From Vicinamibacterales bacterium (GTDB lineage Bacteria > Acidobacteriota > Vicinamibacteria > Vicinamibacterales > JAKQTR01), in the NCBI GenBank assembly GCA_025456345.1, contig JALOKU010000001.1:147758-211757 (forward strand): a stretch of 64,000 nt of DNA, written 5' to 3'. Below, piece after piece: positions 1 through 64,000 of this stretch. The position numbers and the translations under genes were made by a program. How positions within the stretch are numbered: position 1 is the stretch's first letter; every line of letters begins with the position of its first letter. The notes below the pieces were generated by a model that had not been told where the DNA came from, ran no database searches, and saw only the letters and a list, made by a program, of their open reading frames with translations.

Positions 1-1
1 G

Positions 2-532
2 GTCCGTCAGGGTGTGCTGCAGCTCCTGCCGCGCCTTCAGGCCGCCGTGCGCCGGCGCCAGGACTGCGACTTCGTCTTCATCGACACCACGAACGCCTCG
101 CGCAAGCACTATCGGGGCCTCGGAGGCATCATCCGCGGCGCCAACGTCGGCCGCTACCAGTTCCGCGACCTCGACGCGGATCTCGCCTTCGTGGCCTCGC
201 TCGATGCCGTGTTCTCTTCCCGCCTTCACCTGCCCGTCGTCGCGATGCAGTACGGCGTGCCGGCGGTGTCGGTGTTCGCGGAACGCAAGACGCGGCTGCT
301 CTATGCCAACCTCGGCCTCGAGGGGCTGTCGTTCCACCATGGGCGAATCGGCGAGCTGCTGTCACTGATTGGCAGCCGCGACGGGCTTGATCGGCTGATC
401 CGCGAGTTTCCGTTCCCGGACGCGGCGCGGCTCGGGAGGGAAAGCCTCGGTCATGTCGATGTCCTGCGCGAGGCCCTCGGGAAGGCGGTCCGGCCCGATC
501 GAGCCGCCGGGCGCGACGAGGGGGACCGATGA
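2..532 (+). CDS. polysaccharide pyruvyl transferase family protein, C-terminal fragment (5' end outside window)
   Basis: Frame is open from the window edge to TGA 530-532. ...SRLHLPVVAMQYGVPAVSVFAERKTRLLYANLGL... resembles the C-terminal core of PF04230-type pyruvyl transferases. The stop overlaps the next start (ATGA at 529-532). Confidence 0.5.
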   Translation, partial: VRQGVLQLLPRLQAAVRRRQDCDFVFIDTTNASRKHYRGLGGIIRGANVGRYQFRDLDADLAFVASLDAVFSSRLHLPVVAMQYGVPAVSVFAERKTRLLYANLGLEGLSFHHGRIGELLSLIGSRDGLDRLIREFPFPDAARLGRESLGHVDVLREALGKAVRPDRAAGRDEGDR

Positions 533-1587
533 GGCGTGCGCCGGTCCTCCCCGGGCTCGCTGTGGCTGTGGCGCTCGCCGCCGCCTCCTCCGCCGCGCGC
601 GCGCAGGTGCCGCAGGTCGTCGAGCGCGTCGAGGTGTCGCGCGTTGTGGTGGACGTGCACGTGCTGGCCGACGACGGCCGGCCGATCGCGGGGTTGGCCG
701 CCGCCGACCTGCGGGTCAGCGTGGACGGCAAGCCCGTGAAGATCGAGTCGCTGCGATGGACGACAGGATCGGTGGCGCGTGCGGACGCCGCGCCTCCGCT
801 CCCGGCGTCGGATCTCGCCGTGGGACTGCCCGGCCATCAGCCAGGCCGCCTCGTGCTGCTCCTGTTCCAGAAGGACCTCGAGCCGTCGCGCATCGAGGGC
901 CTGATGCCGATGCTGCGGCGGGCCGAAGGCCTCGTCGAGGGGCTCGGCCCTGACGACCGGGTCGCGGTGGCGTCGTTCGAGCATCATCTCGAACTGTGGA
1001 CGGACTTCACCACGGACCGCGCGGCGGTGCGCGCCATCCTGACGCGCGCCATCCTGTTCGCGGGCCGCTCGGGCGAGATCGTGGACGGCGAGCCGCCGCT
1101 GCTGTCGCGGTCCTTCGACCGGGACGCCGGCCGCCGCGCCGGGTCGATGGAGCAGGCCCTCGTCGTAGTCGGGCGCGCTCTCGATGCGATCCCGGGGCCG
1201 AAGTCCGTCGTGCTTGTCGGGCACGGCTTCGGGCGCATCATCGGCGGAACCCTGCCGTCGGCGCTCGTCGGCTTCGACGCGGAGTACGCCGAGGCGCGCC
1301 GCCTGCTGACCCGGGCTCGCGCCACCGTGTATTGCCTCGACGTGACCCGCGCGGATTCGCATACGCTCGAAACGGGCCTGATGAGCGTGGCCGAGGACAC
1401 CGGCGGGTTCTACATGAGAACGCACTGGTTTCCGGGGCAGGCCATCTCGCGGATCAGCGAGGCCCTGGACGGGCATTACGAGCTGAGCTTCGAGAAGCCG
1501 GCCTTGCCGCGCGGTGAGCACGCCATCCGGGTCGAACTCGTCGGCCGCAAGGGCGTCGTCTTCGCGCGGCGGACGTATGTCGGGTAG
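529..1587 (+). CDS. secreted VWA-domain protein, acidobacterial VWFA-related type (TIGR03436-like)
   Basis: Signal peptide (LAVAVALAAASSAARAQ). N-terminal pattern VERVEVSRVVVDVHVLADDGRPIAGLAAADLRVSVDGKPVKIESL is typical of the VWFA-related acidobacterial domain, followed by a VWA-like region. Confidence 0.75.
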   Translation: MRRAPVLPGLAVAVALAAASSAARAQVPQVVERVEVSRVVVDVHVLADDGRPIAGLAAADLRVSVDGKPVKIESLRWTTGSVARADAAPPLPASDLAVGLPGHQPGRLVLLLFQKDLEPSRIEGLMPMLRRAEGLVEGLGPDDRVAVASFEHHLELWTDFTTDRAAVRAILTRAILFAGRSGEIVDGEPPLLSRSFDRDAGRRAGSMEQALVVVGRALDAIPGPKSVVLVGHGFGRIIGGTLPSALVGFDAEYAEARRLLTRARATVYCLDVTRADSHTLETGLMSVAEDTGGFYMRTHWFPGQAISRISEALDGHYELSFEKPALPRGEHAIRVELVGRKGVVFARRTYVG

Positions 1588-1598
1588 GGCACAGCATC

Positions 1599-2339
1599 AT
1601 GATTGAATGGCTGACGAGTCCGCAGACCTGGATCGCGCTCATTACGCTCACCTCGCTGGAAATCGTGCTCGGCGTGGACAACGTGATCTTCGTGTCGATC
1701 CTCGCGAGCAAGCTGCCGCCGGCACAGCAGCCGCGTGCGCGCCGGCTGGGGCTGTTTCTCGCGATGTTCATGCGCATCGCGCTGCTGTTCTCGCTCACGT
1801 GGCTCATCAGGCTGACGGCGCCGCTGTTCGGGGCGTTCGGGCACGAGTTCTCCGGGCGGGATCTCATCCTCATCGGCGGCGGCCTCTTCCTGATTGCGAA
1901 GGCGACGTACGAAATCCACGACAAGCTCGAGGGCGACGAGGGCCACGAGTCGGCGCACGTACCCGCCTCGTTCGCGGCGGTCATCATCCAGGTGGTGCTC
2001 CTCGATGTCGTGTTTTCCCTCGACTCCGTCATCACGGCCGTGGGCATGGCGAACGATCTCGCCGTGATGGTGACGGCGGTGGTGCTCGCCGTGGCCGTCA
2101 TGATGCTGTCTGCGACCGCCGTGGCCGGCTTCGTCGACCGCCATCCGACCGTGAAGATCCTCGCGCTGAGTTTCCTGCTCCTGATCGGCATGTCGCTGAT
2201 GGCCGACGGCCTCGGCCAGCACATCTCGAAGGGCTACATCTACTTCGCGATGGCGTTCTCGGTCTTCGTCGAGGTCCTCAACCTGCGGGTCCGCAGGCGG
2301 ATGAAGCCCGTGGAGCTGAGGCACCCGTACACGAACTAA
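1599..2339 (+). CDS. TerC family integral membrane protein
   Basis: Multi-TM protein with the LEIVLGVDNVIFVSI and LLDVVFSLDSVITAVG motifs (paired DN/DS motifs of TerC/YoaE-type proteins). Confidence 0.85.
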   Translation: MIEWLTSPQTWIALITLTSLEIVLGVDNVIFVSILASKLPPAQQPRARRLGLFLAMFMRIALLFSLTWLIRLTAPLFGAFGHEFSGRDLILIGGGLFLIAKATYEIHDKLEGDEGHESAHVPASFAAVIIQVVLLDVVFSLDSVITAVGMANDLAVMVTAVVLAVAVMMLSATAVAGFVDRHPTVKILALSFLLLIGMSLMADGLGQHISKGYIYFAMAFSVFVEVLNLRVRRRMKPVELRHPYTN

Positions 2340-4048
2340 CCCGCGCCGCTCGCGCCGCCGCCGGCCGCGCCCGAGACGCCGCCGGGGTGCCCGCCTGCGT
2401 GCGCCCCCGCGCTCGACCCCGCCGACAGGATCGCCACGGTGGCACCGATGCCGGCCGGGCCGCGGGCCCCATCCCGGCTGACGGCGGCCAGCCAGGACGG
2501 CCCAATCGTGACCCCCTGCTTCTGCAGGCGCTTCGTCCACGCGAGGGCGGTGCCGAACGCCACCGCGTAGGGGAGCCAGCGCTCCAGGTGCTGGGCGCCG
2601 GGCGCGCCGCCAGCCGAGGCCTCCGGCGCGTCCCCGAGGGTCCGCTTGAACGCCCGCCAGCGCCCGGCGCGCCGGTAGCCTTCTTCCGACAACGGCGACC
2701 ACGACGCGCCCGTGATCATGCCGGCCACGCCCACGATCAGGAGCGCGATCGGCAGGGACAGCACCGGTTCTCCCACCCGGTCGAACAACGCCACGCTCGC
2801 GATGAACCCGGCGACCGACAGGAGCATCATCACCAGGCCGATGAGCATCACGCGGCCGCGCGTGCGTTCCCGGTCCGCATCGAGCAGCCGCTCGGTCCTG
2901 AGGTCGGACGCGATCGCCTCCTTCAGCCGCGTCCATCGGCGCGACGAGGCGAACGTCGTGGCCAGCTCCGAGAACGTGACGCTCGTCCTGGGCCCGTTCT
3001 TGTCGTTGAAGAGCAGCTCGAGCAGGACACGCTCGTGCGGGGCGGCGTCGGCAACGGCAGGCCCGCGCGTGATGCGCACTTCCTGCGACTTGAAGAGGCC
3101 GGCCTTCTCGACACTCTCCACGATCAGCGTGCCGCGGCGCGCGAGCTCCATCACGGCACCCAGCACAGGGCCCCATCCCGCCGACGCTCCCGTGCTGATC
3201 AGCGTGCCAGCCAGCGCGGGACGCAGATCGTCCGGGGGAGACGAGACGGCGCCTGAGGTTTCCGCGCGGGCGTGGCGGTGATTCAACGCGAACATGACGA
3301 GCCCGCCGAGTCCAGCCAGTAAGAGGAGGCCCCCCAAACCGAGGAACAGCGGCGTGTTCTCCCGGCTCCTGATCGACCGCTGCTGCCACCCGGGCGCGAT
3401 CGGTGCCACCGAGCGGGGCGCGAAACGCAAGCTGACCACCCACGACGCATCCCCCTCGAACGGGCATCGCTCGAAACGGACAGTCCGGCCTTCGTGCCGG
3501 ACATCGGGGGAGGACGGATCGAGGACCGCTTCTGCCACAAGCGCCGCGTCCGCCGGGTAGGCGACCTCACCGGATGCGCAGTCGATCGCGTACTCGCGGC
3601 GCGTCGGGAGCAGCGTCCAGGCCAGCACATCGCTCTCCGTGTCCTGCCACACCACGCCGGCCGCGCGATACGTCACCGTGAACGTCCGCGAGGCATTCGA
3701 CGTGGCGGGGAAGTGCCACACAATCCGGCGCTTGTTGTCGTCGCGCTTCAGCTCGAACTGCCCGGCGCCTTTTCCGCGTTCCATGGGGACGCCGTCCATC
3801 GAGGCCTCGATGATGGTCAGCCCGTCAGTCCTCCTGGAGGGCAGCTCCCGGTAGACGTAGGTGAACTGGTCCGGGCCGAAGGCGAAGCGGATGGTCTCGG
3901 TGACGACGATGGACCCGCCGGGTTCGACGACGACGCGGGAGTGAAAGCGCTCGGCGCGGTAGGACTTCGCCGCGGCGGCCGGGGTGGCCGCAGCGGCAAG
4001 AACGGCCGCGGCCGCGGTGACGAGGATGGCGAGACGCCGGATGGACAT
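2336..4048 (-). CDS. DUF2207 domain-containing membrane protein
   Basis: Start taken at MSIRRLAILV (signal/anchor), not the upstream GTG of the 624-aa ORF. N-terminal YRAERFHSRVVVEPGGSIVVTETIRFAF pattern, central TM helices and a Gly-rich C-terminal tail (GGVSGAAGGGASGAG) are typical of DUF2207. Confidence 0.8.
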   Translation of the reverse strand: MSIRRLAILVTAAAAVLAAAATPAAAAKSYRAERFHSRVVVEPGGSIVVTETIRFAFGPDQFTYVYRELPSRRTDGLTIIEASMDGVPMERGKGAGQFELKRDDNKRRIVWHFPATSNASRTFTVTYRAAGVVWQDTESDVLAWTLLPTRREYAIDCASGEVAYPADAALVAEAVLDPSSPDVRHEGRTVRFERCPFEGDASWVVSLRFAPRSVAPIAPGWQQRSIRSRENTPLFLGLGGLLLLAGLGGLVMFALNHRHARAETSGAVSSPPDDLRPALAGTLISTGASAGWGPVLGAVMELARRGTLIVESVEKAGLFKSQEVRITRGPAVADAAPHERVLLELLFNDKNGPRTSVTFSELATTFASSRRWTRLKEAIASDLRTERLLDADRERTRGRVMLIGLVMMLLSVAGFIASVALFDRVGEPVLSLPIALLIVGVAGMITGASWSPLSEEGYRRAGRWRAFKRTLGDAPEASAGGAPGAQHLERWLPYAVAFGTALAWTKRLQKQGVTIGPSWLAAVSRDGARGPAGIGATVAILSAGSSAGAHAGGHPGGVSGAAGGGASGAG

Positions 4049-4070
4049 CGCTGCCTCCAGTGCTTTCAAT

Positions 4071-4088
4071 ATGATATCATTTCGAAAT
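4071..4088. promoter_or_regulatory. AT-rich divergent promoter/operator candidate: two overlapping perfect 10-nt palindromes
   Basis: ATGATATCAT (4071-4080) and ATTTCGAAAT (4079-4088) form the only AT-rich stretch between the divergent starts at 4048 (-) and 4138 (+). -10-like hexamers (TATCAT / CATATT) are present on both strands. Confidence 0.3.
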
Positions 4089-4137
4089 CTCGCTGTCCAG
4101 CGCCCGAAACTGGCAGGATCGGAAGGGAGCACTCCGC

Positions 4138-4422
4138 ATGGAATTCCAGTATCAGCCGCAGATTCTGGCGCAGTTGCTGACCCACGGCGTCCGGCCGCTG
4201 CCGCGCACACGCCCGGCGCTCGTCTTCCGCCATCTCGGCGAACTCTACCGCTACGAGTTGCGCCGGCTGAAGCGCCTGCGTGACGAGGGGGTGATTCCTC
4301 ATGGGGAGTACGGGGGGCGCGTGGTGGCCCTTCGCCGCCAGTATCCGCTCGTGTCGGTGCCGGTGAGGCTCTGGACCGTGCCCGGCACGCCGCCCGACCC
4401 GGAGGACGTGCCGCTGTGCTGA
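4138..4422 (+). CDS. hypothetical small basic protein (94 aa)
   Basis: ATG preceded by GGAAGGGAG about 10 nt upstream. Third-codon positions are strongly G/C as in neighbouring genes. I recognise no family. Lies just upstream of the ABC efflux operon. Confidence 0.4.
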   Translation: MEFQYQPQILAQLLTHGVRPLPRTRPALVFRHLGELYRYELRRLKRLRDEGVIPHGEYGGRVVALRRQYPLVSVPVRLWTVPGTPPDPEDVPLC

Positions 4423-4458
4423 CGAGGCGCAGTGCGGTAAACTAAAAGGCTCGACCCC

Positions 4459-5691
4459 ATGAGTCAACCGAAACCCTCGCTGAGCGACCTCCGGATTGAG
4501 GACCATGCGCGCTATGGCGGCTCAGGGCGCATGGGACTCGGGTTGCTCGTCATCGTCGTCGCCGCCGTGGCTGGCGCGGCGCTGTGGTATTGGTTCCGCG
4601 CCCCGCGCCCGGTTCCAGTCCGGGTGGCGCCGGTGGTCGAGACCGGCGCCGCGTCTGGCAGCAGCGGCCCGGCGGTGTTGAATGCCTCCGGCTACGTCAC
4701 GGCCCGCCGGCGGGCGACCGTCTCCTCCAAGATGACCGGCAAGGTCGTCGACGTGATGGTCGAGGAAGGCATGGCGGTCAAGGCGGGCCAGGTGCTCGCC
4801 CGCCTCGACGACACGACGCTGCGGCGCTACTTCGAACTCGCGGAAGCCGAACTCGGCGCATCGCGGGGGACGGCCGCCGAAACCGAGGTGCGGCTCAAGG
4901 AAGCCCGCCAGACGCTCGATCGTGCGCGCGCGCTGGTCCGCGACGGCATCTCCGGCCAGGCGGATCTGGATCGGGCCGAGGCCGAGGTTGACGCGCTCAA
5001 GGCCCGGCTCGACTTGACCCGCGAGCAGGTGACAGTAGCGGAGCGGCAGGTGGCGCTGCGCCAGTCGGACCTGGACGACACGGTGATTCGCGCGCCGTTT
5101 GCCGGCGTCGCGCTCTCGAAGGACGCGCAGCCCGGCGAGATGGTGTCGCCGGTGTCGGCGGGCGGCGGGTTCACGCGCACGGGCATCTCGACGATTGTCG
5201 ACATGTCGTCGCTCGAGATCGAAGTGGACGTGAACGAGAGCTTCATCAACCGCGTCACGCCCGGCCAGAAGGTCGACGCCACGCTCGACGCGTATCCGGA
5301 CTGGCGCATTCCCGGCCACGTCGTCGCGATCGTGCCCACGGCCGACCGTCAGCGGGCCACCGTGCTGGTCCGCATCGGGTTCGAGAAGCTCGACCCGCGG
5401 ATCCTGCCGGACATGGGCGTGAAGGTGGCCTTCCTGGGGGCGGCGGAGCCGGCGGCGGGTGCCTCTCCGGCGCGTCCGAGGTTCTCGATCCCGAAAGCCG
5501 CGGTCCGGACGGATCAGGGGCAGTCCATCGTGTTCGTCATCGTGGGCGATCGCGTAGAGCGCCGGGCGGTCCGCACGGGCGACGCGAAGGGCGACCAGAC
5601 GGAAATCGTGAGCGGCCTCGCGTTGGGCGAGCGGGTCGTGGTGGAGGGCCCGCCCGACCTGGCCGAAGGCCGTGCGGTCATCATCCGCTAA
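4459..5691 (+). CDS. efflux transporter periplasmic adaptor subunit (HlyD/MacA-like)
   Basis: N-terminal TM anchor, then LNASGYVTARRRATVSSKMTGKVVDVMVEEGMAVKAGQVLARLDD (lipoyl/barrel-sandwich signature), coiled-coil hairpin and beta-barrel region. Followed by ABC ATPase and permeases. Confidence 0.85.
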   Translation: MSQPKPSLSDLRIEDHARYGGSGRMGLGLLVIVVAAVAGAALWYWFRAPRPVPVRVAPVVETGAASGSSGPAVLNASGYVTARRRATVSSKMTGKVVDVMVEEGMAVKAGQVLARLDDTTLRRYFELAEAELGASRGTAAETEVRLKEARQTLDRARALVRDGISGQADLDRAEAEVDALKARLDLTREQVTVAERQVALRQSDLDDTVIRAPFAGVALSKDAQPGEMVSPVSAGGGFTRTGISTIVDMSSLEIEVDVNESFINRVTPGQKVDATLDAYPDWRIPGHVVAIVPTADRQRATVLVRIGFEKLDPRILPDMGVKVAFLGAAEPAAGASPARPRFSIPKAAVRTDQGQSIVFVIVGDRVERRAVRTGDAKGDQTEIVSGLALGERVVVEGPPDLAEGRAVIIR

Positions 5692-5700
5692 CCGGGGAGC

Positions 5701-6414
5701 ATGTCCATGAGTGGTGCCGGGCCGGCCGACGGCGTTCTCGTGACTGTTCGCAACGTGCACAAGGAGTTCCGCCGCGGCGGCGAGCGGATCGACGTGCTGC
5801 AGGGGCTCAGTCTCGACATCCCGCGCGGGGACTTCCTGGCGCTGATGGGGCCGTCAGGGTCGGGGAAGTCGACACTGCTGAACCTGCTCGGCGGCCTCGA
5901 TCGCCCGACGCGGGGTGAGGTCGAGATCGGCGGCCAGCGCATCGACCAGATGTCCGGTGGCCAGCTTGCCGCCTGGCGCGCGCGGCACATCGGGTTCGTG
6001 TTCCAGATGTACAACCTCCTGCCGGTGCTGACGGCCGAGCGGAACGTGGAACTGCCGCTGCTGCTCACCAGCCTCGGCGCCGCGAAGCGCAAGCAGCACG
6101 TCGCGACGGCGCTGGGCGTGGTCGGCCTGACCGATCGCGCGAAGCACTACCCGCGCCAGCTCTCGGGCGGCCAGGAGCAGCGCGCGGGCATCGCGCGGGC
6201 GCTGGTCACCGATCCGACGCTGCTGCTCTGCGACGAACCGACGGGCGATCTCGACCGCAAGTCGGGGGACGAGATTCTCGACCTGCTGCAGGGCCTGAAC
6301 CGCCTGCACGGCAAGACCATCGTCATGGTCACGCATGATCCCCATGCCGCGGCGAGGGCGAAGCGCGTACTCTACCTCGACAAGGGCGTCCTCGTGCGGG
6401 AGCCGGTCGTATGA
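5701..6414 (+). CDS. ABC transporter ATP-binding protein (MacB/LolD type)
   Basis: Walker [10 protein letters not shown], signature LSGGQEQR, Walker [13 protein letters not shown]. Confidence 0.9.
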
Positions 6415-7565
6415 AGTACCTGCCCCTCGTGTGGCGGAACCTCATCCGGCGCAAGACCCGCACGACGTTCACCGTCCTGTCGATCGTCGTCGCGTTCCTG
6501 CTGTTCGGCATCCTCGCGGCGCTGAACATGGCGTTCGGCATGGGCATCGAGCTGGCGGGCAACGACCGGCTGATCATCCAGCACAAGGTGTCGATCATCC
6601 AGTTGCTCCCCGAGAGCTACGGCGCGCGCCTCGAGACGACGCCCGGCGTCACCGACGTCCTCCACCAGACCTGGTTTGGCGGCATCTACCAGAAGCCGAG
6701 CAACTTCTTCATGCAGTGCCCGGTGCATCCGGCGACGCTGCTGGCGCTGTATCCGGAGTACCTGCTGCCCGAGGACCAGACGAAGGCGTGGCTCAGCGAT
6801 CGCACGTGCGCCATCGTGGGCCGCCAGACGGCGGACCGCTTCGGCTTCAAGGTTGGCGATCGCATTCCCATCCAGGCGACCATTTGGCGCAAGCGGGACG
6901 GCAGCAGCAACTGGGAGTTCAACCTCTGCGGCATCTTCGACGGGGACAAGAAGGGCGTCGACACCACGCCGTTCTTCTTCAACTACGAGTACTTCGACGA
7001 GGCGCGGCAGTTCGGCCAGGGCCAGGTCGGCTGGTACGTGATCCGCATCAACGATCCCGCCGCGGCGCCGCAGATCGCCGAGCGGATCGACGCGCAATTC
7101 GCCAACTCGCCCGCCGAGACCAAGACGACGACGGAGAAGGCGTTCCTGCAGGCGTTCGCGAAGCAGGTGGGCGACATCGGTGCGATCATCCGCGGCATCG
7201 TCACCGCCGTGTTCTTCACGATCCTTCTGGTGGCCGCGAACACGATGGCCCAGTCGGTGCGCGAACGCACGAGCGAACTGGCCGTCCTCAAGACCCTGGG
7301 CTTCTCGGACGGCCTCGTGCTCGCCCTCGTGCTCATCGAGTCGTGCGCGATTGCCGTCCTGGGCGGCGCCATCGGCCTGGGCCTCGCCTGGCTCATCACG
7401 CAGGGCGGCGACCCGACGGGCGGCATGCTGCCGGCGTTCTTCCTGCCGACGGCCGACCTGGTGCGGGGCGCGATCTTCGCGCTCGCCCTCGGCCTCGTGG
7501 CGGGCATCATGCCGGCGGTGCAGGCGATGCGGTTGCGCATCGTCGATGCGTTGAGGAGGAGTTAG
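6411..7565 (+). CDS. ABC transporter permease, FtsX/MacB-like
   Basis: ATGA overlap with the ATPase gene. N-terminal TM, large periplasmic domain and C-terminal FtsX-type 3-TM bundle. Confidence 0.85.
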   Translation: MKYLPLVWRNLIRRKTRTTFTVLSIVVAFLLFGILAALNMAFGMGIELAGNDRLIIQHKVSIIQLLPESYGARLETTPGVTDVLHQTWFGGIYQKPSNFFMQCPVHPATLLALYPEYLLPEDQTKAWLSDRTCAIVGRQTADRFGFKVGDRIPIQATIWRKRDGSSNWEFNLCGIFDGDKKGVDTTPFFFNYEYFDEARQFGQGQVGWYVIRINDPAAAPQIAERIDAQFANSPAETKTTTEKAFLQAFAKQVGDIGAIIRGIVTAVFFTILLVAANTMAQSVRERTSELAVLKTLGFSDGLVLALVLIESCAIAVLGGAIGLGLAWLITQGGDPTGGMLPAFFLPTADLVRGAIFALALGLVAGIMPAVQAMRLRIVDALRRS

Positions 7566-7567
7566 CC

Positions 7568-8767
7568 ATGCGCGCGCTGACAGGCTGGCTGTCCCAGGTC
7601 GCGGTCGTGACGCTGCTCAACCTGCGCACCATCCACCAGCGCCTGACGTCGTCGCTTGTGGCGGTGGTCGGCATCGCGGGCGTCGTCGCGGTGCTTGTCG
7701 CCGTGCTGTCGATGGCGCAGGGCTTCCGCAGGACGATGGCGACCACCGGGTCGCCGGACACCGCCATCGTGATGCGCTCGGGCGCCGACAGCGAGATGGT
7801 CAGCGGCCTGGCGCTCGAGGATACGCGCCTGATCGCGGACGCGGCCGGCGTGCGTCGCAACCAGAGCGGGCCGGTCGCGTCGGCCGAGCTGTTCGTCATC
7901 GTGGACCTGCCGAAGCGCACGACGAACACGACCGCGAACGTGCCGCTCCGGGGCGTCGGACCGAATGCCTTCGCGGTCCGCCCGAATGTCCGCATCGTGG
8001 AAGGACGGAAGTTCGAGACCGGGCGGAACGAAGTCATCGTCGGGCGGGGCGCCGCCGGCCAGTTCGCCGGCCTCGAGATCGGCCGGGTGCTCAAGTTCGG
8101 GCAGGGCGATTGGACGGTCGTCGGCATCTTCGACGCCGGCGGCACGATGTCGGACTCCGAGCTGTGGTGCGACGCGGCGGTGCTGCAGCCGGCCTACCGG
8201 CGCGGCAACTCGTTCCAGACCGTCTATGCCAAGCTCGAGTCGCCCGAGGCGTTCACCAGGTTCAAGGACGCCCTGACGACCGACCCCAGGCTCAATCTCA
8301 AAGTGCTGCGGGAAACGGACTACTTCGCCGAGCAGTCGCAGCTGGTGTCGAACCTCATCACGACGCTCGGCGCCGGCATCGCGCTGCTGATGGGGATCGG
8401 CGCCATCTTCGGGGCGATCAACACGATGTACTCGGCGGTGGCGTCGCGCACCCGGGAGATCGCCACGCTGCGTGCGCTCGGGTTCGGCGGCGGGCCGGTC
8501 GTGGTGTCGGTGCTGGTGGAGTCGCTGCTGCTGTCGCTCATCGGCGGCGCGATCGGCGGCGCCCTCGCCTACGTGGGGTTCAACGGGTTTCAGACGTCCA
8601 CGATCAACTGGCAGACGTTCAGCCAGGTTGCCTTCGCGTTCGCCGTGACCCCGGGCCTGATCGTCGCCGGGATCGTGTATGCCTTGCTGATGGGGCTGCT
8701 GGGCGGCCTGCTGCCGGCCGTGCGCGCCGCGCGGCTGCCCATCGTGGCGGCATTGAGAGAGCTCTAG
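7568..8767 (+). CDS. ABC transporter permease, FtsX/MacB-like (second copy)
   Basis: ATG at 7568, 2 nt after the previous stop. Same architecture as the preceding permease (MRALTGWLSQVAVVTLLNLRTIHQR...; C-terminal FtsX bundle). Confidence 0.85.
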   Translation: MRALTGWLSQVAVVTLLNLRTIHQRLTSSLVAVVGIAGVVAVLVAVLSMAQGFRRTMATTGSPDTAIVMRSGADSEMVSGLALEDTRLIADAAGVRRNQSGPVASAELFVIVDLPKRTTNTTANVPLRGVGPNAFAVRPNVRIVEGRKFETGRNEVIVGRGAAGQFAGLEIGRVLKFGQGDWTVVGIFDAGGTMSDSELWCDAAVLQPAYRRGNSFQTVYAKLESPEAFTRFKDALTTDPRLNLKVLRETDYFAEQSQLVSNLITTLGAGIALLMGIGAIFGAINTMYSAVASRTREIATLRALGFGGGPVVVSVLVESLLLSLIGGAIGGALAYVGFNGFQTSTINWQTFSQVAFAFAVTPGLIVAGIVYALLMGLLGGLLPAVRAARLPIVAALREL

Positions 8768-8859
8768 GGACGGTTTCAGAACCTGCGGGAGGCGGCCTGC
8801 CTGCGCCGCGCGAACGGGTTCTGACACCACGTGCGGGGGCGGTCGGGGCGGGGGACGAC

Positions 8860-9801
8860 ATGAGACGAGTCAAGAACGGCGTCGCCGACTGGTTCGACGC
8901 CGATCGGCTGGCTGACACGTTCGCGAGCGGCGACACCACGATTGACTGGGTGCGGACCGTGCCCTACCTCGGCGTGCACCTCGCGTGCCTCGGCGTGATC
9001 TGGGTCGGCTGGAGCTGGGCCGCCGTGGCCGTGGCCGTGGCGCTCTACGTGGCGCGCATGTTCGCGATCACCGGCTTCTATCACCGGTACTTCTCCCACA
9101 AGTCGTTCAAGACCTCGCGCGCCTTTCAGTTCGTGATGGCCGTCTGGGGCGCGTCCTCGGTGCAGCGGGGGCCGCTCTGGTGGGCTGCGCATCACCGTCA
9201 CCATCATCAGCATTCCGACGACGAGGCGGACTGGCATTCGCCCACCCAACGCGGGTTCTGGTTCGCGCACATGGGGTGGTTCCTCACGAAAGGTGCGTTC
9301 GCCACGCAGACGAAGTACATCCGGGACCTGCTGCGCTTTCCCGAGTTGCGGCTCATCGACCGGTTCGACTGGATCGTGCCGGTGATGCTCGCCGCCACAA
9401 CGTACGGGCTCGGCGCGCTGCTCGAGCGCGAGGCGCCGGGGTTGGGGACCAGCGGGCCTCAGATGCTCGTGTGGGGGTTCTTCATCTCCACCGTGGTCAA
9501 TTATCACGCGACCTACACGATCAACTCCCTGTCGCACGTCTTCGGCCGCCGCCGCTTCGCGACCCGCGACACGAGCCGCAACAACTGGCTGCTGGCGCTC
9601 ATCACGCTGGGCGAAGGGTGGCACAACAACCACCACCACTTTTCGGCGTCGGCGCGCCAGGGGTTCTACTGGTGGGAAATCGACGTCACGTACTACGTCC
9701 TGAAGGTGATGTCGTGGATGCGCCTCGTGTGGGACCTGAAGCCCGTGCCGCCGCAGGCCTTGGAGAGAGGGCGCATCGACGGCGCCCAGGCGTCGGCGTG
9801 A
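8860..9801 (+). CDS. acyl-CoA (Delta9-type) fatty acid desaturase
   Basis: Three histidine boxes: HRYFSH, HHRHHH, HNNHHH. Membrane-desaturase topology. Confidence 0.85.
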   Translation: MRRVKNGVADWFDADRLADTFASGDTTIDWVRTVPYLGVHLACLGVIWVGWSWAAVAVAVALYVARMFAITGFYHRYFSHKSFKTSRAFQFVMAVWGASSVQRGPLWWAAHHRHHHQHSDDEADWHSPTQRGFWFAHMGWFLTKGAFATQTKYIRDLLRFPELRLIDRFDWIVPVMLAATTYGLGALLEREAPGLGTSGPQMLVWGFFISTVVNYHATYTINSLSHVFGRRRFATRDTSRNNWLLALITLGEGWHNNHHHFSASARQGFYWWEIDVTYYVLKVMSWMRLVWDLKPVPPQALERGRIDGAQASA

Positions 9802-9838
9802 CGCTCGCGCAGCGGTCCCATCCCGCCTGCCGGATCAC

Positions 9839-10366
9839 ATGATTCGCGCGGTTGCCGGTTTCGTCGCGTTCTACGTGTGCTGGCTCGCCTGCGTCGGCGG
9901 CGCGGCGCGCGGCCTGCCGTGGCTCGGGCCGCTGGCCGTGGCCGCGTACGTCGTCGCCCACCTGCGCACGATTCCGTGGGGCGCGGCACGAATGCGTCAC
10001 GCCCGGCTGCTCGGCCTGGCGGGCGTTGTCGGCTACGCGGCCGACTCCGTCCTCGTGCTCACCGGGGTGCTGAGATTCCCGCCGCAGGCCGTGCTCGGCT
10101 GGCCGTCCACGGCGTGGATGGTCGCGCTCTGGGTGCTCCAGGCCGCGGTGCTGGGCGGCGTGATGTCGTGGCTGCAGAGCCGCTTCGGGCTGGCCGCCGT
10201 CGCCGGCGCGATTGGCGGCCCGCTGGCGTATCTGGCCGGCGAGCGGATGGGCGCGGCCGTGCTTGGGCCGACGCAAGCCGTTGCGCTGGCGGTAATTGCG
10301 GCCGAGTGGGCGCTGGCGATGCCGCTGCTGGTGTGGCTGGACGAACGCGCACGCCTCGCGCCGTGA
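9839..10366 (+). CDS. DUF2878 family membrane protein
   Basis: Roughly 4-5 TM small protein. Composition and its position next to a lipid-modifying gene fit DUF2878. Assigned from memory of the family only. Confidence 0.55.
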   Translation: MIRAVAGFVAFYVCWLACVGGAARGLPWLGPLAVAAYVVAHLRTIPWGAARMRHARLLGLAGVVGYAADSVLVLTGVLRFPPQAVLGWPSTAWMVALWVLQAAVLGGVMSWLQSRFGLAAVAGAIGGPLAYLAGERMGAAVLGPTQAVALAVIAAEWALAMPLLVWLDERARLAP

Positions 10367-10766
10367 GGCGGGAATGCCCCGTCTCACGCGCGAAGCCTAG
10401 CGGAGGGGTAGCGTGACCTTTGGTATCGACACCAGCGCCAGGATCAGGGCAGCCATGACGGCGACAACCAGCGGCCGATATCTTCCCAGCCTGCTGTCGA
10501 CGGTCCCCTCGATACGGGCACCAGCATCAACCGAACGGGCGCCAACCATGCTCCGCTGAGAAGCAAAGGGGGTGCCAGGTCGAATCGCCCCGCATCCCTG
10601 GATTCCGCGAGCCTGACGCGCGGCCGCCTCCGGCACGCCCGCCTGGCGTGCCTCGTATCCGGACACCCTGCCCAGCAGAACGTGACACTTGCCAGGATCG
10701 ATGGTACGCGCGGCCCGCGTCGGCCCACTCCCGCCGGGGGAACGGGTGGAGACGCCGTTGCGCCGG

Positions 10767-11999
10767 TCAGGCCAGGCGACTGGAGATGAGACGCTTGAGG
10801 CAGCCGGCCAGCCGGCCGACGCCTTCCCGGATCTTCTCCGGCGTGGCGTTCGAGAAGTTCAATCTCGCCGTGTTGCGGCCGGTGCCGTCGGTGAAGAAGG
10901 ACTCGCCGGGCACGAAGGCCACGCGCGTCGCGACGGCGGCCCTCAGCACCTCCGCGGCATCCATCCACTCGGGGAACGTCAGCCACAAGAACAACCCGCC
11001 CTGCGGCCGCGTCCACGTGATGCCCGGCGGGAAATCGCGATCGAGCGCGGCCAGCATCGTGTCGCGCCGCTCGCGGTAGATGGCCCTGATCACCTTCACG
11101 TGCTCGTTCAGGAACCCGCCTTTGGCCACTTCGTGCGCGGCGATTTGGGCCAGCGTGCTCGTGTGCAGGTCCGTGCCCTGCTTGGCCTGCACGAGCTTCT
11201 GGATGACCTCGGCCGGCGCGATGATCCAGCCGAGGCGGATGCCCGGCGCCAGGATCTTCGAGAACGTGCTCAGGTAGATCACGTTGCCGCTGTAGCGGAC
11301 GCCATCCGTCGAGCGGAATTCGGAATCGAGGTGCACAATCGGCGGCACGTGCTCGCCCTCGTAGCGCAGCTGCCCGTACGGGTCGTCCTCGAGGATTGGC
11401 ACGCCATAGTGGTCCGCCAGTTCGATCAGGCGCTTCCGCCGCTCGAGCGACATCGTGATCCCGCTCGGGTTCTGGAAGTTCGGCAGCGCGTAGATGAACT
11501 TCGGGCCCGACCGGATCTTGGCTTCGAGCGACGCGGTGACGTACCCGTCGTCGTCGATGTCCGCCGCGACGAATTCCGCCTGGTACGCGTTCCACGCCTG
11601 GAGCGCGCCGAGATAGGTCGGCCGCTCCACCAGGATGTGATCGCCCGGGTTGATGAACACCTTGCCGATGAGGTCCAGCGCCTGCTGCGATCCGCTCGTG
11701 AGCAGGACGTTCTCGGGTTCGACGTTGATGCCGTACCGCGTCGAGTGGCGCGCGATCATCTCCCGCAGCGGTGTGTAGCCCTCGGTCGTCCCGTACTGCA
11801 GCGCCCGGGCCCCGTGGGAGGCCATGACGGTGCCAAGCGCCCTGGTGAACTCTTCCACCGGGAACGTCTCGGGCGCGGGGAGGCCCCCCGCGAACGAGAT
11901 CACATCAGGCTGCTCGGTCAGCTTCAGGAGTTCGCGAACGGCGGAACTCCGCATCCGCTGTGTCCGCTGCGCGTACCGCTCTGCCCACGGGGTTTGCAT
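10767..11999 (-). CDS. PLP-dependent aminotransferase, class I/II (LysN / 2-aminoadipate transaminase-like)
   Basis: SSAVRELLKLTEQPDVISFAGGLPAPETFP N-terminal signature. PLP-lysine motif YLSTFSKILAPGIRLGW. Confidence 0.85.
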   Translation of the reverse strand: MQTPWAERYAQRTQRMRSSAVRELLKLTEQPDVISFAGGLPAPETFPVEEFTRALGTVMASHGARALQYGTTEGYTPLREMIARHSTRYGINVEPENVLLTSGSQQALDLIGKVFINPGDHILVERPTYLGALQAWNAYQAEFVAADIDDDGYVTASLEAKIRSGPKFIYALPNFQNPSGITMSLERRKRLIELADHYGVPILEDDPYGQLRYEGEHVPPIVHLDSEFRSTDGVRYSGNVIYLSTFSKILAPGIRLGWIIAPAEVIQKLVQAKQGTDLHTSTLAQIAAHEVAKGGFLNEHVKVIRAIYRERRDTMLAALDRDFPPGITWTRPQGGLFLWLTFPEWMDAAEVLRAAVATRVAFVPGESFFTDGTGRNTARLNFSNATPEKIREGVGRLAGCLKRLISSRLA

Positions 12000-12754
12000 G
12001 TCTCACCTTCACGTGTGTCGTCGGGGTAGTACACCCGTTCGAGGAACAGCCCTGATGCCGGCGCCGCCAGCGCCGCCGACTCGCCGGAGGCCTCCGCCAG
12101 CATGCGAGGCACGTCCGCCGGCTTCAGCTCGCGCCGCCCGACGGCCACCAGCACGCCGACCATCCGCCTGACCATGCGCCACAGGAAGTGCGAGCCGACC
12201 ACGCGGATGAGCAGCAGCGGCGGCTCGTCGAGGATCTCGACACGATCGACCTGGACCTTCGAAGACGCCTCTTCGCGGTCGTCGGCCGAGAAGCCGCGGA
12301 AGTCCTTGAGGCCCACGAACGCCGCGGCAGCCTCGCGCATCGCCGTCACGTGCAGATCCTCGCGGACCCACCAGACGTAGGGCTTCGCGAACGCGGTGCG
12401 CCGCCGGGCGATCTGGTAGAGATAGCTGCGCGCGACGGCGTCGTGCCGCGCGTGGAAGCGCTGCGGCGCGCGGACCAGGTCGAGGATGTTGATGTCGGCC
12501 GGCAGTTCGTCGTTGATGCGCCACGCGAGCGTGGCCGCGTCCAGCCGCGTGTCGAGCTGCAGGTGAGCGACCTGCGCAAGTGCGTGCACGCCCGCGTCGG
12601 TGCGCCCGGCCCCGTACAACTCGAAGCTCCGCACGCCGGTCACGGCCGTGATGGCGCGCTCGATTTCCCCGGCCACCGTCCGGGCGTTCTTCTGGATCTG
12701 CCACCCGCTGTAGCGAGTGCCGGCGTATTCGATGGTGAGCGTGAAGCGCGGCAT
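11924..12754 (-). CDS. truA: tRNA pseudouridine(38-40) synthase
   Basis: Start at MPRFTLTIEYAGTRYSGWQIQ. Catalytic-Asp motif GAGRTDAGVHA. The 3' end overlaps the downstream aminotransferase ORF by 76 nt. Confidence 0.9.
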   Translation of the reverse strand: MPRFTLTIEYAGTRYSGWQIQKNARTVAGEIERAITAVTGVRSFELYGAGRTDAGVHALAQVAHLQLDTRLDAATLAWRINDELPADINILDLVRAPQRFHARHDAVARSYLYQIARRRTAFAKPYVWWVREDLHVTAMREAAAAFVGLKDFRGFSADDREEASSKVQVDRVEILDEPPLLLIRVVGSHFLWRMVRRMVGVLVAVGRRELKPADVPRMLAEASGESAALAAPASGLFLERVYYPDDTREGETCKPRGQSGTRSGHSGCGVPPFANS

Positions 12755-12838
12755 TGTTGGTTCAGCTATGCTACAGGAACCCGGTTGCCGTGTGCAGCCG
12801 CCCACAGGGTCCGAGCCGTCGAGGAGGCCGCTTTCGTC

Positions 12839-14521
12839 ATGACCGCCGCCGCACGTCGAGCCGCCGCCGCCATCGTCCTGATTCTCACCGCTGCCGCCGC
12901 TCATGCGGCCCCGGCCCAGCCGCCGAAGCTGGTCGTCCTCATCGTGGTCGACCAGATGCGCGGCGATTACGTCGCCCGGTACGGGTCCCAGTGGATCGGT
13001 GGATTACGCAGGCTGGTCGATGGCGGGGCGTGGTTCCGCCGCGCGGCCTATCCCTACCTGACCACCGTGACCTGCGTCGGCCACGCGACGGTGTCCACCG
13101 GGGCCTTCCCCCGCACCCACGGCCTTGTCGGCAACGCGTGGTTCGACCGCGACCTCGGCCGCAGTACCGGCTGCACGTTCGATCCCGGCCTCACCACGAT
13201 CAGCTACGCCTCGCCGGTTGCCGGAGGCGAGGGGCCGTCGCGCCTCCGTGCGGCGACGCTCTCGGACGAGCTTCGGGCGCAGCTGCCCGTGCCGGCCCGC
13301 GTCGTGACGATGTCGATCAAGGAGCGCACGGCGATCACCCTCGCGGGCCTTCGCGCCGACGCGGCGACGTGGTTCAACCCCGCCGCCGGCGGTTTCGTGA
13401 CCTCGTCGGCGTATACGTCGGCCCCGGTGCCGTTCGTCGCGGCGTTCACCAAGGCCAATCCGGTCACTGCGGACCTCGGAAAGGTGTGGACGCGGATGCT
13501 GCCGGCCGGGCGGTACCTGTTCGCCGACGCGGGGCGAGGCGAGAAGCCGCCGGCGTTCTGGTCCGCCGGGTTCCCGCACGCCCTCGAGGCGAAGGGCGAG
13601 GTGCCCGACGCGCAGTTCTTCGAAGCCTGGGAGTCCAGCCCGTTCTCGGACGACTACCTCGGGCGCCTCGCGATCGCCTCGGTCGACGCCCTGAAACTGG
13701 GGCAGGGCACAGGGACGGATTTCCTGGGGATCAGTTTCTCGGCCCTCGACCTGGTCGGCCACGACTTCGGGCCGACCAGCCACGAGGTGCAGGACACGCT
13801 GGCCCGCCTCGACCGCACCATCGGCGCGCTGCTGGACCACCTCGACCGGACCGCCGGCGCCGGCAACTACGTCGTCGCGCTCACCGCTGACCACGGCGTC
13901 GCGCCGATTCCGGAACAGGCGGCGGCGTTCGGGATCGATGCGGGCCGTCTCGACGCCGCGCTCGTCCGCCAGGCGGCGCAGCGCGCCCTCGAAGCGGCGC
14001 TGGGACCCGGCACGTACACGGTGCGCAGCCAGTATTCGGACCTGATCCTCGAACCGGACGCGGTCGAGCAGCTGCGGCGCGACCCGCGCGCCCTCGACCA
14101 GGTGCTGCGCGCGCTCAGGGCCGTTCCCGGCGTGGCTGCCGCGTTTTTCGCCGAGCAGTTGGACGCGTACGCGGCAGCGGGCGACCGAGACGCGCGCGCG
14201 GCCCTGTTGGGCTACTATCCCGGCCGCAGCGGCGACGTCATCGTCATGCCGCACCCCTACTGGTTCTTCGTGGCGGCTGACGGCACCGCTCAGCCGGGGA
14301 GCGCGACGTCGCACGGGACGATGTACGGCTACGATCAGCAGGTGCCGATCATCTTGTTCGGGAAGGGCATCAAGCCTGGCGAGTACGCCCGCGTCGTGAC
14401 GCCAGCCGACATCGCCCCGACGCTCGCGTTCTTGTGCGGCGTGACGCTGGCCCACGCGGATGGCGAGATCCTCGGCGAGGCCCTCGGGCCCGCGGCACCC
14501 GCCGTTCGGCGAGAGAGGTGA
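12839..14521 (+). CDS. alkaline phosphatase family protein (nucleotide pyrophosphatase/phosphodiesterase type), secreted
   Basis: Signal peptide. LVVLIVVDQMRGDY ... TVTCVGHATVSTGAFPRTHGLVGN matches the metal-binding/nucleophile region of the PF01663 family. Confidence 0.8.
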   Translation: MTAAARRAAAAIVLILTAAAAHAAPAQPPKLVVLIVVDQMRGDYVARYGSQWIGGLRRLVDGGAWFRRAAYPYLTTVTCVGHATVSTGAFPRTHGLVGNAWFDRDLGRSTGCTFDPGLTTISYASPVAGGEGPSRLRAATLSDELRAQLPVPARVVTMSIKERTAITLAGLRADAATWFNPAAGGFVTSSAYTSAPVPFVAAFTKANPVTADLGKVWTRMLPAGRYLFADAGRGEKPPAFWSAGFPHALEAKGEVPDAQFFEAWESSPFSDDYLGRLAIASVDALKLGQGTGTDFLGISFSALDLVGHDFGPTSHEVQDTLARLDRTIGALLDHLDRTAGAGNYVVALTADHGVAPIPEQAAAFGIDAGRLDAALVRQAAQRALEAALGPGTYTVRSQYSDLILEPDAVEQLRRDPRALDQVLRALRAVPGVAAAFFAEQLDAYAAAGDRDARAALLGYYPGRSGDVIVMPHPYWFFVAADGTAQPGSATSHGTMYGYDQQVPIILFGKGIKPGEYARVVTPADIAPTLAFLCGVTLAHADGEILGEALGPAAPAVRRER

Positions 14522-14524
14522 GAC

Positions 14525-15619
14525 GTGCAGACCTTTGCTGACCTGTTCGGCACGGCTCCGGCCCTCGCGGCCGAGGCGCCAGGTCGAGTGAACCTGATCG
14601 GCGAGCACACCGACTACAACGGCGGGTTCGTCCTGCCGACCGTGATTCCCCAGCGGACGCGCGTGGAGCTTGTGCCGCGCCCGGACGCCAACGTGCGGGT
14701 GTGGAGCGCGAACGTCGACGAGGCGCACCGCATGGAGCAGTTCCTGCTGGGGCGGGAGGCCGTCACGCACACCTGGCTCGACTACGTGCAGGGCGTGACC
14801 GTGGCGCTCCGGCAGCGCGGGCTCCACCTGCGCGGCGTTGACATGCGCATCGAGTCCACCGTGCCGATCGGCAGCGGCCTGTCCTCGAGCGCCGCGCTGG
14901 AGGTGAGCGTGGCCCGCGCGCTGCGGGCCGCGTTCGACTTGCGGCTCGATGACGTGGAACTGGCGATGGCAGGGAAGTGGGCCGAGAACGAATTCGTCGG
15001 CGCGCCGACCGGTATCATGGACCAGATGGTCGTGAGCCTGGGCGCGGCCGGTGCGGCGCTGTTTCTCGACACCCGTTCGCTGCACTTCGACCGCGTGCCG
15101 CTGCCGCCCACCGTCGAGCTTGTCGTCATCGACTCCGGCATCAGGCATCGCCTCGTGACCGGCGAGTACGCCACGCGGCGGAGCCAGTGCGAGGAAGCGA
15201 GCCGGCGGCTCCGCGTCCACGAACTGCGGGACGTGCCGGTGGCGAACCTGCCGCAGGTCGAGGCGCTCGACGAGCCCTTCCGCCGCCGGGCCCGCCACGT
15301 CGTCACCGAAGACGATCGGGTGCTGCAGGCCGTGGCCGCGCTGCGCGCCAATGACCCGGCGCAGGTCGGCGAACTCTTCTACGCCTCGCACGCCTCGATG
15401 CGCGACGACTACGAAGTGTCGGTACCGCAGGTGGACGCGCTCGTCGAAATCGCCAGCAGCGAACACGACGTCTACGGCGCGCGGTTGACCGGGGGCGGCT
15501 TCGGAGGGTCGATCGTGGTGCTGGCGAAGCGCGGCAGCGGCCGCGCCGTCGCTGATCGCGTCGCCGAGCGGTACCGGACCGAGTGCGGCGAGACCCCGAC
15601 CGTCCTCCTCCCCGCCTGA
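14525..15619 (+). CDS. galK: galactokinase
   Basis: GTG start. GRVNLIGEHTDYNGGFVLP galactokinase signature. GHMP kinase motif PIGSGLSSSAAL. Confidence 0.9.
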   Translation: MQTFADLFGTAPALAAEAPGRVNLIGEHTDYNGGFVLPTVIPQRTRVELVPRPDANVRVWSANVDEAHRMEQFLLGREAVTHTWLDYVQGVTVALRQRGLHLRGVDMRIESTVPIGSGLSSSAALEVSVARALRAAFDLRLDDVELAMAGKWAENEFVGAPTGIMDQMVVSLGAAGAALFLDTRSLHFDRVPLPPTVELVVIDSGIRHRLVTGEYATRRSQCEEASRRLRVHELRDVPVANLPQVEALDEPFRRRARHVVTEDDRVLQAVAALRANDPAQVGELFYASHASMRDDYEVSVPQVDALVEIASSEHDVYGARLTGGGFGGSIVVLAKRGSGRAVADRVAERYRTECGETPTVLLPA

Positions 15620-15664
15620 CGGGGGACAGGTCCCGTGTCACGCTCGCCGGGGACCAGGTCCGCG

Positions 15665-16825
15665 TCACTCGGGGCGGGCGGGGAGGACGCCGCGGACGGC
15701 GAAAAAGTAGGGGATGGCGAGCGCCGACAGGGCGGCGGCCACGCCGAAGCCGGCCTGGTAACCCGCGACACCGATGATCCAACCCGTGACAAGCGAACCG
15801 GTACCGATCCCGGTGTCGAAAGCGGCAATAAGGGCGCCGAAGGCCGCACCGCGTCTGGCGGCGTCGACACGCTGCAGCAGATACGCGGCATAAACCGGGT
15901 ATGCCGTGCCGTATCCGGCCCCGAAAATGACGGCCGACAGTACCAGCCTCGCCCGGCTCCCGCCGCTCACAAGCACCACCAGCCCGACGGAAATGAGCGC
16001 CAGGCACGGCACGAGCAGCCGAACGTACCCGACGCGGTCGGCAATCCGGCCGAGAAACGGCCTCGTGGCGATGATCGCGAAGCCGACGACGGTCAGATAG
16101 AGTCCTTTGGGCGCCGATCCGATGGCTTCCCCATACATCGCGGCGAAGCTCGTGATGGCGCCGTAGCTGTACGAGTAGAGCATCAGCGTGACCGAGAGCG
16201 CTAAGACGCGCCACTCGATGAGCGGGCCGTGCCCGGCGGACGCCTTCTGCGCGGCGTGCGGCCGCTCTTTCGGCAGCCGCCAGGCGACCACAGCCACGAC
16301 GAGGTTCAGCGCGCCCATGACCGCGCACAGCGTGAACCAGCCGAACTGATAGAGCCAGAAGCCGAAGGTTGGTCCGATGGCCAGCGCGACCACGGACGCG
16401 AGGCCCCAGTACGCGATGCCTTCGGCCCGCCGGGTCGGCGGGAGGATGCCTGTCATGTAGGCCGCCGACGCGGTCAGCACGGCGGACCAGAACACGCCGT
16501 GCACCGCCGTCAGCGCGAGCACCAGGCGGTAGTCCTGGAGCACGGCGTACCCGACGGAGAAGCCCGTGAGCGCCACTGCGCCCACGCGGAGCGTCCGGCG
16601 CAAGCCGAACCGGTCTGCCAGCGCACCCGTGAAGGGTGCGGACACGGCCGACGCGAACGTCAGGCATGCCAGGAACAGCCCGGCGGCGAAGGTATCACCC
16701 CCGAGTTCGCGGATGCGGAACGGCGCGGTGGGGAAGAGCTGAAAGGCGGAGAAGAACACCGCGAACGAGAAGCCGCACATCAGGAAGAAGCGCGGCGTGA
16801 ACAGGCGTTCGCGCGTGACATCCAT
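15665..16825 (-). CDS. MFS transporter
   Basis: 12-TM profile. GALADRFGLRRTL loop 2-3 motif typical of MFS. Confidence 0.85.
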   Translation of the reverse strand: MDVTRERLFTPRFFLMCGFSFAVFFSAFQLFPTAPFRIRELGGDTFAAGLFLACLTFASAVSAPFTGALADRFGLRRTLRVGAVALTGFSVGYAVLQDYRLVLALTAVHGVFWSAVLTASAAYMTGILPPTRRAEGIAYWGLASVVALAIGPTFGFWLYQFGWFTLCAVMGALNLVVAVVAWRLPKERPHAAQKASAGHGPLIEWRVLALSVTLMLYSYSYGAITSFAAMYGEAIGSAPKGLYLTVVGFAIIATRPFLGRIADRVGYVRLLVPCLALISVGLVVLVSGGSRARLVLSAVIFGAGYGTAYPVYAAYLLQRVDAARRGAAFGALIAAFDTGIGTGSLVTGWIIGVAGYQAGFGVAAALSALAIPYFFAVRGVLPARPE

Positions 16826-16972
16826 GAAGGCCTCAGTCTACCATCCGCCTGACCGGCCCCCCGGACCGGGCGGCCCTGAAACGCCAGGGGGCCTCCCGTC
16901 GTATAGGAGGAGGCGCCCGTGGTGTCGCTACTCTCGGGCGGCGCTCCCTCTCCAGGAAAGGACCGATTCGCG

Positions 16973-19954
16973 ATGACAAGACCCATGCGCGCCTTCGTAC
17001 TGTCCGGCCTGGTCTTCGGCCTCGCCGCGCTGCTTGCCGGCGGCCTCGAGGCCCAGGCGCCCGTTCAGCCGGCGGCTCCGCAGGCGGCTCCCCAGCCGCA
17101 GGCCCCGCCGCCGCCTCCGCCCATCAACGAGTCGACGGATCCGGTGCTCAAGACGTTCCGGTGGCGGTCGATCGGGCCGGCGAACATGGGCGGCCGCATC
17201 GACAACTTCGCTGTCGTCGCGTCGAACCCGTCGACCTACTACGTCGGGTACGCGACGGGCGGGATCTTCAAGACCGTGAACAACGGCACGACGTTCGAGC
17301 CGGTGTTCGACGTGTACACGACCGCCTCGATCGGCGACATCGCGGTGGCGCCCTCCGACCCGAACATTCTCTACGTCGGCACGGGCGAGCCGAACAACAG
17401 GCAGAGTTCGTCGTTCGGCGACGGGATGTACAAGTCCACCGACGCCGGCAGGACGTTCGTCAACATCGGCCTGAAAGACACCCAGTCGATCGCGCGCGTG
17501 GTCGTGCACCCGACGAACCCGAACATCGTGTACGTGGCCGCCGTCGGCCACCTGTTCGGGCCGAACAAGGAACGCGGCCTCTTCAAGACGATCGACGGCG
17601 GGAAGACGTGGACCAACACCAAGTTCATCGATGAGGACACCGGGTTCATCGACGCGGTGATGGATCCGGCGAAGCCCGACACGCTGTACGCGGCCTCCTA
17701 CCAGCGTCGCCGGACGCCGCACGGCTTCAACGGCGGCGGTCCGGGCAGCGGCCTCTGGAAGACGACCGACGGCGGCAGGACGTGGCAGCGGATCACGGGC
17801 AGCGGCTTCCCGGACGGGCTGCTCGGGCGCATCGGCATCGATCTCTGCCGGACCCGGCCGAACGTCGTCTATGCCCAGATTGAAGTCGGCCCGAGCGGCG
17901 GGACCGGCGCGGGCGTGGGCGCGGACGGCAAGCCCACCGCGCCGGGCGCCGGCCGGGCCGGACAGGCCGGAGCCGCAGCAGGAGCGCAGGCAGGCCGCGC
18001 GGCGCAGGCGGGCGCACCGCCTCCTCCGCCCGACCCCAAGCGCAGCGGAGTCTGGCGCTCGGACGATGCGGGGAAGACGTGGAGGGTCGTGAGCAACACC
18101 AACGACCGGCCGATGTACTACAGCAAGATCCGCGTCGATCCCAGCAATCCGGACGTCGTCTTCCTCGGCGGCGCGCCGGCGTTCAGGTCGCTCGACGGCG
18201 GCAAGACGTTCCGCACCCTGCAGAACCTCGCGCACAGCGACCACCACGCGATCTGGATCAACCCGAAGAACCCGAAACACGTGATGTACGGGAACGACGG
18301 CGGCCTCAACGTGAGCTACGACCAGGGCGACACCTGGGACTTCATCAACACGAAGGCCACCGGGCAGTTCTATGCGATCAGCGCCGACATGCGGAAACCG
18401 TACTTCGTGTGCGGCGGCCTGCAGGACAACGGCTCGTGGTGCGGGCCGAGCGCCAAGCGCAACTCGGTGGGCATTCTCAACTCGGACTGGTTCCGGGTGG
18501 GCGGCGGCGACGGCTTCTACACGCAGCAGGACCCCACCGACTGGGCGGTTGTCTACGCCGAGTCGCAGGACGGCGCGGTGAACCGCCTCGACCTGCGCCG
18601 GGGCACGACGACGAGCATTCGTCCCCGCCCGGCGCGCGCGGCGGGGCAGGGCGGGCCCTCGCCGGAACAGCTGGCGCAGATGGCGGCGCAGTTCGGCATG
18701 CAAGCGCCGAGCACCGCGTCCAACGTGGTGCCCGAGCCGCCGGCCGGCACGGCGTTCCGCTTCTTCTGGAACACGCCGACGGTGCTCTCGCCGCACAACC
18801 CGAACATCGTGTGGGTGGGCGGCAACCGGCTGTTCAAGTCGCTGAATCGCGGCGAGACCTACACTATGTCGCAGGATCTCACCCGCGACCTGAGCCGGTT
18901 CACCCGGCCCATCATGGGCGTCGCCGGCGATGCGCCCATGGCGTCGAAACACGACGGCGTGGCGACGACCTCGGTCATCACCACCGCGGCGGAGTCGCCG
19001 ATCGTCCCCGGCCTCGTGTGGGTGGGGACCAACGACGGCAACCTGCAGGTCAGCCGTGACGGCGGCCACTCGTGGAAGAACGTCGTGGCCAACGTCAAGG
19101 GCGTGCCGGACGAGACGTTCGTCTCGCGGGTTGAGCCTTCGCACTTCGACGCGGGCACGTGCTACGTGGCGTTCGACGGTCATCGGACCAATGACCACGC
19201 GCCATACGTGTACGTCACCAGGGACTTCGGGGAGACGTGGACCGCCATCACGAACAACCTCCCGACAGGCAACGTGAATGTCGTGCGCGAGGACCCGAAG
19301 AACCGGAGCCTGCTCTACGTGGGCACCGAGTACGCGCTGTTCGTCTCGCTGGACGGCGGCAAGGCGTGGCAGCGCTTCTCAACCGGGCTGCCGACGGTGC
19401 GGATCGATGACATCCTGGTGCACCCGCGCGACAACGATCTCATCCTCGGCACGCACGGCCGGAGCATCTGGATCCTCGACGACATCAGCGCGCTCCAGCA
19501 ACTCACCGACGAGGCCCGGAAGGCCGACGTGACGCTGTTCGCCCCGCGCCCCGGTGTCGCGTGGCGGAACGACATCACGCAGAGCATCACCGCGGGCGGC
19601 AGCAAGCACTTCCGTGGCGAGAACCCGGCGCCGGGCACGGCCATCAGCTACTACCTGAAGAGCGCGCCGGCCGGGGACGTCAAGCTCACCATCACCGACG
19701 TGACGGGCCGCGTGGTCCGCGAGATCGCCGGAACGAAGGACGCCGGGCTCAACCGCGTCCAGTGGAACCTGCGCGGCGGCCCCGCTCAAGGCGGCGCCGG
19801 CGGCCGTGGTGCCGGTGGCGGCCAGGCGGGCGGCGGCGGTGGCCGCGGCGGGTTCGGCGGGCCGGCCGTCGAGCCGGGCACCTACCTGCTGAAGCTCACC
19901 GTCGGCGGGAAGGACTACACGCAGAAGCTCGTGGTGGAGGCGGACACGTACTAG
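16973..19954 (+). CDS. secreted BNR/sortilin (VPS10)-like repeat protein with FlgD-Ig-like C-terminal domain
   Basis: Start at MTRPMRAFVLSGLVFGLAALLAG (signal peptide). Repeated SxDxGxTW BNR motifs (STDAGRTF, TIDGGKTW, TTDGGRTW, SDDAGKTW, SLDGGKTF, SRDGGHSW, SLDGGKAW). C-terminal ...KLTITDVTGRVVREI...GTYLLKLTVGG. Confidence 0.8.
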   Translation: MTRPMRAFVLSGLVFGLAALLAGGLEAQAPVQPAAPQAAPQPQAPPPPPPINESTDPVLKTFRWRSIGPANMGGRIDNFAVVASNPSTYYVGYATGGIFKTVNNGTTFEPVFDVYTTASIGDIAVAPSDPNILYVGTGEPNNRQSSSFGDGMYKSTDAGRTFVNIGLKDTQSIARVVVHPTNPNIVYVAAVGHLFGPNKERGLFKTIDGGKTWTNTKFIDEDTGFIDAVMDPAKPDTLYAASYQRRRTPHGFNGGGPGSGLWKTTDGGRTWQRITGSGFPDGLLGRIGIDLCRTRPNVVYAQIEVGPSGGTGAGVGADGKPTAPGAGRAGQAGAAAGAQAGRAAQAGAPPPPPDPKRSGVWRSDDAGKTWRVVSNTNDRPMYYSKIRVDPSNPDVVFLGGAPAFRSLDGGKTFRTLQNLAHSDHHAIWINPKNPKHVMYGNDGGLNVSYDQGDTWDFINTKATGQFYAISADMRKPYFVCGGLQDNGSWCGPSAKRNSVGILNSDWFRVGGGDGFYTQQDPTDWAVVYAESQDGAVNRLDLRRGTTTSIRPRPARAAGQGGPSPEQLAQMAAQFGMQAPSTASNVVPEPPAGTAFRFFWNTPTVLSPHNPNIVWVGGNRLFKSLNRGETYTMSQDLTRDLSRFTRPIMGVAGDAPMASKHDGVATTSVITTAAESPIVPGLVWVGTNDGNLQVSRDGGHSWKNVVANVKGVPDETFVSRVEPSHFDAGTCYVAFDGHRTNDHAPYVYVTRDFGETWTAITNNLPTGNVNVVREDPKNRSLLYVGTEYALFVSLDGGKAWQRFSTGLPTVRIDDILVHPRDNDLILGTHGRSIWILDDISALQQLTDEARKADVTLFAPRPGVAWRNDITQSITAGGSKHFRGENPAPGTAISYYLKSAPAGDVKLTITDVTGRVVREIAGTKDAGLNRVQWNLRGGPAQGGAGGRGAGGGQAGGGGGRGGFGGPAVEPGTYLLKLTVGGKDYTQKLVVEADTY

Positions 19955-19955
19955 A

Positions 19956-20025
19956 GGCTAGGGGCTAGGGGCTGGGCGCTAGGGGCTAGTCTGACTAGCG
20001 CCTAGCGCCTAGACCCTAGTCCCTA
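19956..20025. repeat. imperfect palindrome of GGGGCTAG-type octamers; candidate bidirectional terminator
   Basis: Left arm 19957-19989 (GCTAGGGGCTAGGGGCTGGGCGCTAGGGGCTAG), loop TCTGA, right arm 19995-20025 (CTAGCGCCTAGCGCCTAGACCCTAGTCCCTA). About 27 of 31 positions pair. It fills the whole gap between convergent stops at 19954 and 20023. Confidence 0.65.
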
Positions 20026-21057
20026 CTTCGGCGCACGAAGCGCCACGATGCGCGAGATGAGTGCCGGGTCGTCGGGCAATTGGCCGGCGGCCGGCAGGCG
20101 CGGCACGAGGTCGGCCCAGGCGGGCTCCTTCGCGAACACGCGGCGGAAGATCGGCGCGGCCTCGGCCTCTCGTCCCACCACTACCAGCGTCACGGCCTGC
20201 CAGAACGGCAACTCGAGAATCTCGGGCGCGAGTTCGCCGGCCGCGGTGTATTCCTTCAGCGCCTCGTCGATCTTCTTCTCCGACACCAGTTCGTCGCCGC
20301 GGTTTGCGTGCGCGTAGGCGCGCTGCAGCCGGATGAGGCGCCTCAGCTCGGGGATCGGCTCGGGATGATCCTCGACGCGCAGATCGAACACGCGATCGGC
20401 GCCGGCCCACGGCCGTCGGGACGACTTCGCTCTGACGATGAGCATGGCGGCCGACTGCGTGCCGCGAATGTCGCCGCCCGCCGCCTGAGCGGCCTCGAGC
20501 GCGGCGAGCATGCGCTCGGCGAGATCGCCGCGCGTCTTCTCGAACGCGGCGGCCATCGCCGGCCAGACCTTCGCGTTCGCCATCATGTTGGCCTGCACGG
20601 AGTACTGGGCGCCCACGCGGTGGCCGGCGTCCTTGATGTTGAGCGCGCCGCTGAATGCGTCAACGCGGCCCTGCGCGTCGACCATCGCCACCTGCCGGAC
20701 GTCGCGCTGGGCATCGGCGGCGAGCAGCCGCTTCAGCGCCTCCGGCGCCGCCACGCCCGTGCGCATCAACTCGAGTCCCCTGTAGCCGTACGACGGGTCG
20801 ACGAACGACTGCGTCGCCACGGCGCCGACGCCGGCTTCCGCCCACGTGACAATCGAGCCGACCGAGAACCAGTGGGACTGGACGGCGACGCCCATCTCGC
20901 CGGTCGCGGGATCGCGCGCAACGATGGAGAAGGTGTGCGCCAGCGGCCCCGGCTTGCCGGTGACCGCCACCGGTTGCGCCACCGCGAAGGCGGCATGCAG
21001 CGAGACACCGAATGCCGCGGCTGCGGCGCCGAGCAGCAGCCGCGCCGCGATGCGGAC
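20023..21057 (-). CDS. DUF1028 family (Ntn-hydrolase-like) protein, probably secreted; start codon unresolved
   Basis: TFSIVARDPATGEMGVAVQSHWFSVG is the DUF1028 N-terminal signature, preceded by a signal-like RIAARLLLGAAAAAFGVSLHAAFA. There is no ATG/GTG/TTG between that segment and the tandem repeat. The next in-frame ATGs (21255, 21261, 21291) lie beyond the repeat. Confidence 0.7.
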   Translation of the reverse strand, partial: VRIAARLLLGAAAAAFGVSLHAAFAVAQPVAVTGKPGPLAHTFSIVARDPATGEMGVAVQSHWFSVGSIVTWAEAGVGAVATQSFVDPSYGYRGLELMRTGVAAPEALKRLLAADAQRDVRQVAMVDAQGRVDAFSGALNIKDAGHRVGAQYSVQANMMANAKVWPAMAAAFEKTRGDLAERMLAALEAAQAAGGDIRGTQSAAMLIVRAKSSRRPWAGADRVFDLRVEDHPEPIPELRRLIRLQRAYAHANRGDELVSEKKIDEALKEYTAAGELAPEILELPFWQAVTLVVVGREAEAAPIFRRVFAKEPAWADLVPRLPAAGQLPDDPALISRIVALRAPK

Positions 21058-21107
21058 GTCCGGTCTCCCGCCCCCCGCCTCCCGCCCCTCGCCTCCCTCC
21101 GTGCAGG

Positions 21108-21239
21108 CCCCGAGTCCCGCTTGCCCCGCCGAAGCCGGCCGGCAGGCCGTGTGGCGAAGGCGGGAGTCCCGAGCCCCGCGTGCCCCGCCGAAGCCGGCCG
21201 GCAGGCCGTGTGGCGAAGGCGGGCGTCCCGAATCCCGTG
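21108..21239. repeat. 59-nt GC-rich tandem repeat (2 full copies plus partial)
   Basis: TGCCCCGCCGAAGCCGGCCGGCAGGCCGTGTGGCGAAGGCGGG(A/C)GTCCCGA... occurs at 21122-21180 and 21181-21239 (4 mismatches), with a partial unit upstream. Each unit has CCCGCC...GGCGGG inverted arms. Confidence 0.85.
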
Positions 21240-21289
21240 TGGTTCTGTTGTCCATGCGCATAATATGTCCTACTCCGGGAGGCGCGTCC

Positions 21290-22441
21290 ATGCTGTCGGT
21301 CGACGCTGTCTACACGACCCGCGTGCTGCAGGACCTGGTCCGCATCAACTCCGTCAACCCGATGCTCGACCCGTCCGCGCCCGGCGAGCGGGAGATCGCG
21401 CAGTACGTCGGCGCGGCGATGGAGACCATCGGCGCCGAGGTGCACTACCACGAGCCGAAGCCTGGCAGGGTCAGCGTGGTGGCCCGCCTTCGAGGCTCGC
21501 GTCCCGGCCGCTCGCTCATGTTCAACGCCCACGCGGACACGGTCGATGTCGCCGGGATGGACGCGCCCTTCTCCGGCGAGATCAGGGACGGCCGCGTCTG
21601 CGGCCGCGGCGCCTTTGACATGAAGGGAGGCCTGGCGGCGATGATGGGTGCGGTCAAAGCGCTCGCCGACGCCGGCCGGCCGCACGGCGGAGAGATCCTG
21701 CTGGCGGCCGTCGCCGACGAGGAGTACGCGAGCCTCGGCACTGAGGACCTGCTGCAGCGCTATCGTCCCGACGCGGCGATTGTCACCGAGCCGACCGCCC
21801 TCGACATCTGCCTGGCCCACAAGGGCTTCGCGTGGTTCGAGGTCACGACCAGGGGGCGCGCGGCGCACGGCAGCCGCTTCGACCTGGGCGTCGACGCGAA
21901 CATGCGGATGGGGCGTGTCCTGGCCGGCCTCGATGCGCTTGAACAGGGCCTGCGCGCGCGCCCGCCGCACCGCCTGCTCGGGCCTCCCTCCCTGCACGCG
22001 GCCACCCTCGCCGGCGGCTCCGGCCTCAGCACGTATGCCGCGAGTTGCCGCCTGCAGATCGAGCGGCGCACGATTCCCGGTGAAAGCCGTGCCGCGGTGA
22101 CCGATGAGATCCGGCAGCTCCTCCGGCGGCAGGTCGAGCGCGATCCGTCGTTCGAGGCAGACCTCGAGGTGCTGCTGGTCCGTGAGCCGTTCGAGGTCGC
22201 AGAAGACGCGGCGATTGTCCGCGCCCTGACCGAGGCGTCCACAGCCGTGCTCGGACACCGGCCGGCGTACGTCGGGCAGACGCCGTGGATGGACGCCGCC
22301 CTGCTTGCCGCCGCCGGCGCCGAAACCGTCGTGATGGGCGCGGCCGGGGCCGGCGCGCACGCGAAAGAGGAATGGGTCGACCTGGCGTCGGTGCACCAGC
22401 TCGCGCAGTGCCTCGCCGAGGCGGCCCGGCGGTACTGCTAG
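21290..22441 (+). CDS. M20 family metallopeptidase (ArgE/DapE/acetylornithine deacetylase-like)
   Basis: Start MLSVDAVYTT with GGGAGG SD upstream. HADTV and GRGAFDMKGG motifs. The upstream part of the 531-aa ORF reads through the repeat and is rejected. Confidence 0.85.
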   Translation: MLSVDAVYTTRVLQDLVRINSVNPMLDPSAPGEREIAQYVGAAMETIGAEVHYHEPKPGRVSVVARLRGSRPGRSLMFNAHADTVDVAGMDAPFSGEIRDGRVCGRGAFDMKGGLAAMMGAVKALADAGRPHGGEILLAAVADEEYASLGTEDLLQRYRPDAAIVTEPTALDICLAHKGFAWFEVTTRGRAAHGSRFDLGVDANMRMGRVLAGLDALEQGLRARPPHRLLGPPSLHAATLAGGSGLSTYAASCRLQIERRTIPGESRAAVTDEIRQLLRRQVERDPSFEADLEVLLVREPFEVAEDAAIVRALTEASTAVLGHRPAYVGQTPWMDAALLAAAGAETVVMGAAGAGAHAKEEWVDLASVHQLAQCLAEAARRYC

Positions 22442-23274
22442 TCGGAGCCGAGGTCGGGCCAACCCAGCCGGCGCCGGCACGCGTAGAGCGCGATGGCTGC
22501 GGCCGTCGCGACATTCAGGGAGTCGACGCCGGGACGTATGGCAATCCGCACGCGCTCATCGGCCACGCCCATCGCGCTCTCGGAGAGCCCATCACCCTCG
22601 TGTCCCAGCAGCAGCGCGACCGTCGTCCCCGGCGCGATCCCCGGGAGGACGGCGTCGAGATCGCGCGCCGGCGGCTGCGGCGTCAGCGCGAGCACGCGGG
22701 CGCCCGCGTCCCGCAAACGTCGGAGGCTGTCCGGCCAGCGGTCGTCGACCGCGTAGGGGATCCGGAGCGCCGCGCCAGTCGACACCCGGATCGACTTCCG
22801 ATACAGAGGGTCGCAACACCCCGGGCTGAGGAGGACGCCGCCGGCGCCGAACGCCAACGCGTTGCGGAAGACGGCCCCCAGGTTGTCGGCGTTGCCGACG
22901 CGCTCCACGGCCAACACGAGCCTCGACCCTGCGGCTTCCTGCCACCATGACGCGACGCTGGTGGCCTTCGGCCGCACGCCAATCGCCAGGCAGCCCCGGT
23001 GGAGGTTGAACCCGAGGAGCGCCGTCAGCCGCTCGACGGCCATGACATAGACGGGCAGCGCCCCGTGCGTGCCGAGCGCGTCCTGCAGGCCGTCAAGAGC
23101 CGCCGGCGAGACGAGCACGCTCCGCGCCTCGAACCGATCCGACGCCAGGAGGCACCGCACCACGTGCCGGCCCTCGGCCACGAACAGGCCGTGGGCGAGC
23201 AGCAGCTCCGGGTCGGGGATATTGCGGTACTCGGCCACGCGTGGGTCGTCGAGATCGTCGATGGGGTAGAACAT
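22438..23274 (-). CDS. TrmH/SpoU family RNA 2'-O-methyltransferase
   Basis: SpoU motifs LLLGHEGDGLS and IRIAIRPGVDSLNVATAAAIALY. N-terminal substrate-binding domain. Confidence 0.85.
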   Translation of the reverse strand: MFYPIDDLDDPRVAEYRNIPDPELLLAHGLFVAEGRHVVRCLLASDRFEARSVLVSPAALDGLQDALGTHGALPVYVMAVERLTALLGFNLHRGCLAIGVRPKATSVASWWQEAAGSRLVLAVERVGNADNLGAVFRNALAFGAGGVLLSPGCCDPLYRKSIRVSTGAALRIPYAVDDRWPDSLRRLRDAGARVLALTPQPPARDLDAVLPGIAPGTTVALLLGHEGDGLSESAMGVADERVRIAIRPGVDSLNVATAAAIALYACRRRLGWPDLGSD

Positions 23275-23387
23275 CGCGGTTCGCGGTCCACCTTACCACA
23301 CCGCTCATGCGACCCGGGGGTGTTGCGCGGCGCGGATTGCACCCCGATCCGGATATGATGTTGGATTGTGCGGGCCGTGCGTCCCGC

Positions 23388-23420
23388 ACCCCTAGCGCCT
23401 AGCCCCTAGGCCCCAGCGCC
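23388..23420. repeat. GGGGCTAG-type octamer element, reverse orientation
   Basis: ACCCCTAGCGCCTAGCCCCTAGGCCCCAGCGCC is the reverse complement of GGCGCTGGGGCCTAGGGGCTAGGCGCTAGGGGT. Preceded by the hairpin GTGCGGG-N8-CCCGCAC (23369-23390). Confidence 0.6.
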
Positions 23421-23439
23421 GAGTTGTGGAGGTCCGCCC

Positions 23440-24771
23440 GTGCATCATCCCGAGAAAGTCGCCATCCTCGTGAGCGGCGGTCCCGCTCCCGGCATCAACA
23501 GCGTCATCAGCGCCGCCGCCATCCGCTGCGCCCTCGAGGGCGTCAAGGTCATCGGCATTCTCGACGGCTTCGAGTGGCTCATGCAGGGCGACATCGAACA
23601 CACCGTGCCGCTCACCATCGACGAAGTGAGCCGCATTCACTTCCGGGGCGGATCGCACATCGGGACGTCGCGCGCCAACCCGACCCGGGACCCGGCGCAC
23701 CTCGAGAACACGGTGCTCTCGCTCCTGCGCCTGGACGTGTCGATGCTCATCACAATCGGCGGCGACGACACGGCGTTTTCCGCGATGCGGCTGGAGGAGA
23801 GGGCGGCGGGGCGGATCCGCGTGGTCCACGTGCCCAAGACCATCGACAACGACCTCGGCCTGCCGCCGTTTGTCGACACGTTCGGCTACCAGACGGCCAG
23901 GCACCACGGCGTCGAGATCGTCAAGAACCTGATGGTGGATTCGACGACCACCTCGCGGTGGTATTTCGTCATCGCCATGGGGCGCAAGGCGGGCCACCTC
24001 GCCCTCGGCATCGGCAAGTCCGCCGGCGCCACGCTCACGCTCATCCCCGAGGAGTTCGGCGGCGGATCGATCCGCCTCAAGACGGTCGTCGACACGCTCG
24101 CCGGGGCGATCATCAAGCGCCTCAGCTACGGCCGCCGGCAGGGCGTGGCGGTGATTGCCGAAGGCCTCGTGCTCGACCTGGATCCCGCGGACCTGATCGC
24201 GATCGAGGACGTGGAGCGTGACGCCCACGGCAACCTGCGGATCGCGGAGGTCAACATCGGCGAGATCCTGAAGCAGCAGGTCAACAACCGCCTCAAGGAG
24301 TTCGGCCTCAAGACCACGATCGTCGAGAAGAACATCGGGTACGAGCTGCGATGCGCCGACCCGATTCCGCTCGACATGGAATACACGCGAGACCTCGGCT
24401 ACGCGGCGGCCAAGTTCATCCTCTCGGGCGGCAACGCGGCCATGGTGTCCATGCAGGCGGGCGAGTTCGTGCCGATCCCGTTCACCCAGTTGCTCGATCC
24501 GGTGACCGGACGCGCCATGATCCGGCTCGTGAACATCCACTCGGAGCGCTATGCCATCGCGCGCAGCTACATGATCCGGCTGAAGCGCGAGGACTTCCAG
24601 GATCCCCACGAGACCGCGAAGCTCGCGGCCACGTGCGGCGTCTCCATCGAGCGCTTCCGGGAGGAGTTCGAGTACCTGATGGCCCAGGAGCCGCCGCGCC
24701 TCAAGCTGGACGCCGGCAAGGGCGGCTTCATCGAAGACGAGGCCATGGGCGAGAGCGCCGTCCGGATGTAG
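23440..24771 (+). CDS. pfk: 6-phosphofructokinase, probably pyrophosphate-dependent
   Basis: GTG start 8 nt after GGAGG. GGPAPGIN, ITIGGDDT (GGDD rather than the GGDG of ATP-PFKs), PKTIDNDL and MGR motifs. Confidence 0.88.
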   Translation: MHHPEKVAILVSGGPAPGINSVISAAAIRCALEGVKVIGILDGFEWLMQGDIEHTVPLTIDEVSRIHFRGGSHIGTSRANPTRDPAHLENTVLSLLRLDVSMLITIGGDDTAFSAMRLEERAAGRIRVVHVPKTIDNDLGLPPFVDTFGYQTARHHGVEIVKNLMVDSTTTSRWYFVIAMGRKAGHLALGIGKSAGATLTLIPEEFGGGSIRLKTVVDTLAGAIIKRLSYGRRQGVAVIAEGLVLDLDPADLIAIEDVERDAHGNLRIAEVNIGEILKQQVNNRLKEFGLKTTIVEKNIGYELRCADPIPLDMEYTRDLGYAAAKFILSGGNAAMVSMQAGEFVPIPFTQLLDPVTGRAMIRLVNIHSERYAIARSYMIRLKREDFQDPHETAKLAATCGVSIERFREEFEYLMAQEPPRLKLDAGKGGFIEDEAMGESAVRM

Positions 24772-24772
24772 C

Positions 24773-26446
24773 TCAGGCGCCGATTACCGCCGCCACCCGC
24801 GCCAGTACCGCGTCGCAGAGGCGCCGCGCGTCGGCCTCGAGCGCGGCGGCCGCCTCGGCTGCGCTCGCCTTGAAGGCCTCATCGGCAATGCCGGCGAGGT
24901 TGATGCGCACGTTCAGCGCGGCGCCTTCGGCGCCGGCACGGGAGGCAAGGGCCGCCACGCCGGCATCCGACGCGGAACTCCGGTTGCCCTTCCTTGCGGC
25001 GAGGTCCGCCAGGTCGATCGCCTCGAGGCACAGGCGGGCGGTCTGAAGGGGCACGTCCGCCGCCGCCTTGTTTGCCGCTTCGATGGCCCGGCTGCGTTCC
25101 GCCTGCTGTTCCGGCGTGCCTTTCGGCAGGCGCATGGCCTCCATCACGCGGTTGAACGCGTCGGTGTCCTCGTCGACGGCGCGGGCCAGCCGGTCCTTCA
25201 GCGCCTGCCCGCGCTCGGCCATCGCGGCCAGGTCCGCCCACGCCCCTTCATAGCCCTTCTTGCCCACCGTCAGGTTCGCCACCATGGTCGCCAGCGCCGC
25301 GCCGAGGCTGCCCATCAGCGCGGCCACGGAGCCGCCGCCGGGCGCCGGTGATTCGGTGGACACCTCATCGACGAAGCGCGCGGCCGCCATCGACATCAGC
25401 GGCGCCGCAGGGGCGAAGTGAGACTCGATGATCTTCTTCGCCGGATCGAACGGGGCCACCTGGTCCAGGCCCATCGAACGGACCGCGATCTCCACCAGCT
25501 CCCGTTCCGGCACGCCCGCGGACTTTCCCTGCTTGCGCAGGAAGTACCGCCCGGCCTCCAGCATCGGCGAAAGGGGCGTCAGCCCCACCAGTTCGGAGCC
25601 CGTGACGATGAGCCCGAGCTTCTCGGCTTCCTCGCGGGCGGTTTCGAAGACGACGTGCAGCGGGGAGGCGTGGTAGTCGAGGAGGTTGATCGACACCTGC
25701 GCCTGCCGGTACTGCTCGATGTACCAGCCGATGGCGCGCACCGCCTTCAGGCGGCCCGGCACCTTGAGGGAGGTGCCGCCGGCGTCGCGGAGAATCTCGC
25801 CCCCCGCGTCGCGCTTGGCACGCCCGCCCTCGCGGATATTGAGGGCGATTTCATTGGCCAGTCGCCGATCGCGGGTGTTCAGGTTGACGTTGTACGCGAG
25901 CAGGAACTCGCGGGCGCCGACGACGGTGCCGCCCGAGCGCGCGTTGAAGCGGGCCGGCCCGGCGTCAGGCGCCCAGGCGGGTGTGGCGAGCTTCTCGGCC
26001 AGGCCTTCGTACTCGCCGGCGCGGATGGCGGCGAGGCTGCGGCGCTCTTCTGACGCCGCCGCGTGCTCGTAGAAGTAGACGGGAATCTGCAACTCCGCAC
26101 CGATGCGCCGGCCCACCGTTTTCGCCAGCTCCGCGCACTCGGCCATCGTGATGTCCGCCACCGGAATGAAGGGGCACACGTCGAGGGCGCCCATGCGCGG
26201 GTGCGCGCCCTTGTGCACCGTCATGTCGATGAGCTCGGCCGCCTTCATCGCGCCCCGGAACGCGGCTTCTGCCACGCCCTCCGGAGGGCCGACCAGCGTG
26301 TACACCGTCCGGTTCGTGTCGGCGCCGGGGTCGACATCGAGCAGTTTCACCCCGGAGACGCTCCCGAGGGCCTGCGCGATCGCGTCGATGACGCCGCGGT
26401 CGCGTCCCTCGGAGAAGTTCGGTACGCACTCGACGAGTCGGGCCAT
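24773..26446 (-). CDS. ftcD: bifunctional glutamate formimidoyltransferase / formimidoyltetrahydrofolate cyclodeaminase
   Basis: Start MARLVECVPNFSEGRD (formiminotransferase signature). C-terminal ~200 aa with GGGSVAALMGSLGAALATMVANLT (cyclodeaminase domain). Confidence 0.85.
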   Translation of the reverse strand: MARLVECVPNFSEGRDRGVIDAIAQALGSVSGVKLLDVDPGADTNRTVYTLVGPPEGVAEAAFRGAMKAAELIDMTVHKGAHPRMGALDVCPFIPVADITMAECAELAKTVGRRIGAELQIPVYFYEHAAASEERRSLAAIRAGEYEGLAEKLATPAWAPDAGPARFNARSGGTVVGAREFLLAYNVNLNTRDRRLANEIALNIREGGRAKRDAGGEILRDAGGTSLKVPGRLKAVRAIGWYIEQYRQAQVSINLLDYHASPLHVVFETAREEAEKLGLIVTGSELVGLTPLSPMLEAGRYFLRKQGKSAGVPERELVEIAVRSMGLDQVAPFDPAKKIIESHFAPAAPLMSMAAARFVDEVSTESPAPGGGSVAALMGSLGAALATMVANLTVGKKGYEGAWADLAAMAERGQALKDRLARAVDEDTDAFNRVMEAMRLPKGTPEQQAERSRAIEAANKAAADVPLQTARLCLEAIDLADLAARKGNRSSASDAGVAALASRAGAEGAALNVRINLAGIADEAFKASAAEAAAALEADARRLCDAVLARVAAVIGA

Positions 26447-26526
26447 GCAAACAGCCTTTCGTATGCGCCGGCAAACGGCAATGCCCGCCAAGCGTACGTC
26501 TGCGGCACGCGTTCGGGCAAGGGGCA

Positions 26527-26547
26527 TGGGGGATAGGGGATAGGGGA
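26527..26547. repeat. GGGGATAG octamer run (variant of the CTAG element)
   Basis: GGGGGATAGGGGATAGGGGAC lies in the divergent region between ftcD (-) and the DUF454 gene (+). Confidence 0.45.
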
Positions 26548-26572
26548 CGAAGGCGGGGCGTCCTCGCGTATC

Positions 26573-27040
26573 ATGGATCCCATGCCCGACAGTCCCCAGC
26601 CCGGTCCCGTGCGTTCGCCGGGCCGGTCGCTCCGCCGCTGGCTGCTCGCCGCCGCGGGCGTGCTGGCCGTCGTGCTGGGCGGCATTGGCGTGTTCGTCCC
26701 CGGGCTGCCCACGACGATCTTTCTCATCGTGGCCTCCTACTGCTTCGCGCGGAGCTGTCCGTGGCTCGAGGAGCGCCTGCTGCGCGTCCCCTTGTTCGCG
26801 CCCTACATGAGGTTCATCGACGAGCGCCGCCCGATGTCCACCCGGGCCCGCGTGGTGTCCATCGCGGCGACGTGGATTTCGGTCCTGCTGAGCCTCGCGT
26901 GGTTGCGCGCGTCAGGCCGCTTGTCGACGGCGCTTGCCGTCACCATCATCGGCGTGGCCGGGATCGGCACGGTCGCGGTGCTCCGCTTCCGCCGCGCGCC
27001 GCGGGCCGGGGCCGTCGCCCGGGAGTCCTGTTCGTCCTGA
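26573..27040 (+). CDS. DUF454 (YbaN) family inner membrane protein
   Basis: GVFVPGLPTTIFLIVASYCFARSCPWLEERL matches the YbaN/DUF454 core. Confidence 0.75.
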   Translation: MDPMPDSPQPGPVRSPGRSLRRWLLAAAGVLAVVLGGIGVFVPGLPTTIFLIVASYCFARSCPWLEERLLRVPLFAPYMRFIDERRPMSTRARVVSIAATWISVLLSLAWLRASGRLSTALAVTIIGVAGIGTVAVLRFRRAPRAGAVARESCSS

Positions 27041-27067
27041 CGCCGGCCGGGACTACAATGCCCGGTC

Positions 27068-28849
27068 ATGAAGAGAGTCCTCCTCCCGGTGCTTCTGGTT
27101 GTGGCGGCCACGCTCGTGCCGTCGGCGCAGTCGAACAAGGCCGCGAGGGCCCCCGGGCCGCAGCCGCCCTTCACCGTTGTCGAAGCGAACATCGCGGACA
27201 TGCGCGCGGCGCTGGAGCAGCGGCGCGTGACGTCGCGTGAACTGGTCCAGCAGTACCTGCTCCGGATTGCGACGTACGAAGAACGGCTGAATGCCGTGAT
27301 GGCCGTGAATCCACGGGCGCTCGAGGAGGCCGAGGCCCTCGACCGCGAGCGCGCGCAGGGCAAGGTGCGCGGTCCGCTCCACGGCATTCCCATCGCGCTC
27401 AAGGACAACATCCACACCACGAACATGCCCACAACCGGCGGCGCCCTCGCGTTCGAGGGGCTCATCCCGCCCTACGAAGCGACGCTGACGAAGAACCTGC
27501 GCGACGCCGGCGCGATCATCATCGCCAAGACGGTGATGACGGAGCTGGCGAACTGGGTCGCGAGCGGCATGCCGGGCAACTACAGCGCGCTGGGCGGCTA
27601 CGGGATGAACCCGTACGACCCGCGGCGCGATCCGCGTGAGGCCACCGGCGACGGACGGCCCGTCATGGGGACCGGCGGATCGAGTTCGGGCATCGGCACG
27701 GCGGCGAGCTTCTGGGCCGCCAACGTTGGCACCGAAACCTCGGGGTCGATCCTCAGCCCCGCGAGCGCGAACATGCTGGTCGGCATCAAGCCCACCGTCG
27801 GCCGCATCAGCCGCTACGGCGTCATTCCGATCACGGCCGATCAGGACACGCCGGGGCCGATGGCGCGCAGCGTGGCGGATGCCGCCGCCCTGCTGGGCGT
27901 GCTGGAAAGCGCCGTACCGGATCCGAACGACGCGGCCACCAGGACCTGCGCGCCGCCGCCGGGACGCGACTATACGAAGTTCCTGAACCCGGCCGGCCTC
28001 AAGGGCGCGCGCATCGGGATCCCGCGGGCGTCCTTCTACGACCGCACGACGCCGCCGGGGGCGAGCCAGCCCCGGGGAGGCTTGAACCCGGCCCAGGCGA
28101 AGATGATGGCGGAGGTCATCGAGCTCCTCAAGCAGCAGGGCGCCGTCATCGTCGACCCGGCGGACATTCCGAGCGTCGTGGCCACGGAAGCCTCGAAGAA
28201 CTTCCTTCTCTGGTCCACGTGCGGCGGCCTCGACAACGCGAAGGGGAAGGATGCCAACTGCTCGGTCGTGTTCAAGTACGGCATGAAGCGCGACTTCAAC
28301 GCCTGGCTGGAGTCGCTCGGCGCGGCGGCGCCCGTGAAGACGCTCACCGAGTTGCGTCTGTGGAACGTGGCGCACCAGCGCGCCGGGGCCATCAAGTACG
28401 GCCAGGCGCTGCTGGATATCTCGGACGAGATGAGCGTCGGCGCCGACCGGGCGCGGTACCAGGCCGACCGCGAGAAGGACATCCGGCTGAGCGCCACCGA
28501 GGGCATCGACGCCGCGATGAAGGCGAACGAGCTCGACGCGCTGCTCTTCCCCGGAACGTCGAGCGCCTCGATTGCCGCGAAGCCTGGCTATCCGACCGTC
28601 TTCGTGCCGTATGGGTTCGCGGAGCCTGGCAGCGGGCGCGGGACCGGGGCCGGCCCTGCGGGCGCGTCCGCCTCGCCGGCGGCCGGCGCGGGCGGGCGAG
28701 GCGAGTCGGCCTACCCGGAGGGATTCAATCCGAAGCCGTCGCCAATCGGCGTGAGCTTCACCGGGATGGCGTGCGGCGAGCCGAAGCTCATCGAGATTGC
28801 GTACGCGTTCGAGCAAGCCACCAGGAAACGCGTGCCCCCCAAGCTATAG
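27068..28849 (+). CDS. amidase (amidase-signature family), secreted
   Basis: Signal peptide. [10 protein letters not shown] and [12 protein letters not shown] amidase-signature motifs. Gly/Ala-rich insert near the C-terminus. Confidence 0.85.
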
Positions 28850-30028
28850 CCCCATCTCGCGCTTGACGGCGGCGAAGGCGTCGAGCGCCATCTCGAGTTC
28901 GGCGCGGGTGTGGGCGGCCGAGATCTGGGTCCGGATCCTCGCCTCGCCTTTGGGCACCACCGGGTACGAGAAGCCGATCACGTAGACGCCCTTCTGCAGC
29001 ATCGCATCGGCGGCCTTCACGGCCAGCGCGGCGTCGCCAATCATCACCGCGCAGATCGGGTGCGCGCCGGGCAGCACCCGCATGCCGATGTGCGAGAGGC
29101 CTTCCCGGAAGAAGCGGGTGTTGGCGTCGAGGGTGTCGCGCAGTTCGGTCGACTGGCTCAGCATGTCGAGCACCTTCAGCGTGGCGCCCGCGATGCTGGG
29201 GCAGAGGGTGTTCGAGAACAGGTACGGCCGCGAGCGCTGGCGGAGCAGCTCGATGATCTCCCTGCGCCCGCTCGTGTAACCGCCGCTCGCGCCGCCCAAC
29301 GCCTTCCCGAGGGTGCCCGTCAGGACGTCCACGCGGTCCGTCACGCCGTGATGCTCGGGCGTGCCCCGCCCGCGCGGCCCGACGAACCCCACCGCGTGCG
29401 AATCGTCGACCATCACGAGCGCATCGTAGCGCTCGGCGAGATCGCAGACGCCCGGCAGGTCCGCGAGGGACCCGTCCATCGAGAAGACGCCGTCGGTGGC
29501 GACCATGCGGAAGCGGGCGCTGGTGGCGGCCTGCAGCTTCGCCTCGAGATCGTGGAGGTTGTTGTTCAGGTAGCGCTGGCGGTGGGCCCGGCAGAGGCGG
29601 ATGCCGTCGATGATGCTCGCGTGGTTCAGCGCATCGCTGATGATCGCGTCCTGCTCGTGCAGGAGCGTTTCGAAGAGGCCGCCGTTGGCGTCGAAGCACG
29701 ACGAGTAGAGGATCGTGTCTTCCGTGCCCAGGAACTCACTCAGCTTCTCCTCAAGCCGCTTGTGCACGGATTGCGTGCCGCAGATGAAGCGCACGCTCGC
29801 CATCCCGTAGCCCCACTGGTCGAGGGCCGCGCGGGCCGCCTCCCGGACGGCCGGGTGCTGCGCGAGCCCCAGGTAGTTGTTCGCGCACAGGTTGAGGACC
29901 GGCTTGCCGTCGGCGACCCGGATGGTGCTGCCCTGGGGCGTGACGATGACCCGCTCGCTCTTGTAGGTGCCGGCCGTGCGGATGTCGTGCAATTGCTGCG
30001 TGACGTGCTGCCTGAAGGACCCGTACAT
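28844..30028 (-). CDS. kbl: glycine C-acetyltransferase (2-amino-3-ketobutyrate CoA ligase)
   Basis: Start MYGSFRQH. Near-colinear with E. coli Kbl: [102 protein letters not shown]. Confidence 0.93.
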
Positions 30029-30138
30029 GGAACGCCTCTCTGTCGTCGTTGCGGTTCGAGGACACCCCGGCTGCCTTGGCACCGGGATCCTGCCCATTCT
30101 TGAACGCGCTGGCGGAAAAGGGAAGGGCCGAGGCCTGG

Positions 30139-31113
30139 TCACTTCGCCGTGCGGCGGTCGAAGAGCATTACTCCGTGCGTCGTGTCCTTCTTCGCGAAGG
30201 GCAGCGCCAGCTGGCCGGCGACGAACCGGATCTGCGCCACGCCGGCGAGCTGCTCAAGGAAGCGCTGCTCGACGGCCATCTCGGCCTCGGGACACGCCTT
30301 GCGGGTCGAGCCGGCCGGCCCGATCCTGATGCCGCCCGGCGCGTCGCCCGGCGTCACCTGGGCGAAGTAGCGGTTGCAGCCCGCGCTCCCCACGAGACGG
30401 GTGCCGTCGATCGTCAGGGTGACGTCGGGGGTTGCCGGCGCGGCCTCGTCCCACCCCCACCACGTCAACACCCACTCCGCGCCGGCCAGCGTGTCAACCG
30501 ACAGGCGCCCCGTCTTCACCGGCGTCCCTTCCTTGAGCGCCGCATCCGCCAGTTCCCAGGTCCGGGTGACGAGGTCGCCCGGGCAGCAGGCCGCGTCGTT
30601 CTCACCGGCCTGCACGACATCGAGGACGATGCGCCGCCGAGCGATGCGTGCCTCCCGCACCTGGACGCGGTCGCCGATGGGTGCGGTCGCGATGTTCGTG
30701 ACATTGCCGCCCGGCCGCCCGACCACGGCGAGATAGGACATCTCGCCGGAGCCACCGGCATTGGCGGCGAGCAGCACGACCGCCTCCTCGGCGCCGTCGC
30801 CGTCAACGTCGCCCGCCAGGCGGAAGTCACGGACGAAGGTCACGCTGGGCCGTGACGCGGCGCCTGGCGCGAACGGCTGGCCCTCCCACTTCCCGCCGGC
30901 GAGCATGAACGCGGCGCCCGCCTCCTCTACGCCCTTGTAGGAGGCGTTCTTCAGCTCCTGCAGCGTCGGCGCCGGTCGTTCGGCAACGGGGGCAGGCGAG
31001 GCGGAGTGCGCGGCTGGCGGCGCAGCGTCCTCCGGGCGCGACTGGCAGGCCGGCACGATGAGGGCAGCCAGCGCGACGGCGGCGGCCCGCGTGACGGCCA
31101 ATGGCAATGTCAT
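30139..31113 (-). CDS. META (HslJ-like) domain protein, probable lipoprotein
   Basis: Start [24 protein letters not shown]-terminal LAGAEWVLT...[22 protein letters not shown]...[23 protein letters not shown] is the META domain pattern. Confidence 0.7.
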
Positions 31114-31363
31114 GATGTCAACCCTCCCCGGTATTGTGCACCGGCACGCATCGGTACGCGAACCTGGTGAGGCGCCTCGGCCGCCGGACGGGATAGCGGT
31201 GTGCCGGCCGGATTGCCTCATGCGTCAGGGGCGCGAAACACCCGCCTTGAGTTCGCCTCGCTCGCTTGACTGCGGAGCAAACTGCGGGGAAGATGCGTGG
31301 CGTCTCGGGAGGCGCGCCCCCGGCGCCACGTTCATCTCGATAGCTCGAAGAGGATCCCGTCAC

Positions 31364-32698
31364 ATGAGGCCGATCGCGATACTCTCCGTGTTCGTCTTTC
31401 TGTTGCCCGCTGCCGCCCGCGCGCAGGAGCCGCCTGCGGCCGGACAGCAGGAGGCGCTCGCCCGCCTCCTGCAGGCGCAGCTACTCCGCATCGAGGCGCT
31501 CGAGGCCCGCCTCGCGGGGCTGCAGCAGGAAGTGCAGCAGCTGCGCGCGCAGCCGCTCGCGCAGCCGCTCGCGGCTGCCCAGGCGCCGGCTGCCGCCCCT
31601 GCCCCGGCTCCCAAGGACCAGAACGTGCTGGTCCAGCACGCGGTCGCGGGCGAGCCACCCGAGGACGCTATTCCGGAAGGCCCTGCCGACGACCTGCCAC
31701 GTATCAGGTCGGTCGACGCCTATGGCAGCCTGCGCGTGGCGGCAGCCGTGGACTCGGACGGCAACCGGGAGATCCGCAACAACTCGTCGCGTCTCGGCCT
31801 GCGCGGCGAGAAGAAGCTCACGGACACAATCACGGCCTTCGGGCGCGCGGAAGTGGGGCTCAACCTGGTCGCCAACGATCGGGTCATCCTCGGAGGGGGA
31901 GACCCCGGAGCGCCGATCGGGCAGGGCAGCCAGGTCGTCTGGAACCGGCTCGGATTCGTCGGTCTCGGGACCCGTATCGGCGCGTTCTCCTGGGGCAAGC
32001 AGTGGTCGGCCTACTACGACGTCGCCGCGTTCACCGACCAATCCCCGATCTGGGGCGGGTCGGCGTCCGGCGCCTTCGCGGCGGGCTCCGACGGCGGGAT
32101 CGCGGGCACTGGCCGTGCTGAAAAGGCGCTCCAGTACCGCGAGGCGAAGGGCCCGGTGAGCGTGGCCCTTCAGATGCAGAGCCGCGCCACCTCGCCCAAC
32201 GATCAGGCCTGGGTCGACGTTTGGGGTGCCTCCGCCGTGATCGGCAGGGCCCACGGGCTGAGCGTGGCCGCGGCCTACAACGAGGTCCGCGACGGCGTCG
32301 CGAACCCGACCCCCAATCAGCCGCAGCTCGGCGACAAGGCCGCGCTCTTCGGAGTGCGGTACCGGAAGGGCCCGTGGTACGCGGCGGGCATCTTCTCTGT
32401 CAGCGAGCAGCACGAGGCGGACGACCTGGGCCGCCGCTTCGACGGTCAGGGCTTCGAGCTGTGGCTGCGTTACCACGTGCGCGAGCGCCTCTCGGTCGGG
32501 GTCGGCTACAACGACCTTCGGCCCGAATCGGGTCACCCGGGCGACTTCCGCCTGAGTTACGGCCTGGGCACCGTGACGTACGACTTCGGAATCGGGAGTC
32601 GCGTGTTCTTCACCCTCAGGCTCGAGGACAGCCGCAGGTCCAACGGGTCGGAGGGCCGGAACAGCGCCTTCGCCACAGGGCTCAACTTCACGTTCTGA
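31364..32698 (+). CDS. outer-membrane porin with N-terminal coiled-coil segment
   Basis: Signal peptide, then heptad-like LARLLQAQLLRIEALEARLAGLQQEVQQLRAQ. Beta-barrel region with porin-like SRLGLRGEKKL...FGRAEVGLN and terminal ...GLNFTF. Confidence 0.7.
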   Translation: MRPIAILSVFVFLLPAAARAQEPPAAGQQEALARLLQAQLLRIEALEARLAGLQQEVQQLRAQPLAQPLAAAQAPAAAPAPAPKDQNVLVQHAVAGEPPEDAIPEGPADDLPRIRSVDAYGSLRVAAAVDSDGNREIRNNSSRLGLRGEKKLTDTITAFGRAEVGLNLVANDRVILGGGDPGAPIGQGSQVVWNRLGFVGLGTRIGAFSWGKQWSAYYDVAAFTDQSPIWGGSASGAFAAGSDGGIAGTGRAEKALQYREAKGPVSVALQMQSRATSPNDQAWVDVWGASAVIGRAHGLSVAAAYNEVRDGVANPTPNQPQLGDKAALFGVRYRKGPWYAAGIFSVSEQHEADDLGRRFDGQGFELWLRYHVRERLSVGVGYNDLRPESGHPGDFRLSYGLGTVTYDFGIGSRVFFTLRLEDSRRSNGSEGRNSAFATGLNFTF

Positions 32699-32747
32699 AA
32701 CGCGGGCCGGGCGGGCGCGCTGGTCTTCGTGCCGGCCGCCCCCCGCA

Positions 32748-33416
32748 TCAGATGACGATCTTGTGGAGTTCCGACCACCCCGCCCACATGATCTGCAGGC
32801 CCACGCAGAGCAGGATGAAGGCGATGAGCCGCGTCATCACGAGCGTTCCGATATCGCCCAACCGCTTGAGCAGCACCGGGGCGTTGGCGAACATGACGTA
32901 GAGGATGACGGCGGTCAGCGCCGCGCCCAGCACCGCGGTGGCGACGCCGGTCAGGTAGGCGAACAAGGTCCGGGGGATCTGGGCCCCGAGCGCGATTGAG
33001 GCGGCGATCGTGCCTGGGCCCGTGGTCAGCGGGAACGTGAGCGGAAAGAAGCTGCGGCGCACGATCTCCGCCTCGGGCAGCGCGACGGCCCCTTCAGCGG
33101 CCTTGGCCTGGACGTCGTCGTCGCCCTGCTGGTTGAGCATCCGCCACGCGGTCGCGCACACCAGCAGCCCGCCCCCGACCCGCAGGATCGGCAGCGAGAT
33201 GCCGAAGAGCGCGAGGACGTTGGTGCCGACGAGCATCGACGCGACGATCACGTAGAAGGAGTTGACCGCGACCTGGCGTGCCAGCCGCCGGGCGACGGCC
33301 GCGTCGCCGCCCGCGGTCGTGATCAGGACGGGCGCGCTGCTGAAGGGGTTGATGATCGGCAGCAGGGTGAGCGGCACCAGCACGAGCCCCGACAGTGCCG
33401 CCAGGATCGGGTACAT
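32748..33416 (-). CDS. MarC family (UPF0056) membrane protein
   Basis: Start MYPILAALSG. The LLPIINPFSSAPV motif and 6-TM profile are typical of MarC. Confidence 0.85.
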   Translation of the reverse strand: MYPILAALSGLVLVPLTLLPIINPFSSAPVLITTAGGDAAVARRLARQVAVNSFYVIVASMLVGTNVLALFGISLPILRVGGGLLVCATAWRMLNQQGDDDVQAKAAEGAVALPEAEIVRRSFFPLTFPLTTGPGTIAASIALGAQIPRTLFAYLTGVATAVLGAALTAVILYVMFANAPVLLKRLGDIGTLVMTRLIAFILLCVGLQIMWAGWSELHKIVI

Positions 33417-33603
33417 CAAGTCCACGCGTCCGGCCTCCTTCGCCTGTGTCCACAACTCGAAACGCGCGACGTGACGCCGCCGCTCGTGCCGCGGCGCTGC
33501 GCCGGCGACGGCAGGACGCCCGTCTGACGGCACGTGAAACGGCCCCTCCGCCCGTGCCGCTGTGACGTCAGGGCAGGTTCGCTGGAGGCGGGCTGGCGAA
33601 AGG

Positions 33604-33653
33604 TGGTCGGGGCGACTGGATTCGAACCAGCGACCCCCTGCGCCCGAGGCAGG
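33604..33653 (-). repeat. 50-nt duplicate of the 3' half of tRNA-Pro (island-distal att repeat)
   Basis: 49/50 identical to 37107-37156 (anticodon stem through CCA). The single mismatch is at 33646 versus 37149. Identity stops abruptly at the 5' side of the anticodon stem. Confidence 0.85.
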
Positions 33654-33903
33654 CCACGGAAAGGCCTGTAAGCCATTCTAGCAAAACGGGATGCGGGCGC
33701 GTCAATTTCGTGGGGCCGCTCCTGTGACCGGTTGCGCGGCGCCGCACTGCGAATCCAGGATGCTGGCGGCGACCATGACGCTGAATCAGATTGTTCAGCG
33801 TGTTGAGCAAAATTACTCAACGTCATGAGCGCGAGCTTTGCCCGAGACGACGACGTCCGATCGACGAGATCAGAACTTCGGTCCATCGGGATGCTCGGCG
33901 CCA

Positions 33904-34950
33904 TCAGCGGCTCCCAGGTTTCTTCCGAGCCGGCAGCTTCTTGACCTCGTCCTCGAGCTGCTGGAAGCCATCGGCCTCTGCCTCATTCTCCACGTGCACG
34001 CGGCGACTGGCGGCGAACTGATCGTACTCATGCTCGGCGATGGCATCGGCCTGTTCGCGACTGACCGTGCCGGCGTCGGGCAGGATGGTGCGCTCGTTTA
34101 GCTTGAGGAAGTCGTCGAGCCGCTCTCGCCACGTGTGCAGGAAGATCTGTTTCCGCCGCCGGGCCTGGTCCTCGGCGAAATCGAGAAACATGACGACAAT
34201 GCGGTTGAGTTCGCTGATCTCGGGTTCGCGCAGGTAGTTCTTCGCGACGGTGACGTCGCCCTTGCGGACCACGCCGGCCTTCCACGCGGTCAGCCCCATG
34301 TTGGGTTTGGCGGAGTCGGCGCGCTCGGCAATCAGTTCAGGCGCGGTCTTGCCGGTGGCGGCGAAGTGTAGCTTGTTCTGAACGACACGAAAGAAGCTCT
34401 GGGTCTCCGGTTCGGAGGGCGAGTAGTCGGCGGCCAGTGCGAGAATGTCACGCACCCGCAGGTAGACTCGGCGTTCGCTGGCGCGAATGTCGCGGATGCG
34501 CTCGAGCAGTTCGTCGAAGTGATCCGTGTGACCTGGTCCCGGTGGGTTCTTGAGTCGCTCGTCGTCCATGGTGAAGCCCTTCACCAGGTACTCACTCAAG
34601 CGCGCCGTGGCCCACTGGCGGAACTGCGTGCCGCGGTCGCTTCGCACGCGGTATCCGACGGCGAGAATGGCGGGCAGGCTGTAGTGCTCGATGTCGCGGC
34701 CGACCTTGCGGCTGCCTTCAGATCGAACTATTCGGAATTTCCGAATAGTTCGATCCGGCGCCTGTTCACCCTCGGCGAAGATGCCTTTCAGGTGCTCATT
34801 CACGGTCGGCACGCCAACCTGGAACAGCTCGGCGATGAGCGCCTGAGTCAGCCAGATCGTGTCGGACTCGAACCGGCACTCGATACGTGTGCGGCCGTCT
34901 TCGGTCTCGTAGAGGACGATGCTGGATTCCGGCGGAGCGTTGTCGGACAT
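33904..34950 (-). CDS. virulence RhuM family protein
   Basis: IVLYETEDGRTRIECRFESDTIWLTQALIAELFQVGVPTVNEHLKGIF...YSLPAILAVGYRVRSDRGTQFRQWAT...ASERRVY match the RhuM (PF13310) pattern along the full length. AGGAAA SD before the ATG. Confidence 0.85.
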   Translation of the reverse strand: MSDNAPPESSIVLYETEDGRTRIECRFESDTIWLTQALIAELFQVGVPTVNEHLKGIFAEGEQAPDRTIRKFRIVRSEGSRKVGRDIEHYSLPAILAVGYRVRSDRGTQFRQWATARLSEYLVKGFTMDDERLKNPPGPGHTDHFDELLERIRDIRASERRVYLRVRDILALAADYSPSEPETQSFFRVVQNKLHFAATGKTAPELIAERADSAKPNMGLTAWKAGVVRKGDVTVAKNYLREPEISELNRIVVMFLDFAEDQARRRKQIFLHTWRERLDDFLKLNERTILPDAGTVSREQADAIAEHEYDQFAASRRVHVENEAEADGFQQLEDEVKKLPARKKPGSR

Positions 34951-35198
34951 GGGCGTTTCCTTCTGAGCTACCTGCGATCCGTGGCGATGCCCTTGGGGGT
35001 CATCTCCCGATCATCCCTTGAGCACCAGCAGGCCCTCCGTGGAACGGCCCACCCATCGCCCGAGCCAACCGAGGAGCTTTGATCCACTATTGCCGATGGC
35101 CATCGCCGAGATCCCCGATTTCGACCGTCTGTGCTTCAATTGTCTCGAGTCGTCGTACCAACGATACACAGCCGCCAGCATCCCAAACGACGGGCCCA

Positions 35199-35483
35199 TT
35201 ATGACGCTTCCTCCGTTCGTCGCGCTGGCATCGGGATGACGTTCACGCCGGGTCTCGGCGCTACCGGGATCTTGACCTGCTGGCTGGCCGCCACGAGGTC
35301 GTCCTTCAGCAGGTGCGCGTAATGGACTTCGGTGACGGCCACGCTCGAGTGGCCCAGGATTCTGGACAGCTTGTAGATGTCGCCGCCAGCCTGCAGCCAC
35401 CGCGTGCCGAACGTGTGGCGCAGCGTGTGCGGCGTCAGGTGCGTCACGTGCGCCCGGACCGCGCCTTCTCCCAGCACTTCGCG
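35199..35483 (-). pseudogene. tyrosine recombinase/integrase, C-terminal remnant only
   Basis: ...HLTPHTLRHTFGTRWLQAGGDIYKLSRILGHSSVAVTEVHYAHL carries the HxxR box and the catalytic-Tyr box of phage integrases. The ~250-aa N-terminal portion is absent, and the upstream in-frame residues look like non-coding read-through. Confidence 0.75.
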
Positions 35484-35526
35484 TGGTATTCTCCAAGGAG
35501 ACACGCAGCCACGCAAGGGGGTCGCG

Positions 35527-36189
35527 ATGCAACCAGTATTTGCGTCGGTGGCTCTGGCATTGTTCCCGTTGGTCCTTCCTAGTGCAGCCTTGGTCGCTGA
35601 TGATGACCGCGGTGGCTTGGCGCAAGCCGCGGTTGGGGAAACCGTAAGCGGATGTGTCAGCTTGCCGGGCGGAAGTTCGGTGCCAGGAGCCGAGGTTCGG
35701 GTGATGCAGGCCGGACGCACAACGACTCTGGTCACGGATCAGAATGGGTGCTACCGAGCTACGGATGTCCCCGTAGGCGCGATTAGAGTTTCTGTAAGGT
35801 GCATGGCCTTTGCGCCCGAAGAACGGGAAGCGAGGATGGAGTTAGGGAAAGCACTGCGCTTCGATTTCACTCTGTCACTTGCGCCTGGGGCTGTGGAAGA
35901 GCCGCCCCTCCAGATAACTCCACAGCCTGGAGGCTCCGGGGCGATTATGGGTTGCGTCGCGGATATACAGGGCAACCTCGAGACCGCGGCCGCCATCAGA
36001 CTATTGGATGGCGCTGGCAAATCGGTGAAGAGTACGATCGCCTCCGATGGGTGCTTTAACTTCCGCGACGTGGCACCGGGCGCCTACTCAGTGTCTGCGT
36101 TCGTAAACGGTGTGGAGGTGGCGAGTCGGAAGTCAGTGTGGGTGGCTCCTCTGGCTGTGGTGCGCGGCGACATGAGTTCGCACCGATAG
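35527..36189 (+). CDS. secreted protein with two carboxypeptidase-regulatory-like (CarboxypepD_reg) domains
   Basis: Signal peptide MQPVFASVALALFPLVLPSAA. Two repeats of the G-x-V...G..VpGAeV.v......tvTD.nGcY...dvp.G.Y.vsv pattern. Codon usage is less GC-biased than in flanking genes. Confidence 0.7.
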   Translation: MQPVFASVALALFPLVLPSAALVADDDRGGLAQAAVGETVSGCVSLPGGSSVPGAEVRVMQAGRTTTLVTDQNGCYRATDVPVGAIRVSVRCMAFAPEEREARMELGKALRFDFTLSLAPGAVEEPPLQITPQPGGSGAIMGCVADIQGNLETAAAIRLLDGAGKSVKSTIASDGCFNFRDVAPGAYSVSAFVNGVEVASRKSVWVAPLAVVRGDMSSHR

Positions 36190-36328
36190 CAGAATTCTCT
36201 CTCCTTCTCGACAATATTGGTCGGCGTAACACGCCATCATGCAGTGGCGCAGCGGAGCCTGACTCCAGGCCCAGGATTGCTGTTTGTTGGAACGCCGCCG
36301 GCTTCCGGCAGAAGCACGGCACGCGAGC

Positions 36329-36949
36329 TCAAGGGCTGCGTGAAAACGCGTGATCATCGCCTCGTGCATTAGGAAGAGCATCCGCCCGACCGCTGCAGCT
36401 ACTGCCGCCGCCGCCCTTGACGATGCGGACGCCGGAGCCGCGGTAACAACTGAACCCGGCGGTGGCTTTGGCGGCCAAATGGCAACCGCGGTAGTGGGCG
36501 GTCGTGACCTCGATGTCCTCGGTCCGGAGCCGCCCATCCACGTCCTCGTACTCGAGGCGCGCATCGGGAAACTGCTCGTGGCCATCCTGCTCCGGAACGT
36601 CGTGTGTAAGCGCCCATGAGCGAATCTCCTCGGGCGCCCTTTCGGGGTGTCCGTCGCTGTCCGACCGGCCCCGGTCATGCGCCTGCCGTAACTGCTGGTA
36701 CTCGCGCTTGAGCTCGTCCTCGACGACGACGCGCCGCACTGTTGCGCCCCGCTCGCAGAGCTGGCCGGCAGCTCGAAGGTCGGCACGGCAGACCTGGGCG
36801 TCGTGCGCGAGTTCCTTCGGCTTTCTGAAGCCGGAGTAGAACTCCTGGCGCGTATCTTGGCGATCGCGCCCCCCAGCAGGACGGGGGCCCTCTGAGTTCG
36901 CCGAAGGATGTCGATTGACCTCCCGCGAATCTCGACCACGCTCGGTCAA
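36329..36949 (-). CDS. hypothetical island protein, possibly 5'-truncated
   Basis: TTG-initiated ORF with a charged, protein-like composition (…VVVEDELKREYQQLRQAHDRG…FPDARLEYEDVDGRLRTEDIEVTTAHYRG…). The frame stays open upstream to ~37055 and encodes a wHTH-like LYRLRQSGLVQTIPALGRDRALVVLTERG without any start codon. Confidence 0.4.
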   Translation of the reverse strand: MTERGRDSREVNRHPSANSEGPRPAGGRDRQDTRQEFYSGFRKPKELAHDAQVCRADLRAAGQLCERGATVRRVVVEDELKREYQQLRQAHDRGRSDSDGHPERAPEEIRSWALTHDVPEQDGHEQFPDARLEYEDVDGRLRTEDIEVTTAHYRGCHLAAKATAGFSCYRGSGVRIVKGGGGSSCSGRADALPNARGDDHAFSRSP

Positions 36950-37106
36950 AACGACGAGCGCCCGGTCGCGACCAAGAGCCGGAATGGTCTGGACGAGCCC
37001 CGACTGGCGCAGGCGGTAGAGGTCGCCGCGTCGCGGATCGCGAGTATCGCCAAGTGATCAGCTAACTCACGTTCGTACTGTGTGTTGTGGAGATTCGAGA
37101 GGAAGT

Positions 37107-37183
37107 TGGTCGGGGCGACTGGATTCGAACCAGCGACCCCCTGCGCCCAAGGCAGGTGCGCTACCGGGCTGCGCTACGCCCCG
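37107..37183 (-). tRNA. tRNA-Pro (anticodon UGG)
   Basis: Reverse complement folds as a cloverleaf: acceptor CGGGGCG/CGCCCCG, D-stem GCGC/GCGC, anticodon stem CCTGC/GCAGG with loop CTTGGGC (TGG, G37), T-arm GCTGG-TTCGAAT-CCAGT, encoded CCA. Confidence 0.95.
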
Positions 37184-37217
37184 ACCCGAACGTTCATTAT
37201 CCCTTAACCGGCTCGCG

Positions 37218-38519
37218 CTACGCCATCTTTCCGGCGAGGTACGACTCGTACGCGGCCATGTCGAAGATGCCGTGGCCGGAAAGGTTGAAGAGGATGGTCT
37301 TCTTCTCGCCGGACTCGCGCGCGAGCAAGGCCTGCCGCATCGCGGCGTGCACGGCGTGCGCGGACTCGGGCGCCGGAATGGTGCCCTCGCACCGCGCGAA
37401 CTGCACGGCGCTCTCGAAGACGGTGTGCTGATCGTACGCCTCCGCCTCGATCATCCCGGCGGCGAGCAGGTGGCTGACGAGCGGCGCGGACCCGTGGTAC
37501 CGCAGGCCGCCCGCGTGCACCGGCGGCGGGATGAAGTTGTGCCCCAGCGTATGCATCATCATGAGCGGCGTCGTGCCGGCCGTGTCGCCGAAGTCGTACT
37601 CGCGCGGGCCCTTCGTCAGCGTCGGGCACGACGAGGGTTCAGCGGCGATCGCACGCAGCGCCTTCCGGTCACCCTTCAGCTTGTCCTTCAAGAAGGGGAA
37701 CGTCAGGCCCGCGAAGTTGCTGCCGCCGCCGTGGCAGGCGATGAGGATGTCGGGGTAGTCGCCCGCCATCTCCATCTGCTTCTTCGCCTCGAGGCCGATG
37801 ATGGTCTGGTGCAGCATCACATGGTTGAGCACGCTGCCGAGGGCGTACTTCGTGTCGTCGCGGCCCACCGCGTCCTCGATCGCCTCGGAGATGGCGATCC
37901 CGAGGCTGCCGGGCGAGTCCGGGTGCCCCTCCAGGATGTGGCGGCCGGCCCGCGTCAAGGTCGACGGGCTCGCCACGATGTCAGCCCCGTAGGTCTTCAT
38001 CATGATGCGGCGGTACGGCTTGAAGTCGTAGCTCACGCGCACCATGTAGACCATGCACTCGAGGCCCATCAGCCGGCACGCGCACGCCAGGGCCGACCCC
38101 CACTGTCCGGCGCCCGTCTCGGTCGCGAGGCGCTTCACGCCTTCCTGCTTGTTCATCCAGGCCTGGACCAGCGCCGTGTTCAGTTTGTGGCTGCCGACCG
38201 GACTGACGTGCTCGGACTTGTAGTAGATCCTCGCCGGCGTGTCGAGGAACTCCTCCAGGGCGCGCGCGCGGAATACCGGGGTCGGCCGGTAGAGGCGGTA
38301 GATGTCGCGCACCTCGTCGGGGATCTCGATCCAGGGCTCGAGCGACACCTCCTGCGTGATGAGCCCCATCGGGAAGATGGGCGCGAGATCCGCGGGCCCG
38401 ATCGGCTCCTTCGTGCCGGGGTGCAGCGGGGGCGGCATCGGCGTCGGCAGGTCCGGGGCGATGTTGTAGAAGTGCGTCGGGATGTCGGACTCGGGCAGCG
38501 TGATCTTGGTGTCGGTCAT
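37218..38519 (-). CDS. TrpB-like PLP-dependent enzyme (tryptophan synthase beta, TrpB2 type)
   Basis: Start [33 protein letters not shown] (PLP lysine), [10 protein letters not shown] and [10 protein letters not shown] motifs. The N-terminal extension and length (433 aa) are typical of TrpB2. Confidence 0.9.
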
Positions 38520-38539
38520 GGAGCCTCTCGCGCTGAGCG

Positions 38540-39067
38540 CTATCGCGTGACGGTGATGGTGGCCTTGACCCGCGCCGCCTTCGGCGGCAGGCAGATGTTG
38601 CCGTCGCAGGCCTGGAACGACACGTCGATCTCGAGCACGTGCGGGCCGGCAGCGGCATCGGCGGCGACGGCCACCGGGAGCCGGAACGTCGCCGCGTCCG
38701 CGTACGAGGCCGTGATCTGCCCGAAGGCCTGATCCATTTCGCGTTCCGGTTCGGGCGCGACGAATTTCCCCGCGGCGGCGAAAACCGGGTTCTTGACGAT
38801 CGTGATCTCCACCGGCCGCGGCCCGACGTTGGCCTCGTCGGGCGCGTACACGTGCCAGCCCTCGTCGATCTTCGCCGAGACAACGGCCGTCAGCGTGCCG
38901 CCGGCGGCGGCCTGGCCCGAGGCGGGCTCCATGGCAAGCAACCACTTGATGGGCTGCAGCGGCCCTTGCTGGGCGGGCGCACCGGCCGGCGAGAACGCGG
39001 CGCCGGCGGCAGCCAGCAGGACGGCGGCAAGACGGTACGCGGCCGAGGCTGGGGATCGCATAATCAT
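38540..39067 (-). CDS. DsbD N-terminal (DsbC/PF11412-like) domain protein, periplasmic
   Basis: Signal peptide. [10 protein letters not shown] and the C-terminal [12 protein letters not shown] motif (redox cysteine pair) are typical of the DsbD alpha domain. Confidence 0.75.
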
Positions 39068-39145
39068 AGAGGTATCCTACCTGAGACTGTGGCGCGCCGG
39101 CCCGCGCTTTCGGCCTGGTCGGGCGACCCGAACCGGAGTGATCCC

Positions 39146-40456
39146 ATGACGAAGCTGTTTGCCGCCTCCCTGGCTGCCGTGGCGTTCGCCGCGGCCGTCT
39201 TCGCACAGGCCCCGGCGCCGCCCCCGATGGCCTCCGCGCCGGCGGGATGCCTCAAGTCCACACGGGAGTACCGCCAAATCCTGATGAAGGATGTCCAGGC
39301 CCGCTTGAAGGAGAGCGGCAGGCAGGTCACCCAGGAGGACGTGAACACGGTCGGCTCCAGAACGGCGGAGTACGCCTCGGCGTGCGCGGCGCAGTTCGCC
39401 AAGGGCGGCGTGCCCGCCGCCGACATGCCCGCCCTCGCGGAACTCCTGGTCGAAGCGCAGCAGATCGACGCCGCGACACAGACCATTGCCAACGCGCTGG
39501 CGGCTCCTGGCGCGGACGCCGCCGCGAAGGCGGCCACGCTCTCGACGGGAGTGCGCCTCCTCTCGAGGCAGTTCCGCCAGCCCGGCGTGCTGGACCAGGC
39601 CGAGGCCTGGGTCGCCGAACTCGAGAAGCTGCCCGCCAGCTTCGTGCGCGATCGCATCGAGGCGCACGGCGTCCTGAACGGCTACTACCGCGCCGACGAC
39701 ATCGACGCCGGCATCATCAGGCACTCGACGCGCCTCCTCGAGCTGAACGCGGGCCTTGCGGCCGATCAGCGCACGCCTCAGATCTCGAACACGATCATCG
39801 CGGCCTACTCGAACCTGGCCGAGGCGTGGGCCGGACAGGAGCAGACGGGGAAGGCGCTCGACCTGCTGCGCCGCGCGCCGGTGGATCTGAAGGGTGTGGA
39901 GGGCGTGGCCGAGCGCCTCGCGCCCACCATCGAACGGTACGAGCTGGTCGGCAGGCCCGCGGCCGCGATCGAGGCGCCGGCGTGGCTGAATGCGAGCGAG
40001 GGTACGACGAAGCTGGAGATGCCCGGGGCCGTCACCTGGCTGCAGTTCACGGCGCACTGGTGCGGGCCGTGCCGCGAGGCGTACCCGGCGGCGGTGCGCC
40101 TGCAGAAGCAGTTCGGCGGGCGGGGCTTCCGCGTGGTGATGGCGACGCAGCTCTACGGCTACTTCGAGAACCGCCGCAATCTTCCGCCGGCCGATGAGAT
40201 GGCCGCGATCCGCAACTACTTTCCGAAACACGGCATCATCTGGCCGGTGGCCGTCGCGGACAACCTTCCGCCGGTCATGGAGAACGGCAGGATGGTGCGC
40301 GCGCTGAACGCCAACGACGCCAACTTCAAGGTCGCGGGCATTCCCCAGATCCACATCATCGATCGCAAGGGCATCATCCGCCTGATCATGATCGGGTTCG
40401 ACGAGGCGAACGAGCCGAAGCTGGCGGCGATGATTCAGCGGCTGCTCGATCAGTGA
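39146..40456 (+). CDS. TlpA-family thioredoxin-like thiol:disulfide oxidoreductase with long helical N-terminal domain
   Basis: Signal peptide. ~270-aa Ala-rich helical region, then a thioredoxin fold with active site [14 protein letters not shown]. Confidence 0.8.
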
Positions 40457-40463
40457 AGCGGCA

Positions 40464-40516
40464 CGGGACAAGGGACAGAAGGCGAGAGGCGAGCGGACAG
40501 GCGACAGGGGATAGGG
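40464..40516. repeat. purine-rich low-complexity tract ending in GGGGATAGGG
   Basis: GGGACAAGGGACAGAAGGCGAGAGGCGAGCGGACAGGCGACAGGGGATAGGG is almost entirely purine on the + strand. It lies between the TlpA-like stop and the DUF5916 start. Confidence 0.4.
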
Positions 40517-40585
40517 CCGACGCTCGGAGGCGAGAGGAGGCGAACCGGATGGGCCTGCCCGCCGTCTAACCGTGCCGGAGGGTTC

Positions 40586-42892
40586 ATGCCGCCTGCAAGG
40601 CGAGGTGGGACCAGCCTGTTCCCGCCCGCTGGGACGCTGGCCGCGCTCGCCGCCGCTACTGGCATTGCGCTGCACGGCGTGCCGGTTCTCGCGCAGCAGG
40701 CTCCGGCGAGCCCGGCGCCACGGGTCTTTCCCAGGGTCACCTTCACCGTCAGCCGCGCGGCCTCCGACATCAAGATCGACGGCGTGCTCGACGAGGAGGC
40801 CTGGAAGACGGCCGCCGTCGTCCCGCTCCCGTACGAGTGGGCGCCCGGCGACAACGTGCCTCCGCCGGTCGAGACCGAGTGCCTGGTCGCCTACGACGCG
40901 AAGAACCTCTACGTGGCCTTCCGGGCGCATGATCCGAAGCCTTCCGACATCCGCGCGCACCTGATGGATCGCGACGACACCGACACGCTCATTCAGGACG
41001 ACCACGTCGGCGTGATGATCGACACGTTCAACGACGAGCGCCGCGCGTTCCAGTTCCGCGTCAATCCGCTCGGCGTGCAGGCCGATGCCGTGTTCAGCGA
41101 GCAGGACGGCGTCGAGGACTTCTCCTGGGACATGATGTGGAGCGCGGTGGGCCGCATCACGGGGGATGGCTACATCGTCGAGATGGCCTTTCCCCTGAAG
41201 CAGCTTCGGTTCAAGGCGGGCGAAGGGGCGCAGACGTGGGGGTTCGAGGCGTTCCGATCCTGGCCGCGCAACGTGCGCCACCGCATCTCCTCCCAGCCAC
41301 GGGACCGCAACAAGGGGTGCTTCCTGTGCCAGGAGAACAAGATCGCGGGCCTCGAGGGCCTCGCCCAGGGGCGCAACGTCGAACTGGACCCGACGGCCAC
41401 CTTCAGCCGCACGGACGAACGCGCATCGGCCGACGCCGCCGCGCTCGCCAGCGGCGACCCCGACGCTGAACTCGGGCTGACCGGCCGGTGGAGCGTCACC
41501 TCCAGCATGACGCTGAACGGCACGATCAACCCGGACTTCTCCCAGGTCGAGGCCGACGTCGCCCAGCTGGACGTGAACCAGCGCTTCGCGCTCTTCTACC
41601 CGGAGAAGCGCCCGTTCTTTCTCGAAGGCATCGACTACTTCGTCACGCCGATCCAGAGCGTCTTCACGCGAACCGTCGCCGACCCGTACTACGGGGCGAA
41701 ACTGACGGGCAAACAGGGCGGGAACGCGATCGGGGTGTTTGTCACCCGGGATTCGCTCAACAATCTCGTCTTCCCGGCGAATGCCGGTTCCGCTGACGCG
41801 TCCCTCGATGACGACGTCACCACCGTCGTCGGGCGCTACCGCCGCGACATCGGCAGCTCCTCCACGATCGGGGCGCTCTACGCCGGCCGGGAGGGCGAGG
41901 GTTACCACAACCGGCAGATCGGCGCCGACCTCTTCTGGCGCCCGACCCAGTCGGACGCCATACGCGTGCAGTACATCCGGACCGAGACGCAGTATCCGGA
42001 GGCCGTCGCAGAAGGCTACGGCCAGCCGAAGGAGGCCTTCGGCGGCAATGGCACCTGGATCGACTACGAGCACGTGACGGAGAAGTGGGCGGCCTTCGGC
42101 AGCTACGAGGCCTACGACTCGGGGTTCCGCGCCGACACCGGCTTCGTGCCGCGGGTGGATGTCCGGACGCTGTCGGGGCAGGCCCAGCGGCGATGGTTCC
42201 GGGGCGCGGATGCGTGGTTCAACACGCTCAACCTCGGGCTGCGCGGCGGGCGCACCACCAACGACGAGTGGGCGATGACGGATGAAACCGTGGCCGCCTT
42301 CGTGAACTACACCGGGCCGTACCAGATCCAGGCTCAGCTCACCGTGCCGCGCAGCGTCGAGGTGTACGAAGGCGTGCGCTACGAGTTCTACCGGCCGAAC
42401 CTCCGTTTCGGTATCAAGCCTTCCGGACGGAGCGCGCTGTCGATCCAGGGCCGCTTCGGCGGTGGCGTGGACTATGCGAACAACCGCCAGGCCACCAGTG
42501 CGATCCAGTGGGCTCCTGCGGTCGAGTACCGCCCGGTGTCGCGGGTCAGCCTGCAGCTCAACTACACCCTCGACCGGCTCTCGGTCGAAGGCGGCCGCCT
42601 CTACCAGGCGAACCTCGGCCAGCTCAAGGCGATCTACCACCTCAACGTCCGGACCTTCGTGCGCGCCATCCTGCAGTACACGGACATCAGCCGCGACCCG
42701 GACCTGTATCGGTTTCCCGTCGAACCGCGCACCCGGCGCTTCTTCTCGCAGTACCTCTTTTCCTTCAAGCTCAATCCGCAGACGGTGATTTTCGCCGGCT
42801 ACTCGGACAACGCCGCCGCGACGCAGGGCGTCGACCTGCAGCAACAGAACCGGACGTTCTTCGTGAAGCTCGGGTACGCGTGGGCGTTCTGA
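40586..42892 (+). CDS. DUF5916 / carbohydrate-binding family 9 domain outer-membrane protein
   Basis: GGAGGG SD. Signal peptide. IKIDGVLDEEAW, NLYVAFRAHD and DDHVGVMIDTFNDERRAFQFRVNPLGVQAD match the CBM9-like N-domain. Long beta-rich C-terminal region ending ...FFVKLGYAWAF (OMP-like terminal Phe). Confidence 0.75.
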   Translation: MPPARRGGTSLFPPAGTLAALAAATGIALHGVPVLAQQAPASPAPRVFPRVTFTVSRAASDIKIDGVLDEEAWKTAAVVPLPYEWAPGDNVPPPVETECLVAYDAKNLYVAFRAHDPKPSDIRAHLMDRDDTDTLIQDDHVGVMIDTFNDERRAFQFRVNPLGVQADAVFSEQDGVEDFSWDMMWSAVGRITGDGYIVEMAFPLKQLRFKAGEGAQTWGFEAFRSWPRNVRHRISSQPRDRNKGCFLCQENKIAGLEGLAQGRNVELDPTATFSRTDERASADAAALASGDPDAELGLTGRWSVTSSMTLNGTINPDFSQVEADVAQLDVNQRFALFYPEKRPFFLEGIDYFVTPIQSVFTRTVADPYYGAKLTGKQGGNAIGVFVTRDSLNNLVFPANAGSADASLDDDVTTVVGRYRRDIGSSSTIGALYAGREGEGYHNRQIGADLFWRPTQSDAIRVQYIRTETQYPEAVAEGYGQPKEAFGGNGTWIDYEHVTEKWAAFGSYEAYDSGFRADTGFVPRVDVRTLSGQAQRRWFRGADAWFNTLNLGLRGGRTTNDEWAMTDETVAAFVNYTGPYQIQAQLTVPRSVEVYEGVRYEFYRPNLRFGIKPSGRSALSIQGRFGGGVDYANNRQATSAIQWAPAVEYRPVSRVSLQLNYTLDRLSVEGGRLYQANLGQLKAIYHLNVRTFVRAILQYTDISRDPDLYRFPVEPRTRRFFSQYLFSFKLNPQTVIFAGYSDNAAATQGVDLQQQNRTFFVKLGYAWAF

Positions 42893-42893
42893 A

Positions 42894-42926
42894 GGGCAGG
42901 GGCTAGGGGCTGGGGGCTAGTCAGAC
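42894..42926. repeat. GGGGCTAG-type octamer element, half copy
   Basis: GGGCAGGGGCTAGGGGCTGGGGGCTAGTCAGAC starts 2 nt after the DUF5916 stop. It closely matches the left arm plus loop of the 19956-20025 palindrome (…GGGGCTAGGGGCTGGGCGCTAGGGGCTAGTCTGAC). Confidence 0.6.
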
Positions 42927-42968
42927 AGGCGGGGTCCGGGATCTCTCCCTCACGCCGCGCGTCATACA

Positions 42969-43559
42969 ATGGCCATGATGAATCGCTCAACCCTGCTCGG
43001 CTTGATCCTCGCGACGACGATCGGAACCACGTCGACCCGTGCCGCCGACCAGGCGAAGCCCGCCGGGGCGCTCGCGATCGGCGACCCGTTCCCCCGTCTC
43101 GAGGCGGAGTTCCTCACGGGCCGCAAGGCGGTGCTCCCGGACGCCGCGGCGGGAAAGTCCGCGCTCGTGATGATGGGTTTCACCTACGATTCCCGGTTCG
43201 CCGTCGAGAAGTGGGCAGAGTACCTCCGCCCCGAGATGGAGGCGAACGACAAGGTCACGTTCTTCGAGGTCCCCGTCATCGGCGGCATGGGCCGGATGGC
43301 GAAGTGGTTCATCGATTCCGGGATGCGGAAGGGCACGCCCAAAGAGCTCCACGAAAACGTCATCACCGTCTACGGCGGCGTGGACCGCTGGAAGAAGGCG
43401 ATGGGCTTCTCGAAGGCCCAGGAGCATGCCGCCTATCTGGCCCTGCTCGGCCCGGACGGCCGCGTGGTGTGGATGTACCGAGGGGTCTTCACCGAAGAGG
43501 CGATGACCGCGCTCAGAGCGGCGATTGCGGGGAGCGCGGCCGGCGACGAAGGTCGCTAG
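42969..43559 (+). CDS. secreted thioredoxin-fold (redoxin-like) protein lacking catalytic cysteines
   Basis: Signal peptide. GDPFPRLEAEFLTGRKAVLPD...KSALVMMGFTYDSRFAVEKW follows the AhpC/TSA-redoxin opening pattern, but the mature protein has no Cys. Family assignment is by pattern only. Confidence 0.5.
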   Translation: MAMMNRSTLLGLILATTIGTTSTRAADQAKPAGALAIGDPFPRLEAEFLTGRKAVLPDAAAGKSALVMMGFTYDSRFAVEKWAEYLRPEMEANDKVTFFEVPVIGGMGRMAKWFIDSGMRKGTPKELHENVITVYGGVDRWKKAMGFSKAQEHAAYLALLGPDGRVVWMYRGVFTEEAMTALRAAIAGSAAGDEGR

Positions 43560-43686
43560 CCGGACGGCGGCGCGGCGGGCCTGCCTCGACGAAGCCGCGG
43601 GAGGAGCGTCACCCGCCGGACCGCGGCGCGGCGGGCCTGCCTCGACGAAGCCGCGGGAGGAGCGTCACCCGCCGGACCGCGGCGGA
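43559..43686. repeat. 56-nt GC-rich tandem repeat (2 full copies plus partial)
   Basis: GCCGGAC(G/C)GCGGCGCGGCGGGCCTGCCTCGACGAAGCCGCGGGAGGAGCGTCACCC occurs at 43559-43614 and 43615-43670 (1 mismatch), with a third partial unit to ~43686. It begins on the last base of the upstream stop codon. Confidence 0.9.
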
Positions 43687-43733
43687 GTCGGGTGAAACCA
43701 TCCGGCTCCAGCCTGAATCCCTCATATACACGT

Positions 43734-45065
43734 ATGAGGATTGCCACGCACTTCCGATACGCTCTGGCCGCGCTCGCGGCTGCCGGGCTCACCGCGGCCC
43801 AAGCCGCCGCACAGTCGCCACTGACCCTCGACGACGCCGTCGCCAGGGCGCTGAAACAGAACCCGGCCACACGCGGGGCGGAAGCCGCCCGGCGCGAGGC
43901 CTCGGAGCGCTCCAGGCAGGCAAGGGCCGGCTGGCTTCCTCGTCTCGATCTCACCGAGACGTGGCAGCGCGGGAACCAGCCCGTGTTCGTATTCGGATCC
44001 ATCCTGGCCCAGCGCAGCTTCACCGAGGCCAATTTCGCCATCGACGCGCTGAACCATCCGGATCCGGTCTCGAACTTCCGCACCGGCATCTCGGTTGACC
44101 AGCTGGTCTTCGACGGCGTCCGCACGCGGTCGGCCAACCGTTCCGCGGCGATCGGCGAGGAGATCGCCGACGCCGGCAGCCGCGACACGGCCGCCATGTT
44201 GCGCCTGGGCGCGACGACGGCCTTCGGCGAGGTCCTGATGGCGCAGGCCAACCGGGCGGCCGCCGCCGCTGCCCTCGAATCGGCGGAAGAGGACGTGCGC
44301 CGGGCCGAGCGCCGCCGGGACGCCGGTCTGGCCACCGAGGCCGACGTGCTGGCGGTGAAGGTCCATCTGGCCCAGATCCGCGAGCGTCAAATCGGCGCCG
44401 CCAGCCGCGAGACCGTGGCCCGGCTGCAGCTGAACCAGCTCATGGGTGAGCCGCTGGACGCCCGGTTCGAGCTCCAGCCGCCCTCCCCGGCCGAGGTGGC
44501 GCCGCCGCCGATGGCCGACCTCGAGGCCGAGGCTCTGGCGAACCGGCCCGATGTCGCCCGTGCGGCCGCGCAGGAGCGCCTGGCGCGCGAGTCGATCACG
44601 GCGGCGCGATCGGGCTTCTATCCGCAGGCCGCCGTCCAGGGCGTGTACGAGTTCAATGGCGGGACGTTCGCCGATCGCGCGTCGGCGTGGACCGTCGGCG
44701 CCGTCCTGCGCTGGAACATCTTCGGCGGGTTCGCCGACTCGGCCAGGCTCGGGGAGGCGAAGGCCGCCACCGAGCGCGCGCGCGCCGAGCGCGATCGGCA
44801 GGAATCCGCGGCGCGCGTCGACGTCCGCACCGCCGTGGCCCGTCTCGAGGATGCCCGCGCCCGCGTCGAGGTGGGGCGCCTCACCGTGGCGCAGGCCAGG
44901 GAGAGCCAGCGCATCGTCCGCGATCGCTTCGACGCCGGCCTCGCGCCGGTCAACGACCTGCTTCGCTCCGCCATGGCCGTGCTGGACGCCGACTCCCACC
45001 AGACCGCTGCCGCGATCGATGTTCTCATCAGCGCCGCGCTGCTCGAGCGGGCGCGCGGAAGGTAA
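43734..45065 (+). CDS. TolC family outer-membrane efflux protein
   Basis: Signal peptide MRIATHFRYALAALAAAGLTAAQAAAQ, then the LTLDDAVARALKQNP signature and two coiled-coil/beta repeats. An alternative GTG start at 43692 is preceded by GGAG. Confidence 0.85.
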   Translation: MRIATHFRYALAALAAAGLTAAQAAAQSPLTLDDAVARALKQNPATRGAEAARREASERSRQARAGWLPRLDLTETWQRGNQPVFVFGSILAQRSFTEANFAIDALNHPDPVSNFRTGISVDQLVFDGVRTRSANRSAAIGEEIADAGSRDTAAMLRLGATTAFGEVLMAQANRAAAAAALESAEEDVRRAERRRDAGLATEADVLAVKVHLAQIRERQIGAASRETVARLQLNQLMGEPLDARFELQPPSPAEVAPPPMADLEAEALANRPDVARAAAQERLARESITAARSGFYPQAAVQGVYEFNGGTFADRASAWTVGAVLRWNIFGGFADSARLGEAKAATERARAERDRQESAARVDVRTAVARLEDARARVEVGRLTVAQARESQRIVRDRFDAGLAPVNDLLRSAMAVLDADSHQTAAAIDVLISAALLERARGR

Positions 45066-45072
45066 CGCCATC

Positions 45073-46242
45073 ATGAAGCCGACGTTTCTGATCTCGGCCG
45101 CGCTGGTTGCCGCGGCCGCCGCTGGATGCTCGCGCGGCGAGGCCCCGAAGGTTCCGGCCGGGCCTCCCGTTGCCGTCTCGGTTGCGGCTGCCGCCGAGCG
45201 GGAGCTTGTCACGCCGTTCGAAGCCGGGGGCGTTGTCCGCGCCCAGCGCGTGGCGGTGATCGTCAGCCGGATCATGGCCGACGTGCGGGCGGTGCCCGTC
45301 AAGGCCGGCGACCGCGTCCGGGCCGGGCAGACCCTCGTGCTGCTCGACGGGCGGGAACTGCAGGCGCATCGGACGCGGGCGTCGGCGAGCCAGACGGCGG
45401 TGACGCAGTCCACCGCCCTTGCGGAAGCCGACCGGCAGGCCGCGGAGGCCGGTCTGGCGCTCGCGCGTCTCACACATCAGCGGATGGCCGACCTCAAGGC
45501 CAAGAACTCGGCCACGCAGGGCGAACTCGACGAGGCCGTCGCCACCCTGCGCGGGGCCGAGGCCCGCATGAGCGTGGCGGAGGCGCGCGTGGCCGAAGCC
45601 CGCGCGTCGGTCGCGTCGGCAACGGCCGGCGCGTCGGCTGCCGACGTCGCGGCCTCGTATGCGACGCTCACCGCGCCCTTCGACGGGGTCGTCACCGAAA
45701 AGAGCGTGGACCCGGGCAACATGGCGAGCCCCGGCCAGCCCCTCGTCACGGTCGAAGACGACAGGAGCTTTCGTCTCGAGGTGCGGCTCGACGCGTCGCG
45801 GGCGGCGTTCGTGCACGTGGGTGATGAGGTGCGCGTGCGGCTCGACGGCGCCGCGGCGGACGCGGCCGGCCGGGTCGCCGAGGTGGAGCGCGTGGTCGAC
45901 CCGGGGTCGCACGACTTTCTCGTGAAGGTCGACCTGGCGCCGGCCCCGCCGCTCCGATCGGGCATGTACGGACGCGCCGCGTTTCGAGGTGCGGCGCGAC
46001 AGGGCCTCGCCGTGCCCGAGGCGGCCGTCGTCCGCCGGGGCCAGATCTCCAGCGTGTTCGTCGTCGATGCCGACAACCATGCCCGCCTCAGGCTGGTGAA
46101 TGCCTCGGAGCCGGCCGACGGCCATGTCGAGATCCGCGCCGGGCTGCGAAGCGGTGAGCGCGTGGTGCTGTCGCCGCCGCCGGCGCTGGTGGATGGCTCG
46201 CCGGTGACCGCCGGGCCTGCGGCCCCGGGGAGCGTCCGATGA
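45073..46242 (+). CDS. efflux RND transporter periplasmic adaptor subunit (lipoprotein)
   Basis: Lipobox [35 protein letters not shown] lipoyl-like motif. Coiled-coil hairpin. Confidence 0.85.
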
Positions 46243-49200
46243 CCCGCCCCTACGGCGTGGCTGGCCGCCTGGCCGCCGCGTTCATCGACTCGAAGCTGAC
46301 GCCCCTGTTCCTCGTGGCGTCCCTCGCCCTGGGTGCCCTGGCCGTGGTGGCCCTGCCGCGCGAGGAGGAGCCGCAGATCATCGTGCCGATGATCGACGTG
46401 ATGGTGCAGATGCCCGGCGCGTCTCCCGCCGAGGTCGAACAGCGCGTCACCAGGCCCATGGAGAAGCTGCTGTGGGAAATCCCCGGCGTCGAGTACGTCT
46501 ACTCGACCTCCAGCCCTGGCCTCTCCATGGTGATCGTCCGCTTCTACGTCGGGCAGAACGAAGAGCAGGCCATCGTCAGGCTGAACCAGAAGCTGTTCGC
46601 CAACATGGACATCATCCCGCCCGGCGTGTCGGCGCCCATGGTGAAGCCGCGGTCGATCGACGACGTGCCGGTGATGGCGCTGACGCTCTGGGGCGAGCGC
46701 TATTCCGACGTGGAGTTGCGGCGGGTCGCCGAGCAGCTGCACGACGTCATCAAGGAAGTCCCGGACGTGTCGGAGGTGACCATCGCCGGCGGGCGCCGCC
46801 GCCAGATCACCGTCGAGATCGATCCGGCCCGCCTCGCTTCCTACGGGATCGACCCGCTGGGTGTGCAGCGCGCGATCCAGGCCGCGAACATGCGCCAGCG
46901 CGCGGGCGAAGTCGTCAGCGGCGGCCGCAGCGAGATCGTCGAAGCCGGCGCCTGGATCGACAGCGTGGCGCGCCTCGACAACGTGGTCGTCGACACGCGC
47001 GGCGGGCGCTCGGTGTGGCTGCGCGACGTGGCCGCCGTCCGCGACGAGGATGGGGAGCCGACGTCGTACGTCGCGCACCACACGCCCGGCGGACGGACGT
47101 TTCCGGCCGTGACGATTTCCATCGCGAAGCGCAAGGGCGTCAACGCCATCGACCTCACGCGGCGGATTTCCGCCAAACTCGACACCGTCCGCGGCGTCCT
47201 GGTGCCGTCCGACCTCGAGATCACCGTCACCCGGAACTACGGCGACACCGCCGCGCACAAGTCGAACGAGCTGCTGTGGCACATGTTCCTGGCGGTGGTC
47301 TCGGTCGGCATCCTCATCTGGCTCACCCTCGGCCGGCGCGAGGCGGCTGTCGTGCTGGTGGCCATCCCGGTGACGCTGGCCCTCACGCTGCTGGTGTTCT
47401 ACCTCTACGGCTACACGCTCAACCGCATCACGCTGTTCGCCTTGATCTTCTCGATCGGGATCCTGGTCGACGATGCCATCGTCGTGGTGGAGAACATCGT
47501 GCGCCATGCCCGGCTGGCGACGGGGGAAGAGGGAGCCTTCAGCGCGCTGATCGTGAAGGCCGTCGACGAGGTCGGCAACCCGACGATCCTGGCAACCCTC
47601 ACGGTGATTGCCGCCATCCTGCCGATGGCGTTCGTCGGCGGCCTGATGGGGCCCTACATGCGGCCCATCCCGGTCGGCGCGACGGCGGCCATGGTGTTCT
47701 CCCTCATCGTGGCCTTCGTGGCCACTCCGTGGGCGGCCAAGCGCCTCCTGACGAAGCCGACGCACCACGATCACGGGCAGGAAGACCGGCTCACGGTGCT
47801 CTACCGTCGCTGGATGGGGCGCCTCATCGTGTCGCCGACCATGCGCGCCCTCTTTCTCGGGGGAGTGGCCGCGATGCTCCTGGCGGCCGTGGCGCTGGTC
47901 CCGCTCAAGCTCGTCACGGTGAAGATGCTCCCGTTCGACAACAAAAGCGAGTTCCAGGTCATTGTCAATATGCCCGAGGGAACGCCGCTCGAAGACACGG
48001 CGCGGGTCACCGCGAAGCTGGCCCGGGAGACGCTCCGCATCCCGTCGGTGACCAGCGTCCAGAGCTACGTCGGCGCGGCGTCGCCCTACAACTTCAACGG
48101 CCTCGTGCGCCACTACTTCCTCCGCCGCGCGCCGCACCAGGCGGATCTGCAGGTGAACCTGCTCCCCAAGGAGGAGCGGTCCGAGCAGAGCCACGCCATC
48201 GCCAAGAAGGTGCGGGAGGCGCTCGCGCCAATCGTCAGGGAAGCCGGCGGGCGGATCCAGGTGGCGGAAGTGCCGCCGGGGCCGCCGGTGCTGCAGACGC
48301 TCGTGGCCGAGGTGTATGGGCCCGATGCCGCCCGGCGCCTCGAGGTCGCCCGGACGGTCAAGGACATCTTCAGCCGCACCCCCGGCGTGGTCGATGTCGA
48401 CTGGTACGTCGAGTCGCCGCAGTCCAAGATCGTCGTCGACGTGGACGCGCAGAAGGCCGCGGCGGCCGGTGTGAACGCGGCGGCGCTGGCCTCGCTGGCG
48501 CGCATGGCCGGCGCCGGTGAAATCGCCGGGATCCTGCACGACGACCAGGCCCGGAGCGATGTGCCCATCGTGCTGCAGCTGCCGCGGGCCGTCCGTGGAT
48601 CGCTGGACGCGGTCAAGAGCGTCAGGATCATGGGCGCCTCGCCAGCCGCCCTCGGCGAACTCGCGGTCGTCAGCCGGGCGGTTGAGCCGCCCAGCGTGTA
48701 TCACAAGAACCTGCAGCCGGTGACGTACGTGCTCGGCGACGTCGCCGGCGCCTTCGAGAGCCCCGTCTACGCCATCTTCCAGATGAACGAAGCGTTGGCC
48801 AAGGTTCAGCTGCCCGAGGGGTACCGCTTCGAGGTCTTCAACGCCGCGCAGCCGTTCGACAGCACGAAGTACGCGATGAAGTGGGACGGCGAGTGGCACA
48901 TCACCTACGAGGTCTTCCGTGACCTCGGCCTGGCGTTCGCGGCGGTGCTGCTGCTGATCTACATCCTGGTCGTCGGGTGGTTCCAGTCGTTCCTGACGCC
49001 CATCACCATCATGGTGGCCATCCCGTTTTCGCTCGTGGGCATCCTCCCCGCGCACGCCGCCATGGGCGCGTTCTTCACCGCCACCTCCATGATCGGGTTC
49101 ATCGCCGGTGCCGGCATCGTCGTGCGGAACTCGATCATTCTCGTCGACTTCATCGAACTGCGCGTGCGCGACGGGATGCCGCTCGAAGAGGCCGTGGTCG

Positions 49201-49427
49201 ATGCGGGCGCCGTGCGGTTCCGCCCGATGGCCTTGACGGCCGCCGCCGTTGTCGTCGGCTCCGCCGTCATCCTCTTCGACCCGATCTTCCAGGGGCTGGC
49301 CATCTCGCTGATGGCCGGCGAAGTGGCCTCGCTGCTGCTGTCGAGAGCCACGGTTCCCGTGCTCTTCTACATCACGGCGAAACGCCAGGCGCAGAAGGCC
49401 CTGGCGGCTCAGCCAGACGCCGCATAG
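46239..49427 (+). CDS. efflux RND transporter permease subunit (AcrB/CzcA superfamily)
   Basis: 1062 aa. ATGA overlap with the adaptor gene. 12-TM two-fold repeat with large periplasmic loops. Typical N-terminus ...[33 protein letters not shown]. Confidence 0.93.
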
Positions 49428-49447
49428 GCGGAAAGGAACGGCGCACC

Positions 49448-50167
49448 ATGTGGCACTATCCGCCGGCGAGCATCCTGGTCGCCGTCGATTTCGGGAACGC
49501 CTCGGCCCGGGCGCTCCGCGTCGCCGCGGCGCTCGCCGCGAAACACGGCTCGGCGATGACCGCCCTGCACGCGGAGACGCTGGACGTGCCGCCCTACTTC
49601 ACGCATGAGCAGTTGAAAGCGGTCGAGCGGAATCGTGCGCAGGTCCGCCGCGAGGCCGAGCGCTACCTCGAGCACTTCGTCCGGCCGTTGGCGCCGCTGG
49701 CGGCGGTCTCGCTCGTGGACGGGCCGGCGGTCGAGGCCGTGCTCGCGGCCGCGGCGCACCACGACCTGCTGGTGCTGGGGACGCACGGCCGGCGCGGACC
49801 GAGCCGGTGGTGGATGGGGTCGGCGGCTGAGCGGATCGTCCGCGACAGCCCCGTGCCTGCCCTGGTCGTGCGTGCGGAACCGGCCCCGACGTCCGGCGAG
49901 CAGGTATTCGCGCGTCCCGTGGCGGTTGCGGGTCCGGAGTTCCACGGCGAGGCGCTCAGCTACGCGCACGCGATCGCGGGGAGTTTCGGCGGCACGCTGG
50001 CCGAGAAGTCCGTGTCGTCGCTCGACGACTTGAAATGCGATCCGGGCGCCACGCTCATGGTTGTCGCCACGGGGCGCCACCACGGGAGCGGCTGGTTCGG
50101 CGAGACGGCGGAGCGTCTTGTCAGGACCTGTGCGCTGCCCATGCTGTTCGTGCCGAACCGCGGCTGA
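49448..50167 (+). CDS. universal stress protein (tandem Usp-like domains)
   Basis: ILVAVDFGNASARAL...DLLVLGTHGRRGPSRWWMGSAAERIVRDSPVPALVV is the UspA pattern. A second, weaker Usp-like half follows. Confidence 0.8.
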   Translation: MWHYPPASILVAVDFGNASARALRVAAALAAKHGSAMTALHAETLDVPPYFTHEQLKAVERNRAQVRREAERYLEHFVRPLAPLAAVSLVDGPAVEAVLAAAAHHDLLVLGTHGRRGPSRWWMGSAAERIVRDSPVPALVVRAEPAPTSGEQVFARPVAVAGPEFHGEALSYAHAIAGSFGGTLAEKSVSSLDDLKCDPGATLMVVATGRHHGSGWFGETAERLVRTCALPMLFVPNRG

Positions 50168-50201
50168 TGTCCGGCCGCAAGACGTTGAAATGGAGGGGGT
50201 T

Positions 50202-50390
50202 ATGACGGTTGATCGCGCGCTTCGCCTGATTGCGGGAGCCTTTGTCTTCGCCAGCGTCATGCTGGGGATGTTCGTGCACCCCAATTTCTACTGGTTTACG
50301 GCCTTTGTCGGGGTGAACCTCCTCCAGTCGGCGTTCACCAACTGGTGCCCCATGATGGCGATACTCAGGAAGGCCGGTTTGCGTGGATGA
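50202..50390 (+). CDS. DUF2892 (YgaP-like) small membrane protein
   Basis: GGAGGGGG SD 4-5 nt before the ATG. MTVDRALRLIAGAFVFASVMLG...FVGVNLLQSAFTNWCPM matches the DUF2892 core. Confidence 0.7.
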   Translation: MTVDRALRLIAGAFVFASVMLGMFVHPNFYWFTAFVGVNLLQSAFTNWCPMMAILRKAGLRG

Positions 50391-50418
50391 CCCAGCCGCG
50401 GCGAAGGGGTCTAACGGG

Positions 50419-50426
50419 TGTATAAT
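50419..50426 (+). promoter_or_regulatory. candidate -10 element (TG-TATAAT) for the lipoprotein/LDT cluster
   Basis: Perfect TATAAT at 50421-50426 preceded by TG, 64 nt upstream of ATG 50490. No convincing -35. Followed by the leader hairpin CGAGGC-GTGAG-GCCTCG (50441-50457) and SD GAGGAG (50477-50482). Confidence 0.3.
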
Positions 50427-50489
50427 CAAAGGGATCCGTTCGAGGCGTGAGGCCTCGGAGTGGAGCAGTCATCATAGAGGAGACAGTCG

Positions 50490-51077
50490 ATGCGCAATCT
50501 GAAGTTCCTGGTTCTCACCCTGGGTCTCGCCCTGACCGTCGCCGCGTGCGGCGCGCCGCCGAAGGCCGACCTCGATGCCGCCAAGGCGGCTCTGGATTCC
50601 GCGGTCGCCGCTGGCGCCGCCGAGTATGCCGCTCCGGCGATGAAGGCCATCGAGGACGCCCAGGCTGCCCTGGATGCCGAGCTGAAGGCCCAGGATGGCA
50701 ACTGGTTGAAGTCCTACACGAAGGCGAAGGAGCTCGCCGCTGCGGTGAAGACCGCGGGTGAGAAGGCCGCCGCCGACGCCGCCGCCGGCAAGGAACTGGC
50801 GAAGAACGAAGCAACCGCCGCCATCGGCGAGGTGAAGACGCTGCTGACCGACGCCCAGGCGCTGCTCGACAAGGCGCCGAAGGGCAAGGGCACCGCGTCT
50901 GACATCGAGGCGATGAAGACCGACCTGGTGACCGCCGGCACGGCCATCACCGAGGCCGAGACCGCGCTGGCCGCCGGCAAGTTCCTCGACGCCAAGGCCA
51001 AGGCCGAGTCCGCCAGGACGACCGCCAACACCGTGAAGACGGCCGTTGAGGCCGCCATGGCCGCGAAGAAGCGGTAA
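50490..51077 (+). CDS. Ala/Lys-rich helical lipoprotein with two DUF4398-like repeats
   Basis: Lipobox LALTVAAC. The mature protein has very few Gly/Pro and is A/K/E/D/T-rich. AGAAEYAAPAMKAIEDAQAALDAEL is DUF4398-like. C-terminus ...AAMAAKKR. Confidence 0.75.
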   Translation: MRNLKFLVLTLGLALTVAACGAPPKADLDAAKAALDSAVAAGAAEYAAPAMKAIEDAQAALDAELKAQDGNWLKSYTKAKELAAAVKTAGEKAAADAAAGKELAKNEATAAIGEVKTLLTDAQALLDKAPKGKGTASDIEAMKTDLVTAGTAITEAETALAAGKFLDAKAKAESARTTANTVKTAVEAAMAAKKR

Positions 51078-51108
51078 ACGCGATCTCTTGCCTCACCTGA
51101 TCCCCGGC

Positions 51109-52278
51109 GTGACCCGCCGCCGCGCGTGGCGGCGGGTTGCCTTCGGAGTGGCCGCACTCGCGCTGGTTGCGGCGGTCGCCGGGGTCATCCACACCATTGC
51201 CTCGCGCCGCGAGGCCCTCATGGCCGCGGCGGCGGAGTCGGCGCGCGTGGCGGTTGCGGAGGCCCGCGCGGCCGGCGCGGCCGTCTGGGCGCCCAGCGAG
51301 CTGCAGGACGCCGAGCAGGCGTCCCGCGACGCCCTCACGGCGCAGCGCGTCGAGCAGACCCGCCTCTGGCCGATTCCCGAGGCGGCGCGCGTGGTCGAGG
51401 GATTCGGCGCGGCGGCGACGAGCGCGCGCACCGCCAGCGCCGTTGCCGAGGAGCGCCGTTCGAGAGCGGAAGCGTCCGCCCGGGCGCAGATCGAGACGGC
51501 GCACCGGCTCGTCTCCGCGAGCGAATCGCTGGCGGCGAAACTGCGCGTCGGCAAGGAGCGCCGCAACCTGCTGGCGGCGGCGAGGCTGGCTGTCGAGGCG
51601 GCGCGCGTGTACCAGCGCGCCGGCGACTACCGCAACGCCACGGTCAACGCCCTCCGCGCCCAGGAACTCAATGCCCAGGTGCAGGATCACGCGGCCAGCG
51701 TCGTCGCGCGCTATGCCGATGCCGAGACCATCGCCCGGTGGCGGCGCTGGATCGCCGAGACCATCGAGTGGTCGAAGCGCGAGGGCCGGGTCGCGATCGT
51801 CGTGTTCAAGGAGTCGCACCGGCTGACGGTGTACCGGCGCGGTGCGGCGGTCGCCACCTACGACGTCGACCTGGGCTTCAACTGGACCGCCGACAAGCTG
51901 CACGAGGGAGACGGAGCCACACCGGAAGGCCGCTACCGGGTCGTCGCGCGGCTCGGCAAGCAGGCGTCGATCTACTACAAGGCACTCCTGCTCGACTACC
52001 CGAACGCCAGCGACCGTGCGGAGTTCGCCAGCGCCCGGCGCAGCGGCGAACTGCCCGCTGGTGCGAGAATAGGCGGGTTGATCGAGATACACGGCGGGGG
52101 CGGCCGCAGCCAGGACTGGACCAGCGGGTGCGTCGCCCTGGCCAACGGCGACATGGACCTGGTGTTCGAACGTGCGGGCGTCGGCACGCCCGTGACCATC
52201 GTGGGGAGCGACGACTATGGAGCCATCGCCGAGTTTGCCGGCCGGCAGCGCGCCGCCGGCCGCGGCAAGCGGCCCTGA
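51109..52278 (+). CDS. YafK/DpaA-type L,D-transpeptidase-fold protein, membrane anchored, with DUF4398-like N-domain
   Basis: GTG 51109 chosen (alternatives TTG 51088, ORF start 51046). TM anchor VAFGVAALALVAAVAGVI. ARAAGAAVWAPSELQDAEQA is DUF4398-like. The catalytic domain HEGDGATPEGRYRVV...IYYKALLLDYPNASDRA...IEIHGGGG....WTSGCVALAN parallels E. coli YafK. Confidence 0.8.
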   Translation: MTRRRAWRRVAFGVAALALVAAVAGVIHTIASRREALMAAAAESARVAVAEARAAGAAVWAPSELQDAEQASRDALTAQRVEQTRLWPIPEAARVVEGFGAAATSARTASAVAEERRSRAEASARAQIETAHRLVSASESLAAKLRVGKERRNLLAAARLAVEAARVYQRAGDYRNATVNALRAQELNAQVQDHAASVVARYADAETIARWRRWIAETIEWSKREGRVAIVVFKESHRLTVYRRGAAVATYDVDLGFNWTADKLHEGDGATPEGRYRVVARLGKQASIYYKALLLDYPNASDRAEFASARRSGELPAGARIGGLIEIHGGGGRSQDWTSGCVALANGDMDLVFERAGVGTPVTIVGSDDYGAIAEFAGRQRAAGRGKRP

Positions 52279-53011
52279 CGCAGCCGGGCGACGGCCGCCG
52301 GCGGGCCCGCAGGCGGCGCCGGGGCGCACACCCCGAGCCGGACGTGGTGTCTGGTTCAACCGCCGCACGGTGGCCGTCACGGCCGGCGCCGTGCTGCTGG
52401 CCGCAGTACTGCTCAGGGGGACCGGGTACCGGTACGAGCCGTACGCCGAGCAGCCCCTTGCCGTGTCGAGCGACGTGCCGTCCGACGCCCGTCCGCTCGA
52501 GCAGTTCACGGCGCGGCTGCGCAGCCGCCAGCGCACGCTGGGGGCACGGCTCGACGCCCTCATGCCGAAGGGCGTCTACATCGTCATCGACCAGACGCAG
52601 AACCGGCTCTATCTGAAGCGGGGGGACGGCACGCTGCTGCAGGCCGTCTGCTCGACCGGCTCGGGCATGGTGCTGCGGGAGAGCGGCGGCAAGAAGCGCG
52701 AGTGGGTCTTCGACTCGCCGCGCGGCCGCTTCGAGGTCCGCTCGATGAGCCGCAACCCCGTGTGGCACAAGCCGGACTGGGCCTTCGTGGAGGAATCGCA
52801 GCCGATTCCCACGAACCCTGCCGACCGGCTCGACTACGGCACGCTCGGCGAGTATGCGCTCTACTTCGGCGACGGATTCATGATTCACGGCACGCTCTAC
52901 GAACGCCTGCTGGGACGCGCGGTGTCTCACGGGTGCATCCGCGTCGGACGCGACGATCTGCGCAAGGTCTGGGCGAACGCCAGGGTTGGCACCCAGATCT
53001 TCATCTACTGA
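52217..53011 (+). CDS. L,D-transpeptidase (YkuD domain), membrane anchored
   Basis: TM anchor TVAVTAGAVLLAAVLL. YIVIDQTQNRLYLKRGDGTLL... and the catalytic motif FMIHGT...LGRAVSHGCIRV. Overlaps the previous gene by 62 nt. Confidence 0.85.
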   Translation: MEPSPSLPAGSAPPAAASGPDAAGRRPPAGPQAAPGRTPRAGRGVWFNRRTVAVTAGAVLLAAVLLRGTGYRYEPYAEQPLAVSSDVPSDARPLEQFTARLRSRQRTLGARLDALMPKGVYIVIDQTQNRLYLKRGDGTLLQAVCSTGSGMVLRESGGKKREWVFDSPRGRFEVRSMSRNPVWHKPDWAFVEESQPIPTNPADRLDYGTLGEYALYFGDGFMIHGTLYERLLGRAVSHGCIRVGRDDLRKVWANARVGTQIFIY

Positions 53012-53027
53012 CGCGGGTGGGCCCAGC

Positions 53028-53798
53028 ATGAGAGCCTCGCGCATCCGGACGTTCGCCGCGGCGGCCGCGCTCCTTGCCGTGATCGGCACGGCTGCCGCCT
53101 GCCAGCGAGGCGCGGCGCCGGCGGCCACCTCCGATCCCCGCTCCGAGGCCGCCCGCCTGCAGCGGACCAACGCCCAACTGCAGAAGCAAATCGAGCTGGC
53201 GGCCGGCAAGCAGTTCTACCTCGTCCTCGATCCGGCGACCTCCGGCCTCACGCTGATGCTGAAGGGCGCGCCCCTGCAGCGCTTCACGGTGCGCGGCCTG
53301 CAAGTGGGCCATCCCCGTGTCGCGTGGGTGAGCGCGCGCGACCCGCGCCACGTGCAGAGCGTCATCTGGTCGGGCGGCGAACTGGATCCGCCGAGGCAGA
53401 TCGACCGGCTGGTGATTCAGTCCGCCGGCCCCGGGAAGGAGGCGTCCGAATCGACGCCGCCGCCCATCCCGCCGACGCCAGAGGAACTCTATCCGGTACC
53501 GTCGCGATACCACGTGAGGTTCGCCGACGGGCTGTCCGTGGAAATCCTGCCGCGTGAAGCTGACGCGTCGGTCGGCCGGTGGGCGCACGCGCGCGCCGCG
53601 ATGGCGGAGCGGTGGGGCGACATCCGCTCCGCGCTCCGCAGCTCCGATCGCGATGCGATCCGGCTGCGCATCACGCTGGATCCGAACGACGCACAGTCGT
53701 TCTATCGCTCGCTTCCGCCGGCCGTGCGCCTCATCGTGCTCGACGGCGAGGTCGAGCCGGCTCAGCCTGCCCCCGCGGACGCGGGAGCGGGGCGGTAG
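53028..53798 (+). CDS. probable lipoprotein, LDT-like N-terminal pattern without catalytic His/Cys
   Basis: Signal plus AAAC. Short coiled segment (RLQRTNAQLQKQIELAA), then KQFYLVLDPATSGLTLMLKGAPLQRFTV resembles the first strands of YkuD domains. No HG...GC motif anywhere. Confidence 0.6.
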   Translation: MRASRIRTFAAAAALLAVIGTAAACQRGAAPAATSDPRSEAARLQRTNAQLQKQIELAAGKQFYLVLDPATSGLTLMLKGAPLQRFTVRGLQVGHPRVAWVSARDPRHVQSVIWSGGELDPPRQIDRLVIQSAGPGKEASESTPPPIPPTPEELYPVPSRYHVRFADGLSVEILPREADASVGRWAHARAAMAERWGDIRSALRSSDRDAIRLRITLDPNDAQSFYRSLPPAVRLIVLDGEVEPAQPAPADAGAGR

Positions 53799-53840
53799 GT
53801 CCGCCGAGGGACCCGCCCGGACGGCGGGTCGGAGGAGTCC

Positions 53841-55412
53841 ATGCGAGCAGGGCCGCGCGTCAGTCGTGTCAGCATCCTGAACGATGTGCTCGGCCCGGTC
53901 ATGCGCGGGCCCTCGAGCTCCCATACCGCCGGCTCCTACCACATTGCGAAAATCGTGACGGGGCTGCTTGGCGCGCCGCCGGTGGCCGCCGGCTTCGCCT
54001 TCGATCCGGCCGGCTCCTACGCGCAGGTCTACTGGCAGCAGGGTGTGGACCGCGCCTTCGCCACGGCGCTCATGGGCTGGGAGCTGACCGACGACCGTTT
54101 CGCGGCCTCGCTGGATCTGGCGGCGGAAGCCGGTCTCGAGATTCGCTTCGACGTCCGGCCGCTGGCGAAGCCCGACCACCCCAACACGGTCGAGATCGCC
54201 CTGCGCGCCGCCGACGGGCGCACGCTGGCGGCGACGGCCCGGTCGATTGGCGGCGGCGCCGTCGAAGTCGTCGAGGTGGAAGGCTGGGCCGTCCACCTCA
54301 CGGGCTACACGTGGGAAGCGCTGGTCGAGACCACCGCCGCGCACGCCGACCGCATCGTCTCGGCGCTCTCGGCGGACGGTCAGCTTGCTGCCGGCGCCGA
54401 TCGCCGCGAGCGCGGCGGCCGCGTGCTGGTCGACGTCAGGCGGCTGGCGCCTCTCGAGGCCGCCGCCAGGGCGGCCCTTGAGGATCTCGGCGCCGCGGCG
54501 ACGCTGCGCGAAGCGCCCCCGATTGCGTTTGTGAAGCGCGGGCGCCAGTTGTTCCAGAGCGGCGCCGAGATGCTGGCGCTGGCCGGGGCGCACGGATGGT
54601 CGCTCGGGCGCGCAGCCCTCGCCTACGAAGCCGAACTGCTTGGGCTCTCCGAGGCGGCCGTGATCGACGAGGTGTCCCGGCGGTTCGACATCATGCAGGC
54701 CGCCGTCCACCTGGGACTGGATCCGGCGGCCCCGTCGATGCAGTTGCTGGCGCCCAGCGCCCGGGCCATTGTCGACGCCGACGCCGCGGGGCGTCTGCCC
54801 CTCGGCGGGCTGCACACCCGCGCGGCCGCCAGGGCGATGGCGGTCATGCACGTCAACGGCGCGATGGGCGTCGTGTGCGCCGCGCCGACCGGCGGCTCTG
54901 CGGGCGCCGTGCCCGGCGTGGTCGTCACGCTGGCCGAGGAGAGGGCCCTCCCGAGAGCGGGGGCCGCCATGGCCCTGCTCGCCGCCTCCGCCATCGGCGT
55001 CATCCTGGCCGAGCGAGCCACCTTCGCCGCCGAAGTGGCCGGGTGCCAGGTGGAAATCGGCGCCGCCGGCGCGATGGGAGCCGCGGCGGTCGTCGAGGCC
55101 GCGGGCGGAAGCGCGGCGCACGCCGCCGATGCGGCCGCCATCGCGTTCCAGAACTCGATGGGGTCGGTCTGCGACCTGGTGGGCGGCATGGTCGAGATTC
55201 CCTGCCACACCCGCAATGCCGTGGCGGCCTCGAGCGCCTTCGTGTGTGCCGACCTCGTCGTCGGCGGCTACGTGAACCCGATCCCGCTCGATGAGACCAT
55301 CGACGCGGTCTATGCCGTCGGCCGCATGATGCCCACCGAACTGCTCTGCACGTCCAAGGGCGGGCTTGCCGTCACCCCCAGCGCCCTGAGGCTGGTCGCC
55401 AGGCGACGCTGA
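53841..55412 (+). CDS. sdaA: L-serine ammonia-lyase, iron-sulfur-dependent (fused beta-alpha)
   Basis: GGAGGAG SD. ILNDVLGPVMRGPSSSHTAG N-terminal signature. Central ACT-like segment. Alpha domain with CAAPTGGSAGAVPG. Confidence 0.9.
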   Translation: MRAGPRVSRVSILNDVLGPVMRGPSSSHTAGSYHIAKIVTGLLGAPPVAAGFAFDPAGSYAQVYWQQGVDRAFATALMGWELTDDRFAASLDLAAEAGLEIRFDVRPLAKPDHPNTVEIALRAADGRTLAATARSIGGGAVEVVEVEGWAVHLTGYTWEALVETTAAHADRIVSALSADGQLAAGADRRERGGRVLVDVRRLAPLEAAARAALEDLGAAATLREAPPIAFVKRGRQLFQSGAEMLALAGAHGWSLGRAALAYEAELLGLSEAAVIDEVSRRFDIMQAAVHLGLDPAAPSMQLLAPSARAIVDADAAGRLPLGGLHTRAAARAMAVMHVNGAMGVVCAAPTGGSAGAVPGVVVTLAEERALPRAGAAMALLAASAIGVILAERATFAAEVAGCQVEIGAAGAMGAAAVVEAAGGSAAHAADAAAIAFQNSMGSVCDLVGGMVEIPCHTRNAVAASSAFVCADLVVGGYVNPIPLDETIDAVYAVGRMMPTELLCTSKGGLAVTPSALRLVARRR

Positions 55413-55543
55413 CCCCCCACGCCGGCCAGCGCGCCCCGAGGCCTCCAGTTCTCGCCGGTTCAGGCCGATAAAGAAACAAACGGGGCCTCCCCTCGCGGGC
55501 GCACGCCTGCCCCGGGGAGAGGTCCGACCGGGCATTCCGGAGC

Positions 55544-57685
55544 ATGGGCCAGCTGATGCCAAACGAGGCGAACGCCGCGCGGTCACCCAACGAGGCGAGA
55601 GTCCTGGACTTCGCCCGCGCGTTCCGTTCGGCGGCGCGTGCCGTCGGCTTCTACCCGCCGACGCATCAGGCCGTGGTTGCGGCGCTCGACCAGGTGGCTG
55701 CGGCCGCGCGTGGCGCGACATCAGGCGGGCCGGTCTGCCTCACGATCCTGCCGCAGGCGTTTCTGGCCGGCGGCGTCCCCATCGATACGTCCGAGACCGT
55801 CGTGGCCGATTTCGCCGCGCTGTGCCATCGTCACGGCGTCGGGGCCGTCAACCTCGACGGCCGGGCGACACCGGAGGCATGGCAGGCCTTCTTCATGCTG
55901 CTGGCGCGCAGGCCTGAGGAGGTGCGCGGCGCGGGCGGGATCCAGCGCCAGTGGCAGGCCCTCCGGCACACGAGCCCGGCGATCCTCGAGATCGACTTCG
56001 GCGCGCTCCTGCGGGGAAAGGTCGGGGGCGACTATCTGGAGCTGGCCGCCGTCATCAGCCATTACCTGGAAACGGCCGGCGTCGGCGGATCGATTCTGGA
56101 CGATCCCTGCGCCGCGCTCCGCCGGGCCATCGACAACGCCCCCGACGAGCCCCAGGCGATTGCCGCGGTCCTGCGGGAGTTGCGCGCGGCAGCTCAGCTG
56201 ACCTGGACGCAGCCCGAGCAGTTCAACGACGTGTTCCGCCGGGCGGCGGCGGTGGGTGAGTTCCTCACCGAAGGGCTGATGGCCGGACTCCTGGAACGCC
56301 GCGGCACGCCCGACGCCACCGTCGGCACCCTCGACGTGGTGCGCGCGCTTGTCGAGCGCATGCCGGATGCCACCGTCTCGACGTTCCTCTCGAAAGCCCT
56401 GGGCGAGGCGGGTACCGCGCCTGCCCGGCTCGTCGAGATGTTCCGGTCGCTCGTGCCGAGCCCCGACCGGCGGCGGCTGATCGTCAGCGAGGCCCAGGAC
56501 GTCACGCTGGAGAGCAATGTGGTTGAGCAGTGGGCCGAGTTCGAGCGCGATCTCGAGGCCCACGTCGACCGCCGCTTCATCTCGGATCAGTACGGCAACG
56601 AGCTGCACGAGGCGCAGGACCGCGGTGTCGGTGCCGCGCTGGCCGCCGACGATCCCCCGGAACGGCTGGCGGCCTGGGTCGCCAGCATCAGCGACGAGGC
56701 CGTACGGGAACTCGATCTCCGGCTGCTCGGCGATCTCGTCCACAGCGAGACCGATGCCGGGAGGCTTCGGAAGGTCCTGGACATCCTGCAGGCGCACGTC
56801 CTCGAGGCGGCCGCCGCGGGCGAGTGGGGCGATGTGGCGCGGACGCTCGCCGCGATCCAGTCCGCCGGGACGCCGTCGGGCGATCGCACCCGGCAGGTGC
56901 TGGCCGCGGAGACGCTGCAGAAGCTCGGCGCTTCGCCGGCTGCGGAGTCGGCGCTGGCGGTGCTTCCCGGCGCTGCACCGGCCGACGCTGACCTGCTCGT
57001 CGCGGTCCTGGCGGCCATCGGCGCGCCGCTGATGCCGGCCGTGGCGCGGCGCTGGGCGGCCGAGCGCCAGCCGCCGGCCCGAGCCCGCCTCGAGAGCGCC
57101 GTCGCCGCCGCCGGCAAGGCGGGCCGCGACGGGCTCAGGCGCCTGCTGGCGTCGGACGCCGAGCCGGGCGAGACTCGCGTGGCGGCGATTCGCCTTCTCG
57201 AGCTCACGCCGGGCATCGAGCATCTGCCCGCGCTCGAGGCCGCCCTGTCCGACGCCCACGAGGGCGTCCGCGCCGAGGCCTTCAAGGCCCTGTCAGCTTC
57301 GGGCGCCGAGCGCGCCCCCGAGATCCTGGCCCGCGGCATTGCCCGCGCGGATGCCGCCGCGCAGATGTCGCTGCTCACCCGGCTGACGGCCCAGGGCGGT
57401 CGCGGTCTTCCCGTGGTCCTGCGCCTTGTCCCGCAGGTCGATCCGCAGACAGCGCCGCTGCCTGTCTGCCTCTCCCTCATCGAGGTGCTCGAGCGGGCCG
57501 GCGGCCCGCAGGCCGAGGTGCTGCTGGCGGGCCTGGCCGGCCGGACGCACTGGCGCACGCCGCGCCGGACCTGGCGGATCCGCTCGGCCGCGAACGCGGC
57601 GCTCCGCGCGGTCCGGCGCGGCGGCGGCGAGGCCGCGGGCCGCGAAACCGTGCCGCCGCCGGCAGACTCCTCCGGAGGCGATTGA
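55544..57685 (+). CDS. hypothetical large protein: HD-GYP-associated N-terminal module plus C-terminal HEAT-like repeats
   Basis: 713 aa. The N-terminus (…FRSAARAVGFYPPTHQAV…GVGAVNLDGRATPEAWQAFF…) parallels the N-terminus of the downstream HD-GYP protein. The C-terminal third has HEAT/PBS-lyase-like repeats (ALSDAHEGVRAEAFKALSASG). The stop overlaps the next start (TGATG). Confidence 0.7.
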   Translation: MGQLMPNEANAARSPNEARVLDFARAFRSAARAVGFYPPTHQAVVAALDQVAAAARGATSGGPVCLTILPQAFLAGGVPIDTSETVVADFAALCHRHGVGAVNLDGRATPEAWQAFFMLLARRPEEVRGAGGIQRQWQALRHTSPAILEIDFGALLRGKVGGDYLELAAVISHYLETAGVGGSILDDPCAALRRAIDNAPDEPQAIAAVLRELRAAAQLTWTQPEQFNDVFRRAAAVGEFLTEGLMAGLLERRGTPDATVGTLDVVRALVERMPDATVSTFLSKALGEAGTAPARLVEMFRSLVPSPDRRRLIVSEAQDVTLESNVVEQWAEFERDLEAHVDRRFISDQYGNELHEAQDRGVGAALAADDPPERLAAWVASISDEAVRELDLRLLGDLVHSETDAGRLRKVLDILQAHVLEAAAAGEWGDVARTLAAIQSAGTPSGDRTRQVLAAETLQKLGASPAAESALAVLPGAAPADADLLVAVLAAIGAPLMPAVARRWAAERQPPARARLESAVAAAGKAGRDGLRRLLASDAEPGETRVAAIRLLELTPGIEHLPALEAALSDAHEGVRAEAFKALSASGAERAPEILARGIARADAAAQMSLLTRLTAQGGRGLPVVLRLVPQVDPQTAPLPVCLSLIEVLERAGGPQAEVLLAGLAGRTHWRTPRRTWRIRSAANAALRAVRRGGGEAAGRETVPPPADSSGGD

Positions 57686-59082
57686 TGACGGACCGCGGCC
57701 AGCGGATGCAGATCTACGCCGACATCGTGCAGCGCCTGAGCGGGGCGCTGCGCGCGGCGAGCCTCTACTCGATCGCGCACCCGAGCGTGGGCGAGCACGT
57801 CCGGGCGCTGCTCGAGGCCGTGCAGCGGCTCCACCGCCTGGAGGCGTCCGTGCTCGTCGGCTTCATCGGCGGCGAGGTGATTGCCGACGACACGCCGCTG
57901 CTCGCGGTCACGGCATACCGCACCGAGCTCATTCGCTACATGCAGGCGCTCGGCATCAACCGGGTCTTGTTCGATCGCGGCGTCACGCTGGAGGAGCTGA
58001 CGGAGTTCGTGCGCGCCGTCTCGCAGCCCTCCCCGACCGCCCTGCGCGCGGCCGAGGACGAGCAGGGCCAGCCGGCGGATGTCGACTTCATCAGGCTCGC
58101 GCACGTGCGCGCCGGCCGCATCCCCGTCGACACCTCCGAGGGGAAGTGGGGCTCGAGCGCCGTCACGCTGAGGCAGGTCTACAGCGGATCGGTCGAGGCC
58201 GCGCGCATGGTCTGGGAGAGCACGCGGGTCGACGGGAGGCCCGACGCGCCAGCCGCGCACGAGGCCGTCGAACAGCTCGCGGAGGCGGTCGACTCGTCGC
58301 GCGCGACGATGATCGGCCTCACCGGCATGAAGGCGCACGACGAATACACGTTCACCCACATGGTGAACGTGTCGATCCTGGTGATGGCGCAGGCCCGGAC
58401 GCTCGGCATCGAGGGCCAGGCCCTGCGCACGCTTGGCCTTGCCGCCATGCTGCACGACATCGGCAAAGTGCGCACGCCGCTCGACGTGCTCAACAAGCCC
58501 GGCGCCCTCACGCCGGAGGAGCGCACCATCATGCGGCGCCACCCGGTCGACGGCGCCGCGATTCTCCGCGCCTCGCCCGACATCCCGCGGATGGCGCCGG
58601 TCGTCGCGTTCGAGCACCACCTCCGCGTCGACGGCACCGGGTATCCGGCCGGCGTCGCGCGGACGCCGATCAACCTCGGCACCGCGCTGTGCGCCATTGC
58701 CGACGCGTACGACGCGATGCGCTCGACGCGCGTGTATCAGCCCGCGACGCCCGCCGACCGGATCATGGAATTCATGGTCAACAACACCGGGCAGCAGTAC
58801 GACCGCCACCTGGTCCGCCGGTTCACCCACTTGATGGGCGTCTACCCGCCGGCAACGCTGGTCCGCCTCTCGGACGGGTCGGTGGGCATCGTGGTGGAGG
58901 CGAGTGGGGCGGGCGCCCCCGTCATCAAGGTGATTCTCGGCCCCGACGGGGCCAGGCTGGATGTGCCGATCCTGAAGCGCCTCGATCAGGGCGGGGAGCC
59001 GGAGACCTGGCCCCGCGGGCTCGCCGTCGACGGGCCGCTCGACCCGGCGCAGTTCGATCTGGATCCGGCCGACTACCTCTGA
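57685..59082 (+). CDS. HD-GYP domain cyclic-di-GMP phosphodiesterase
   Basis: ATG 57685 (the track starts at TTG 57682), 5 nt after GGAGGCG. HDIGKV, RRHPVDGA and HHLRVDGTGYP motifs. Confidence 0.9.
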   Translation: MTDRGQRMQIYADIVQRLSGALRAASLYSIAHPSVGEHVRALLEAVQRLHRLEASVLVGFIGGEVIADDTPLLAVTAYRTELIRYMQALGINRVLFDRGVTLEELTEFVRAVSQPSPTALRAAEDEQGQPADVDFIRLAHVRAGRIPVDTSEGKWGSSAVTLRQVYSGSVEAARMVWESTRVDGRPDAPAAHEAVEQLAEAVDSSRATMIGLTGMKAHDEYTFTHMVNVSILVMAQARTLGIEGQALRTLGLAAMLHDIGKVRTPLDVLNKPGALTPEERTIMRRHPVDGAAILRASPDIPRMAPVVAFEHHLRVDGTGYPAGVARTPINLGTALCAIADAYDAMRSTRVYQPATPADRIMEFMVNNTGQQYDRHLVRRFTHLMGVYPPATLVRLSDGSVGIVVEASGAGAPVIKVILGPDGARLDVPILKRLDQGGEPETWPRGLAVDGPLDPAQFDLDPADYL

Positions 59083-59134
59083 ACCCGGCGACCGGTCGTG
59101 GCGGGCATAGGCCGGGCAACGCCCGTGTGCGCGG

Positions 59135-61891
59135 CTACTTCTTCGGCGGCTCCGGCGGTGCGTTGGGCGTCGCACTCATCCTTCCCAGGACGGCGCCGAG
59201 CTGCTTGATCTCCTCTCCGTACTGCGCCCAGTCGCCGCTGCGCTGCGCCTCGATCGCGCGATCGAAGTGCTGGCGCGCGCGCGCCGCGAGGGTCTCGACG
59301 CTTTCGCCGCCGGTCAGGGGCGCGATGGGCAGCCCGATCGCGCCAGCCGTCTGGACCTCGGCGTCGGGCGGACGGATGATGGCCCCCTTGCTGAAGATCT
59401 TGGCGATCGCGGCGTCGAGGGTGTTGTCCATCACGATCTGGTTCTGGTAGGCGACGATGACGCGCTTCAGCTCCGGGATCCGCCCGCCCGCCGCGCGCAG
59501 GTAGAGCGGCCGCACGTAGAGCAGCGACTCCCCGATGGGAATCACCAGCAGCGTGCCCTGGATCACCTCCGACCCCTGCTGGTTCCACAGCGTGATCTGG
59601 GGCGAGATGGCCTGGTCCTGGTTGATGCGCCCGACGATCTGCCGGGGGCCGAACACCACCTTCTGCTTCGGGAACTGGAACACGAGCATCTTCCCGTAGT
59701 GCTCGCCGTCGCTGCGCGCCACCATCCAGGCCGCGAGGTTGTCCTTGCCCCGCGGCGTGAAGGGCAGCATCTGCACGAACTCGGCGTCGCGCTCCTTCGG
59801 CAGGCGCATGATGGTGTAGTACGGGTCCATCGGCGCCGACGCCCGGCCGCTCTCGATCGAGGGCACCTCCCACTGGTCCTCCTTGTTGTAGAAGACCGCG
59901 GGGTTGGTCATGTGGTAGGTCGCGTACATCGAGCTCTGGACCCGGAAAATCCCCTCCGGGTAGCGGATGTGCGCCCGCAACGGCGCGGGCATCTCCGCCA
60001 GCGGCTTCAACAGGCCGGGGAAGGCCTTCCCGATCGTCACAGCAATCGGGTCCGACGCGTCCGCCAGATAGAACGTCGTGGTCCCGTGGTAGGCGTCGAT
60101 GACCACCTTCACCGAGTTCCGGATGTAGTTGAACCCGCCCTCCGTGCGCGTCGAGTACGGGTACTGCGCGGTCAGGGTGTACGCGTCCTGGATCCAGAAG
60201 AGCCGGCCGTCCGCGATGACGAGGTACGGGTCGCGGTCGTAGGACAGGAACGGCGCAATCGTGGCCACGCGGCCGGCAATCCGGCGGTTGAAGATCACCC
60301 GGCTTTCGGCGCTCAGGTCCTCGCTCAGCAGCACCTTGAACGACCGGAACCGGCTCGCGAACATCAGCCGGCGCACGACCGAGCCGAGCGGGACGCCGCC
60401 GCGCCCGTCGTAGCTTCGGAACACGTTGTCGTCGCCGCGCGGGTAGTGGAACTCGCGCGCGTTGGTGCCGACAAACACGTGGTCGTTCGAGAGTTCGCCG
60501 AAGTAGATTGACGGCTCCGTCACCTCCAGATCGACCGACGACTCGGGAGGCAGGTTCTTGATGAACAGCACCGGCAGGCCCTCCTCGGTCACCTCGTTGA
60601 CCGGGCCGAGGGTGAGGCCGTGGCCGTGCGTGAACGTGAGGTGCTCGTTGATCCACGACCTGGACGGCAGGCTCTCCGAGTTCAGCTCCCGGGCCGAGAG
60701 CATCACCTGGCGGTACTGGCCATTGATGACGTAGCGGTCGACGTCCACCGACACGAAGTCGTAGTACGTGCGGATCTCCTGGATCTGCCCGAAGGTATCG
60801 AGCAGCGGCTGCTGGTCCCAGAGCCGGACGTTGCCGATCGTGGCGGCGTTGGCCTCGATGTCCGCCTTCGAGAGCAGCGCATCGCCCGACAGCTCGCGCT
60901 CCTCGACGTTGTTCAGGGCATAGGCCTTGCGCGTGGCCGCGATGTTGTGCGCGATGTACGGCGCCTCCTTCACCTGTTCGTTCGGCGTGACGACCAGGCG
61001 CTGGAACGCCGTGACGAAGATGAGGCCCCCGGCCCAGGTCGCGCCGTAGAGCAGGAACCCGCCGAGCGCCAGCCACCGCCGGCGCGTGAACGCCTGTGTG
61101 GCCGCCATCACGGCGCCGACCGCCGCGGCAACGCCAAGCAGGCGGAGCGCCGGCAGCTGCGCGGTGACGTCGGCGTAGGTCGCGCCCTGGATGATGCCGG
61201 CCGGAGACACCAGGAGGTTGAATCCGTCGATCCAGGTCCCGGCGGCCAGCAGCAGCAGGACCGCCGCCGCCAGGAGCGAGAGGTGGCGGCGCGCCACGCG
61301 GAGCGCGGCGAAGGGCCCGCCGGAGGACGGCCCGGCTGCGCGCCCCGGCAGCAGGTAGATGAGCGCCGAGCCGGCCAGGGCGAGCACCAGGAGGCCGAGC
61401 AGGACGTCGCGCACGAAGCCGAGCCACGGCAACTGGAACACGTAGAAACCCACGTCCCGGCCGAAGACCGGGTCGCGATCGCCAAAGCTGGTCGCGTTAC
61501 GGAACTGCAGCCAGTCCATCCAGCGGCTCGACGCCAGCACGCCGGCCGCTGCGGCCGCGAGCACCGAGGCAAGGGTGACCAGGTGCGACACGCCCCGGCG
61601 CTGGAGCACGAGGGGCGTGCCGTCGGCCGGCGAGAGGCCCAGGACGAGGTAGGGCTCTTCGAAGTGGCGCAGCGCCAGGCGGAAGTTCGCGAACAGGACC
61701 ATGAACGCCACGAGCGCGACGGCCGCCCCGAGTCCGAGCCGGGTCAGGAGGCTGGTCAGGAAGACCTGCTGGTAGCCCGTCTCGCCGAACCACAGCCAGT
61801 CCGTGTAGTAGCCGGCGATTGACGGCCAGACGAACCCGATCGCCACCACGAGCCCGACGATTGCGAGCTGAATCCGGCTTTCACGCCTCAT
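59135..61891 (-). CDS. UPF0182 family large membrane protein
   Basis: Start MRRESRIQLAIVGLVVA. YYTDWLWFGETGYQQVF signature. ~7 N-terminal TM helices and a large C-terminal domain (918 aa). Confidence 0.85.
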   Translation of the reverse strand: MRRESRIQLAIVGLVVAIGFVWPSIAGYYTDWLWFGETGYQQVFLTSLLTRLGLGAAVALVAFMVLFANFRLALRHFEEPYLVLGLSPADGTPLVLQRRGVSHLVTLASVLAAAAAGVLASSRWMDWLQFRNATSFGDRDPVFGRDVGFYVFQLPWLGFVRDVLLGLLVLALAGSALIYLLPGRAAGPSSGGPFAALRVARRHLSLLAAAVLLLLAAGTWIDGFNLLVSPAGIIQGATYADVTAQLPALRLLGVAAAVGAVMAATQAFTRRRWLALGGFLLYGATWAGGLIFVTAFQRLVVTPNEQVKEAPYIAHNIAATRKAYALNNVEERELSGDALLSKADIEANAATIGNVRLWDQQPLLDTFGQIQEIRTYYDFVSVDVDRYVINGQYRQVMLSARELNSESLPSRSWINEHLTFTHGHGLTLGPVNEVTEEGLPVLFIKNLPPESSVDLEVTEPSIYFGELSNDHVFVGTNAREFHYPRGDDNVFRSYDGRGGVPLGSVVRRLMFASRFRSFKVLLSEDLSAESRVIFNRRIAGRVATIAPFLSYDRDPYLVIADGRLFWIQDAYTLTAQYPYSTRTEGGFNYIRNSVKVVIDAYHGTTTFYLADASDPIAVTIGKAFPGLLKPLAEMPAPLRAHIRYPEGIFRVQSSMYATYHMTNPAVFYNKEDQWEVPSIESGRASAPMDPYYTIMRLPKERDAEFVQMLPFTPRGKDNLAAWMVARSDGEHYGKMLVFQFPKQKVVFGPRQIVGRINQDQAISPQITLWNQQGSEVIQGTLLVIPIGESLLYVRPLYLRAAGGRIPELKRVIVAYQNQIVMDNTLDAAIAKIFSKGAIIRPPDAEVQTAGAIGLPIAPLTGGESVETLAARARQHFDRAIEAQRSGDWAQYGEEIKQLGAVLGRMSATPNAPPEPPKK

Positions 61892-62017
61892 GGGATGCGC
61901 CTCCACTGGAACGCCAGACTTCATATCGTACCGCAGATTTCCGGGCCGCGCACATCCCCGGCCTGGGGTATCATGCGCCGCACGTGCCGCACGCGCCGGC
62001 TGCGAGGAGACATCCAG

Positions 62018-63586
62018 ATGGAAGCCACCGCCCACGAGAAGTTCCCGAACGTCTTCTGGAGCGCCAACGTCACGGAGCTGTTCGAGCGCGCCGCCTACTA
62101 CTCGATGGCGAGCTTCGTCGTGATCTACCTCGGCCAGCTCGGATTCGGCGCCTACTGGCCGTCGAACCTGAACGGCATCCTCTGGACGCTGGTCTACTTC
62201 CTGCCGATTCTCTCGGGGACGATCGCCGACCAGGTCGGCTTCCGCCGCTCCCTGCTCGTGGCGTTCGTGCTGCTGGCCGCCGGGTACGCCCTCATGGGCT
62301 ACCCGGTCTGGTTCGGCGGGGCCGAGCTCGCCCCTGTGGTCGGCGAGGCGTTCACGGCGCCGCCGCTCGTGGTGGCCGCCGTGGTGACCGGGATCCTCCT
62401 GGTCGGGGCCGGGGGGTCGGTCATCAAGCCGTGCGTGTCGGGGACCGTGCAGAAGACCGCGGGCGCGCGCGCCACGCTGGGCTTCGCCATCTTCTACATG
62501 GTGATCAACATCGGATCCCTCTTCGGCCGCGGCACCGGCTACGTGGTCAGGCGGGGCTACGGCACGCTGACGATTCTCGAGGTCGTGGCGGTGTGCGCCA
62601 TCGCGGCGGCCGCGCTGGTCTACCTCGTCAACAAGGCCACGGAAGCGAAGGAGCAGGGCCGGGGCGCCCGCATGACGATTCCGTTCCTCGCCGTCATCGT
62701 GACGGCGGTCGCGATCATCGGGAGCATTGTCGGCGGCGCCGAGCGTGTGGAGACCGGCGACAGCCTCTCCTACATCTTCGCGGTGGCGGCGTGCGCGTCG
62801 ATCGCGGCGTTCTTCGTCGTGCTGTTCTTCTATCGGGAGCCGCCCGCGCGGGCCAACGCGCCGGCGAAGCCGCGGCGGTCGATCGGGCGCATCCTGCTCG
62901 ACATGGTGCTCGTCCTGCGCAACGGGCGCTTCACGCTGTTCCTGGTCCTGATGAGCGGGTTCTTCTTCGTCTACAACCAGGTCTACAACGTGCTGCCGCT
63001 GTATGCGAAGCGGGTGATCGAGCCCAGCCCGGCGATGGACCTCTACACGGCGGCCAACCCGTTCGTCATCGTCTGCCTCCAGCTGGCCATCACCCAGTAC
63101 TTCGGCAGGATGAAGGCGATCCGCTCGATCGTCGTCGGCACGGTGATCATCGGCGTGTCGATGCTCATCAACGTCTATCCGATCTACGCGGCGGGCGGCA
63201 TGCGGGCCATCACGGCCAACTGGCTGCCGCTCGGGTCCGTGTTCCTGATCCTGACGGTGGCGCTCATCGCGTTCGGCGAGCTGTTCACCTCGGCGCGGAT
63301 GTACGAGTACATCGGCTCGCTCGCGCCGAAGGGGCAGGAGGGGCTGTTCCTCGGCTACGCCAACCTGCCGCTGGCCCTCGGCTCGCTGGCCGGGGGGCCG
63401 GCCGGCGCGTTCATCTTCAACGACATCATGGCGAGCGGCGCAACCACGCGGCCCGACGGGCTGCTCGAACTGGTGCCGGCGCAGGCCGCCCTCGGCTGGA
63501 GCGTGTTGATGGGCGTCGGGTTCCTGTCCGCGCTCGCGATGTGGCTGTTCAACCGGTGGCTCGAGCGCCAGCCGGCCGCGCGCTGA
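62018..63586 (+). CDS. POT/PTR2 family proton-dependent oligopeptide transporter (MFS)
   Basis: GAGGAGA SD. ELFERAAYYSM matches the ExxERFxYY POT motif. Multi-TM. Confidence 0.85.
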   Translation: MEATAHEKFPNVFWSANVTELFERAAYYSMASFVVIYLGQLGFGAYWPSNLNGILWTLVYFLPILSGTIADQVGFRRSLLVAFVLLAAGYALMGYPVWFGGAELAPVVGEAFTAPPLVVAAVVTGILLVGAGGSVIKPCVSGTVQKTAGARATLGFAIFYMVINIGSLFGRGTGYVVRRGYGTLTILEVVAVCAIAAAALVYLVNKATEAKEQGRGARMTIPFLAVIVTAVAIIGSIVGGAERVETGDSLSYIFAVAACASIAAFFVVLFFYREPPARANAPAKPRRSIGRILLDMVLVLRNGRFTLFLVLMSGFFFVYNQVYNVLPLYAKRVIEPSPAMDLYTAANPFVIVCLQLAITQYFGRMKAIRSIVVGTVIIGVSMLINVYPIYAAGGMRAITANWLPLGSVFLILTVALIAFGELFTSARMYEYIGSLAPKGQEGLFLGYANLPLALGSLAGGPAGAFIFNDIMASGATTRPDGLLELVPAQAALGWSVLMGVGFLSALAMWLFNRWLERQPAAR

Positions 63587-63624
63587 CGCGGCGGCGCCTG
63601 GCCGCCTGTGCGCGGGAGGTTCTC

Positions 63625-64000
63625 ATGCAACCCTGGCATCGAGTCATGGCCGCGGCGATCGCCGCGATGGGCGTCGCCGCGGCGGCGTCGGCACAGGAGG
63701 CGACGGGGGCGAAACCCGCATCGCTCGGGGTGCAGGCGAACATCGTATTCCTCTACTACAAGGACGTGCCGGCCGCCCAGCGCTTCTACGAAGACGTCAT
63801 CGGCCTCACGCTCGCGGTGGATCAGGGCTTCTCGAAGATCTACCAGGTGTCGCCGACCTCGTTCATCGGGCTGGTGGACGAGTCGCAGGGGCTGCATCGC
63901 GCGTCGGAGGCCAAGGCCGTCACCGTGTCGTTCGTCACGGAGCAGATCGACGAGTGGTACGCGTACCTCCAGTCGAAGGGCGTGACGCTGCGCGGGCCGA
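63625..64000 (+). CDS. VOC (glyoxalase/bleomycin-resistance) family protein, secreted; 3' end outside window
   Basis: Not in the ORF track because there is no stop in the window. ATG after GGGAGG. Signal-like MQPWHRVMAAAIAAMGVAAAASAQ, then NIVFLYYKDVPAAQRFYEDVIGLTL. Open to the window end. Confidence 0.6.
   Translation, partial: MQPWHRVMAAAIAAMGVAAAASAQEATGAKPASLGVQANIVFLYYKDVPAAQRFYEDVIGLTLAVDQGFSKIYQVSPTSFIGLVDESQGLHRASEAKAVTVSFVTEQIDEWYAYLQSKGVTLRGP

Follow-up and report, generated by a model that had tools for sequence, protein, structure and literature searches.

A conserved four-gene envelope module that may reversibly link a helical lipoprotein to peptidoglycan

Does the locus studied here encode a self-contained system that attaches a lipoprotein of its own to the cell wall, and detaches it again? 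An earlier note had proposed so for four genes, g1 to g4, at positions 50490-53798 of the window, i.e. the whole stretch of 64,000 nucleotides analysed. In the ORF listing the four are co-directional, all on the + strand, and tightly packed. The features are as follows.

50421-50426, +, -10 element TATAAT, upstream of g1
50441-50483, +, 5′ UTR of g1, with a short stem-loop and a Shine-Dalgarno, read from sequence
50441-50457, +, 5′ UTR stem-loop CGAGGC-gtgag-GCCTCG, read from sequence
50476-50483, +, Shine-Dalgarno AGAGGAGA, read from sequence
50490-51077, +, g1, 195-aa helical lipoprotein: signal peptide, lipobox, two DUF4398-like three-helix repeats, basic tail
50874-50891, +, g1 loop A129-P130-K131-G132-K133-G134 (K133 codon 50886-50888)
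51066-51074, +, g1 basic tail K193-K194-R195 (KKK or KKR in close relatives)
51109-51140, +, 13-bp GC stem-loop directly 3′ of g1 (RNA fold), spanning the probable GTG start of g2
51109-52278 (longest ORF 51046-52278), +, g2: anchor, g1-like helical domain, hydrolase-type YkuD
~51136-51201, +, g2 N-terminal anchor (TM or signal)
~51214-51708, +, g2 g1-like helical domain
51790-52200, +, g2 YkuD domain, YafK/DpaA-like, hydrolase-type
52217-53011, +, g3, membrane-anchored transpeptidase-type YkuD
~52364-52411, +, g3 anchor
52574-53005, +, g3 YkuD domain, residues 120-263
53028-53798 (alternative start 52986), +, g4, N-terminus MRASRIRTF...TAAAC

The TATAAT element is the sole copy in the 64-kb window, both strands searched, and together with the ORFs it bears out the four co-directional genes that the earlier note had placed behind it. 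Close relatives (loci L068, L069, L070, L073, L078, L080, L087 and L004) keep it ~70 nt 5′ of the start codon; no -35 consensus was found 5′ of it. The layout of stem-loop and Shine-Dalgarno, two elements of putative function, is also present in close relatives. The start of g2 is uncertain (51046, TTG 51088 or GTG 51109); the TTG or the GTG is more plausible, and yields MTRRRAWRR followed by the hydrophobic anchor. The true start of g3 may likewise lie downstream of 52217. The g1/g2 gap is 10-31 nt depending on the start, and the g3/g4 gap 16 nt: the packing, previously given as overlaps or gaps of 17 nt or less, is tight whichever start is used, but the figure varies with the codon chosen. 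In related loci, a local hairpin (z<-2) was found after g1 in 24 of 60 cases, compared to 4 of 60 after g2 and 8 of 58 after g3, and some of those following g1 are canonical terminators. The stem-loop would damp expression of g2 to g4, and its specificity for the 3′ side of g1 fits overproduction of g1, as of a substrate or structural protein.

The linkage of these genes turned out far stronger than proposed. At g1-anchored loci in genomes of about seven phyla, g2 came next in all 63 evaluable cases and g3 in 60 of 60, while metagenome loci anchored on g2 contained g1 (49/49), g3 (47/47) and g4 (35/35). More than 100 loci show the adjacency of lipoprotein, YafK-like protein and YkuD enzyme without exception, and at least 54 genome loci, as well as the same 35 of 35 metagenome loci, have a gene at position 4. 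The phyla are Acidobacteriota, Nitrospirota, Desulfobacterota, Zixibacteria, Methylomirabilota, Krumholzibacteria and Eisenbacteria. Since the g1-g4 arrangement recurs at every evaluable related locus, we conclude that it is not due to chance.

The product of g3 is a canonical YkuD enzyme, as had been recognised: Pfam YkuD covers residues 120-263 (75 bits, E 1e-20), the catalytic motif reads H224...S-H-G-C240-I-R242 (C240 codon 52934-52936), with Arg at Cys+2, and the best PDB match, 4lzh_A, is an L,D-transpeptidase (LDT). HGT...(S/T)HGCIR is kept in 59 orthologues, all 59 of which have an N-terminal hydrophobic anchor and none a lipobox. Neither the NCBIfam matches of g3 nor its sequence tell a protein-attaching LDT from one making 3-3 cross-links.

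For g2, with residues counted from the longest ORF (start 51046), Pfam YkuD spans residues 249-385 (E 5e-18) and the key residues are K284, H349, C362 (52129-52131) and A364. Its best PDB match is 8ikr_A, labelled in the PDB only as 'YkuD domain-containing protein', which we take, from the aligned sequence and residue numbering, to be E. coli YafK/DpaA. The alignment shows GD..(S/T)PEG.Y and YYKA...(F/Y)PNA.DRA, reproducing the motifs on which a YafK likeness had been based. Invariant in the g2 family are K, TPEG.Y, YPN..D, EIHG and T.GC; at Cys+2, at least 90% of sequences carry Ala instead of Arg. Lys83 and Tyr109 of DpaA, whose equivalents g2 keeps, are essential to amidase activity, and Arg at Cys+2 marks transpeptidases (PMC8263019, PMC10653827). 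With Arg at Cys+2 in g3, and Ala there plus the Lys83/Tyr109 equivalents in g2, the two enzymes correspond to the attaching LdtA-C and the detaching DpaA. The g2 protein could also be an L,D-carboxypeptidase or endopeptidase, as it scores only 24 bits against the NCBIfam DpaA equivalog model (cut-off 365) and has a 14-residue insertion in the L3 region.

The last gene departs in part from its first description. In the window g4 is indeed a lipoprotein (Cys25, 53100-53102), but this holds for just 10 of 45 relatives, and in most other phyla it is a secreted protein. It had been said to have no His or Cys; His residues are present, and what is absent is the HG...SHGC motif. A Pfam search of 300 relatives returned no domain; the conserved motifs are LAK..YF..D, ALEL.DMP..Y and DA.ALYW.L.EG. 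Aligned end-to-end with the g3 YkuD domain (hhalign), g4 has His and Cys replaced, at a weak Prob of 52.9% (E 1.4e-4), and its AF2 model is poor (pLDDT 50). The protein may be a degenerate LDT, with a probably dead YkuD-like domain.

The translated g1 ORF agrees with the lipoprotein described before, with lipobox LTVAAC, lipidation cysteine Cys20 and the end AAMAAKKR. Cys20 is invariant in 128 of 128 diverse relatives, and the family comprises 456 clusters at 50% identity (E<=1e-10), nearly all of 195-205 aa. The AF2 model (pLDDT 85.8, pTM 0.72) has helices at 25-40, 48-68, 77-127, 135-161 and 165-194, and predicts a multi-helix bundle, not a single coiled coil of the Lpp type. No PDB relative was found by fold or by sequence; the best superposition, on a three-helix bundle (TM 0.76, rmsd 2.4 A, 98 columns), has a non-significant Foldseek E of 2.7. 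The two DUF4398-like repeats of the earlier note hold as predicted three-helix repeats, but Pfam gave no DUF4398 (and no LPP) match in the window g1, and those in 9 of 28 relatives, some spanning residues 27-110, were all under the gathering score. We know of no function for DUF4398. The first repeat also occurs fused to TonB_C.

Which lysine of g1 could be the acceptor? In the 128 diverse relatives the loop is conserved at A129 (93%), P130 (96%), G132 (90%), G134 (80%) and K133, which is Lys in 119 (93%) and Arg in 6, hence K or R in 98%. K133 is the sole near-invariant Lys of the family and its most lysine-specific column, the other basic columns swapping K and R freely. An independent sample of g1 genes, located via g2, had Lys there in 48 of 48, even when the loop had diverged. 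The A-P-x-G-K-G loop with K133 is not conserved in the paralogous N-domain of g2. From helix topology we deduce that the loop adjoins the C-terminus, both lying at one end of the C-terminal three-helix bundle; one subclade has a Cys pair, one Cys before the loop and the other at the C-terminus. Conservation makes K133 a better candidate attachment site than a C-terminal Lys.

From gene linkage and residue conservation we infer a tether function, and propose, tentatively and at slightly less than an even chance, that g1-g4 form a conserved envelope module by which g1 is bound covalently and reversibly to peptidoglycan, probably via K133. Exported and lipid-anchored at Cys20, g1 would consist of two tandem three-helix repeats joined by the long helix 77-127, so that the lipid-distal end would hold both the A-P-K-G-K133-G loop and the basic tail. 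The g3 enzyme would take up a tetrapeptide stem as the usual thioester, to be resolved by a Lys epsilon-amine of g1, likeliest that of K133, like internal Lys21 of Coxiella LimB; in the window's clade, the tail lysines are a possible additional site. In the reverse direction g2, a g1-like rod fused to a DpaA/YafK-type hydrolase, would re-cut the mDAP-Lys bond and so set the amount of bound g1, with g4, a probable dead YkuD-like protein, as non-catalytic partner.

The main rival, rather unlikely in our judgement, makes g1 a non-covalent scaffold or regulator that pairs with the g2 stalk or docks g3 and g4. It would position or activate a remodelling set, g2 trimming stems and g3 making 3-3 cross-links, with K133 and the basic tail as contacts to an enzyme or to the negatively charged wall or membrane. 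Paralogy between the g1 family and the N-domain of g2 does extend over their full length (hhalign Prob 99.15%, E 3.8e-19, 163 columns), which could equally point to a complex where g1 scaffolds or controls the enzyme, and a Lys kept invariant within a Gly-rich loop may also serve in binding. About half of the g2 orthologues are lipoproteins starting C-x-x-P-P like g1, so g1 and g2 are probably in the same membrane. Family-wide, the g1 tail stays basic but does not conserve Lys; DUF4398-type helical segments can be spacers before wall-binding domains, e.g. in LipL71 with LysM, and the TonB_C fusion points the same way. However, K133 is Lys-specific and not merely basic, the terminator-like hairpin after g1 suggests an excess over the enzymes rather than a 1:1 ratio, and a transpeptidase-type enzyme paired with a DpaA-type one is most simply one bond made and broken.

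A C-terminal Lys is the hallmark of Lpp and OutB, and g1 could be a strict Lpp analogue, a trimeric coiled coil attached via K193/K194. In the window's own Vicinamibacterales clade nearly every tail reads AAKKK or AAKKR, helix topology puts it distal to the lipid anchor, and a penultimate Lys is usable, as in OutB truncated to Lys219 or in Legionella Lpg1810, attached via a Lys-Thr end (PMC12729407). Only in that clade is the C-terminal Lys kept, whose conservation the earlier note had made a test of its idea: among 132 diverse relatives, 57 lack Lys in the last 5 residues and 44 in the last 10, the terminal residue is more often R (40) than K (24), then G (18), S (15) or A (12), and the Lys-free tails ARSGRG, ARTRRS and GRPRG are present at loci keeping the full module. 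With no LPP match, and a self-contained bundle modelled instead of a single 56-residue helix, this analogy appears improbable; of the tether proposal the gene calls, enzyme types and synteny stood, and the Lpp-like Lys and coiled coil did not. We give an equally low chance to other substrates, g3 and g2 attaching and detaching beta-barrel outer-membrane proteins or only remodelling cross-links, with g1 and g4 as spacers or rulers that set enzyme height in the periplasm. LDTs of Alpha- and Gammaproteobacteria do attach outer-membrane proteins by their N-termini, DpaA-like removal has been proposed, and g2 uses a g1-like rod as stalk; but no outer-membrane protein gene was linked to the module at any locus, a free-standing, enzyme-less spacer has no obvious role, and the invariance of K133 would be left unexplained.

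The closest parallel to the tether that we favour is the E. coli trio of Lpp, LdtA/B/C (attachment) and DpaA/YafK/LdtF (detachment): here too, a lipid-anchored helical protein, with a basic lipid-distal end, is accompanied by two YkuD enzymes, one transpeptidase-type and one hydrolase-type, the latter without Arg after the catalytic Cys. DpaA is the best alignment partner of g2, which retains equivalents of its Lys83 and Tyr109 but has an added stalk and membrane anchor. In contrast to Lpp, a trimeric coiled coil, g1 is a predicted double three-helix bundle, three times longer, without sequence or Pfam relation, and its invariant Lys is internal while the C-terminal one is not conserved. The module is moreover an obligate operon, with a fourth, pseudo-enzyme-like gene, in phyla without Lpp; in E. 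coli, lpp, ldtABC and dpaA lie apart from one another. Leptospira LipL71/LruA (DUF4398, PF14346, plus LysM) also has a helical lipoprotein segment before a wall-interacting element; unlike such DUF4398 lipoproteins, g1 has two repeats, no globular wall-binding domain, and sub-threshold family Pfam matches. LpoA and LpoB, outer-membrane lipoproteins that activate PBP1A and PBP1B, are a model for the scaffold alternative, as elongated lipoproteins able to reach a wall enzyme in the other membrane; they have no sequence or fold relation to g1 and, unlike it, are neither encoded with their enzymes nor paralogues of an enzyme domain.

For an internal, non-terminal lipoprotein Lys joined to peptidoglycan by an LDT, the precedent is LimB, an outer-membrane lipoprotein of Coxiella burnetii linked to mDAP through Lys21 (PMC12729407). 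LimB is Coxiella-specific and not operon-linked, and its transpeptidase is not known; compared by description, its Lys is near the lipid anchor (tether ~35 A) and K133 would be at the far tip of the rod. Dickeya dadantii OutB and Legionella Lpg1810 extend LDT substrates beyond Lpp, with a loose recognition motif, but both are proteobacterial, use a C-terminal or penultimate Lys and have no dedicated enzyme operon. A literature search found no published description of the four-gene module, and a December 2025 review has no LDT-attached protein outside Proteobacteria (PMC12729407). DpaA-like enzymes occur in Lpp-less Acidobacteria and Deltaproteobacteria, with no known substrate (PMC8263019). 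With its constant linkage in Acidobacteriota and several other phyla, the module is a good candidate for joining a membrane covalently and reversibly to the cell wall outside Proteobacteria.

The module consists of four forward-strand genes at 50490-53798 of the window, in which G+C content is about 70%. As open reading frames, they are laid out as follows:

50490-51077, + strand: g1, helical lipoprotein of 195 aa, beginning with MRNLKFLVLTLGLALTVAAC and with the C-terminus AAMAAKKR
51046-52278, + strand: g2, YafK/DpaA-like protein, longest open reading frame, from a TTG at 51046 to the stop at 52278
52217-53011, + strand: g3, L,D-transpeptidase (LDT)
53028-53798, + strand: g4, putative YkuD-like pseudo-enzyme, most likely starting at the ATG at 53028 (MRASRIRTF...GTAAAC)

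For g2, a start at TTG 51088 or at GTG 51109 (MTRRRAWRR, then 22 hydrophobic residues) is more plausible than TTG 51046, from which its residues are numbered here. The closest relatives are found in Vicinamibacterales/Acidobacteriota MAGs. The genes on either side of the module (46239-50390 and 53841-57685) are unrelated to it and encode an AcrB/AcrD/AcrF-type transporter, a universal stress protein (Usp), a YgaP-like membrane protein of small size, an L-serine dehydratase with fused alpha and beta parts, and a HEAT-repeat protein of 713 aa. None of these flanking genes is kept beside the module in other genomes. Three antisense frames of 538-1192 aa (45477-49055, 50947-52563 and 53001-55721, all on the - strand) overlap real genes, among them the AcrB-type pump, g2 and the serine dehydratase; these frames are not genes but an artefact commonly met in DNA with 70% G+C.

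Conservation of the gene order was examined from both ends. Using the g1 alignment against one genome per species, 67 loci were recovered. They fall in the Acidobacteriota (Vicinamibacterales, Terriglobia, Aminicenantes, Holophagales, Polarisedimenticolaceae), and in Nitrospirota, Desulfobacterota, Zixibacteria, Krumholzibacteria, Eisenbacteria and Methylomirabilales. Three of the 67 match the first repeat of g1 only, correspond to TonB_C fusions, and were set apart from the synteny counts. Among loci with enough DNA, g2 follows g1 in 63 out of 63 and g3 follows g2 in 60 out of 60, and a g4-type gene is present in at least 54 of the g1-anchored loci. In the reverse search, anchored on g2 in metagenome contigs and restricted to the best 80 of 544 matches, g1 was found upstream in 49 of 49 evaluable loci, g3 downstream in 47 of 47, and g4 in 35 of 35. 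As these 80 loci are the closest of the 544, g2-like genes lacking g1 may be present among the more distant matches. The adjacency of lipoprotein, YafK-like and YkuD genes, the main test that the earlier note had set for its proposal of an outer membrane-peptidoglycan tether, is borne out, and synteny in both directions rules out chance co-location. No gene beyond g1-g4 is common to the module loci across phyla. Several MAGs labelled 'uncultured Eubacteriales' also carry the module (L015, L029, L031, L042, L054, L061, L064); their sequences are closest to Aminicenantes-type loci, and this taxonomic label is probably mistaken or a mere stand-in.

The g1 family is large and constrained in length: 641 close matches were obtained, and clustering at 50% identity gave 1054 clusters when the limit was set at E≤1e-3 and 456 when it was E≤1e-10, with lengths almost always of 195-205 aa. 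The lipobox reads LTVAAC in the window; its Cys20 is invariant (128 of 128 relatives), and the Pro at position 24, after this Cys, is conserved. The AF2 model of g1 (pLDDT 85.8, pTM 0.72) has helices at 25-40, 48-68, 77-127, 135-161 and 165-194. When this model was compared with the PDB using Foldseek, nothing significant was found, the hits being generic helical bundles only (best E 0.78), and the best local superposition was on a designed three-helix bundle (TM 0.76, rmsd 2.4 Å, 98 columns). A sequence-profile search of the PDB with g1 was empty. The g1 of the window does not match Pfam DUF4398 (PF14346); 9 of 28 relatives match it over residues 27-110, at best with 20.5 bits (E 4e-4), below the gathering score of 27.9. 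Between the N and C halves of g1 there is a weak alignment that preserves the helix register (hhalign Prob 22%). Judging from the secondary structure of the model, g1 may consist of two tandem three-helix repeats around a common long helix, 77-127. The first repeat (residues 1-100) also occurs, without LDT genes, in lipoproteins fused to TonB_C (L041, L052, L066, about 6001-6660, and P0237; Pfam E 3e-20), and it looks like a reusable periplasmic spacer. In one Deltaproteobacteria MAG (L034), two tandem g1 paralogues stand upstream of g2, at 5337-5939 (E 1e-10) and 5989-6585 (E 1e-27).

In g2, the YkuD domain covers residues 249-385 (Pfam E 5e-18, 66 bits for a cut-off of 23.4), and H349 and C362 are invariant among 62 orthologues. 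The sole PDB match, 8ikr_A, bears only the name 'YkuD domain-containing protein' in its deposition; from the aligned sequence and its numbering, we take it to be E. coli YafK/DpaA. The alignment to 8ikr_A reproduces the YafK motif parallels that had been pointed out earlier in g2. DpaA-like enzymes lack the Arg at Cys+2, having Ala or Asn instead, and this Arg is also absent in L,D-carboxypeptidases (PMC8263019); around its catalytic Cys, g2 reads T-S-G-C362-V-A364, and at least 90% of orthologues share this Ala. The amidase activity of DpaA requires Lys83 and Tyr109 (PMC10653827). The invariant K284 of g2 aligns to Lys83, which is also present in L,D-carboxypeptidases, so that K284 cannot separate carboxypeptidase from amidase activity; the tyrosine of the YYKA motif aligns to Tyr109. 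Judged by its active-site signature, g2 is a hydrolase-type, DpaA-like enzyme. It is not a DpaA equivalog: it scores 24.4 bits against model NF040599, whose cut-off is 365, with only model positions 44-124 matched, and beyond DpaA it has an anchor, a large N-terminal extension (a g1-like domain of ∼165 residues) and a 14-residue insertion before the His.

This N-terminal extension resembles the lipoprotein. When the profile of the mature g1 family was compared with that of g2 residues 50-245, the probability was 99.15% (E 3.8e-19, 163 columns), which means that g2 is built of a membrane anchor, a g1-like rod (the rod being the helical body of g1) and a YafK-like domain. At least 29 of the 62 g2 orthologues, about half, are themselves lipoproteins, and after their lipobox comes the x-x-P-P that is also seen in g1 (for instance L025, L037, L057 and L063), whereas the anchor in the clade of the window is a hydrophobic helix. 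Lineages have thus changed the way in which the hydrolase is anchored.

By its catalytic motif, g3 is a textbook transpeptidase-type YkuD enzyme. The domain spans residues 120-263 (Pfam E 1e-20, 75.2 bits for a cut-off of 23.4), and the motif H224...S237-H-G-C240-I-R242, which fits H-x(14-17)-[ST]-H-G-C-h-R, is kept in 59 orthologues. The best PDB match is 4lzh, an L,D-transpeptidase. Scores against the E. coli LDT models of NCBIfam are weak and similar to each other (PRK10190, 35 bits; PRK10260, 34 bits; LdtE, 29 bits), and they do not tell an enzyme for protein attachment from one for 3-3 cross-linking. An N-terminal hydrophobic anchor is found in all g3 orthologues and a lipobox in none.

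The fourth gene is less easily placed. In the 300 close relatives of its product, Pfam recognises no domain; g4 itself has no Pfam match, its PDB profile search was empty, and its AF2 model is poor (pLDDT 50). Genes at position 4 in other phyla share the motifs LAK....YF..D, ALEL.DMP..Y.L and DA.ALYW.L.EG...II. With permissive hhalign settings, the g4 family aligned end-to-end with the g3 YkuD domain over 136 columns (Prob 52.9%, E 1.4e-4), with other residues in place of the catalytic His and Cys; with default settings, only the first strand was aligned to YkuD (29 columns, Prob 17%). The degenerate LDT likeness that the earlier note saw in g4 is thus plausible at best, and only 10 of 45 relatives are lipoproteins.

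The sole TATAAT of the 64-kb window stands at 50421-50426, 64 nt upstream of g1; close relatives (L068-L087, L004) have kept it, ∼70 nt ahead of the start codon. The g1 ATG is preceded by a strong GGAG-type ribosome-binding site (AGAGGAG), and the leader of ∼55 nt contains a small conserved stem-loop, CGAGGC/GCCTCG (window 50421-50483; also upstream in relatives). This layout recalls the stable leaders of highly expressed envelope genes. A scan for consensus promoters and terminators over 49800-54400 gave nothing, despite the conserved -10 element and the GC hairpin present there. That hairpin, a 13-bp GC stem at 51109-51140, lies over the probable GTG start of g2. Across loci, a strong local hairpin (z<-2) was found 3′ of the g1 stop in 24 of 60, compared to 4 of 60 after g2 and 8 of 58 after g3. 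Loci with a GC-rich stem-loop between g1 and g2 include L062, L005, L009, L020, L034, L037 and L039, and several post-g1 hairpins are canonical terminators with a U-run, such as GGGCACGGCGT-ATGG-ACGCCGTGCCC-TTTTTTT in L062. The hairpin after g1 suggests, and does not prove, that g1 is produced in excess over g2-g4, as expected of a structural protein or a substrate.

If g1 is a substrate, the question arises of which residue would be linked. The earlier note had looked to C-terminal Lys residues, on the model of Lpp, and had taken their conservation as one of its own criteria. In the clade of the window, the g1 tail (its basic C-terminus) is almost always AAKKK or AAKKR, and the terminal residue in the window is Arg. 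Of the g1 proteins from the genome loci, 30 end in K and 29 in R, and among 132 diverse representatives the last residue is R in 40, K in 24, G in 18, S in 15 and A in 12; Lys is missing from the last five residues in 57 of these 132, and from the last ten in 44. These counts, with Lys often absent and R often terminal, indicate that the tail is kept as a basic patch and not as a lysine, and they rule out the C-terminal Lys as a conserved attachment site family-wide.

One internal lysine behaves differently from the other basic positions. K133, in the loop A129-P130-x-G132-K133-G134, is the one lysine-specific column of g1 (of 128 sequences, 119 have K there and 6 have R), whereas at the other basic columns K and R interchange freely. 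It is Lys in all 48 g1 genes reached through g2, a sample that was not chosen on the K133 motif, including those with the diverged loops APRGKEG, APKTKDT and CRRQPKDFKKD. The paralogous domain of g2 does not keep this loop. If helices 105-127, 135-161 and 165-194 form an up-down-up bundle, the 128-134 loop and the C-terminus would come to lie at one end; for K133 and for the C-terminus, a distance of ∼70-80 Å from Cys20 is predicted. In one subclade (P0205, L143, L147), a Cys just before the K133 loop is accompanied by a Cys at the very C-terminus (...KINC, ...KIKC), and the mature protein contains no further Cys; the pair may form a disulfide stapling the C-terminus to the loop, which would make the two neighbours, and would represent a single evolutionary event only.

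We propose, with a confidence that comes close to even, that the module serves to bind g1 to peptidoglycan by a covalent link that can be undone. The LDT g3 would make the bond between g1 and peptidoglycan, g2 would take it away, and the acceptor amine would more likely be that of K133 than one of the tail. Non-terminal lysines have precedents in Lys21 of LimB and in the Lys-Thr end of Lpg1810 (PMC12729407), and in OutB truncated to Lys219 (PMC12274547). The main rival, to which we give a lesser though real chance, is that g1 acts as a non-covalent partner or regulator of the module enzymes. The paralogy of g1 with the g2 stalk speaks for it, as does a tail that keeps charge and not lysine; K133 is the column where lysine itself is kept. 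Two other explanations rank lower. A strict Lpp-like version, with attachment through the C-terminal Lys, would suit the AAKKK tails of the clade of the window, and the 44 relatives with a Lys-free tail stand against it. In the other, the module enzymes would act on other substrates.

Covalent coupling through K133 can be extended to a fuller picture, which we put forward more tentatively. The module would be an ancient and widespread membrane-peptidoglycan tether of non-proteobacterial Gram-negative phyla (Acidobacteriota, Nitrospirota, Desulfobacterota, Zixibacteria, Methylomirabilota and others), in which a rod unrelated to Lpp is linked to mDAP via K133 at its far tip. The dedicated g3 would make the bond, g2, a dedicated DpaA-like amidase carried on a copy of the rod, would release it, and g4, a dead YkuD-like protein, would serve as an adaptor.

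The module bears on how the envelope layers are fastened in phyla that abound in soils and sediments, Acidobacteriota and Nitrospirota among them, covalent tethering being so far known in Proteobacteria only, and on the role of DpaA-like enzymes where Lpp is absent. Both questions become directly testable, with one candidate substrate, one candidate residue and two enzymes, always co-encoded. Should the tether be true, it would be the first self-contained operon for protein-wall attachment, comprising the substrate and the bond-forming and bond-removing enzymes, and would account for DpaA-like enzymes in bacteria without Lpp. Should g1 instead be a scaffold or regulator, the module would be a new lipoprotein-controlled L,D-transpeptidase system. 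Either way, two uncharacterised families with a clear genomic context are added, the ∼200-aa rod lipoprotein (at least 456 sequence clusters) and the g4 family. The evidence from the genomes is unusually clean, and the hypothesis lends itself to direct testing, but the function we propose is an inference.

In its proposed working the module is like the Lpp/LdtABC/DpaA system, but g1 does not belong to the Lpp family. Lpp is limited to a subclade of Gammaproteobacteria (bioRxiv 10.1101/2021.05.31.446380), the LDT-attached proteins described so far are all proteobacterial (PMC12729407), and for the DpaA-like enzymes of Acidobacteria and Deltaproteobacteria it has been remarked that no substrate is known (PMC8263019). 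The literature on DUF4398, YafK in Acidobacteria, Lpp-like proteins and LimB did not yield a description of the module. Pfam LPP (PF04728) gave no match for g1 at E≤0.1, nor in 28 relatives at E≤1; this absence and the different architecture rule out g1 as an Lpp homologue. Both proteins have an N-terminal lipobox Cys, but the C-terminal Lys, whose epsilon-amine is linked to mDAP in Lpp, is not conserved in the g1 family. Mature Lpp has ∼58 residues and forms a single-helix trimeric coiled coil, whereas mature g1 has 175 residues and is predicted by AF2 to be a five-helix monomeric bundle (pTM 0.72).
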